A stretch of DNA of 32,000 nucleotides from Candidatus Scalindua sp. (lineage in GTDB: Bacteria > Planctomycetota > Brocadiia > Brocadiales > Scalinduaceae), in the NCBI GenBank assembly GCA_031316235.1, contig JALDRA010000001.1:2970001-3002000 (forward strand), written 5' to 3'. The notes beneath the pieces were generated by a model. The model searched no databases, had not been told where the DNA came from, and worked only from the letters and a program-made list of their open reading frames with translations. The position numbers and the translations under genes are program-made. Position 1 is the first letter of the stretch, and each line of letters starts with the position of its first letter. Of this stretch, positions 1 through 32,000 are shown in pieces.

Positions 1-1757
<1,757 letters not shown>

Positions 1758-1838
1758 TAATTTTCTTTGTTAGTTTTATATTATTTAATTTCAAAGTTAA
1801 CTGTATTGTTAATATTACGATATGAAATCTCAAAAATT

Positions 1839-1949
1839 TCCGGTGACTATAGTAAGTAATCAAAACCCGTTCCCATTCCGAACACGGTAGTTAAAGTGCT
1901 TGCGCCGATGGTACTGTTCAAAAGACGGGAGAGTAGGTATTGCCGGATT
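1839..1949 (+). rRNA. rrf: 5S ribosomal RNA
   Basis: An ~111-nt segment ~80 nt after the 23S end. It has the conserved CCGTTCCCATTCCGAACACGG core, GGGAGAGTAGGT, and complementary termini (TCCGGTGAC / TTGCCGGA). Confidence 0.9.
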
Positions 1950-1954
1950 AAATT

Positions 1955-1992
1955 AAAACCCATCCTGAAGATTTTTTTTGGATGGGTTTTTT
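1955..1992 (+). terminator. Intrinsic terminator of the rRNA operon
   Basis: AAAACCCATCC (1955-1965) pairs with GGATGGGTTTT (1980-), followed by a T-run, directly after 5S. Confidence 0.7.
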
Positions 1993-2048
1993 AGTTTACG
2001 AAATACCTCTTATTTTTTGATTATACATAACGTTGAGAATCTATACTA

Positions 2049-2489
2049 ATGGATGATCCAGAAGAAATTTTCAGGGAGTATATTCAATCAAAAGGATTAA
2101 AATTTACCCCTGAAAGAAAGTCTATTTTAAATTACGTATTTAAAAATCATGGTCATTTTGAAGTTGAAGAGTTGTTGTTTGAAATGAAAAAAAATAAAGC
2201 TCGGGTTTCAAAAGCCACAATCTATCGAACGGTTGCGCTGTTGGTAAAATGCGGTTTGTTAAGAGAGGTTATTTTTGGAGAAAAACATACTCACTATGAG
2301 TATGTTTATGGCCACGAACACCATGAGCATCTTGTTTGCGAAGGATGTGGCAGAATAATAGAGTTCAGTGATGAAAGAATTGAAAAGTTTCAAGATGAAG
2401 TTTGTGTCAAGAACAAGTTTAGACCCGAATCCCATCGTTTTCAGATAACGGGTTATTGTCATGACTGTACTGGCGGGCATAAAACGTAA
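2049..2489 (+). CDS. Fur-family metal-responsive transcriptional regulator (Fur/Zur/PerR subtype unresolved)
   Basis: 146 aa with a winged-helix N-terminal half (KATIYRTVALL), a His-rich site (HEHHEH) and two CxxC pairs (CEGCG, CHDC), as in Fur-family proteins. Confidence 0.88.
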   Translation: MDDPEEIFREYIQSKGLKFTPERKSILNYVFKNHGHFEVEELLFEMKKNKARVSKATIYRTVALLVKCGLLREVIFGEKHTHYEYVYGHEHHEHLVCEGCGRIIEFSDERIEKFQDEVCVKNKFRPESHRFQITGYCHDCTGGHKT

Positions 2490-2561
2490 AGTAATATATA
2501 ATCCATTTTATACAGAAATCAATACCTATTGCATTTAATTTTTTTTAGAAAGAGTAAGATT

Positions 2562-2792
2562 ATGGCACGTGTATGTGAAATATGTGGTAAAGGTACATCG
2601 GTCGGGTATCAAATTGAGCGTAGGGGTTTGGCAAAAAGAAAAGGTGGAGTTGGTAGAAAGATAACAGGGCGAACAAAGAGAAAATTTAAGGCAAATATTC
2701 AATCGTTGAAAGCAAAGATAAAGGGAAGTATAAAGAGGATTAAAATTTGTACGAGATGTTTAAATTCGGGCAAAGTTGTTAAGGTAACATAG
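2562..2792 (+). CDS. rpmB: 50S ribosomal protein L28
   Basis: The product starts MARVCEICGKG, is basic and is ~76 aa. The ATG at 2562 is preferred over the TTG at 2529 in the ORF track because L28 proteins begin MA(R/K)xC. Confidence 0.9.
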   Translation: MARVCEICGKGTSVGYQIERRGLAKRKGGVGRKITGRTKRKFKANIQSLKAKIKGSIKRIKICTRCLNSGKVVKVT

Positions 2793-2831
2793 CAAAGAGG
2801 GTATAAGTAATAATTTGTCTGAGAGGAAATA

Positions 2832-3119
2832 GTGGAAATTGATTCTGAAGAAATTACCTTCATAGCTAAACTGTCAAGGATAAAACTTGATGATAGCGAA
2901 AAGGATATATTTAAAAAACAGCTGGTAAAGGTTTTGCAATATATTGAAAAGTTGAACGAATTAGATTTAGGCAACGATAATCCAACCTTATATACCTCTT
3001 CATTGAAAAATGTTTTCAGAGAGGACACTTTGAAACCCTCATACCAACAAGAAAGAGTTATCAATATCTCTCCTTCAAACGTTAACGGATTCTTTAAAGT
3101 ACCAAAAATTATTGAATAA
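2832..3119 (+). CDS. gatC: Asp/Glu-tRNA amidotransferase subunit C
   Basis: 95 aa, GTG start. N-terminus ...EEITFIAKLSRIKLDDSE...LNELD is typical of GatC, and the gene lies directly upstream of gatA/gatB. Confidence 0.9.
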   Translation: MEIDSEEITFIAKLSRIKLDDSEKDIFKKQLVKVLQYIEKLNELDLGNDNPTLYTSSLKNVFREDTLKPSYQQERVINISPSNVNGFFKVPKIIE

Positions 3120-3263
3120 TGAATTCTTAATATCTGTTAACTTCTGCCTCCAGCGAAAAGTAGTTTTCCGTTTCTTTTAAATGATTTTTATGCAGTTTTC
3201 ATAGATGCAGTCAGGTCCTATAGACCTTTTTGTATTTCGATAATAGATTTTTGGAGAGAATTT

Positions 3264-4730
3264 TTGTTTTTACACGAATTAACTGCTAAGCAAATTCGGG
3301 ATAAGATAGTAAACCGGGAAATATCTGCTCTGGAGATAATAGAGAATATTTTTAGTCGGATTAAGCAGAAAGAACCTTTGGTAAAGGCATACATAAGTTT
3401 GGATCAGGAGGGAGCGTTAATAAAAGCAAGAGAGATAGATTTCAAGCTTCAAAATGGGGATGTTGTAGGGAAATTAGCAGGCATTCCTATAGCAGTCAAA
3501 GATAACATTTGTACAAAAGATATGAAAACAACGTGTGCGTCCAGGATTTTGGAGAACTTCGTACCACCTTATGATGCATTTGTGATAGAAAAATTACGGC
3601 AGGAAGATGCCATTATTGTTGGTAAAACAAATTTAGATGAGTTTGCAATGGGATCTACGACAGAAAATTCAGCTTTTCATATTACCCGCAATCCCTGGAA
3701 CACGGATTGTATACCGGGAGGCTCTAGCGGGGGTTCTGCGGCAGCGGTTTCTGCCGATATAGCTTTTATGGCATTAGGTTCTGATACAGGGGGGTCTGTT
3801 CGTCAACCAGCTTCTTTATGTGGAAATGTTGGTTTTAAACCGACCTATGGAAGAGTTTCACGCTATGGTCTAATTGCCTTCGCGTCATCGCTTGACCAGG
3901 TTGGTACTTTTACAAAAGATGTTTTTGATGCAGCATTACTATTACAGGTTATTTCGGGTCATGACTGTTCAGATTCAACATGCTCATCGTTAGGGGTTGA
4001 TGACTATCTGTCAGATATTAACTCTCCGGATGATGGATTACGAATAGGTGTGCCAAGAGAGTTTTTTAGCGAAGGACTTGATTCAGAAGTTAGAAATGCA
4101 GTAATGGATGCATTGGGAATTTATAAAAAAAATGGAGCAAAGCTAATAGAGCTGTCTCTGCCCCATTGTGAGTATGCTATAGCAACGTATTGTATTATTG
4201 CAACGGCAGAGGCTTGTTCAAACCTTGCAAGATATGACGGTGTCAGGTATGGACTCAGAAGTCAATTACCTGATGATAACATAATAGACATGTACAGCAG
4301 GACACGGGCAGAAGGTTTCGGTGATGAGGTGAAAAGAAGAATTTTACTTGGTAATTATGTTCTAAGTTCCGGTTATTATGAGGCGTACTATCTGAAGGCA
4401 TCAAAAGTGAGAAATTTGATAAAAAGTGACTTCGAAGAGGCATTTAGGAATGTTGATTGTATTATTTGCCCCACCTGCCCTACTACGGCCTGTAAAGTTG
4501 GGGAGAAGACAGTTGACCCTCTTGAAATGTATCTGTCTGATGTTTATACTAATCTAGCAAACCTTACAGGGATACCTGGTATTTCTCTCCCTTGCGGTTT
4601 TACAAAGGCCGGGTTACCAATTGGAATGCAAATTTTAGGAAGGCATTTTGAAGAGAAACTGATATTACAGGTGGCCAAATTGTTTGAGAGGGAAACAGAT
4701 TTTCATTTGAAGACACCTAAACTGGATTGA
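3264..4730 (+). CDS. gatA: Asp/Glu-tRNA amidotransferase subunit A
   Basis: 488 aa with the amidase signature GGSSGGSAAAV and KDN motif, in gatCAB gene order. TTG start as given in the ORF track. Confidence 0.95.
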   Translation: MFLHELTAKQIRDKIVNREISALEIIENIFSRIKQKEPLVKAYISLDQEGALIKAREIDFKLQNGDVVGKLAGIPIAVKDNICTKDMKTTCASRILENFVPPYDAFVIEKLRQEDAIIVGKTNLDEFAMGSTTENSAFHITRNPWNTDCIPGGSSGGSAAAVSADIAFMALGSDTGGSVRQPASLCGNVGFKPTYGRVSRYGLIAFASSLDQVGTFTKDVFDAALLLQVISGHDCSDSTCSSLGVDDYLSDINSPDDGLRIGVPREFFSEGLDSEVRNAVMDALGIYKKNGAKLIELSLPHCEYAIATYCIIATAEACSNLARYDGVRYGLRSQLPDDNIIDMYSRTRAEGFGDEVKRRILLGNYVLSSGYYEAYYLKASKVRNLIKSDFEEAFRNVDCIICPTCPTTACKVGEKTVDPLEMYLSDVYTNLANLTGIPGISLPCGFTKAGLPIGMQILGRHFEEKLILQVAKLFERETDFHLKTPKLD

Positions 4731-4743
4731 TGGGATTTTATTA

Positions 4744-6183
4744 ATGGAATATGAAGTTGTAATCGGACTGGAAACTCATGCTGAACTGAATACTGATACA
4801 AAACTCTTTTGTGGATGCAGTACCGCCTTTGGTTCAGAACCTAATACACAAACATGTCCTGTTTGCCTGGGGCTCCCGGGTGTATTGCCGGTGATTAATA
4901 GGAAGGCGTTTGAGCATACGCTAAAAACAGCCCTTGCAATGAACTGCGAGATAAGCAGTTTTATCAATTTTGATAGAAAAAATTATTATTACCCTGATTT
5001 GCCAAAGAATTATCAAATTTCACAAAACTATTTCAACGTTGGTAACAATGGTTTTGTCGAAATAACGGTCCAAGCGAAGAAAAAAAGGATTGGTATACAT
5101 AACGTTCATCTTGAAGAAGATGCTGGCAAGCTTATCCATCCTGAAGCATCAGATGCAAGTTATAGCTTGATTGATTTTAACAGAGCCGGTGTCCCCCTGG
5201 TCGAGATAGTTACAGACCCGGATATGAGAAGTATTGATGATGTTGAAGGTTTTATGCATACATTGAGGAACATGTTATTGTATATTGGTGTATCCGATTG
5301 TAAGATGGAGGAGGGCTCTTTGCGTTTTGAGGCCAGTATCTCACTATGCAGAAAAGGCTCTGATGTCTTTGGTAACAGGGTCGAAATTAAGAATCTTAAC
5401 TCTATGAAAGCCGTGTTGAAAGTATTAGCATATGAAATATCGAGGCAAAAGGAGTTGCTTGATAACGGTGAAAAAATTGTAATGGAAACGAGGCTATGGG
5501 ATGAGGTCGGTGCTGTTAGCAGGAGAATGCGTACGAAAGAAGAATCTCATGATTACCGGTATTTCCCTGAACCAGATCTGGTCCCGATTCTGGTAGACCA
5601 GAAAAATATTGAGGGGATCAGGATAACAATTCCTGAGCTTCCTGATGTAAGACGTCAAAGATTTGTCAATGAATATCTTATTTCTGACTATGATGCTCGG
5701 ATTCTTACCGAAAGTAAATTTCTTTCAGATTATTTCGAAGAGTGTGTGAAATTAACAAACAACTCTCCCAAGGAGTTATCGAATTGGATAATTAACGATG
5801 TCCTCAGGGTTTTAAACGATAAAAAAAAAGAGATCAGGGATTTCATTATCTCACCAAAGATGTTAGTTGAATTAATTGAAATGAAATCAGAGATTGGTGG
5901 AACCATTGCTAAGGAAGTTTTTTCCGAGATGTCTGATACTGGTAAAGATGCTTCAACGGTTATTCGGGAAAAGAACTTAATACCGTTAAGCGATACTGTG
6001 GAGCTGAGCTTGGTTGTATCAAAAATTATTGAAGAAAACCCAAAGGCCATTGAAGATTATGGCAAGGGTAAAGAAAGTGCTTTGTCTTTCCTGGTAGGTC
6101 AGGCAATGAGAACGACAAAAGGTAAAGCGGACCCAAAAATGCTCAAAGTAATTTTCAAAGAAAAGTTGACAAAGATTCAGTAG
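4744..6183 (+). CDS. gatB: Asp/Glu-tRNA amidotransferase subunit B
   Basis: 479 aa. The N-terminus YEVVIGLETHAELNTxTKLFCGC and a C-terminal YqeY-like tail are characteristic of GatB. Confidence 0.95.
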   Translation: MEYEVVIGLETHAELNTDTKLFCGCSTAFGSEPNTQTCPVCLGLPGVLPVINRKAFEHTLKTALAMNCEISSFINFDRKNYYYPDLPKNYQISQNYFNVGNNGFVEITVQAKKKRIGIHNVHLEEDAGKLIHPEASDASYSLIDFNRAGVPLVEIVTDPDMRSIDDVEGFMHTLRNMLLYIGVSDCKMEEGSLRFEASISLCRKGSDVFGNRVEIKNLNSMKAVLKVLAYEISRQKELLDNGEKIVMETRLWDEVGAVSRRMRTKEESHDYRYFPEPDLVPILVDQKNIEGIRITIPELPDVRRQRFVNEYLISDYDARILTESKFLSDYFEECVKLTNNSPKELSNWIINDVLRVLNDKKKEIRDFIISPKMLVELIEMKSEIGGTIAKEVFSEMSDTGKDASTVIREKNLIPLSDTVELSLVVSKIIEENPKAIEDYGKGKESALSFLVGQAMRTTKGKADPKMLKVIFKEKLTKIQ

Positions 6184-6197
6184 TAGATTTCACGCCA

Positions 6198-6398
6198 TCA
6201 GACGTCTTTAGCCTGAATCGTCTTCCGTCCGTTTTCCTGCGATCTTTTTATGGCTTTGTCTATTAAACAATAAACTGTGTCGCTCAGTTCGCTGATGAAT
6301 TCTCCCGATGTATTACAATCATTTTCTTTAATGTATTCTCTGATTTTGCTCGCAACAACAAGTATTTCTCTTTCCTTTTTCTTTACTTTCTTTGCCAT
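6198..6398 (-). CDS. Small histone-fold-like DNA-binding protein (alpha3-truncated bacterial histone / DUF1931-like)
   Basis: 66 aa, with an AAGGAG RBS 6 nt upstream of the ATG. It has a lysine-rich N-terminus. The C-terminal NGRKTIQAKDV resembles the L2/RKT motif of archaeal histone HMfB (AGRKTIKAEDI). The layout LVVASKIREYIKE...NTSGEF...long helix matches alpha1-L1-alpha2. Confidence 0.55.
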   Translation of the reverse strand: MAKKVKKKEREILVVASKIREYIKENDCNTSGEFISELSDTVYCLIDKAIKRSQENGRKTIQAKDV

Positions 6399-6514
6399 GC
6401 GAATCTCCTTGGTTATGACTGATACATAAGTTTGATTTTCGGGATACTATCAAAAAAGTTATAGATGTCAAGTGCTTTTTAGCTCAATTTTTTTGTTGCA
6501 GGATGTAAAAAAAT

Positions 6515-7645
6515 ATGAATATCCGAGAGAAAATATTGTCTAAAGTCAATAGGATTGTTGTAAAAATCGGAACCCATGTACTGACAAACACAGATGGAAT
6601 CCTCGATAATAGTCAGATTATGGAACTGTCGAGGCAAATTATTATGCTTTGCACTCAGGGATACAAGGTTGTCATCGTAACCTCTGGTGCAATTGGAGCA
6701 GGTATCAGGGCATTGGGTCGATCAAGAAGGCCTACTATTCTCCCCGAGCTTCAGGCGGCGGCGGCAATTGGACAGGGTAAACTTATGGAAGCTTATAATG
6801 AATGCTTTAAGAGTCATGGGTACCATGCCGCTCAATTACTATTAACGAGGCAGGACTTTGAAGATCGCCAAAGATATTTGAACACATCTAATACGTTACA
6901 TACCCTGCTACGTTTTAAGACGATTCCGATTATTAATGAAAACGATACTATTGCTATTGACGAAATAGCATTCGGAGACAATGATGTGTTGTCGGCAATG
7001 GTTACAAATCTCCTCCATGCTGATTTATTGATACTTTTATCTTCTGTAGACGGATTATATACAAATTCTCCGAAGCCTGGAGGTAAGAATACCGTTTTGC
7101 CAATTGTTAATGAGATTTCAGATGAAATTAAAAAACTTGCATTTAAACCGAAAACACTGCAGGGTACGGGGGGGATGAAAAGTAAACTTAAGGCTGCCTG
7201 GGATGTTACTAATGCCGGAGAGGCTGTTATTATTGCAAACGGAAAACACCCCGATATTTTACAAAAGATAATGAGGTTTGATGATGTTGGAACGCTGTTT
7301 CTTCCTAGCAAGAAAAAAATAGCCAGCCGAAAACGCTGGATAGGTTTTTCTGTAAGGCCAAATGGGAAACTTTTTATTGATGAAGGCGCATTTGATGCGG
7401 TATACAAGAGAGGGAAAAGTTTACTGCCTTCCGGTCTTGTCAATGTTGATGGGAATTTTGTTAAGGGCGATATTGTATCAATAATGGATACTGATGGAGA
7501 GAAAGAGATAGCAAGGGGGTTGATAAATTATTCAAAGGAAGAGGTCATGAAAATCAAGGGTATGCGAACTTCTTTAATAAAAAAGACTCTGGGGGCAAAA
7601 CCTTATGACGAAGTAATCCACCGTGACAATATGGTTTTGTTGTAA
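6515..7645 (+). CDS. proB: Glutamate 5-kinase with C-terminal PUA domain
   Basis: 376 aa with an amino-acid-kinase fold (VVKIGTHVLT, VTSGAIGAG, NENDT, FGDND) and a PUA-like C-terminus. Confidence 0.95.
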   Translation: MNIREKILSKVNRIVVKIGTHVLTNTDGILDNSQIMELSRQIIMLCTQGYKVVIVTSGAIGAGIRALGRSRRPTILPELQAAAAIGQGKLMEAYNECFKSHGYHAAQLLLTRQDFEDRQRYLNTSNTLHTLLRFKTIPIINENDTIAIDEIAFGDNDVLSAMVTNLLHADLLILLSSVDGLYTNSPKPGGKNTVLPIVNEISDEIKKLAFKPKTLQGTGGMKSKLKAAWDVTNAGEAVIIANGKHPDILQKIMRFDDVGTLFLPSKKKIASRKRWIGFSVRPNGKLFIDEGAFDAVYKRGKSLLPSGLVNVDGNFVKGDIVSIMDTDGEKEIARGLINYSKEEVMKIKGMRTSLIKKTLGAKPYDEVIHRDNMVLL

Positions 7646-7902
7646 ATCCATACATAATTTCAGCAAAAATATTTTTTGCCGGTCCCATTTCAGAGTTTAC
7701 CGGAGTGTTAAATACTTCTCTTTTTACCACCTTAAATCGTACTTTTCTTTACCATTAAGAGATTTTTCCCTTTATGAGGCCGTGAAGGTTTCAGATTCTA
7801 ATATGCTTGACAAGAGATAGATCGAGGGTATATAATCGTAACGTATTTTTGAGAAAATTTGTGAAATTTTACATTTAATAGTGTAAAAGGAGGATTTCTT
7901 TA

Positions 7903-8211
7903 ATGATTAGATATAGTTGTGACATGTGCGGGAGATCTATTATTCCCGAAGAAGATGTTAGATATGTAATCAAAATCGAGGCTTATGCGGCTTGTGAGCC
8001 AGCTGATGCTGAAGATGAAGATTTTGATGAAGAATTAATAGAAGATTTTGATGAAGAAGATGAAGAAGAATTCAGTGATTTTGAAACTGAGGATGAAGAA
8101 GTTGATTATAAGACTTTCAGGTTTGATCTCTGCAGTAAATGCCACAGTAAATACCTGCAAGATCCTCTTTCGATCAAATCGATCCGGAGAAGCCGATTTT
8201 CTGAAAACTGA
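7903..8211 (+). CDS. Hypothetical zinc-ribbon protein with a highly acidic central insert
   Basis: 102 aa with a strong AAGGAGG RBS. CDMC (N-terminal) and CSKC (C-terminal) pairs bracket a ~45-aa D/E/F-rich stretch. The gene lies 41 nt upstream of the aconitase-family large subunit. Confidence 0.6.
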   Translation: MIRYSCDMCGRSIIPEEDVRYVIKIEAYAACEPADAEDEDFDEELIEDFDEEDEEEFSDFETEDEEVDYKTFRFDLCSKCHSKYLQDPLSIKSIRRSRFSEN

Positions 8212-8252
8212 AAACTTATTTAAGACCAGTAATAATATATGGTTGAATCTAT

Positions 8253-9515
8253 ATGGCAATGACAATCACTGAGAAAATAATTGCCGCTCACGCGGGGCTT
8301 GAGGAAGTCAGAGCCGGACAATTTGTGTATGCGGATGTTGATATTTGTCTCGGGAACGATATAACCGCACCGATTGCTATTGAGCAGTTTGAAACACTCG
8401 GGGCAAAAAATGTTTTATATCCCGATAGGATAGTCTTGGTTCCCGACCATTTTACTCCAAACAAGGACATTAAATCAGCGCAGAATGCGAAAATCCTCAG
8501 AGGCTTTGCACAAAAACATCATATAAAAAACTATTTTGAGGTGGGAAGAGTCGGGATAGAGCATGTTCTATTACCGGAGCAAGGTATAGTTGTTCCGGGA
8601 GATTTGGTAATTGGTGCAGATTCTCATACCTGTACATATGGGGCTCTCGGTATCTTTTCAACAGGTGTCGGGAGTACCGATATTGCCGCCTGCTATGCTA
8701 CCGGTAAGGTTTGGTTAAAAGTCCCGGAAACGATGAAATTTAATTATACCGGCCAATTAAACGAATGGGTTTCCGGGAAAGATTTAATTCTTTATACAAT
8801 TGGTAAAATTGGTGTAGACGGTGCAAGATACCGGGCCATGGAATTCGGGGGATCTGTGGTAGAGTCTTTGTCAATTGATGACCGTCTTGCGATGTGTAAT
8901 ATGGCAATTGAGGCGGGTGCCAAGAATGGAATAATCGCACCGGATAGCCGTACTGAAGAATTTATAAACAATAAAGCTCAGAGAAGTTACAAGTTTTACT
9001 CAAGCGATGAAGATTGCAGCTATTTTGAAGTGTACGAATATGATGTGACTAACCTCACCCCTCAAGTAGCATTACCCAATTTACCTGAAAATGTTCGTCC
9101 TGTTGAAGACTTATCAGATATAAAGATAGACCAGGTTGTAATAGGTTCCTGCACAAATGGGAGGATTTCTGATCTGAGAATAGCTGCTCAAATTCTAAAA
9201 GGCAAGAAAGTCCACTCTTCTATTCGTTTAATAGTGCTGCCTGGTACACAGGCTGTCTATCTTGAGGCATTACGTGAGGGCTTGATAGAAATTTTTATCA
9301 ATGCCGAAGGGGCGGTCTCTACACCGACCTGCGGACCTTGCTTGGGAGGCCATATGGGTGTTTTGGCTGAAGGTGAGCGAGCATTATCAACAACCAACAG
9401 AAATTTTGCTGGCAGAATGGGGCATCCAAAATCAGAAATTTACCTCTGCAATCCTGCTGTAGCAGCTGCTTCTGCCATTACGGGGAAAATAACACATCCT
9501 GAATTAATTGCCTAG
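8253..9515 (+). CDS. leuC: Aconitase-family dehydratase large subunit (archaeal-type 3-isopropylmalate dehydratase / homoaconitase LeuC/HacA-like)
   Basis: 420 aa with Fe-S ligand motifs DSHT, GSCTNGR and CGPCLG. The short archaeal-type length fits. Substrate (isopropylmalate vs homocitrate/citramalate) cannot be read from the sequence. Confidence 0.85.
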
Positions 9516-9573
9516 TTTTTTCCAGAGCGAATTCTTAATAATATATTTTTCATTTTTGTATGTTTGAGGAAAA

Positions 9574-12500
9574 ATGATGATATCTAGTACTGGTATGTAT
9601 AACCCAAAGGATCAAAAAAAATATCTTGGTTTAGATATAGGATCCGTGAGTATCAAAGCAGTTGTGGTTAATGATAATAAGGAAGTTATCGAAAATCATT
9701 ACGTAAGGTCCCATGGTCAGCCCATAGAAACGGTGCTTATCGTATTAAAAGATATCCTGAACAGGATTTCTGCTGAAGAGATATATGGTGTGGCTGTAAC
9801 GGGTTCTGGTGGGAAGCTGCTGTCAGGGATAATGAAAATTAGTTTTATCAATGAGGTTGTGGCTCAGAGTAAGGCTACTTCGGTTCTTCATCCGGAAGTT
9901 AAGACAATAATAGAGATTGGTGGAGAGGATTCAAAATTGATTATGCTTGAGCGCGATGAATCCTTTGGGAAGGCAGGCGGTAACGATGGCGCCAGGTTAA
10001 AGGTGTCTGATTTCGCAATGAACACGATGTGTGCTGCCGGTACTGGATCATTTTTGGATCAACAATCGACGAGGATAGGAGTTTCTATAGAAGAGGAGTT
10101 TGGTAAATTAGCTTTAAAGTCCAAGAATCCGCCAAGAATAGCGGGTAGATGCAGTGTTTTTGCGAAATCAGACATGATACATCTTCAACAGGTGGGGACT
10201 GAGATTCACGATATTGTATCAGGGCTCTGTTACGCATTGACGAGGAATTTCAAGAGTAATATAGGAAAAGGGAAGGATTTTGTAAAACCGATAGCATTTC
10301 AAGGCGGTGTCGCTGCAAATGCAGGTATTATTAAGGCATTTGAGGATATACTCGAATTAGATGAAGGGGAACTGATTATTCCTCGATATTTTAACACTAT
10401 GGGTGCTATAGGTTGTGCCTTTGCTTTCATGGAGAAAGGCATCGACGCACCGTTTACAGGGTTTAAGACGATTGAGGCGTACTTGAAGAACCGAAGAGGA
10501 AAAGATACAAATCTAACGAAACTTACTTGTAACAACTATGAAATAAATGTGAGAAATCACATCCTTGAGACGAACGGCAAGGTGGAGGTTTATGTTGGTG
10601 TTGATGTTGGGTCGATCAGTACGAATGTTGTTGTTATTGATAAGGATAGAAATGTACTTGCCAGACGATATTTGATGACGGCGGGGAAACCTCTGGAAGC
10701 GGTAAAGCAGGGGCTATTTGAGGTGGGAGAAGAAATACAAGATAAGGTTGTCGTCAAAGGAGTGGGTGTGACGGGGTCTGGTAGATACCTTACTGGTGAG
10801 TTTATTGGCTCCGATATCGTAAAGAATGAAATAACGGCTCATGCAACTGCTGCAGCTGCAGTAGATAAAAACGTAGATACCATTTTTGAAATTGGAGGGC
10901 AGGATTCTAAATACATCAGCCTGGAAAATGGAGCAATTGTTGACTTTACCATGAATAAGGTTTGTGCGGCGGGAACGGGGTCTTTTCTGGAAGAGCAGTC
11001 TGAAAAACTAGACGTCAACATTAAGCAGGAATTTGGAAAGCGTGCCCTGGACTCATGTTGCCCCTCATCTCTTGGCGAAAGGTGTACCGTTTTTATGGAA
11101 TCAGACCTTAATCATCATCAACAGCTGGGTGTCCCCAAGGATGACCTGTTGGCAGGTTTAAGTTATTCGATCGTCCTGAATTATATCAACCGTGTAGTTG
11201 AAAAGAGAAAAATTGGAGATACTATTTTTTTGCAGGGAGGGGTAGCGGCAAATCGGGGGGTCAAGGCAGCTTTTGAAAAAATAACGGGTAGAGAGATCAT
11301 TGTACCTCCTCACCATGATGTCATGGGGGCTATAGGCTCTGCGATAATATCGATGGAGGAAAAGAAGTGGGAAAATTCACGGTTCAAGGGATTCGATTTG
11401 CGAAAGAGGGCGTATGAAACATCGTCCTTTGTTTGTAAGGATTGTTCGAATGTCTGCGAAATAAGAAAGGTTATCATAAAAGGGGAAGTACCTCTTCATT
11501 ACGGAAGCCGATGTGGGAAATATGACGATGAAAAGAAACTAGCAAGCGGGAAAAATATTCCCCGATTGTTTAACGAAAGGAAAAAAATCCTCTATGAGCC
11601 TTATGTCAAGAGCAGGAGCACAATAAAAATAAAGAAAAAAGAGCGAATCGGTATACCACAAGCTTCTACTTTTTTTGAATTGTTTCCGATGTGGAAAGCC
11701 TTTTTCACAGAATTGGGATTCGAAATTTTAATTTCTAAAAATACAAATAGAGAAGTTATTAATAACGGGTTGGAACATGTTACAGCGGAAACATGCTTTC
11801 CTATCAAGGTTGCACATGGGCATGTTATTGATATGCTGAAAAAAGATATAGACTATCTGTTCTTACCCAGCGTGATAAATATGACGCATGCATCGTCCAA
11901 GGTGACGCACTCTTATGCCTGCCCTTACATACAATGCCTGCCCTATATTATTCGTTCAGCAATAAATCTGGATTCTCCAAAATTCAAGGTATTGCAGCCT
12001 GTAATTCATTTTGAATATGGTGAATTGTTTTTGGATAAGACCTTGCGGCAGATTGCTAAAGAGATAGGGAGAAGAGGTGCGAGGGTTGAAAATGCCATAA
12101 AAAAGGCAAAGGAAACTCAAAATAACTTCTATGGCCGGCTAGAAAAAAGAGGAAAAGAGGTGCTTGATAGCTTAGGTGATGATGAATTTGCCTTGGTCAT
12201 CATCAGCCGTCCGTACAATGGTTGCGATTCGGGTGTTAACATGGATCTGCCTGAAAAGCTCAGGGACCTAGGGGTGTTGGCTATTCCTATGGATTTTCTT
12301 ACTCTTGATTTAGAGGATATATCAAATGACTATCCAAACATGTACTGGAAATACGGGCAAAAGATACTTGCGGCAGCAAGAGTAATTGCACGTGACAAGA
12401 GGCTGTATGGTCTCTACATAACGAATTTCGGCTGTGGCCCTGATTCTTTCATTTCTAAATTTTTCCCTAAAGAAGTTGGTGGGAAACCGTTTTTGACGAT

Positions 12501-13854
12501 TGATATCGATGAACATAGTGCAGATGCAGGTGTACTGACACGATGTGAGGCATTTTTAGATAGTTTGAAGAATGCAAGAACAAAAGAGATCAAAAAAGAT
12601 GCAGACAGGAAATTCAAATACTCTGAAAACAAGAAGAGGACTATTTTTATACCCTATATGAATGACAGCGGGAGATTGGCTGCTGCTGCAATGAGGGCTA
12701 ATGGAGTTGCCGCTGAAGCATTGCCAATGCCAGACAAGCGAAGTCTGGAAATTGGTAGAAAATATACTTCGGGAAAGGAGTGCTACCCCGCAATTCTCAC
12801 GACAGGAGATATTGTAAAAAAGGCTCAAAGTCCTGGATTTGATCCTGACAAAAGCGTTTTCTTTATGGCAGTAGCATCCGGACCCTGCAGATTCGGGCAG
12901 TATAACCACATGCACCGTTTGGTTCTTGACGATATCGGATTGCCTAATGTCCCAATCTTTACGATGGATCAGAGAGACGATTACATGGCAGACACGGCCA
13001 GCCTGGGAACAAGCTTTCGTAAACTTACCTGGGATGGATTTGTCCTCGTAGACTTTTTGCAAAAGTTATTATTGGAGACAAGACCATATGAGTTGCATAA
13101 AGGTGAGTCAGATTCGATTTATAAGCAGTATCTCAGAAGAGCAGAGCATGCAATTGAATTTGGATATGACCTTTTACAGGTTGCAAAGGATGCTGCTGAA
13201 GCGCTCAATAAAATTGCCGTCGACAGGAGTGTTCAAAAGCCCTTAATAGGCCTTATCGGGGAGAATTATGTTCGCATTAACGAATTTGCAAATAACTTTA
13301 TTGAAAGAAAGATTGAAGAGCTTGGTGGGAAGGTAGTAAATACGCCTTTTAGTGAATGGATTGACTATATTGCTCATGTCAGAAGAGAAGATTGCAAAAG
13401 AGAGAAGAATTATAATGCGTTTGCGATAGAATTGATCACTGAAGTAGTTCAGAAATATAAGGCCTTTAAGATGTCTCGTCCATTTAGAAAATCTTCAGTT
13501 ACGCTGTTTCGAGACAGTTCTATAAAAAAATTGATTTCAAAGGGAAGATCATATATCGATGAGTCATATAAAGGTGATCCAGTCTTGAGTATGGGGAGAG
13601 CAGTAGAATTGATTGAGGAAGATTTCGATGGTATCATTCATGTTGCACCCTTTCACTGCATGCCTGGTACTGCTGTAAGCGCGGTATTAGAGAAATTCCA
13701 GAGAGACCATGATGGTTTCCCCTGCTTAAAGTTGACGTTTGATGGTCAGGAAGAGTCTAATTCGGAAACGCGTATTGAGGCATTCATGCATCAAACAAAT
13801 CAAAGAATGGAAAGTAGATTAAATACAAAGGGGAAGTATGCAAATGTAAATTAG
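9574..13854 (+). CDS. Fusion protein: two BcrAD/BadFG-type (2-hydroxyacyl-CoA dehydratase activase-like) ATPase domains plus dehydratase-like/DUF2229-type C-terminal domains
   Basis: 1426 aa. There are two ASKHA-fold repeats, each with a phosphate-1 motif (LGLDIGSVSIK, VGVDVGSISTN) and a cluster-bridging CAAGTGSFL(D/E) motif. A ~750-aa Cys-containing region follows, resembling HgdB/DUF2229 components of CoA-substrate-specific enzyme activase family proteins. Confidence 0.85.
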   Translation: MMISSTGMYNPKDQKKYLGLDIGSVSIKAVVVNDNKEVIENHYVRSHGQPIETVLIVLKDILNRISAEEIYGVAVTGSGGKLLSGIMKISFINEVVAQSKATSVLHPEVKTIIEIGGEDSKLIMLERDESFGKAGGNDGARLKVSDFAMNTMCAAGTGSFLDQQSTRIGVSIEEEFGKLALKSKNPPRIAGRCSVFAKSDMIHLQQVGTEIHDIVSGLCYALTRNFKSNIGKGKDFVKPIAFQGGVAANAGIIKAFEDILELDEGELIIPRYFNTMGAIGCAFAFMEKGIDAPFTGFKTIEAYLKNRRGKDTNLTKLTCNNYEINVRNHILETNGKVEVYVGVDVGSISTNVVVIDKDRNVLARRYLMTAGKPLEAVKQGLFEVGEEIQDKVVVKGVGVTGSGRYLTGEFIGSDIVKNEITAHATAAAAVDKNVDTIFEIGGQDSKYISLENGAIVDFTMNKVCAAGTGSFLEEQSEKLDVNIKQEFGKRALDSCCPSSLGERCTVFMESDLNHHQQLGVPKDDLLAGLSYSIVLNYINRVVEKRKIGDTIFLQGGVAANRGVKAAFEKITGREIIVPPHHDVMGAIGSAIISMEEKKWENSRFKGFDLRKRAYETSSFVCKDCSNVCEIRKVIIKGEVPLHYGSRCGKYDDEKKLASGKNIPRLFNERKKILYEPYVKSRSTIKIKKKERIGIPQASTFFELFPMWKAFFTELGFEILISKNTNREVINNGLEHVTAETCFPIKVAHGHVIDMLKKDIDYLFLPSVINMTHASSKVTHSYACPYIQCLPYIIRSAINLDSPKFKVLQPVIHFEYGELFLDKTLRQIAKEIGRRGARVENAIKKAKETQNNFYGRLEKRGKEVLDSLGDDEFALVIISRPYNGCDSGVNMDLPEKLRDLGVLAIPMDFLTLDLEDISNDYPNMYWKYGQKILAAARVIARDKRLYGLYITNFGCGPDSFISKFFPKEVGGKPFLTIDIDEHSADAGVLTRCEAFLDSLKNARTKEIKKDADRKFKYSENKKRTIFIPYMNDSGRLAAAAMRANGVAAEALPMPDKRSLEIGRKYTSGKECYPAILTTGDIVKKAQSPGFDPDKSVFFMAVASGPCRFGQYNHMHRLVLDDIGLPNVPIFTMDQRDDYMADTASLGTSFRKLTWDGFVLVDFLQKLLLETRPYELHKGESDSIYKQYLRRAEHAIEFGYDLLQVAKDAAEALNKIAVDRSVQKPLIGLIGENYVRINEFANNFIERKIEELGGKVVNTPFSEWIDYIAHVRREDCKREKNYNAFAIELITEVVQKYKAFKMSRPFRKSSVTLFRDSSIKKLISKGRSYIDESYKGDPVLSMGRAVELIEEDFDGIIHVAPFHCMPGTAVSAVLEKFQRDHDGFPCLKLTFDGQEESNSETRIEAFMHQTNQRMESRLNTKGKYANVN

Positions 13855-13974
13855 CGTATTGCCTGCTAGGGTACAGCGCCTTTGCTTTCTGAATCTTATT
13901 TTAAAAAGTAATTCCGAAATAGTGGCAATTGGTCTGGTTTCGGAGCGTAGGGTTAAAAGGGGCTAAGCTTTAAT

Positions 13975-14466
13975 ATGAAGGGAAAAACGTGGAAATATGG
14001 GGATAATGTTAATACCGATGAGATTATTCCTGCCAGATATTTAAACACAACTGATTTAAAAGAACTCTCATCACACTGCATGGAGGATATTGACCCTGAT
14101 TTCGTTAATAAGGCGAAGAAAGGTGATATTCTGGTGGCTGGGGAGAACTTCGGATGTGGTTCATCAAGGGAACATGCACCATTGTCTATCAAGTTTTTTG
14201 GAATCTCTTGTATCATAGCAAAGAGTTTTGCGAGAATTTTTTTTAGAAATGCAATTAATATCGGTTTGCCAATTTTTGAGAGCAAAGATGCGGCTGATGA
14301 GATAAAGGAGGGTGATGTGGTTTCTATCGATCTTGATTTAAGCAGGATCGTTGACCTGACAACTGATAAGGAGTATGCTTTTACCCCCTTTCCGGATGAA
14401 ATGAAAGACATTATTGAAGCTGGTGGGTTGATGGAGTATGTAAGGTCGAATCGGTTTAGGAGGTAA
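13975..14466 (+). CDS. leuD: Aconitase-family dehydratase small subunit (LeuD/HacB-like)
   Basis: 163 aa with GDNVNTDEIIPARYL and GENFGCGSSREHA motifs, the archaeal-type short form. Confidence 0.85.
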   Translation: MKGKTWKYGDNVNTDEIIPARYLNTTDLKELSSHCMEDIDPDFVNKAKKGDILVAGENFGCGSSREHAPLSIKFFGISCIIAKSFARIFFRNAINIGLPIFESKDAADEIKEGDVVSIDLDLSRIVDLTTDKEYAFTPFPDEMKDIIEAGGLMEYVRSNRFRR

Positions 14467-14543
14467 GATATTGTTACTTGCTCCAGCGAAAGGTTCTCTT
14501 GTCTGATCTTTTGAAAAAGGGTGTGTCCTGAATTTTGTCTTTT

Positions 14544-15416
14544 TTAAGATTTCTCTAAAATGCTTCTGTTTTTGGAACCAATCTGGGTTTTACTCTGCAT
14601 CCTTGAAAAAACAAACAGATACTGCTGCGCATAACCGGCGTACCTGCCGAAATAATTCATTCCGAATTCCCTGATAGTATGGTTCGGTACAGACTTGTTG
14701 TTAAAGTAGCGCAGTTGCATGATTTTTTTTATCCAGGTATCTACAGGAAAGGCTTGGTGAAAGCCCAGGGAAAAAAGTAATATACAATCTGCGATCTTGT
14801 CACCAACTCCGCTGAACTTTTTTAGTTCATCTTTTGCGGATTGATACGATACCGATCTTAATGAATTAAGACGCTCATAATCTATTGCATTATTTGTTTC
14901 GAAGATATATTTTGCACGAAACCCGGTTTTTGCCTCTTTTATTTTTGCGTAATCATTGATTGTTCCCGGTAAAGGAAACGAAAAACTTGTACAATCATCC
15001 AGCAGTTGATTCTTTCCAAAGAACCGGGAGAGAGAGTTGAGCTTTGATCTGATCCTGGGAATATTCGAAGCCGAAGAGCAAATAAAGGATACTAAGCATT
15101 CCCAGGGATCTTGTTTTATGAGCCGTAGACCTCGATATTCCGTAATAGCTTTGTTGATAAAATGGTCATTGTTAATCTCTTCAAGTATTTTTGTATATTC
15201 CTCGTCTAGAGAAAAAAAATATACGATAAATTTCTGATCTACTCCATGGTATTCGATCTCATTCTTAACTTGCTTAACTTTGAAAAATTTATCCCGGGTG
15301 TTTACATAATACCAACCATTGATTTTGTTGAATCTGAATATTTGCCCACTTTCCAGCGTACATTGTAAATTGAAATCATCAATCTTTATTTTGCCCATCT
15401 GTGGCAGTTTAACCAA
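14544..15416 (-). CDS. ogg: 8-oxoguanine DNA glycosylase / AP lyase (OGG1-type HhH-GPD)
   Basis: 290 aa with the HhH-GPD motif GVGDKIADCILLF (catalytic Lys) and downstream FPVDTW (Asp). The start is either the TTG at 15416 or the ATG at 15398 (MGKIKID). Confidence 0.8.
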   Translation of the reverse strand: MVKLPQMGKIKIDDFNLQCTLESGQIFRFNKINGWYYVNTRDKFFKVKQVKNEIEYHGVDQKFIVYFFSLDEEYTKILEEINNDHFINKAITEYRGLRLIKQDPWECLVSFICSSASNIPRIRSKLNSLSRFFGKNQLLDDCTSFSFPLPGTINDYAKIKEAKTGFRAKYIFETNNAIDYERLNSLRSVSYQSAKDELKKFSGVGDKIADCILLFSLGFHQAFPVDTWIKKIMQLRYFNNKSVPNHTIREFGMNYFGRYAGYAQQYLFVFSRMQSKTQIGSKNRSILEKS

Positions 15417-15549
15417 ACAATATTCTGTGTCAAGGGAAGATATTAAAAATTTTTCTTGAAAAAACCCTTAAAATTTACTATAAATCCTATAATTACAAGC
15501 CCATATAACATTATTTCTGACATTAAGTTTATTAAGGCAGATAGATGAT

Positions 15550-17589
15550 ATGACAAATCTTTTATTTGATTTTATCGAGAAAATAGACAAGGTTAGTTAC
15601 AGATTTCTGAATGGCAGAAATGGGGGGGTGGTACCCAATGTGAACCCTACTAAACTTTGCTTTGGAAAAACATTACAGAAGACAGCTGTTCAGATTTCCA
15701 GTGATTCCAAGTTACATACAGCCATTAAAAAAGCTCAGGATCATTTACTCAAAAAACAAGATAAGAAAGAAGGGTTTTGGGTTGGTGAACTGGAAGGAGA
15801 CGCTGCTTTAACTGCTGAGTACATAATGCTCATGCATTTTATACAACGGGTCGACAAGAAGAAACAGGAAAAAGCGGCTCGGTTTTTATTAAGAACACAG
15901 CAAGAAGATGGCGGATGGAATATCTATTATAAAGGTCCCTGTGAAATAAGCGTGACGGTTAAGTGCTACTTTGCATTAAAATTAGCCGGGTATTCTCAAG
16001 AAGATTTATTTATGAAAAAGGCGAGGAAATGTATCCTTGAAATGGGCGGAATCACGAAATCAAATACTTTTACAAAGATTTATCTCGCAATTTTCGGGCA
16101 ATATGATTGGCAGGGGATACCGGCCTTACCGATAGAAATAATCTTGTTGCCCAATTCGTTTTATTTTAACATTTATGAGATGTCTTACTGGTCAAGATGC
16201 ATTGTCGTTCCTTTGGGAATAGTAATGGCAATGAAACCAAGACACAACATTGGTGGCGAAGCTGCGTTAGACGAGTTATATGTATTACAAAAGAACAAGG
16301 TGAGTTATCGGCTTGAACGGGATAAGGGTACCCTTTCTTTAAAGAATATTTTCATTACTTTGGACTCGATACTTAGACGTTATGAAAAGAGCCCTTTTGT
16401 TCTTTTAAGGAAACTTGCCATAGAGAAGGCGGAAAAGTGGCTGTTACAGCATTTTGAGAAATCAGGAGGTTTGGGTGCAATCTGGCCTGCTATGGTTAAT
16501 TCTGTAATGGCCATGAAATGTCTTGGATATAAAGATGAACATCCTGCAGTAAAAAAGGCGTTGCTTGAAATTGAAAAATTAGAAGTTCATGACGATGATT
16601 CTTTGCATATGCAACCCTGTGTGTCTCCTGTGTGGGATACACCATGGTCAATTTTAGCACTGTCAGAGTCGGGTTTACCGCACGACCACCCAGCACTGAT
16701 ACGTGCAGGAGACTGGCTTTTGGGAAAAGAGGTAAGAAGTTTTGGGGACTGGAGCCTGAAGAACCCTGTTAAGGAACCAAGTGGCTGGTATTTTCAGCAT
16801 GCAAATGAATTTTATCCTGACAATGACGATACCACAATTGTATTAATGGCGTTACAGCGCATTGATTTCTCTGATACGGTGAAGAAAAGAGACGCGATTC
16901 TCAGGGGGTTTAAATGGTTTCTGGGTATGCAATGTAATGATGGAGGGTGGGGATCTTTTGATCAAAATAATAATAAGGCTATCCTGAATCACATCCCTTT
17001 TGCCGACTGGAATGCATTGCTTGATCCAAGTACCAGTGACATCACCGCCCGTGCGCTTGATGTTATGGGGAGATTGGGGTACGATGTAAGTTTTCCGCCG
17101 GCCAAAAAGGCTATTGATTTTCTGAAAAATGAACAGGAGGAAGACGGTTCCTGGTTTGGGCGCTGGGGGGTGAACTATATTTATGGTACCTGGTCTGTTT
17201 TGTCAGGACTCTATTCAATCAGAGAAGACATGACGAAAGACTTTGTGAAAAAGGCGGCATTGTGGTTGAAGAATGTCCAGAACGGTGATGGCGGTTGGGG
17301 TGAGACCTGTAAGTCATACGGGAATACATCGCTAAAAGCAATTGGCCAAAGTACGGTGTCTCAGACATCATGGGCTATATTAGGTCTTCTCTGTACCGAA
17401 GAAAGAAATTCTGAGTCTGTCGAAAAAGGCATTCAATATTTATTAGACAATCAAAAAGAAGATGGTACATGGGATGAAGAAGAGTTTACAGGAACCGGAT
17501 TCCCAAAGGTTTTTTACCTGAGATATCATATGTATAGGTGTTATTTTCCTCTTCTCGCACTAGGGAAATATAGAAATATGGTGAAATGA
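15550..17589 (+). CDS. shc: Squalene-hopene cyclase
   Basis: 679 aa with multiple QW repeats (QEDGGWN, QEEDGSWFGRWG, QNGDGGWGE, QKEDGTW) and a DxDD-type catalytic motif (DNDDTT). Confidence 0.95.
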   Translation: MTNLLFDFIEKIDKVSYRFLNGRNGGVVPNVNPTKLCFGKTLQKTAVQISSDSKLHTAIKKAQDHLLKKQDKKEGFWVGELEGDAALTAEYIMLMHFIQRVDKKKQEKAARFLLRTQQEDGGWNIYYKGPCEISVTVKCYFALKLAGYSQEDLFMKKARKCILEMGGITKSNTFTKIYLAIFGQYDWQGIPALPIEIILLPNSFYFNIYEMSYWSRCIVVPLGIVMAMKPRHNIGGEAALDELYVLQKNKVSYRLERDKGTLSLKNIFITLDSILRRYEKSPFVLLRKLAIEKAEKWLLQHFEKSGGLGAIWPAMVNSVMAMKCLGYKDEHPAVKKALLEIEKLEVHDDDSLHMQPCVSPVWDTPWSILALSESGLPHDHPALIRAGDWLLGKEVRSFGDWSLKNPVKEPSGWYFQHANEFYPDNDDTTIVLMALQRIDFSDTVKKRDAILRGFKWFLGMQCNDGGWGSFDQNNNKAILNHIPFADWNALLDPSTSDITARALDVMGRLGYDVSFPPAKKAIDFLKNEQEEDGSWFGRWGVNYIYGTWSVLSGLYSIREDMTKDFVKKAALWLKNVQNGDGGWGETCKSYGNTSLKAIGQSTVSQTSWAILGLLCTEERNSESVEKGIQYLLDNQKEDGTWDEEEFTGTGFPKVFYLRYHMYRCYFPLLALGKYRNMVK

Positions 17590-17626
17590 TTTCTGTAAAC
17601 AGTTTGTTCGTATTTGTGAAGAACTT

Positions 17627-19261
17627 CTATTCCGGGGCCATAAATGGATATCGGTAATCTGCCGGAGGTGTAAAGGTTTCTTTAATAGTTCTGGGGGTTA
17701 CCCACCGGATCATATTCAGGATACTGCCTGCTTTATCATCAGTTCCGCTTGCTCTGCTTCCTCCGAATGGCTGCTGTCCAACCACCGCTCCGGAAGGTTT
17801 ATCGTTTATATAAAAATTCCCTGCAGCATTCACGAGAATCTTTTCTGCAATGGTAATTGCCTCCCTGCTGCGAGAAAAAATCGATCCTGTTAACCCATAA
17901 GGAGATGTTTTGTCGCACAGATGCAGAGTCTCTTCAAAGGTATTCTCCTCATACAGGTAAACGGTGAGTATCGGGCCGAATATCTCCTCTTCCATTGTAC
18001 GGGAATGGGGATTGGTTGTAACTGCTACAGTAGGTTCAATAAAATATCCCGTACTGCTATCATAGTGCCCTCCACAGAGAATTTCGGTCTCATTAGTGGT
18101 TTTCATGTATTCAATGTATTGTGCAATTTTATCAAAAGCTGCCCTGTCTATTACGGCATTAACAAAGTTACCGAAATCCTCTACATCTCCCATCCTTACA
18201 GTTTTTAGTTCTGAGTGAATGAAGTCCCTTAATTCCGGCCATATACTACAAGGGATATAGGCACGAGATGCTGCGGAGCATTTCTGTCCCTGATATTCAA
18301 ACGCACCTCGTATCAGGGCGGTACCCAACTCCTCGATGCCCGTATCACAGTGAGCAAAAACAAAATCCTTACCGCCAGTTTCACCTACTATGCGGGGATA
18401 ACTTTTGTAATTTCTGATGTTGTTTCCGACGGATTGCCATATATTTTGAAAGGTGCAGGTACTTCCGGTAAAGTGGATGCCTGCAAGGTCAGGAGAGTTT
18501 AAAATGACAGGGCCGATCTCTTCTCCATGTCCGGGGATAAAGTTTATGACACCATCCGGTATGCCAGCTTCCTCGAAAAGCTTCATAACAAGATATGATG
18601 AATAGACGGCGTTTGAAGCGGGTTTCCACAAGACAACATTGCCCATAATGGCTGGAGCGGATGCAAGGTTTGCGGCAATAGAGGTGAAATTGAAAGGGGT
18701 TGAGGCAAAAATGAACCCCTCCAATGGCCGATATTCTAATCTGTTCCAGGTTCCTGTTGATGAGATTGGAGGCTGGTTTTCATAGATCTGCATTGCATAA
18801 AAGGGGTTGAATCGAAGAAAATCAATTAGTTCGCATGCGGAATCCACTTCTGCCTGGAAGACATTCTTGCTTTGGTTCAGCATGGTTGAGGCGTTTAACA
18901 ACGGGCGCCATGAGGAAGAGAGGAGTTCTGCAGCTTTCAGAAAGATTGAAGCCCGGTCTTGCCACTCCATCGTAGCCCATTCCCGGGATGCTTTACGGGA
19001 GGCCTCAATAGCCATTTGTATTTCGTTTCTGCCTGCTTTATGGTAACTACCTATGACCGTTCCATGATCATGAGGTAGGATGCATTTCCCTGTATTTCCC
19101 GTTTTTATCTCTTTTCCCCCAATAATAAGGGGAATTTCTCTCTGATGGTTTCTCAATTCGCTTAACTTTGCCTTTATGGTTCGACGTTCCGGTGTGTTGG
19201 GGGCGTAGCTCTTTATCGCTTCATTGACGGGCAGGTTGAGGTTGAATTTCGCATTTGACAT
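17627..19261 (-). CDS. L-glutamate gamma-semialdehyde (1-pyrroline-5-carboxylate) dehydrogenase, aldehyde dehydrogenase family
   Basis: 544 aa with ALDH catalytic motifs VGETGGKD (Glu) and GQKCSAASR (Cys). Length and N-terminus are typical of stand-alone P5CDH. Confidence 0.85.
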   Translation of the reverse strand: MSNAKFNLNLPVNEAIKSYAPNTPERRTIKAKLSELRNHQREIPLIIGGKEIKTGNTGKCILPHDHGTVIGSYHKAGRNEIQMAIEASRKASREWATMEWQDRASIFLKAAELLSSSWRPLLNASTMLNQSKNVFQAEVDSACELIDFLRFNPFYAMQIYENQPPISSTGTWNRLEYRPLEGFIFASTPFNFTSIAANLASAPAIMGNVVLWKPASNAVYSSYLVMKLFEEAGIPDGVINFIPGHGEEIGPVILNSPDLAGIHFTGSTCTFQNIWQSVGNNIRNYKSYPRIVGETGGKDFVFAHCDTGIEELGTALIRGAFEYQGQKCSAASRAYIPCSIWPELRDFIHSELKTVRMGDVEDFGNFVNAVIDRAAFDKIAQYIEYMKTTNETEILCGGHYDSSTGYFIEPTVAVTTNPHSRTMEEEIFGPILTVYLYEENTFEETLHLCDKTSPYGLTGSIFSRSREAITIAEKILVNAAGNFYINDKPSGAVVGQQPFGGSRASGTDDKAGSILNMIRWVTPRTIKETFTPPADYRYPFMAPE

Positions 19262-19568
19262 ATCGGCTCGCTTTGAAAAAGGGTTTCTTCAAATCTTTGA
19301 GGACTCACTTGATTGTAAAGGGATTTCCATTTTACCAGTAAACAAATCAATCTGTTACCATTTATATGTGGAAGATCTGTGCAGGAAGCACGACAACGAT
19401 AATACCATATGCAGATGAATAATGCAAATTTCAGGTATATTTTTACCATTGATGATAACTCAAACCTCTGTATAATACAGGGCAGGGCTACTGTAGCGGA
19501 TTCAACTGGTTTTGTGAGACTACAGGGGGCGTTTAGTGGAAAACACCTTAAAAGAAATGGAGACCATC

Positions 19569-19850
19569 ATGAAAAAAGCATCGGCACGTCATATCCTGGT
19601 TGATTCAAAGGAGAAATGTGAAGAGATAAAAACCCAGATTGAAAGCGGTGGCGACTTTGCAGATTTAGCAAATGAGCAGTCTCAATGTCCTTCTGGAAAA
19701 CAGGGGGGAGATTTGGGAGAATTCTCACCCGGTCAAATGGTACCGGAATTTGACCAGGTAGTATTCAAAGAGGAAGTTAACAAAGTGCATGGCCCCGTTC
19801 AAACACAATTTGGGTACCATCTTATTGAGATTACAAGTAGAAGTGAGTGA
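19569..19850 (+). CDS. ppiC: Parvulin-type peptidyl-prolyl cis-trans isomerase (PpiC/Par10-like)
   Basis: ~93 aa from MKKASARHILV. CPSGKQGGDLGEFSPGQMVPEFDQVVF...TQFGYHLIEI is near-collinear with E. coli PpiC as I recall it. The ORF track's start at 19536 adds 11 residues, and that extension is probably not real. Confidence 0.85.
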   Translation: MKKASARHILVDSKEKCEEIKTQIESGGDFADLANEQSQCPSGKQGGDLGEFSPGQMVPEFDQVVFKEEVNKVHGPVQTQFGYHLIEITSRSE

Positions 19851-19888
19851 GGTGTTATTCCGTTTCTGTCCGTATGAGCAACTATTCC

Positions 19889-20033
19889 GATACTATGCTA
19901 AAACCGATTTTGTTTCCGGTTTTACCGGAAACAAAATCTTGATGAAGGTATCCCCGGACAGAAAACGCCGAGGACTTTACTCGCTTAATTTTATCTCGGA
20001 TTTTATCCGAAATCCAGTATGAGATGAGTATAT
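19889..20033 (-). repeat. Repeat family A, copy A-1 (full length, inverted orientation, carries a 27-nt internal insertion)
   Basis: Aligns over its whole length with 21579-21694 and 30857-30974. It contains a perfect 15-bp hairpin (19906-19920 / 19924-19938). Confidence 0.85.
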
Positions 20034-20133
20034 CAATGGGGAAGGCACAGATAGCGGGCAGCATGTTCCGCAGACTTTAGGAGAAAGCACAGTTTCTAAG
20101 AAAAAAGAAAATAGTCGTCGAACAAAGAGACAT

Positions 20134-20433
20134 TTGTTGCCGTCACTCTATCCGTGCGAGGTTAAGATCAAGGGTAAGAATTTTAACGCACTCGTGAATA
20201 CGGTTATAATAAATGTGTCCGGTGGCGGGGCAGGTTTGGAGATAATTGGGGTAAGATACCAATCTGATATTAGGGTTGACGAAGAAATCTTACTTGAAAT
20301 TGACACCGGAGCATCAGAGAGGATGAAAATCAGGGCCAGAATAAAGTGGGCTGAGTTGTCTGGATTGAAAAATTCAATGGGAGTTGAGTTCACCGAGCAG
20401 AGAGACATAGAAAAGATTCTACACGTTGTTTAG
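20134..20433 (+). CDS. PilZ-domain protein (possibly 5'-truncated, or using a non-canonical start)
   Basis: The NVSGGG motif (D/NxSxxG) and a beta-rich ~100-aa size fit PilZ. The matching RxxxR motif (RRTKR, nt 20116-20130) is in frame but upstream of the first ATG/GTG/TTG codon. Confidence 0.6.
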   Translation: MLPSLYPCEVKIKGKNFNALVNTVIINVSGGGAGLEIIGVRYQSDIRVDEEILLEIDTGASERMKIRARIKWAELSGLKNSMGVEFTEQRDIEKILHVV

Positions 20434-20557
20434 TGGTTGAACCGAAACTGCCTCTCTGCTGCGCTGCCGTAAAAGTTCCGTAATCCTCAAGTACATTATT
20501 ACATTCCAGTTCAGAAATCAGCGCTCCTTTTGTCGGTCCGGTTTTGGTTCAACCACT
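20432..20557 (+). repeat. Repeat family B, copy B1 (126 nt, inverted termini AGTGGTTGAACCGAAAC / GTTTTGGTTCAACCACT)
   Basis: A 17-bp terminal inverted repeat with 1 mismatch. The internal core is shared with B2/B3. It begins inside the TAG stop codon of the PilZ ORF. Confidence 0.8.
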
Positions 20558-20559
20558 CT

Positions 20560-20618
20560 ATATACTCATCTCATGCTGGATTTCGGATAAAATCCAAAAA
20601 ATAAAGGAGCGAGTATGC
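20560..20618 (+). repeat. Repeat family A, copy A-2 (first hairpin module only)
   Basis: ATATACTCATCTCATGCTGGATTTCGGATAAAATCC...GAGCGAGTATGC matches the 5' half of A-3/A-4. It abuts the right end of B1. Confidence 0.75.
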
Positions 20619-20785
20619 CATTTGTTATTGAAAATTGAGTTGATGCCAGGCCGTATTTCATAAGTCCCTACAGGGTTTCAATACATTCCTGAGGGGTAGG
20701 TAACATTTAAGTTCTTGAATCTAGAAAAATTTGTTATCATGAAGAGATTGAGGTAACGTAAATTTTTCAATTATGGAGATATATC

Positions 20786-20986
20786 ATGTGTCAGATGAGC
20801 GTTATGGTGGATAAGGAGGGGCAGGAGGAGTTAGTAATGGAAAGCGTTACGCAGCTGGAAGTGGTTGAGGAGGGGATCAAGGTGAGTACGTTTTTCGAAG
20901 AACCGAAGCTTGTTTCAGGGGTTGCGGTGAAGACGATTGATTTTCTTGCTGGTAAGTTGATACTTCAAGCAAAAGAGAAAGTCTAG
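20786..20986 (+). CDS. cooT: CooT-family nickel-binding protein (CODH maturation accessory protein-like)
   Basis: 66 aa beginning MC (Cys2 is the Ni ligand in characterised CooT), with a beta-rich pattern ...LEVVEEGIKVSTFFEE...VKTIDFLAGKLILQ resembling CooT. A GGAG RBS is present. Confidence 0.65.
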   Translation: MCQMSVMVDKEGQEELVMESVTQLEVVEEGIKVSTFFEEPKLVSGVAVKTIDFLAGKLILQAKEKV

Positions 20987-21098
20987 ACTCTAAACCTGCC
21001 TTTCTTGCTTTTTTAAGAAGAAAAACAATACCGCTAAGGAAAACAGGAAATTCAGGTAAAGAACTAAGAGTAGCGGTAATTAATTTAATGGAGAAGTT

Positions 21099-21344
21099 AT
21101 GTCAGAACAAAATGTAACAAAAAAACTTCAGGTGATGCTACCTCACTGGATTGAACACAATAACAACCATATAGCTGAGTTCAAAAAGTGGGAGGGTGAA
21201 GTTCGAGCAGAGTCCGGACGGGAACTCGCCAAACTGCTGGAGAAGGCCATTCGTGACATGGAGGAGGCGGGAAAGTCACTCTCCGAAGCACTTGAGAAGG
21301 TTGGCGGTCCATTGAAAGGCGAGAGTGGGCACCATCATCACTAG
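21099..21344 (+). CDS. cooJ: CooJ-like histidine-rich nickel metallochaperone
   Basis: 81 aa, helical. It carries the motif HWIEHNNNH (nt 21144-21170), an exact H(W/F)x2Hx3H, plus a C-terminal HHHH tail (21330-21341). A GGAGAAG RBS is present. Confidence 0.6.
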   Translation: MSEQNVTKKLQVMLPHWIEHNNNHIAEFKKWEGEVRAESGRELAKLLEKAIRDMEEAGKSLSEALEKVGGPLKGESGHHHH

Positions 21345-21346
21345 CT

Positions 21347-21477
21347 AGTGGTTGAACTGACATACCCACCTACTATACTGTGTTGCGGTAAAAATCTCGT
21401 AATCCTCACGGCCTTGAGTACGCTCAGGATCCGAAATTATTACGCATCTTGTTTCTGGCCAATTCTGGTTCAACCAC
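21347..21477 (+). repeat. Repeat family B, copy B2 (131 nt)
   Basis: Termini are AGTGGTTGAAC / GGTTCAACCAC. A 47-nt internal core is ~85% identical to B3. It starts 3 nt after the stop of the CooJ-like ORF. Confidence 0.8.
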
Positions 21478-21578
21478 AGGGTTTCCGTTCAAGCACCAGT
21501 TAGTTGACAAAACCAACCACTCGTATTCGGATTTTTAAAGAATAAGCAATTACACAGAATTTCGTTGAAAAATATGGT

Positions 21579-21694
21579 GTATTTACTCATCTCATACTGG
21601 ATTTCGGATAAAATCCGAGATAAAATTGAGCGAGTATACCTTCACCAAGATTTGGTTTCCGGTAAAACCGAAAACCAAATCGGTTTTAGTATAT
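21579..21694 (+). repeat. Repeat family A, copy A-3 (full length, forward orientation)
   Basis: Two hairpin modules: GTAT..ACTC...GAGTATAC, and GATTTGGTTTCCGGT-AAA-ACCGAAAACCAAATC followed by GGTTTT. Termini are GTAT(TT)ACT / AGTATAT. Confidence 0.85.
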
Positions 21695-21807
21695 CCTATC
21701 TGTAACAATAAATCTGGGTATGAAATATTAGATAAAAGTTTAAAGACCAACTTCATAATTGATTGACCTTATTTTGAATAAAATAGAAAAACAGGGGCAT
21801 TAACACT

Positions 21808-22017
21808 ATGAGTGACGGGATTAAAAGCGGTAAAGAGGTTATTGCCGAATTCTTCGCAGATATTATGAATATAGAAGGGGTAGACAAAAAGACTGTTGAG
21901 AAGCTGACATCCTTGTACAGTGAAGGAAAACTGACTGATACTAATATCCAGAATGTAATGGAGAGACTACTTCAAGAAGAACTGGAAACAATCGAGGAAG
22001 AAGATGGTAAAGATTAA
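21808..22017 (+). CDS. Hypothetical small acidic protein (69 aa), translationally coupled to the downstream ATPase
   Basis: 18 D/E vs 8 K/R, predicted helical. Its last 14 nt overlap the ATG (22004) of the next ORF, and the GAGGAAG RBS for that ORF lies within its coding sequence. Confidence 0.55.
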   Translation: MSDGIKSGKEVIAEFFADIMNIEGVDKKTVEKLTSLYSEGKLTDTNIQNVMERLLQEELETIEEEDGKD

Positions 22018-24430
22018 AACAATCAACATCAGTGGAATCAGGGGTATTAAAAACCCTTTGTCGCTAAACCTGAAGAGCGGGTCGATTATGATTTTTGGCG
22101 AGAATGGGTCGGGAAAAAGCTCTCTGACTGATGCAATTGAATGGTACTATTCAGATAGTGTAAAGCATTTGGTCAGTGAAGAAACAGGATTAACCAAAGG
22201 AAGAGGATCGTTGCGTAATCTATTCATTCCAGATAGTGAAGACGCCTTCATCAGTATTCAGTGTTCCAACAAAAAATTGAATGCAACAAAAACTATTGAC
22301 AGTTCATTGAAGGCTTCCGCCTCCAATACAACAGAAGATTTCAATGATTATTTGATTGCAACTCAATCTGAAAACCTAATTCTACGCTACAGCGATTTGG
22401 TAGAGTTCATTATTGCCTCCAAGACTGATAAGCTCAAGAAACTCCAAAACATTATTGGTTTTTCTGCTGTTGCTGATGTCCGTGATCTTCTCAAAAAGTC
22501 TGCTGAAAAAATCGAGCGCACCATCAAATCGGCCAACTATGATAATCAAAAAAACTCTCAACAATCTGTTGTACTTGAAAATCTCGGGCAAAATGCCTAC
22601 ACTGATGACCAACTTTTTGCAGGAGTAAATCAGCTAATAAAACCGTTGCAGATTAAAAAAGACATAAGATTGCATAAAGATATCCAGGATGTTCTAAATG
22701 CGATTGAAACGAAAGAAGATATAACTCTTTTAGCGCAGGTCAGTTTCTATAAAAAGGTTGGAGAAAACTTAACGGAAATTATCGGGAATATTGACAGTAT
22801 ACACTCAAGCTATAAAGCTTATTACACAATCTACACCGAACTGCAAAAAGACCCTGGAAATATTCAGAAACTACAACTCCTCTCTTTATTGAAAGAAGGA
22901 CAGAGCATTTTGAAAAATGATGTTGTGAAGGATGATTACTGTCCACTCTGCCAACAAGTAAAGAGCAAAATTGAATTGATTAGAGAATTAAATGAAAGGA
23001 TTAAAGAATTAGAGGAACTAGAAGAAGAGAAGAGCAAGTTAGAAGAATGGAGACAGAAAGTAACAGATATTCTGCGAGCCAACATCAATATTATTGAAGG
23101 ACTACTCAAAGAGAAATGTTTCAAAGAGGAGCCGTATGCCACACTTCTTGAGAATATTCAGCAAGTTAAAACCTTCCTGAATGTATTTTCAGATGAACTA
23201 AAAAAGGAATTAATAGCTCAAGACCTAATTCAGGAGCTGAGCAGAATACGGATTGATAAGAAAGTATTATCTGGAATTGCCAGGCAAGTGAAAGGCATGG
23301 CAAAAACGCTCACGGAAAAGAAGAAATTCAATATAAAATTTCAAATCTACACCAAGCTATTTCATGCAGTCACCGCTTACAATCAATATAAAAGCATTAA
23401 AAGAAAACAAGAAATATTAACTAAACAACAAGTGACATTCCAGGTGCTTTTTGCCGATTTTATTAAAAGACAGGAAAAAGCTTTAAATGTGTTTCTGAAG
23501 ATGTTTTCAACAAACATTGATGAATATTACACTACCATGAACCCCAATGAGGGAATAAAGGATATTAAGCTTGTGCCTATCAAGAACAGGGACGATGACA
23601 TGGTAGGAATAACAATTGAGAGTTTCTTCTTTAGTGAGACCAAAACGCCACCAAGCGCTTATTTGAGTGAAAGCCATATCAATTATCTTGGCCTTTCGTT
23701 CTTTTTAGCTTCTGTAAAAGCATTCAATAAGCAGAATAAGTTTTTTGTTCTTGACGATGTGATTTCAAGTTTCGACAGGCCACACAGATCAAGGTTTGCA
23801 AAATTGCTGACTGATAAGTTCGGCGACTACCAGATTCTGTTACTTACACACGAGAAAGAATTCTCTGAATTAGTGTCCAGTGTTGTTAAGAGCAAAGGAT
23901 GGCTAATTCAAGACTTTAAATGGTCACGTGAGAATGGGGTAGGAGTTGAAAACGCTACAACTGACATTAAAGACCGTATTCTCAGGAAATTTGAGAATAA
24001 AGACATAGACGGTCTTGGTAATGATATCAGAGTTTATACTGAAAAGGTAATGAAAGAAATCGCATACAACATAGAGGCCAGAGTGGCTTTTAAGTATAAC
24101 GGAATCAATGAAAAGAGAATGGCCTCTGAACTATTAGATGCTGTTCATAGACAGATTTCAAAGAAGGGAAATGGTTTAAAGGATAAGGCCAACATCCAGA
24201 AACTCAAGGGAATGTCAATGTTCCTTGCCAATATCACGTCTCATGATAATGAGTTTTCTGAAAGCATTGGGGACTTAGCAGCAATATGGGAAGATGTTGA
24301 GAATACTGTTCAGACCTTTTACTGCGATGAGAAAAAATGTAAGAAGTTTATTTCAATCAAGTATTTTGATAATGTGGAAAGCAAAATCCGGTGTGGGTGT
24401 GGTAAGTTGACCTACGATTGGAAGAAGTAA
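22004..24430 (+). CDS. Rad50/SbcC-like ABC ATPase with coiled-coil zinc hook and a C-terminal extension (RloC/PrrC-like, AAA_13-type architecture)
   Basis: 808 aa. Walker A GENGSGKSS (22097-22123). A ~510-aa K/E-rich helical insert carries CPLC (22940-22951) near its midpoint. A signature-like LSESH, Walker B FFVLDD and H-loop LLLTHE follow. The ~190-aa C-terminal region ends in a four-Cys cluster (CDEKKC...CGC). Confidence 0.8.
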   Translation: MVKIKTINISGIRGIKNPLSLNLKSGSIMIFGENGSGKSSLTDAIEWYYSDSVKHLVSEETGLTKGRGSLRNLFIPDSEDAFISIQCSNKKLNATKTIDSSLKASASNTTEDFNDYLIATQSENLILRYSDLVEFIIASKTDKLKKLQNIIGFSAVADVRDLLKKSAEKIERTIKSANYDNQKNSQQSVVLENLGQNAYTDDQLFAGVNQLIKPLQIKKDIRLHKDIQDVLNAIETKEDITLLAQVSFYKKVGENLTEIIGNIDSIHSSYKAYYTIYTELQKDPGNIQKLQLLSLLKEGQSILKNDVVKDDYCPLCQQVKSKIELIRELNERIKELEELEEEKSKLEEWRQKVTDILRANINIIEGLLKEKCFKEEPYATLLENIQQVKTFLNVFSDELKKELIAQDLIQELSRIRIDKKVLSGIARQVKGMAKTLTEKKKFNIKFQIYTKLFHAVTAYNQYKSIKRKQEILTKQQVTFQVLFADFIKRQEKALNVFLKMFSTNIDEYYTTMNPNEGIKDIKLVPIKNRDDDMVGITIESFFFSETKTPPSAYLSESHINYLGLSFFLASVKAFNKQNKFFVLDDVISSFDRPHRSRFAKLLTDKFGDYQILLLTHEKEFSELVSSVVKSKGWLIQDFKWSRENGVGVENATTDIKDRILRKFENKDIDGLGNDIRVYTEKVMKEIAYNIEARVAFKYNGINEKRMASELLDAVHRQISKKGNGLKDKANIQKLKGMSMFLANITSHDNEFSESIGDLAAIWEDVENTVQTFYCDEKKCKKFISIKYFDNVESKIRCGCGKLTYDWKK

Positions 24431-24685
24431 TGGGTAAGCGCAAATCAGTATACTCATATGGTGTTTGCTTACTTTGTTCCATGAATTTTTAAGAATGAGA
24501 AAGAGAAGAAACAGATGCAACGGACTTGCTGGAACGACTTTCTTCCGGAAGTTATCTAGTTTAAACTTCGAAGCCTGCTTCGATACATTAACATCGAATA
24601 CGCGAAAACATCTATTACCGGCTGCGCATATAACCATTACAATCCGATGCCATTCGAATCAAGTCGTTTGCAGGAAAAAATTGAA

Positions 24686-24946
24686 GCAGGCCCTCTTGAT
24701 ATGCCTGAAGAGATTGAAGGGGTCTCTCTTGAGACTCTATTTTTAGAAGAGCTTAGCACCGTTAATGAATAGTATAACATGTGATATAATATTTACTATT
24801 GGAGAACATCGAACAATAGTGAAGTTGATTTTGTTGTATATGGAAAAAAGAGATTAAAGGCTTTTGAAATTAAACGATCACGAAAATTTAAGAGAAAAGA
24901 CTGAAACGGGCTTAAATTATTGTTGAAAGATTATCCCATAGCATAA
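24686..24946 (+). pseudogene. Decayed 3' remnant of a DUF4143-type AAA ATPase gene
   Basis: A single frame reads ...GVSLETLFLEELSTVNE*YNM*YNIYYWRTSNNSEVDFVVYGKKRLKAFEIKRSRKFKRKD*NGLKLLLKDYPIA*. The YYWRT..(E)VDFVV...iEiK pattern is the C-terminal signature of DUF4143 ATPases. There are three in-frame stops and no N-terminal P-loop part. Confidence 0.5.
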
Positions 24947-25010
24947 ATGTTGTTGAACCGGAACAAAAAGTAATACACTTCTGATGTGTTCTGGCTCGGT
25001 CAGGTTGAGG
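24947..25010 (+). repeat. Repeat family B, degenerate/internally deleted copy B4
   Basis: The left end ATGTTGTTGAACCGGAAC matches the B left terminus at ~14/17. The right part TGTGTTCTGGCT...GGTTGAGG resembles the B2 tail TGTTTCTGGCC...GGTTCAACC. It starts 1 nt after the pseudogene stop and ends 6 nt before the nfo ATG. Confidence 0.35.
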
Positions 25011-25015
25011 AGAAA

Positions 25016-25861
25016 ATGATGAAAAGGATTGGAGCCCATGTTAGTTCAGGGGGTGGTGTCGAGAATGCCCCTTTGAATGCAAAAGAGATAGGGGCCAGGG
25101 CGTTTGCCCTTTTTACGAAAAATCAGAGACAGTGGAAAGCGAAACCTCTCACGAATGAAAATATCGAGAAGTTCAGACAAAATTGTGAGGATGCCGGCTT
25201 TCTTCCGGAACAGATCCTCCCTCATGACAGTTACTTGATAAACCTTGGGCATCCGGAAAAAGAGGGGTTAGAGAAATCAAGGGATTCCTTTATTGAGGAG
25301 ATGCGGCGTTGTGAACAGCTGGGGCTCTTAATGCTTAATTTTCATCCTGGCAGCCATCTTAAGAAGATTTCAGTGGATGCATGTTTAAAACGGATTGCTG
25401 AGTCCATTAACATTGCGCTGGACATGACCAGGGGAGTTACGGCCGTGATTGAAAATACAGCGGGACAGGGTACCAACATTGGGTTTAAATTTGAACATCT
25501 GGCCGCTATTATCGATGAAGTTGAAGACAAAAAGAGAGTCGGAGTCTGCCTTGATACATGCCATACTTTTGCTGCCGGTTACGATATTCGAACAATGGAT
25601 ACTTTTAAGGCCACAATGGATGAATTTGAAAGAGTTGTTGGCCTGAAATATCTAAGGGGCATGCACCTCAATGACTCCAAGTCTGATCTGGGGAGCCACG
25701 TAGACCGTCATCACAGCATCGGAAAGGGGAAGCTGGGAGTCGACCCTTTTCGGTTTATCATGAATGATAGCCGCTTTGAAGAGATTCCCATGGTATTGGA
25801 GACAATTGATTCTACCATCTGGGCTGAGGAGATAAAGCTGCTTTATAGCCTCATTGATTGA
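25016..25861 (+). CDS. nfo: Endonuclease IV (AP endonuclease)
   Basis: Motifs ENTAGQG, CLDTCH and HLNDSK. A GAGGAG RBS upstream of the ATG at 25016 makes that start more likely than 24986 in the ORF track. Confidence 0.93.
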
Positions 25862-26080
25862 ACGAAAACTACCCATCTACTGCTTTAGGGTTCAGAGAAC
25901 CCTCGCGGTACTAATTCCGGAATCCTCACGTACTTGAGTACGCACCGGTTCCGAAATGATTACGCGCCTTGTATACTCATTTCATAATGGTTTTCGGATA
26001 AAATCCGAGAAAAAACGGAGCGAGTATACCTTCACCAAGATTTGGTTTTAGTATACCTGGGCAGTTTTGGTTCAACCGAT
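25853..26080 (+). repeat. Repeat family B, copy B3, interrupted by an A-family insertion
   Basis: The left end ATTGATTGAACGAAAAC contains the nfo TGA stop. The right end is GTTTTGGTTCAACCGAT. Removing 25971-26056 restores collinearity with B2. Confidence 0.75.
25971..26056 (+). mobile_element. Repeat family A, copy A-4, nested inside B3 (second hairpin deleted)
   Basis: GTATACTCATTTCATAATGGTTTTCGGATAAAATCCGAG...GAGCGAGTATACCTTCACCAAGATTTGGTTTTAGTATAC. It has precise GTATAC ends and no flanking duplication visible. Confidence 0.85.
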
Positions 26081-26212
26081 TCTTAAAGTAATCGTTGATG
26101 GGGGTGTCGGAGAAATGCGTATTGAGGATTACAGAATGTTTCAAAGGAATCTAAAGAAATTTCAAATTCCCGTTTTTACAGGAATGACAAACTTTACTTT
26201 TTATATGAAAAC

Positions 26213-26256
26213 AAAAAAGCCACCGTTCAATCGAATAAACAGATCGATCGGTGGCC
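26213..26256 (-). terminator. Probable intrinsic terminator downstream of the formate dehydrogenase gene
   Basis: On the - strand, GCCACCG...CGGTGGC (26219-26225 / 26249-26255), with inner ATCGA/TCGAT pairing, is followed by TTTTTT (26213-26218). It begins ~60 nt after the fdhA stop. Confidence 0.55.
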
Positions 26257-26313
26257 TCTAAAAGTGAACAGCGTATTTTCCAATCCCATCTCAGGCATTG
26301 AAGAATGTGGTAA

Positions 26314-29019
26314 CTATTTGCATCCGTTACCGTTTAATTTCTCAACCTTGATTGCACATGACTTAAGCTCAGGGATCTTACATATTGGATCGAATGCATC
26401 ATTAGTAAGTAAGTTTGTCAATGCATCTCTGTGATGGAATGCAAGAAATGTTATACCCGGTTGCACTCTATCGGTTAGATGTACCCTTATCTCCATTTCT
26501 CCTCTCCTTGAGCTGGCAAGTACCTTTTCACTGTCAGTTATGTTAAATCGTTTGGCATCAAACGGATTCAACTCCAGCACTTCTTCCGGCCACTTTTCAT
26601 ATATTTTGCTTGATCTTCTCGTCATGGAACCGTTGTTATAATGCTGTCTGCGACGACCGGTCGTAAGGATCAGCGGATACGTATCATCAGGTACTTCCGC
26701 GGAAGCGATGTGCTCGTTGAAGTTGAACTTTGCCTTGCCGCTTGCTGTTATGAATTTTTCTGTGTACATGATTTCCGTACCAGGGTGATCAATATCGGGG
26801 CATGGCCACTGGATACCGTTCTTTCCAAGTTTCTTGTGGGTTACCCCGGCAAACATAGGAGCAACGCTTGCCAGTTCATCCCAAATTTCTGATGCAGAAG
26901 TGTAATCCATCTTTACACCGAGGGCATTTGCTACGAGACAAATTGTCTCCCAATCCGCTTTCCCGCATAATGGTTCGATTGCCTTCCGGATGAGCTGTAT
27001 CCTTCGTTCACCATTCGTGAAGGTTCCGTCCTTTTCTGCATGGCTTGATCCAGGAAGCACAACGTGGGCAAACTCAGTGGTTTCAGTTGGTAAAATGTCC
27101 TGTACTACAAGAAATTCTAATTTTCTCAGACCGCTTTTCACAAAATTGACATTGGCATTTGTCATGGCGGGATCTTCGCCGAAGATGTAGTAACCCTTCA
27201 GTTTGCCTTCATTCATTGCGATATCCATTTCGGTACATGTCAAGCCTACCTTGTCATCCAGCTTTACTCCCCACGCCTTCTCAAATTTTGCCTGAGCAGC
27301 TTTGTCTCCCACCTTCTGGTAACCCACAAATTTATCGGGTAACGCACCCATATCACACGCTCCCTGAACGTTGTTCTGACCCCGGGTAGGATTGATACCG
27401 ACACTTGCTCTTCCAAGATGACCGGTTACGGTGGCAAGATTTCCTAAGGCCATTACATTATAGGTACCGGTTGTATGCTCGGTCATACCGAGACTGTAGA
27501 TGATCATCGCCTTATCGGTTGTTGCATACATTCTGGCAGCATCGATGATCCGGTCTTTAGCAACTCCCGTTATACCTGAAACATATTCTGGCGTATATTT
27601 CTCAACACCTTTCTTCAACTCTTCAAAACCCTCGGTACGGTTCCTGATAAATTCTGAATCTTCGAGACCTTCTTTGATAATTACGTGTATGATTCCGTTT
27701 AAGAGCGCGATATTTGTACCGGGTATCAGATTCAACCATACATCTGCTATCTCTGCAAGCTGAGTCCTTCTCGGGTCTCCTACTATCAGTTTTGTATCTT
27801 TTTTCAAAGCATCCTTTATTTTCAGTCCGAGAATAGGGTGAGCCTCATAGGGGTTTGCCCCTATGACGAACAATAGTTCAGCATCACGGATCTGACTGAA
27901 TGAATTAGTTGCAGCGCCGCCGCCATAGCATGCGGCGAGGCCTGAGACGCTCGCGCTGTGACATACCCTGGCACAGTTATCAATGTTGTTTGTACCCATC
28001 ATCCGGCCGAGCTTCTGAAATATATAGTTTTCTTCATTTGTACACCGTGATGAAGAGAGAAATCCCAAGCTGTCAGGCCCATGTTTTTCCTTAATTTCTT
28101 TAAATCTTGTAGCGATGAGGTTGATCGCCTCATCCCAACTGGCCTCTTCCAGCTTTCCGTTCTTCCTTATCAGCGGTGTGGTTATCCTGTCCTTATGATG
28201 GATATGCTCATAACCAAATCTCCCCTTTACACAAAGACTGCCTCTATCGTTAACCGGTGCGTCAAAGCACGGAGAGATAGAGACGACCTTATCATCTTTT
28301 ACATTAAGAAAATAATTGCATCCGGTTCCGCAATAGGTACAGGTAGTTCTGGTCTTCTCAAATTCCCAGACCCTCCCTTTCCCTTTGGTAGATAATTCAG
28401 TGAGTGCGCCAACCGGACAGGCCTCGATGCATTGTCCACATAGCTCACAGTCACCCAGTTTGGAGATGTTGGTTTTATTTGGGGTTCCTAATGCGGTAAA
28501 TCCTCCCTCTTTAAATCCAAGCGCATAGGATCCCTGTAACTCGGCACAGGTCCTGGCGCATCTTGCGCACATGATACACTTGTCACGGTCCCACTCTATC
28601 ACTCCGTTATTCGGGTACTCGGAGAACTTACGTATGGTCTGTTGACTCCATTCAGCGTGTACATCATACTTATAGGCATAGTTTTGGAGTTTGCACATTC
28701 CGGTTCTTTCGCAAGTCATACAGTCGTTAGGGTGGTTGGCAAGAATAAGCCTCAGGTTGTTTTTCCTGAGTTCGGCAATGTTATCGCTTTCCGTAACAAT
28801 ATCCATTCCCTCCCATACCGGTGTATTACAAGCTGTTACGGGACCAAGGTTTCCATCGACCTCAACAACACACATCCTGCATTGACCGAACGGACTTAAA
28901 AGTTCCCAATGACACAAAGTGGGAACAGGTATCCTGTTCTTTTTTGTTACCTGTATAATGGTTTCACCATCATTTGCCTCATATACTTTGTTGTTAATCT
29001 GTAACGAGATTTTTTTCAT
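26314..29019 (-). CDS. fdhA: Formate dehydrogenase alpha subunit, NAD-dependent (FdsA/FdhA) type with NuoG-like N-terminal Fe-S domains; cysteine (non-Sec) active site
   Basis: 901 aa. It has an N-terminal 2Fe-2S domain (CRMCVVEV), ferredoxin-type CxxCxxCxxxCP motifs, a Mo-bisPGD Fe4S4 domain (CTYCGTGC) and the active-site ARVCHSASV (Cys353-His354). An AGGAGA RBS is present. Confidence 0.9.
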   Translation of the reverse strand: MKKISLQINNKVYEANDGETIIQVTKKNRIPVPTLCHWELLSPFGQCRMCVVEVDGNLGPVTACNTPVWEGMDIVTESDNIAELRKNNLRLILANHPNDCMTCERTGMCKLQNYAYKYDVHAEWSQQTIRKFSEYPNNGVIEWDRDKCIMCARCARTCAELQGSYALGFKEGGFTALGTPNKTNISKLGDCELCGQCIEACPVGALTELSTKGKGRVWEFEKTRTTCTYCGTGCNYFLNVKDDKVVSISPCFDAPVNDRGSLCVKGRFGYEHIHHKDRITTPLIRKNGKLEEASWDEAINLIATRFKEIKEKHGPDSLGFLSSSRCTNEENYIFQKLGRMMGTNNIDNCARVCHSASVSGLAACYGGGAATNSFSQIRDAELLFVIGANPYEAHPILGLKIKDALKKDTKLIVGDPRRTQLAEIADVWLNLIPGTNIALLNGIIHVIIKEGLEDSEFIRNRTEGFEELKKGVEKYTPEYVSGITGVAKDRIIDAARMYATTDKAMIIYSLGMTEHTTGTYNVMALGNLATVTGHLGRASVGINPTRGQNNVQGACDMGALPDKFVGYQKVGDKAAQAKFEKAWGVKLDDKVGLTCTEMDIAMNEGKLKGYYIFGEDPAMTNANVNFVKSGLRKLEFLVVQDILPTETTEFAHVVLPGSSHAEKDGTFTNGERRIQLIRKAIEPLCGKADWETICLVANALGVKMDYTSASEIWDELASVAPMFAGVTHKKLGKNGIQWPCPDIDHPGTEIMYTEKFITASGKAKFNFNEHIASAEVPDDTYPLILTTGRRRQHYNNGSMTRRSSKIYEKWPEEVLELNPFDAKRFNITDSEKVLASSRRGEMEIRVHLTDRVQPGITFLAFHHRDALTNLLTNDAFDPICKIPELKSCAIKVEKLNGNGCK

Positions 29020-29120
29020 ATTTTCTCCTGAATTTATTCGTCTGCCATATGTAAAGAGTGAAAAATTCCATTATATTGAAATGGATTGTGCAACACAAAA
29101 AATAAGGTCTTCTATATAAA

Positions 29121-29161
29121 AGGCTAAGGCCGTAATCCCTAGGGCATTACAGCCTTAGCCT
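29121..29161 (-). terminator. Long near-perfect hairpin between the ferredoxin gene and fdhA (terminator/attenuator or processing/stabilising structure)
   Basis: AGGCTAAGGC-CGTAATCCCTAGGGCATTAC-(A)GCCTTAGCCT. On the - strand the stem is followed by TTTTATATA. Confidence 0.45.
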
Positions 29162-29254
29162 GCTTTAAATGTTTGGTCGTAGAAGCTTGTTCCTGTACTG
29201 ATTCATTATCCTGTACTTTGACAAGCAAGCAGATACACCTATCTGAAAAACCGC

Positions 29255-29713
29255 TTATCCAACTTCAGCGACAGCTGAAATTTTGGTCTCGATATAATTG
29301 AGAGCTGACGTCTTGCACGCCTCAACGCATGCTTTGTCGTCATATCCCTTGCAATCGTCACAATTAATCGCAACATTCATCTCTGTCTCTTTTGTGATCG
29401 CCTTAAAAGGGCAGGCATCGATACACGCCCAGCAACCGGTACATTTTTCCTGATCAATTATGACGTTGCCATCCTCAAATTTTGTAATTGCACCGTATTC
29501 ACATGACTGCCTGCATTTCGGCTTGGCACAATTCTGGCAATAGGTGGCATAAGGCTTGTCTTTTCTATAGCTTATCTTGATCCGGGAAAGTGGTACCGGT
29601 TTTTCTAAAGGTGAAAGATATATGTTCTTAGCTTTTGAATGCCGAACTGCACATTCGATCATGCACCGCTTGCAGGTAACACAGTTCTTGCTCGTAAATT
29701 TTTTATTTATCAT
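29255..29713 (-). CDS. 4Fe-4S multi-cluster ferredoxin-domain protein
   Basis: 152 aa with several Cys clusters (CVTCKRCMIEC, CQNCAKPKC, CTGCWACIDACP, CDDC...CVEAC), upstream of fdhA on the same strand. Confidence 0.85.
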   Translation of the reverse strand: MINKKFTSKNCVTCKRCMIECAVRHSKAKNIYLSPLEKPVPLSRIKISYRKDKPYATYCQNCAKPKCRQSCEYGAITKFEDGNVIIDQEKCTGCWACIDACPFKAITKETEMNVAINCDDCKGYDDKACVEACKTSALNYIETKISAVAEVG

Positions 29714-29830
29714 CTTTTAAATACCTCTACAGTATAGTGGCTCTTTTTAGTTAAGAACTCCTTTATCGTACGAAAATTCAGTTTACCAGATTATTATAAT
29801 TTTTCAATTGTTTTTTCGATTCCTGTTTTT

Positions 29831-29867
29831 TTCGACGTATGTTCTTTTCGACGTATGTTCTTTTCGA
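29831..29867. repeat. Tandem duplication, 16-nt unit TTCGACGTATGTTCTT x2.3
   Basis: Two perfect adjacent copies (29831-29846, 29847-29862) plus a partial third (TTCGA), in the trpF-ferredoxin intergenic region. Confidence 0.7.
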
Positions 29868-29908
29868 AGCGCGATTTTTTTCTGAATACATTTTTACTTT
29901 CAGCAGGA

Positions 29909-30517
29909 TTATCCCCTGACAGCATCAATAAATTTTCTGACCAGCTGCCTGTCTTTTTTCCTAGGCCGTATCTCCACACCTGATGATACGTCGACTCCGT
30001 AGGGATTTGCAATACGTATTGCCTGCGAGACATTCAGGTGTGTCAGTCCTCCTGCAATTATTATGGGGAGTGAGGTCTCTGTTTTACCTGCAATCCTCCA
30101 GTCAAAGGTGGTTCCTGTTCCTCCCATCTGGTTTTCTGCATATCCGTCCAGCAATAAGGCATTTGCCTCATAGCCTTGTATCTGGGGAATGTCCTCCGCA
30201 TTTTTTATTCGAAACGCCTTAATGATCTTAAACTGTTTCAGACTATCTAAAAAACCGGGTTGTTCATTGCCGTGAAGCTGTATAGTGTTGATTCTGCAGT
30301 AGTTACAGATATCTTCAATATTCTTGGCACTTTCATTGACAAACAGCCCTACAAGGGTGACAAATGGCGGCAGCTTTTGTACAATATCTTTAACTTTTTC
30401 TTTACGTACCTGTCTCTTGCTCCCGGCAAACACAAATCCGATAGCGTCCGTTCCGTAATCAACGGCTATTTTTGCATCTTCAAAATTTGTTATACCACAA
30501 ATCTTTATCCTTGTCAT
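29909..30517 (-). CDS. trpF: N-(5'-phosphoribosyl)anthranilate isomerase
   Basis: 202 aa. The N-terminus MTRIKICGIT, GFVF, LHG and IAGGL motifs are typical of TrpF. Confidence 0.9.
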   Translation of the reverse strand: MTRIKICGITNFEDAKIAVDYGTDAIGFVFAGSKRQVRKEKVKDIVQKLPPFVTLVGLFVNESAKNIEDICNYCRINTIQLHGNEQPGFLDSLKQFKIIKAFRIKNAEDIPQIQGYEANALLLDGYAENQMGGTGTTFDWRIAGKTETSLPIIIAGGLTHLNVSQAIRIANPYGVDVSSGVEIRPRKKDRQLVRKFIDAVRG

Positions 30518-30856
30518 TTCTTATGCTTCCCTCATTTACAATCCTCAATCTCAGAAGCCGACAAGGTTCTTGACTGGTTCTGTTCAATCGGAAAATCTGA
30601 ATTTCACGCAAGTTCATGCCCTGAAATTCCAAAAAAATTCTGCAGGGGACACAATAAAAGTTTACCGTTAACTCTTTTTATCATGATCATGATACCGTAA
30701 GAAATAATCTAATTCTATAGAGAAATCAATTAATAGTTTGGCAAATTAAATTGAAATCATATTAATAGTACAGTGCAGACATATCAGAATTGAGAGGTGA
30801 ATGGTAAAGAATCTCCATATCACCGTGCATTTAATGCTTAACGATTTTGTCTGCTG

Positions 30857-30974
30857 CGTATATATACTAAAACCGATTTGGTTTTCGGCTTTACCGGAAA
30901 CCAAATCTTGGTGAAGGTATACTCGCTCAATTTTATTTCGGATTTTATCCGAAAACCATTTCGAAATGAGTATA
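30857..30974 (-). repeat. Repeat family A, copy A-5 (full length, inverted orientation)
   Basis: Its reverse complement aligns end to end with A-3 (GTATACTCATTTCG...GGTTTTAGTATATATAC). The hairpin is at 30874-30906. Confidence 0.85.
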
Positions 30975-31200
30975 CAAAGGGATTTCTGCACCAGGTCAAA
31001 TTATATCAGCATGCAATCTGCTGCGGAGCAGTTATCTGGCTTCTCTGATTACCCTGAACTATCATCAGGAGTTTCAATAAGGAGATGGCGGTTTTTCAAC
31101 AATTGACTGTTGACTGAGTTCCATTGTAGTAAAAAAATACTTGATTTTCACCTGGAGCTGTCCTATTCTTATCTTGTTGTAATCAGATAAGGGGAGATTT

Positions 31201-32000
31201 ATGGCAGGAGAATTCAATAAAAAAATAGCGCAAAGAGTTATAAAAAATTTTGATGATGTAGATAACAAAGCGGTACGAATCAGTTACGGTCTGGTTGCCG
31301 GCTGGTTCGGGATTTATGTTACCTTTGTACTTTTTCTGGTGCAGATTACTCTCGGCCTCTTATCAGGGTCAGTATCTCTTATCGCCAATGCGTTTCATCT
31401 CCTCTCACACCTGGCAAACTCAATCATACTTGTCGTGAGTTTCAAGGTGACGGCGCGTCCTGCTACAGAGAAGAATCCATTTGGTCATGGAAGAATAGAA
31501 CATATCGCACCTCTTGTCATGTCTATATTGCTTTTTGTTTCCGGTGTTCAGATAGTAGAGAAGTCTCTTCACCAGGTTTTTTCCCCGCATGAACTCAACT
31601 ATTATCCTGCACTCCCATGGATTCTTTTCTTGACTATAATAATAAAACACTGGCTCTCACGGTTTGTACGCTTTCTGGGAGAGAGAGTTGATTCCCATGC
31701 TATCCTGGCAAATGCGGCTCATCATAAGATTGAATCTGTCATGACACTTACGGTAACCGTGGGGTTAATTGCTGGTCATTATCTTCATCATCCCGAGCTG
31801 GATGGGTATATCGGTATTTTCGTTTCAGCCTGGTTACTCTACCAGGGGTACTCTCATGGTAGAGAGGCAATTGTTCCTCTGCTCGGACAGGCCCCTGATA
31901 AAGACATTATAAAAAAGATCCGAGAGACGGCAAAATCTGTCGAAGGTATTGAGGATGTTCACGAGATTATTGTGCATGACTATGGATCGATGTATCTTAT
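31201..32000 (+). CDS. Cation diffusion facilitator (CDF) family metal efflux transporter, 3' end beyond the window
   Basis: The frame is open from ATG 31201 (GGGGAG RBS) to the window end. It shows a TM-rich N-terminal half with SLIANAFHLLSH and NAAHHKIES metal-site helices, PFGHGRIE, and a cytoplasmic domain starting ...IRETAKSVEGIEDVHEIIVH. It is absent from the ORF track because it has no stop in the window. Confidence 0.85.
   Translation, partial: MAGEFNKKIAQRVIKNFDDVDNKAVRISYGLVAGWFGIYVTFVLFLVQITLGLLSGSVSLIANAFHLLSHLANSIILVVSFKVTARPATEKNPFGHGRIEHIAPLVMSILLFVSGVQIVEKSLHQVFSPHELNYYPALPWILFLTIIIKHWLSRFVRFLGERVDSHAILANAAHHKIESVMTLTVTVGLIAGHYLHHPELDGYIGIFVSAWLLYQGYSHGREAIVPLLGQAPDKDIIKKIRETAKSVEGIEDVHEIIVHDYGSMYL

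Follow-up and report, generated by a model that had tools for sequence, protein, structure and literature searches.

What is the short two-hairpin repeat, here called family A, that recurs within 11 kb of a Candidatus Scalindua genome? Candidatus Scalindua comprises uncultured marine anammox bacteria whose genomes come mostly from fragmented MAGs. The window analysed here, a stretch of 32,000 nucleotides, was previously described by a sequence-only reading, which proposed either a non-autonomous mobile element of the IS200/IS605-derived PATE or REP/RAYT type, or a multi-copy structured small RNA or terminator module. The evidence below argues that family A is very probably a non-coding MITE with TA as its insertion target, probably mobilised by a transposase of the IS630/Tc1-mariner type that is encoded elsewhere.

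Copies in the window and their build

Five copies had been reported, with none in the first 19 kb of the window, and both statements proved correct: a 22-base core pattern, TTTCGGATAAAATCC-N13-GCGAGTA, matches exactly the five family A sites, with 0 matches expected from shuffles. Copy boundaries were set against 126 related copies. A-1 (19894-20032, minus strand, 139 nt) is full-length, flanked by a PPIase gene (19536-19850) and a PilZ gene (20134-20433), and carries a 27-nt GC-rich hairpin between its two modules, module 1 and module 2. A-3 (21582-21693, plus strand, 112 nt) is likewise full-length, with its left terminus mutated from TATAC to TTTAC, as is A-5 (30863-30974, minus strand, 112 nt), which is intergenic and upstream of trpF (29909-30517, minus strand). 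A-2 (20561-20617, plus strand, 57 nt) consists of module 1 only, has its own 13-nt inverted termini (TATACTCATCTCA / GGAGCGAGTATG), and lies 4 nt downstream of B-1, a copy of the repeat family B. Finally, A-4 (25972-26055, plus strand, 84 nt) is without the module 2 hairpin, which, as previously described, was lost between GGTTT repeats. A-4 sits at a TA within another family-B copy, B-3 (25862-26075, plus strand), with the TA duplicates at 25972-25973 and 26054-26055, and the centre of B-3, CCTTG-TA-YCTGG, is a recurrent family A target.

Most family A copies are 112-140 nt long, and those with additional hairpin inserts measure up to 173 nt. They are far too short to encode a transposase, and any ORF that spans a copy is a short frame in the intergenic gap between genes with Pfam support. 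The ends are sharp (TATACT...AGTATA), with an information content of about zero outside them. GTATAC had been placed at the start, middle and end of the consensus; the TATAC...GTATA termini are indeed conserved, but the outermost G and C are not, and a middle GTATAC characterizes one subfamily only, others having GTATAA or a 27-nt GC-rich hairpin at this place. The extra 27-nt segment of A-1 marks this last subfamily and recurs in roughly half of the copies, rather than being an insertion private to A-1. Among the GC-rich hairpin inserts, GC1 and GC2 are essentially confined to family-A contexts, which argues against these inserts being independent REP-like elements, while GC3, searched with a loose pattern, also occurs elsewhere.

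The terminal inverted repeat is 26 nt long, TA-TACTnAnnnCnnnnTGGTTTTCGG, and imperfect; its arms are 77% complementary in A-5, and for family A as such 18 of 26 positions match. It includes the conserved motif TGGTTTTCGG, which lies 16 nt inside each end. The folds of the two hairpins are strong whichever strand is considered (z = -5 to -8), their AAA loops lie on the same strand in a direct-repeat-like arrangement, and a reading of the consensus shows modules 1 and 2 to resemble direct repeats of one another.

Insertion at TA, copy number and spread

Empty and filled versions of the same site show how family A enters DNA. Downstream of nfo, the orthologous site in RBC_AMX3 is empty (CCTTG-TA-TCTGGG), whereas the window (A-4) and SCAELEC01 are filled, CCTTG-TA[TACTC...AGTA]TA-YCTGGG, with the TA duplicated. 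Thus one Scalindua species is empty at this site while the window and a third species are filled, which is an insertion polymorphism between related genomes. In addition, queries rebuilt from the left flank, TA and the right flank recovered gapless, junction-spanning paralogous empty sites for 10 copies, with up to 100% identity over 55 nt. At least 122 of the 126 distinct copies have a TA at each end, and the empty sites have a single TA. The flanking preferences are mirror-symmetric (-1 A/T, -2 not C, -3 A/T versus +1 T/A, +2 not G, +3 A/T) and fit a symmetric target that is cut on both strands. A crude estimate of ORF overlap involves only 12 of 129 copies, against a crude coding fraction of 73%, and family A is thus biased to intergenic DNA. 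Taken together, family A targets TA dinucleotides in DNA that is AT-rich and mostly intergenic, and its integration duplicates them.

The family is abundant, with dozens of copies or more in each genome. A scan of species-representative genomes found it in at least 120 stretches, nearly all from MAGs of Candidatus Scalindua or Scalinduaceae. Searching 0.93 Mb of collected loci and the window with nhmmer gave 198 matches, including the 126 distinct full-length copies, and three genomes have at least 87, at least 81 and at least 23 matches, respectively. Since the loci were chosen by the exact core pattern, the diversity of the core is under-sampled in this collection. The copies are dispersed, with mutually unrelated flanks, and three pairs of identical copies at different loci of one genome are a sign of recent activity. 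In the same genomes, further MITE families differ from family A in their interiors and share its terminal repeat. That repeat is near-perfect in family D, a related family of 182 nt, and in a palindromic mini-element of 57 nt; TATACYCAT...TGGTTTTCGG ends are common to these two and family A.

Mode of transposition and alternative explanations

Family A is short (<300 bp) and non-coding, and it has terminal inverted repeats, a target-site duplication and many dispersed copies, the features by which MITEs are defined. Strict duplication of TA at an AT-rich, symmetric target is a hallmark of IS630/Tc1-mariner elements, and a transposase of this type is probably what moves family A. We infer this transposase family from the duplicated TA together with the architecture of the inverted repeats, because 0.93 Mb of loci and 8 metagenome contigs yielded neither an autonomous element nor an IS630-like transposase with family A ends. 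In the proposed mechanism, the element would move by cut-and-paste: an IS630/Tc1-mariner-type DDE transposase, whose gene lies elsewhere, would cut the TA with a 2-nt stagger. The outer bases would be the cleavage end and TGGTTTTCGG near each end a putative transposase-binding site; the two hairpins may have arisen because a second, inverted copy of the motif is present at each end, and modules 1 and 2 look like two half-elements placed end to end. The copies would then decay neutrally, through stem-breaking point changes and deletions such as those in A-4 and A-2, and any effect on adjacent genes would be secondary. An autonomous partner would be sought through inverted pairs of TATACYCATNNCNNANTGGTTTTCGG flanked by TA.

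None of the searches for such a partner recovered one. Inverted TGGTTTTCGG pairs 0.6-3 kb apart in the sampled DNA gave only a family-D copy with a group II intron, and orphan left or right family A ends turned out to be truncated copies or copies interrupted by other elements. Clusters of ORFs of at least 150 aa contained, as judged by eye, one IS1182/IS5-like and one rve-type transposase, neither flanked by family A ends. When metagenomes were scanned with an end pattern built to miss family A, the 8 contigs recovered all carried more MITE variants. A regular expression for the IS630/Tc1 catalytic motif (around SPDLNPIE) had no match in the 0.93 Mb of loci.

The identity of the mover is the point at which an alternative has some weight. 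Family A could be a MITE moved by another TA-duplicating transposase, either of an IS5-family subgroup with 2-4-bp duplications or of an undescribed family. Such a transposase is conceivable because no IS630-like one is detectable near the roughly 200 copies, where 0.93 Mb of surrounding DNA showed neither an IS630-type catalytic motif nor an IS630-like multi-copy ORF, and the end sequence TACTC is not tied to any named insertion sequence. However, this DNA was selected for its MITE content and represents only part of each genome, members of the IS630 family are present in other anammox genomes (PMC7814187), and strict TA duplication at an AT-rich symmetric target, as in RUP (PMC2229807), points to the IS630/Tc1-mariner type; we therefore regard a different mover as unlikely, though worth keeping in view. 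Much less can be said for movement as single-stranded DNA by a Y1 HUH transposase (TnpA or RAYT), that is, for family A as an IS200/IS605-derived PATE or a REP/BIME. The idea was initially plausible because both loops are AAA on the same strand and direct-repeat-like, with subterminal hairpins at both ends and modules 1 and 2 resembling direct repeats. Like PATEs and REP/BIME-RAYT elements, family A is short, hairpin-rich, intergenic and high in copy number. PATEs and REP/RAYT elements, however, have neither a target-site duplication nor a terminal inverted repeat, and insert beside a fixed short motif, PATEs going in 3' of 4-5 fixed nt, whereas family A combines inverted repeats with duplication of TA and a target that is symmetric, with mirror-symmetric flanks instead of a fixed 4-5-nt target on a single side and a left flank that is variable beyond the TA. 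REP/BIME units are also imperfect palindromes of 20-40 nt linked to RAYT, compared with a unit of 112-140 nt with duplicated TA, and no multi-copy Y1-type gene was evident, nor any RAYT-like one noticed by eye, among the multi-copy ORFs of the loci. This explanation is thus extremely unlikely: the sequence-only reading was right in suspecting a non-autonomous mobile element, as the insertion polymorphism and the empty and filled paralogous sites show, but not in the type that it named.

A multi-copy structured small RNA or intrinsic-terminator module, with hairpins kept by RNA-level selection, would account for the very stable folds (z-scores of -5 to -8), for the GGTTTT that follows module 2 in the forward orientation, and for a double change from G-C to T-A in one stem of A-1. 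Conservation of the structure had been suggested in part from this change at stem position 6; among 121 copies only A-1 carries it, however, and three others have an uncompensated 5' change. The overall covariation score (0.065) equals the shuffled expectation (mean 0.066), with 4 pairs changed on both sides against 3.2 expected; helix 2 is uninformative in this respect, because the search pattern fixed columns 21-35 and 50-56. Furthermore, among 122 distinct copies, single-sided, stem-breaking changes far exceed double changes, and most copies lack pairing at two positions in the upper stem of module 2. Family A folds equally well on both strands. The resemblance of module 2 to a terminator did not hold up either: a consensus scan called no copy terminator-like, the tail having four T only, and orientation relative to the upstream gene is without bias (53 co-oriented, 42 anti-oriented). 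No named RNA family had been recognised, in agreement with Rfam, which gave no family A match at the gathering score or at E<=1; gathering-score matches in the window were 23S and 5S rRNA only, those at E<=1 over 19800-21800 were at chance level, and a tRNA/tmRNA search found none. Nor are a TA duplication and empty sites properties of RNA genes. A structured small RNA or terminator module is thus without support, and we judge it very unlikely as an explanation of the family. Transcripts containing some MITEs, Correia elements among them, are cut by RNase III at the inverted repeats, and these elements can change expression nearby (PMC10969869); because of this precedent a secondary RNA role of family A is conceivable. 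It is improbable, in our assessment, that families A and D and the mini-palindromes are moved by a non-IS630-like transposase, or that many copies have been co-opted, as with Correia elements, as RNA-level or DNA-binding regulatory modules (e.g., dsRNA substrates of RNase III or 3'-end stabilisers).

Relation to known MITEs

As a TA-inserting MITE, family A is an ordinary kind of selfish element and reveals no new mechanism, although the family itself does not seem to have been described; our literature search turned up no mention of MITEs from Scalindua or from any other anammox bacterium. Family A and its same-ended sister families form a defined, high-copy MITE set for Candidatus Scalindua. 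Such repeats break assemblies, mark recent genome rearrangement and can change the expression of neighbouring genes, and presence or absence of family A can be used as a strain or species marker. The chief value of the assignment is that it prevents these hairpins from being annotated as small RNAs or terminators.

Among the closest known parallels, Correia elements, like family A, duplicate a TA target and have terminal inverted repeats of about 26 bp that begin with TA. Bacterial MITEs in general are typically shorter than 200 bp and AT-rich, with terminal inverted repeats, 5'-TA-3' at their ends and target-site duplications (PMC2229807). The Correia elements of Neisseria (CREE/nemis) and family A are both non-coding, intergenic, about 100-155 bp long and present in many copies (PMC2229807; PMC10969869), and in both there are internal insertion/deletion subfamilies and no identified cognate transposase. 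However, Correia sequences are unrelated to family A and belong to a host of another phylum (family A being found in Planctomycetota, Brocadiia), and they have documented promoters, a documented IHF site and documented processing by RNase III; family A differs by its imperfect inverted repeat and two-module build. RUP, an intergenic element of 107 bp with about 100 copies, also inserts at TA, often within another repeat or an insertion sequence, and has been ascribed to IS630-Spn1 (PMC2229807). Its inverted repeats match those of this autonomous element, whereas the sampled DNA showed no such partner for family A; IS630-family insertion sequences have been reported in anammox genomes (PMC7814187). 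Pneumococcal repeats cluster and nest, as summarized in PMC10969869 with reference to PMC3049150, and this is comparable to the local clustering seen here and to the nesting of A in B and of A and D in each other.

Copies of family A and their distribution

The five copies of the two-hairpin repeat (family A) described by the sequence-only reading were recovered in a repeat search as direct and inverted repeat families, at 19894-20032 (-, A-1), 20561-20617 (+, A-2), 21582-21693 (+, A-3), 25972-26055 (+, A-4) and 30863-30974 (-, A-5); the feature is real and was correctly spotted. Within the window the core pattern TTTCGGATAAAATCC-N13-GCGAGTA matches these five sites only, with 0 matches expected from shuffles. 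In the alignment of these copies, A-1 has a 27-nt extra segment, A-2 is cut off after module 1, and A-4 has an internal deletion, while a module 2 hairpin is present only in A-1, A-3 and A-5. All five are intergenic, and the genes around them are ordinary ones (PPIase, PilZ, CooT, an SMC-like ATPase, endonuclease IV, a formate-dehydrogenase-like molybdopterin enzyme, ferredoxin and trpF). At the start of the window lie a 23S rRNA gene, represented by its 3' part, and a 5S rRNA gene, and no tRNA was found in a tRNA search of the window. Judging from the ORF list, the family-A-free first 19 kb looks denser in rRNA genes and long ORFs. Directly downstream of the CooT nickel-chaperone-like gene (20786-20986), an 81-aa ORF (21099-21344) ending in GHHHH, without a Pfam match, may from its sequence encode a small metal-binding protein.

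When a single genome of each species was scanned for the core pattern, at least 120 stretches matched, and among the matches listed nearly all were from MAGs named Candidatus Scalindua or Scalinduaceae (SCAELEC01, RBC_AMX3, CBDCUS01), the exceptions being one contig from an "uncultured Planctomycetota" bin and one from a Ca. Anammoxibacter bin. An nhmmer search with a two-copy seed returned 198 family-A matches in 0.93 Mb of loci plus the window, including 126 distinct full-length copies once duplicates were removed, and three genomes contain at least 87, 81 and 23 matches. The species of the window is a different one: where the window is orthologous to loci L051 (RBC_AMX3) and L070 (SCAELEC01), identity is 78-87%. 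One full-length copy (L085 4040-4153) is on a contig assigned to Candidatus Anammoxibacter, a different Brocadiales family, and reflects horizontal spread or else an error in binning.

Insertion sites and conserved ends

The region at 24.7-29.2 kb of the window is orthologous to L051 and L070, and in all three species compared a repeat of a second family, B, closely follows the endonuclease IV gene. At one point this repeat reads ...CGCGCCTTG-TA-TCTGGGCAG in RBC_AMX3, and ...CGCGCCTTG-TA[TACTC...TTTTAGTA]TA-YCTGGGCAG at the equivalent point in the window and SCAELEC01. RBC_AMX3 is an orthologous empty site, and the window and SCAELEC01 are filled, with TA duplicated. Further, when left flank, TA and right flank were rejoined, 10 copies at 8 independent sites had gapless, junction-spanning paralogous matches (at best 100% over 55 nt and 96% over 82 nt). 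SCAELEC01 also has three pairs of identical copies, each pair at different loci, which points to recent movement. Nesting is common, with A in B (including A-4), A in D, a 182-nt element with family-A-type ends, and D in A; at L056 389-2605 it reaches three levels, a family-A copy being split by a family-D copy (429-2506). Inside the latter, the minus strand carries a 415-aa ORF (580-1827) that, by eye, looks like a putative group II intron reverse transcriptase/maturase. In L064 and L109 (RBC_AMX3), an insertion of ~1.7 kb lies within the 27-nt GC hairpin of family-A copies, and its 283-aa ORF resembles, by eye, a putative IS110-type transposase. Crude ORFs, which make up 73% of the sequence, overlap 12 of 129 family-A copies.

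The conserved block starts with TATACT and ends with AGTATA, each base being retained in at least 120 of 126 copies, and information content is about zero directly beyond. The flanks are unrelated among copies, and their base preferences are mirror-symmetric (-1 A/T, -2 not C, -3 A/T on the left; +1 T/A, +2 not G, +3 A/T on the right), as would be given by a symmetric target. Together the ends make up a 26-nt inverted repeat, imperfect in family A, of TATACT followed by a variable stretch and TGGTTTTCGG, and a near-perfect form of it delimits further small elements of these genomes: family D (L043 6545-6726; L045 1037-1218 and 5114-5295), with a different interior; a 57-nt perfect palindrome (L098 5038-5094) of two terminal repeats and a loop, with nothing else; and module 1 variants whose loop holds a GC-rich hairpin. 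A common terminal repeat with differing interiors indicates that function is conserved at the ends and that what lies between them can be exchanged, which is the pattern of MITEs.

Subfamilies of family A are all common to several species in differing proportions, and are distinguished by a middle of TATACCTTCACC or TATAACTGCAACC, by presence or absence of the 27-nt GC hairpin, and by presence or absence of a ~30-nt GC hairpin in the module 2 loop. GC-rich hairpins of 27-35 nt, such as CCTGCCTGTGCG...CGCAGACAGG and CCCGCCCGG...CGGACGGG, sit exactly within the AAA loops of module 1 or module 2 (L008, L010, L039, L044, L084, L040, L112 and others). Among the sequences sampled, both the CCTGCCTGTGCG type and the 27-nt middle hairpin are essentially confined to family-A contexts; the CCCGCCCGG type, searched with a loose pattern, has matches outside family A too. 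The 29-nt remnants TATACTCATCTCATAATGGTTTTAGTATA (L081 6119-6147, L104 1139-1167) are what is left of family-A copies after deletion between two GGTTTT repeats, the deletion type of A-4.

Mobile DNA or structured RNA

A structured small RNA or a terminator module had been the alternative to a mobile element. Family A does fold, about equally on both strands, as expected of any palindromic DNA. Among 46 distinct short copies, pairing cells were 91.6%, the covariation score was 0.065 vs. 0.066 shuffled, and double-sided pair changes numbered 4 vs. 3.2 expected; columns 21-35 and 50-56 were fixed by the search pattern, making helix 2 variation invisible, and just 13 copies are free of this bias. 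Among 122 distinct copies, changes breaking the module 2 stem are much commoner than double changes, two of the pairs in its upper stem are not formed in most copies, and the G-C to T-A change previously taken as compensatory is confined to A-1, with three copies carrying the 5' change alone. The consensus terminator scan called none of the copies. With covariation at the shuffled level, orientation to flanking genes unbiased (53 co-oriented and 42 anti-oriented on the 3' side; 58 and 47 on the 5' side) and no match in Rfam, the RNA alternative has no support, and family A is taken as mobile DNA rather than RNA.

Type of element and candidate transposase

The non-autonomous mobile element of the sequence-only reading holds as a mobile MITE with empty and filled sites, and its proposed types do not: family A does not have the features that define IS200/IS605 PATEs and REP/RAYT elements. 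Family A inserts specifically at TA, which is duplicated; its ends are inverted and its copies numerous, it has been active recently and across lineages, and its copies decay neutrally. It is very probably a MITE that duplicates TA, and in its behaviour it resembles the Correia elements of Neisseria and RUP of pneumococcus. TA duplication is the signature of the IS630/Tc1-mariner superfamily. On this signature and the precedent of RUP and IS630-Spn1 for such mobilisation (PMC2229807), an IS630-type transposase is more likely than not the mover. An IS630/Tc1-mariner-type DDE transposase, acting in trans, would cut and paste family A, putatively binding at the TGGTTTTCGG motif. This motif is single near the left end and forms a palindromic pair near the right, an arrangement that would create the hairpins. 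IS630-family elements were reported in other anammox genomes (PMC7814187), and a partner transposase was found neither in the loci (0.93 Mb) nor in 8 metagenome contigs. Full-text searches found no literature linking MITEs with Scalindua or anammox bacteria, and the main text of a MITE survey of 183,232 prokaryotic genomes mentions neither; family A and its relatives are best called a small group of families within a well-known kind of element.

Family B (window 20434-20556, 21349-21507 and 25862-26075; 102 nhmmer matches in the loci) is palindromic, ~135-160 nt long, with ends TAGTG(G/T)TTGAAC...GTTCA(G/A)ACACTA. In many copies the 6 nt on either side are the same TAnnTA (e.g., TATTTA, TAAATA, TATCTA), suggesting that it is a separate MITE with a 6-bp duplication. 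Family-B copies start directly at stop codons, and the TGA stop of endonuclease IV (25859-25861) is within the family-B repeat in all three species compared.

What the first reader, a model, noticed from the sequence alone, without database searches (positions are those of the whole stretch)
21808..24430. Orphan two-gene module: 69-aa acidic protein coupled to an 808-aa zinc-hook ABC ATPase (candidate undescribed defence/toxin-type system)
Seen in the sequence: the 808-aa ORF has a split ABC head. Walker A is GENGSGKSS at aa 32-40, followed by a signature-like LSESH at 554-558, Walker B FFVLDD at 580-585 and H-loop LLLTHE at 611-616. The head is separated by a ~510-aa K/E/L-rich, presumably coiled-coil, insert. 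A CPLC motif (aa 313-316) sits close to the midpoint of that insert, where a Rad50-type zinc hook would be. A ~190-aa extra C-terminal region follows. The ATG overlaps the end of a 69-aa acidic ORF by 14 nt, and its RBS lies inside that ORF.

The pair sits in a repeat-dense segment next to a decayed ATPase pseudogene. I see no SbcD/Mre11-type nuclease, restriction-modification genes or reverse transcriptase nearby.

Established knowledge: split ABC head + coiled coil + CxxC hook defines Rad50/SbcC. Among stand-alone conflict proteins of ~800 aa, this layout plus a C-terminal effector is what was described for RloC (a PrrC-related anticodon nuclease). Lamassu LmuB-type SMC proteins are another comparator.

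Inference: this is a self-contained conflict module (abortive-infection or toxin/antitoxin-like), with the small acidic protein as partner or inhibitor. Unlike prr/rlo loci it is not R-M linked, and its partner is unrecognised.
Basis: partly seen in the sequence, partly recalled or inferred. Interest (0 to 1): 0.8.

Follow-up and report, generated by a model that had tools for sequence, protein, structure and literature searches.

The report
Zinc-hook ATPase defence module, nuclease lost
The two genes are real and belong to a widespread, apparently undescribed candidate anti-phage module (a tiny acidic protein plus an RloC-like zinc-hook ATPase with its own probable RNase domain) whose usual third gene, a GIY-YIG nuclease, has been destroyed in this Scalindua genome.

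Summary
A 69-aa acidic ORF (21808-22017) overlaps by 14 nt an 808-aa ABC ATPase (22004-24430) that has a split head, a CPLC hook and a ~190-aa C-terminal extension.

The pair is not an orphan. In 71 of 73 informative loci from many phyla, these two genes follow a ~155-aa GIY-YIG nuclease gene. In the window only that gene's last ~37 codons survive (21560-21781). The remnant is split by a 108-bp MITE-like insert and carries an in-frame stop. The syntenic Scalinduaceae locus L021 has the intact three-gene set.

More distant relatives (~22% identity, plasmids, one inside a BREX-5 locus) have only the small ORF plus the ATPase. The pair therefore looks like the deeper core.

The C-terminal region is a confidently modelled helical domain followed by a 4-Cys ribbon. 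Its best, though non-significant, fold matches are HEPN proteins. It carries invariant R-x3-E...S-H residues matching the published RloC triad pattern. Sequence homology to RloC (Pfam AAA_13) is not demonstrable for the window protein. Lamassu partners LmuA and LmuC are absent.

Neighbourhoods are rich in defence and mobile-element genes, and no SbcD appears. The pair remains under purifying selection.

Verdict: a new variant of RloC/Lamassu-like ABC-ATPase defence, partly decayed here.

The parts
21560..21580 (+). Remnant fragment 1 of the GIY-YIG nuclease gene (codons FVEKYGV). Homology to the intact gene stops here on the 5' side.
   Evidence: A 20-nt block at 21561-21580 is identical to L021 7669-7688. 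I read the codons directly from the sequence. No upstream part of the gene was found anywhere in the window by tblastn.
21581..21688 (.). MITE-like ~108-bp insertion that interrupts the nuclease-gene remnant. It has internal hairpins and appears to be flanked by a (G)TA duplication.
   Evidence: It forms a gap in the collinear alignment with L021. Other copies lie at window 30862-30954, 25974-26048, 19898-20030 and 20563-20595, and in L003 at 5764-5876.
21689..21781 (+). Remnant fragment 2 of the GIY-YIG nuclease gene: the last 30 codons plus the stop codon. An in-frame TGA at 21764-21766 replaces a conserved Trp codon.
   Evidence: tblastn with intact homologues gives E=1e-12 to 1e-11 at 83-87% identity. 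The stretch is 84% identical in DNA to L021 from 7687 onward.
21808..22017 (+). Small acidic protein (69 aa, pI 4.2), the conserved partner of the ATPase. Its stop codon overlaps the ATPase start by 14 nt.
   Evidence: It is conserved in 72 of 73 loci, with the core pattern iKSGke..d.FF..I..ie.vD......l..Ly..gKltd.N..N.l. There are 112 representative clusters, nearly all 55-80 aa. One natural fusion to the ATPase N-terminus exists, P0445.
22004..24430 (+). 808-aa zinc-hook ABC (Rad50/SbcC/LmuB/RloC-like) ATPase with a C-terminal HEPN-like domain and a zinc ribbon.
   Evidence: Pfam SMC_N E=1.4e-16. PADLOC LmuB E=8e-22 and 6e-21. Foldseek matches to SMC, Rad50 and LmuB. 306 homologue clusters.
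22097..22123 (+). Walker A motif, GENGSGKSS (aa 32-40).
   Evidence: G32, N34, G35, G37, K38, S39 and S40 are invariant.
22391..23548 (+). Antiparallel coiled-coil insert (aa ~130-515).
   Evidence: AlphaFold secondary structure shows long helices from 129 to 512.
22940..22951 (+). CPLC zinc-hook motif (aa 313-316) at the coiled-coil apex.
   Evidence: It is invariant across 22 sequences and across the superfamily, where it appears as CP[LFMV]C at ~310-314. It sits on a beta-hairpin at 310-321 between the two arms.
23663..23854 (+). ABC C-lobe motifs: signature LSESH (aa 554-558), Walker B/D-loop FFVLDDVISSFD (aa 580-591) and H-loop LLLTHE (aa 612-617).
   Evidence: This is the only block that aligns with bona fide RloC (hhalign E=2.5e-5).
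23951..24313 (+). C-terminal helical, HEPN-like domain (aa ~650-770). Invariant residues are R676-x3-E680-x3-K684, N702-E703-x-R705 and S746-H747, with E709, N743, D748 and N749 also conserved. This is the probable RNase active site.
   Evidence: AlphaFold model with pLDDT 84.8 and pTM 0.79. The best Foldseek TM hits are HEPN proteins, but E>=0.18. Invariant residues were derived from 106 sequences and across the superfamily. The RloC motif definition comes from PMC2610378.
24317..24427 (+). C-terminal 4-Cys zinc-ribbon-like element (C774, C779, C797, C799).
   Evidence: The cysteines are invariant. The model shows beta-strands at aa 784-806 with pLDDT ~95.
24575..24954 (+). Decayed fragments of two further island genes: a 264-aa ORF (24575-24690) and an AAA_14/DUF4143 ATPase (24686-24954). 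They belong to the same variable island, not to the module.
   Evidence: blastn against L021 11025-11140 and 12376-12644, and against L003 4292-4560. Pfam AAA_14 and DUF4143 hits among the neighbours.

Best explanation
WHAT IT IS. The pair is the surviving part of a horizontally mobile candidate defence cassette. The core, conserved from Bacteria to haloarchaea, has two genes. One encodes a ~60-70-aa acidic protein. The other, translationally coupled to it, encodes a ~800-820-aa Rad50-like ABC ATPase. That ATPase carries a coiled coil with a CxxC zinc hook, a C-terminal HEPN-like helical domain with conserved R/E/H residues, and a 4-Cys zinc ribbon. The subfamily to which the window's copy belongs adds a ~155-aa GIY-YIG nuclease gene directly upstream (divergently oriented in Alphaproteobacteria).

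STATE IN THIS GENOME. In this Ca. Scalindua genome the nuclease gene has been destroyed by a 5' deletion, a MITE insertion and a stop codon. The small ORF and the ATPase gene remain intact and constrained.

LIKELY MECHANISM (inferred by analogy with RloC and Lamassu, not shown here).
1. The ATPase dimerises through the zinc hook and ATP-engaged heads and surveys DNA for ends or aberrant structures that appear during infection.
2. ATP-dependent conformational change then unleashes its own C-terminal RNase-type domain, plausibly a tRNA/anticodon nuclease as in RloC. In intact cassettes it would also unleash the GIY-YIG DNase. The result would be abortive infection.
3. The small acidic protein is a stoichiometric partner that binds the ATPase. 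It would act either as an inhibitor (antitoxin-like) or as an adaptor.

In the window, the system has been reduced to the two-gene core, which may still work like RloC.
For: Shown here:
- The ORFs and motifs are present as described.
- The ATPase family is 802-810 aa long and occurs across many phyla. It is up to 79% identical between Scalindua and Cloacimonadota, which implies horizontal transfer.
- The small ORF is present in 72 of 73 loci, mostly with an 8-14-nt overlap with the ATPase start.
- A third conserved gene is present in 71 of 73 informative loci. 25 of 27 diverse members hit Pfam GIY_YIG_2 (best E=6e-8) and 13 of 27 hit GIY-YIG. The invariant residues are G-x-Y, Y-I-G, R67, H71, E109/E112 and N130/N131. 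NCBI and UniRef name some members as GIY-YIG proteins.
- The three-gene linkage survives inversion of the nuclease gene, on a Brucella plasmid and in Parvularcula.
- The window holds only the 3' remnant of the nuclease gene, with a MITE insertion and a stop codon.
- The window is syntenic on both sides with L021, which holds the intact cassette.
- Distant relatives (~22% identity) on four plasmids keep the small ORF plus ATPase without GIY-YIG. One of them lies between pglX and pglZ of a BREX-5 locus.
- The C-terminal domain is well modelled (pLDDT 84.8). HEPN proteins are its best fold matches. R676, E680, K684, N702, E703, R705, S746, H747 and the 4 Cys are invariant.
- The residue pattern fits the RloC triad definition in PMC2610378 and the HEPN E-x3-[KR] motif in PMC3710099.
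- Neighbours are rich in OLD/GajA/AriA-type ATPases, R-M genes, HEPN, SIR2, HerA, toxin-antitoxin genes, integrases and relaxases.
- dN/dS is 0.23-0.26 among copies that lack the nuclease gene. The window's ATPase has no private substitutions at the 93 most conserved columns.
- One natural fusion of the small protein to the ATPase exists.
Against: - No experiment supports any defence activity. RNase or tRNase activity is inferred only.
- The HEPN fold assignment rests on non-significant Foldseek hits (best E=0.18).
- The canonical HEPN R-x4-6-H motif is replaced by N-x3-H.
- Profile-profile comparison does not align the C-terminal domain with bona fide RloC (E=0.31).
- The R705/E709 pair that gives the best RloC spacing is not conserved in the pair-only clade. 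Only R676/E680/H747 are universal, and their spacing (66 residues) is outside the published 36-52 range.
- Homology between the small proteins of the close and distant clades is not shown. They share only size, charge and position.
- No convincing promoter was found upstream of the window's pair, so expression after loss of the upstream gene is unknown.
- The purifying-selection signal could largely predate the loss of the nuclease gene.
Confidence: 0.7

Rival explanations
1. A self-contained two-gene toxin-antitoxin or abortive-infection module. The ATPase-HEPN protein would be the toxin or effector and the small acidic protein its antitoxin or inhibitor. GIY-YIG would be dispensable, and the window's copy would be fully functional as it stands.
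For: - The pair-only arrangement is the rule in four distant relatives.
- The small acidic ORF comes first with overlapping stop and start codons, as in many toxin-antitoxin pairs.
- The pair is retained intact in three Scalindua-group genomes that lack the nuclease gene, with dN/dS of 0.23-0.26 and no lesions at conserved sites.
- RloC itself is a stand-alone effector.
Against: - Within the window's own subfamily the GIY-YIG gene is present in 71 of 73 loci, and it stays linked even after inversion. It is therefore not a casual neighbour.
- The window's two-gene state is visibly secondary, produced by deletion, MITE insertion and a stop codon.
- No antitoxin fold or activity was tested.
Confidence: 0.3
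2. A Lamassu subtype in which gene A is LmuA (with a GIY-YIG effector), the small protein is a miniature LmuC, and the ATPase is LmuB.
For: - The best PADLOC hits are LmuB models (E=8e-22 and 6e-21), one covering aa 2-629 against profile positions 3-597 of 611.
- The gene order is effector, then small protein, then SMC-like ATPase.
- The Walker B is of the hhhhDD type and there is a single CxxC, as in 'long' LmuB.
- Foldseek recovers LmuB structures 9hqu and 9ux7 among the top hits.
Against: - Gene A is only ~150 aa, so it lacks the LmuA C-terminal helical domain that docks on LmuB.
- Neither gene A nor the small protein hits any PADLOC LmuA or LmuC model at E<=1.
- LmuB has no C-terminal HEPN-like plus zinc-ribbon extension.
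- LmuB scores (~75 bits) are no better than generic SMC_N (61 bits), and sister-clade members reach AAA_13 (48 bits).
- Distant relatives lack any separate effector gene.
Confidence: 0.15
3. A true, divergent member of the RloC family of anticodon nucleases that happens to have accessory genes.
For: - The length and layout are nearly identical to RloC: 808 vs 804 aa, hook at 313 vs 291, and triad R705/E709/H747 vs R692/E696/H737 with Ser before His.
- Alphaproteobacterial family members exceed Pfam's AAA_13 cutoff (47.9 and 39.2 bits against 36).
Against: - The window protein and the other members tested show no AAA_13 hit at E<=1.
- Where AAA_13 does match, it covers only profile positions ~236-600, not the nuclease part.
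- hhalign aligns only the ABC C-lobe.
- RloC lacks the zinc ribbon and the conserved partner genes.
- A bona fide RloC gene sits next to the three-gene cassette in L067 and L077. The two families therefore coexist as distinct genes.
Confidence: 0.15
4. In this genome the locus is simply a decaying relic. The island is eroding and the two remaining ORFs are no longer functional or expressed.
For: - The upstream nuclease gene and the downstream island genes are fragmented.
- About 4 kb of the island present in L021 is missing.
- MITEs pervade the region.
- No convincing promoter was found.
Against: - A 2.4-kb ORF and the overlapping 69-aa ORF are both intact.
- All family-invariant residues are retained, with zero private substitutions at the 93 most conserved columns.
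- A three-point estimate from the values gives a terminal-branch dN/dS of ~0.24, similar to that of the intact L021 lineage.
- Two other Scalindua-group genomes also keep the pair intact without the nuclease gene.
Confidence: 0.2
5. A housekeeping SbcCD-like DNA repair complex in which a GIY-YIG nuclease replaces SbcD.
For: - The Rad50/SbcC-type head, coiled coil and zinc hook are present.
- Some database records are named as DNA repair proteins or carry GO terms for double-strand break repair.
Against: - The distribution is patchy: relatives were found in 190 of ~185,000 species genomes.
- Near-identical copies occur across phyla.
- The genes are found on plasmids and next to relaxases.
- The neighbourhoods are defence islands, with no Mre11/SbcD.
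- The nuclease gene is lost without loss of the ATPase gene.
Confidence: 0.04

Closest known systems
RloC (Rad50-like, zinc-hook, wobble-nucleotide-excising anticodon nuclease; Pfam AAA_13; PMC2610378, PMC3458546)
   Same: - A single ~800-aa polypeptide with a split ABC head and a coiled-coil insert with a CxxC hook near residue ~300.
- A C-terminal helical nuclease-type domain with R-x3-E...(S)H.
- Sporadic, conflict-associated distribution, only sometimes linked to R-M genes.
- Some sister-clade members formally reach the AAA_13 cutoff over the hook and C-lobe region.
   Different: - The window protein does not match AAA_13.
- The C-terminal domains do not align by profile.
- This family adds a 4-Cys zinc ribbon.
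- It has a conserved, translationally coupled small acidic partner.
- Its own subfamily has a GIY-YIG nuclease partner.
- The universally conserved residues are R676/E680/N743/H747, with longer spacing than in RloC.
Lamassu (LmuA-LmuC-LmuB / DdmABC; PMC12663957)
   Same: - An SMC/Rad50-derived ATPase, with the best PADLOC hit to LmuB.
- Operon order: effector, then small middle gene, then ATPase.
- Walker B of the hhhhDD type and a single CxxC, as in long LmuB.
- Defence-island context. DNA-end sensing is a plausible shared trigger.
   Different: - No LmuA C-terminal docking domain.
- No LmuC homologue (64 aa here, against a globular HTH-like protein in Lamassu).
- The ATPase carries its own C-terminal HEPN-like plus zinc-ribbon module.
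- GIY-YIG is not among the listed Lamassu effectors.
- The deeper core has no separate effector gene at all.
PrrC (ABC ATPase-HEPN anticodon nuclease silenced by a type Ic R-M system)
   Same: An ABC ATPase fused to a C-terminal R/E/H RNase-type domain, held in check by a partner and used as an abortive backup defence.
   Different: PrrC has no coiled coil or zinc hook. It is always embedded in an R-M locus, its partner is the R-M enzyme rather than a 65-aa protein, and it is ~400 aa long.
Other ABC-ATPase plus nuclease defence pairs (Septu PtuA/PtuB-HNH, PARIS AriA/AriB-TOPRIM, Gabija, OLD)
   Same: The design principle is shared: an ABC ATPase sensor coupled to a small nuclease effector gene, located in defence islands. 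There are weak PADLOC hits to PtuA and AriA over the P-loop region.
   Different: These belong to different ATPase subfamilies (OLD-type, with short or no coiled coil and no zinc hook) and use different nucleases. They have no HEPN-like fusion and no small acidic partner.
Rad50-Mre11 / SbcCD
   Same: The head, coiled-coil and zinc-hook architecture, and pairing of the ATPase with a nuclease gene.
   Different: There is no Mre11/SbcD phosphoesterase partner. This family has an extra C-terminal domain, is mobile and patchily distributed, and has a much shorter coiled coil.

Membership tests
RloC/PrrC anticodon nucleases (Pfam AAA_13) | ABC ATPase head motifs (Walker A, signature, Walker B/D-loop, H-loop) | tested here: met
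   All are present and invariant. The C-lobe aligns with bona fide RloC (hhalign E=2.5e-5).
RloC/PrrC anticodon nucleases (Pfam AAA_13) | Coiled-coil insert with a CxxC zinc hook (the feature that separates RloC from PrrC) | tested here: met
   CPLC at 313-316 is invariant and lies at the apex of the predicted antiparallel helices.
RloC/PrrC anticodon nucleases (Pfam AAA_13) | C-terminal Arg-X3-Glu-X36-52-(Ser)His catalytic triad motif (PMC2610378) | tested here: met
   R705-x3-E709-x37-S746-H747 is conserved in the GIY-YIG-linked subfamily. Caveat: R705 and E709 are not conserved in the pair-only clade, where R676-x3-E680 and H747 are the universal residues.
RloC/PrrC anticodon nucleases (Pfam AAA_13) | Significant match to the family model, including its nuclease domain | tested here: not met
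   - The window protein gives no AAA_13 hit at E<=1.
- L060 and the Brucella member give none at E<=0.01.
- Sister-clade members reach 39-48 bits, but only over profile positions 236-600 of 713.
- The C-terminal domains give hhalign E=0.31.
RloC/PrrC anticodon nucleases (Pfam AAA_13) | tRNA anticodon-loop cleavage activity | not testable with these tools
   This requires biochemistry.
Lamassu | LmuB-type SMC-like ATPase | tested here: inconclusive
   PADLOC LmuB models score E=7.6e-22 and 5.6e-21 (~75 bits), one of them full length on a 611-position model. Generic SMC_N scores 61 bits, and Foldseek ranks cohesin, SMC and Rad50 as high as LmuB.
Lamassu | LmuA: an effector domain fused to a conserved C-terminal docking domain | tested here: not met
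   Gene A is ~150 aa and is a GIY-YIG core only. It has no PADLOC LmuA hit at E<=1. The LmuA-CTD definition comes from PMC12663957.
Lamassu | LmuC middle component | tested here: not met
   The small protein (median 64 aa) has no PADLOC LmuC hit at E<=1.
Rad50-Mre11 / SbcCD | Adjacent Mre11/SbcD phosphoesterase nuclease gene | tested here: not met
   None is present in the window. None appears among the 25 most frequent Pfam families in either batch of 144 and 148 neighbour proteins (292 in all).
Rad50-Mre11 / SbcCD | Core, vertically inherited repair gene | tested here: not met
   The distribution is patchy, with 79% identity across phyla and copies on plasmids or next to relaxases.
GIY-YIG nucleases (for the upstream gene A) | GIY...YIG motifs plus conserved Arg, His/Tyr, Glu and Asn, and a match to the Pfam models | tested here: met
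   This holds for intact homologues: 25 of 27 hit PF20815 (best E=6e-8) and 13 of 27 hit PF01541, and the expected residues are invariant. In the window only the last ~37 codons remain and the catalytic core is absent. The fold was not modelled.
HEPN superfamily (for the C-terminal domain) | Four-helix up-down bundle fold | tested here: inconclusive
   The model is confident (pLDDT 84.8). The best-TM Foldseek hits are HEPN proteins: 1o3u, 2q00 (prob 0.93, TMt 0.63), 2hsb, 1wol, 6m6u and 5yjc. All have E>=0.18.
HEPN superfamily (for the C-terminal domain) | R-x4-6-H catalytic motif | tested here: not met
   The conserved His (H747) is preceded by N743-x3, not by Arg. The second HEPN motif, E-x3-[KR], is present as E680-x3-K684 and is conserved across the superfamily.
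Type II toxin-antitoxin modules | A small upstream antitoxin gene overlapping a toxin gene, with neutralisation by direct binding | not testable with these tools
   The arrangement fits and one natural fusion exists. Toxicity and neutralisation need experiments.

The most novel reading that the evidence does not exclude
This would be an undescribed, horizontally mobile immune module. A Rad50-like zinc-hook ATPase carries its own HEPN-like RNase and zinc ribbon and is controlled by a ~65-aa acidic partner. A large subfamily has recruited a GIY-YIG DNase, giving a sensor with dual RNA and DNA effectors. The Scalindua locus would then be a natural 'knock-out' of the DNase in which the RloC-like two-gene core is still maintained by selection.
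Probability: 0.4. Interest if true: 0.7.

Novelty: new variant of a known kind. Interest (0 to 1): 0.58.

Why it matters
RloC has remained mechanistically obscure since 2008. How a zinc-hook, DNA-responsive ATPase gates a tRNase is still unclear, and no structure exists: I found no PDB relative.

This is a related but distinct family with three added features: an obligatory small partner, an extra zinc ribbon and, in many members, a separate GIY-YIG nuclease. It would offer natural variants for working out how DNA sensing by Rad50-like proteins is coupled to RNA-targeting and DNA-targeting effectors. It sits conceptually between RloC and Lamassu.

The family is widespread. Relatives occur in Planctomycetota, Bacteroidota, Nitrospirota, Chloroflexota, Alphaproteobacteria plasmids and Archaea, including one copy inside a BREX-5 locus. 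It is annotated only as 'hypothetical' or 'AAA family ATPase', so current defence-system annotators probably miss it.

For this genome specifically, the region is an eroding defence island in an anammox bacterium. The effector nuclease gene has been inactivated by a MITE insertion and a deletion.

Tried and rejected
1. Orphan two-gene module as the ancestral state of this copy. Rejected, because a conserved GIY-YIG gene precedes the pair in 71 of 73 loci and its remnant lies in the window.

2. SbcCD-type repair system. Rejected on genomic context and distribution.

3. Lamassu membership. Gene A and the small ORF have no LmuA or LmuC matches.

4. RloC membership by sequence. BLASTP, hhalign with the 22-sequence profile, and hhalign with a 105-sequence profile against a 7-sequence RloC profile all aligned only the ABC C-lobe.

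5. Profile search of gene A against PDB sequences gave only noise. NCBIfam gave nothing for gene A or the small protein.

6. Foldseek of the full-length model returned only generic SMC/Rad50 matches with low TM scores. Foldseek of the C-terminal domain against viral structures gave nothing meaningful.

7. Phage genomes: tblastn found no homologue.

8. The promoter and terminator scan was uninformative, with fewer hits than in shuffled sequence.

9. Searching for fusions of the small protein found one ATPase fusion (P0445). The other long hits were spurious repeats.

10. Literature searches for a GIY-YIG plus SMC-like system found none. The key ABC-ATPase classification paper (Krishnan et al. 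2020, PMC7544218) is not held, so a prior in-silico description there cannot be excluded.

11. The look-up of encoding contigs failed once. I replaced it with the genome-contig scan.

Full report
**1. Observation**

The window (source: Candidatus Scalindua sp.; the ATPase is 100% identical to P0001) contains a 69-aa ORF at 21808-22017 and an 808-aa ORF at 22004-24430 on the + strand. They overlap by 14 nt. The small protein is acidic (pI 4.2).

The large protein has GENGSGKSS at aa 32-40, CPLC at 313-316, LSESH at 554-558, FFVLDD at 580-585 and LLLTHE at 612-617.

Pfam gives SMC_N (E=1.4e-16, spanning aa 4-628) and AAA_23. PADLOC's best hits are LmuB models (E=7.6e-22 and 5.6e-21), which cover only aa ~1-629. 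A full-length AlphaFold model (pLDDT 67.6) shows long helices from 129 to 512, with CPLC on a hairpin at the apex. Foldseek places the model generically among cohesin/SMC, Rad50 and Lamassu LmuB structures.

**2. The pair is conserved, but it is normally part of a three-gene cassette**

The ATPase belongs to a family with a tightly conserved length of 802-810 aa. There are 306 clusters at 58-100% identity, from Planctomycetota, Thermodesulfovibrionales, Chloroflexota, Bacteroidota and a Heimdallarchaeota bin. A scan of one genome per species found 190 genomes that encode a relative. I fetched 80 loci with ATPase identity of 35-79%.

- **Small ORF.** A small ORF ending at or overlapping the ATPase start is present in 72 of the 73 loci that have enough upstream DNA. 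Its conserved core is iKSGke..d.FF..I..ie.vD......l..Ly..gKltd.N..N.l. Median length is 64 aa and median pI is 4.6. It usually overlaps the ATPase start by 8-14 nt.
- **Third gene.** Clustering all flanking ORFs revealed one further conserved gene: a ~150-156-aa ORF on the same strand directly upstream of the small ORF, found in 70 loci. tblastn added L010. Most of the loci that lack it are cut by contig ends, so 71 of 73 informative loci have it.
- **Its identity.** It is a GIY-YIG nuclease. 25 of 27 diverse members hit Pfam GIY_YIG_2 (best E=6e-8) and 13 of 27 hit GIY-YIG, and no other family recurs. The invariant residues are G31-x-Y33, Y53-I-G55, R67, H71, E109/E112 and N130/N131. NCBI and UniRef name some members as GIY-YIG proteins.
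- **Linkage.** On a Brucella anthropi plasmid (28% ATPase identity) and in Parvularcula marina the nuclease gene is divergently oriented but still adjacent. The linkage therefore survives rearrangement.
- **No fourth gene.** No other gene is conserved in the neighbourhood.

**3. State of the locus in the window**

tblastn with intact nuclease proteins finds only their last 30 residues, at 21689-21778 (E~1e-12). An in-frame TGA at 21764-21766 replaces a conserved Trp. A 20-nt block at 21561-21580, encoding FVEKYGV, is identical to the intact Scalinduaceae locus L021. It is separated from the rest of the remnant by a ~108-bp insert. That insert is a MITE-like repeat with further copies in the window and in L003. 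Upstream of 21560 the homology ends.

The window is collinear with L021 on both sides:

| Window | L021 |
|---|---|
| 18556-21374 | 1-3683 |
| 21689-24460 | 7687-10451 |
| 24995 onward | 12812 onward |

L021 3684-7686 is missing from the window. It holds a HigB/HigA-like pair (named from memory, not tested), two more ORFs and most of the nuclease gene.

L002 (Scalindua/Brocadiaceae S225) also keeps only a remnant of the nuclease gene. L003 and L035 have none.

The surviving pair is intact.
- Pairwise dN/dS for the ATPase is 0.23-0.26 among copies that lack the nuclease gene, against 0.14-0.20 among intact systems.
- A three-point estimate from those values gives ~0.24 for the window's terminal branch, against ~0.22 for L021.
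- The window's protein has no private substitution at the 93 columns that are conserved in all or all but one of 69 full-length family members.
- A promoter scan was uninformative.

**4. The C-terminal region**

Across 106 sequences, including a divergent alphaproteobacterial clade obtained with the Brucella query, residues 630-808 keep a dense set of conserved polar residues.
- Invariant: R676, E680, K684, N702, E703, R705, S746, H747, C774 and C779.
- Conserved in at least 90%: E709, D748, C797, C799 and W806.

A dedicated AlphaFold model is confident (pLDDT 84.8, pTM 0.79). It shows a helical bundle followed by a small beta element that bears the four cysteines.

Foldseek against the PDB gives no significant hit (best E=0.18). 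The only hits with reasonable TM scores are HEPN proteins: 1o3u, 2q00 (prob 0.93, TMt 0.63), 2hsb, 1wol, the HepT toxin 6m6u and Csm6 5yjc. The viral structure library gave nothing.

The literature supplies the comparison.
- RloC proteins share 'Arg-X3-Glu-X36-52-His (where Ser often precedes His)'. In the 804-aa G. kaustophilus enzyme these are R692, E696 and H737, with the hook at C291 (PMC2610378).
- This nuclease domain is classed as a divergent HEPN domain. HEPN domains typically carry R-x4-6-H and E-x3-[KR] (PMC3710099).
- The window protein has R705-x3-E709-x37-S746-H747 and E680-x3-K684, but N743-x3-H747 in place of R-x4-6-H.

**5. Is it RloC?**

A bona fide RloC (AAA_13, E=2.5e-112) lies directly upstream of the three-gene cassette in L067 and L077. 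Its C-terminal motifs read PNIVRRFLEMY...LHHFSHF.

The window protein, L060 and the Brucella member do not hit AAA_13. Some alphaproteobacterial members do, above Pfam's cutoff (47.9 and 39.2 bits against 36), but only over model positions ~236-600, not the nuclease part.

BLASTP and hhalign align only the ABC C-lobe (E=2.5e-5). The C-terminal domains give E=0.31 over 11 columns, pairing RloC's N-x-x-R-x-x-x-E with our N673-x-x-R676-x-x-x-E680. No PrrC/RloC structure exists to compare with.

The resemblance is therefore one of architecture, motif and fold class. Family membership is not shown.

**6. Is it Lamassu?**

According to PMC12663957, Lamassu needs LmuB, an LmuA made of an effector fused to a conserved C-terminal docking domain, and usually a globular LmuC. 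Long LmuB has an hhhhDD Walker B and one CxxC.

Our ATPase shares the Walker B type and the single hook, and the gene order matches. However, gene A is a bare ~150-aa GIY-YIG domain. Neither it nor the small protein hits any LmuA or LmuC model. LmuB also lacks the C-terminal HEPN-like plus ribbon module.

A 2024 survey of 132 defence systems lists GIY-YIG only in three single-gene systems.

**7. The deeper core is the pair**

Full-length relatives at ~22% identity (E=1e-27 to 1e-34) occur on four plasmids:
- Phaeobacter;
- Bradyrhizobium, downstream of a DUF262 gene, with a HipA gene nearby;
- Roseibium, between DarT and RES genes;
- the haloarchaeon Halorhabdus, between pglX and pglZ of a BREX-5 locus.

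All four have an overlapping 57-69-aa acidic ORF (pI 4.0-4.8) followed by an 816-822-aa ATPase with a CPxC hook at ~310. None has a detectable GIY-YIG gene nearby.

Across this whole superfamily the conserved C-terminal residues are R676-x3-E680-x3-[KR], N743-x3-H747-x-N749 and the CxxC...CxC ribbon. The NEKR705MxxE709 motif is specific to the GIY-YIG-linked subfamily. Sequence homology between the small proteins of the two clades is not established.

**8. Context**

Flanking genes differ from locus to locus. They are rich in OLD-TOPRIM/AAA_15/AAA_21 (Old, GajA and AriA models), type I, IIG and III R-M components, HEPN, SIR2, HerA, Schlafen, SocA/Panacea, integrases, Bro-N and relaxases. No Mre11/SbcD appears among the recurrent families. 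No phage genome encodes a homologue.

The small protein is essentially always a stand-alone 55-80-aa protein (112 representative clusters). One record, P0445, fuses it in frame to the ATPase N-terminus.

**9. Interpretation**

Shown here:
- a conserved small-ORF-plus-ATPase core;
- a GIY-YIG partner in the window's subfamily;
- destruction of that partner gene in the window;
- a defence and mobile-element context;
- horizontal transfer;
- continued constraint on the pair.

Inferred, by analogy with RloC's DNA-dependent ATPase and zinc-hook control (PMC3458546, PMC3874168) and with Lamassu's DNA-end sensing (PMC12663957):
- the hook-dimerised ATPase senses infection-associated DNA structures and then releases its C-terminal RNase-type domain and, where present, the GIY-YIG DNase;
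- the small acidic protein acts as a bound regulator or adaptor.

**10. Novelty**

I found no description of this family in the searchable literature. It has no dedicated PADLOC, Pfam or NCBIfam model. Krishnan et al. 2020 could not be consulted.

I rate it a new variant of a known kind, namely ABC-ATPase/SMC-like sensor-effector defence systems positioned between RloC and Lamassu. The window's instance is a partly eroded copy.

Noticed in passing
window 21576-21695; 30862-30954 (-); 25974-26048; 19898-20030 (-); 20563-20595; also L003 5764-5876: A ~110-bp MITE-like repeat with internal hairpins is scattered through the intergenic regions of this Scalindua window, with at least 5 copies or fragments in 32 kb. 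One copy interrupts the nuclease-gene remnant and appears to be flanked by a (G)TA duplication.
   Followed up: partly
window 24575-24690 and 24686-24954: These are fragments of a 264-aa ORF and of a 380-aa AAA_14/DUF4143 ATPase gene. Both genes are intact in L021 (10635-11426 and 11602-12741), and the ATPase gene is intact in L003 (3518-4666). The whole variable island between the 81-aa gene and nfo is eroding in this genome.
   Followed up: partly
L021 3684-7686 (absent from the window, between 21374 and 21689): The syntenic Scalinduaceae genome carries a HigB/HigA-like toxin-antitoxin pair (4037-4324 and 4312-4725; named from memory, not tested), plus 196-aa and 430-aa ORFs, upstream of the intact nuclease gene. 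L021 also has a 333-aa ORF (1872-2873) that the window lacks.
   Followed up: no
L067 and L077, 5044-7332: A bona fide RloC-type gene (Pfam AAA_13, E=2.5e-112; CxxC at aa 278) lies immediately upstream of the three-gene cassette in two Chitinophagaceae-type genomes. The two related families therefore coexist side by side.
   Followed up: partly
L090 (Halorhabdus tiamatea plasmid pHTIA) 3305-5969: A distant small-ORF-plus-ATPase pair is embedded between pglX and pglZ of an annotated BREX-5 system. It may be an embedded defence module or a BREX-5 accessory.
   Followed up: partly
P0445 (200-aa metagenomic protein): The small protein is fused in frame, through a ~45-aa linker, to the N-terminal head of the ATPase in a truncated record. 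This could be a genuine fusion or a frameshift artefact.
   Followed up: no
L001 (Cloacimonadota) compared with window 22004-24430: The ATPase is 79% identical in protein sequence between Planctomycetota and Cloacimonadota, and similarly close to copies from Aminicenantes and Deltaproteobacteria bins. This indicates recent cross-phylum transfer among anaerobic sediment and reactor organisms.
   Followed up: no
window 21099-21344: An 81-aa protein that ends in GESGHHHH is conserved in L021 (3401-3652). Its function is unknown. It marks the upstream boundary of the variable island.
   Followed up: no
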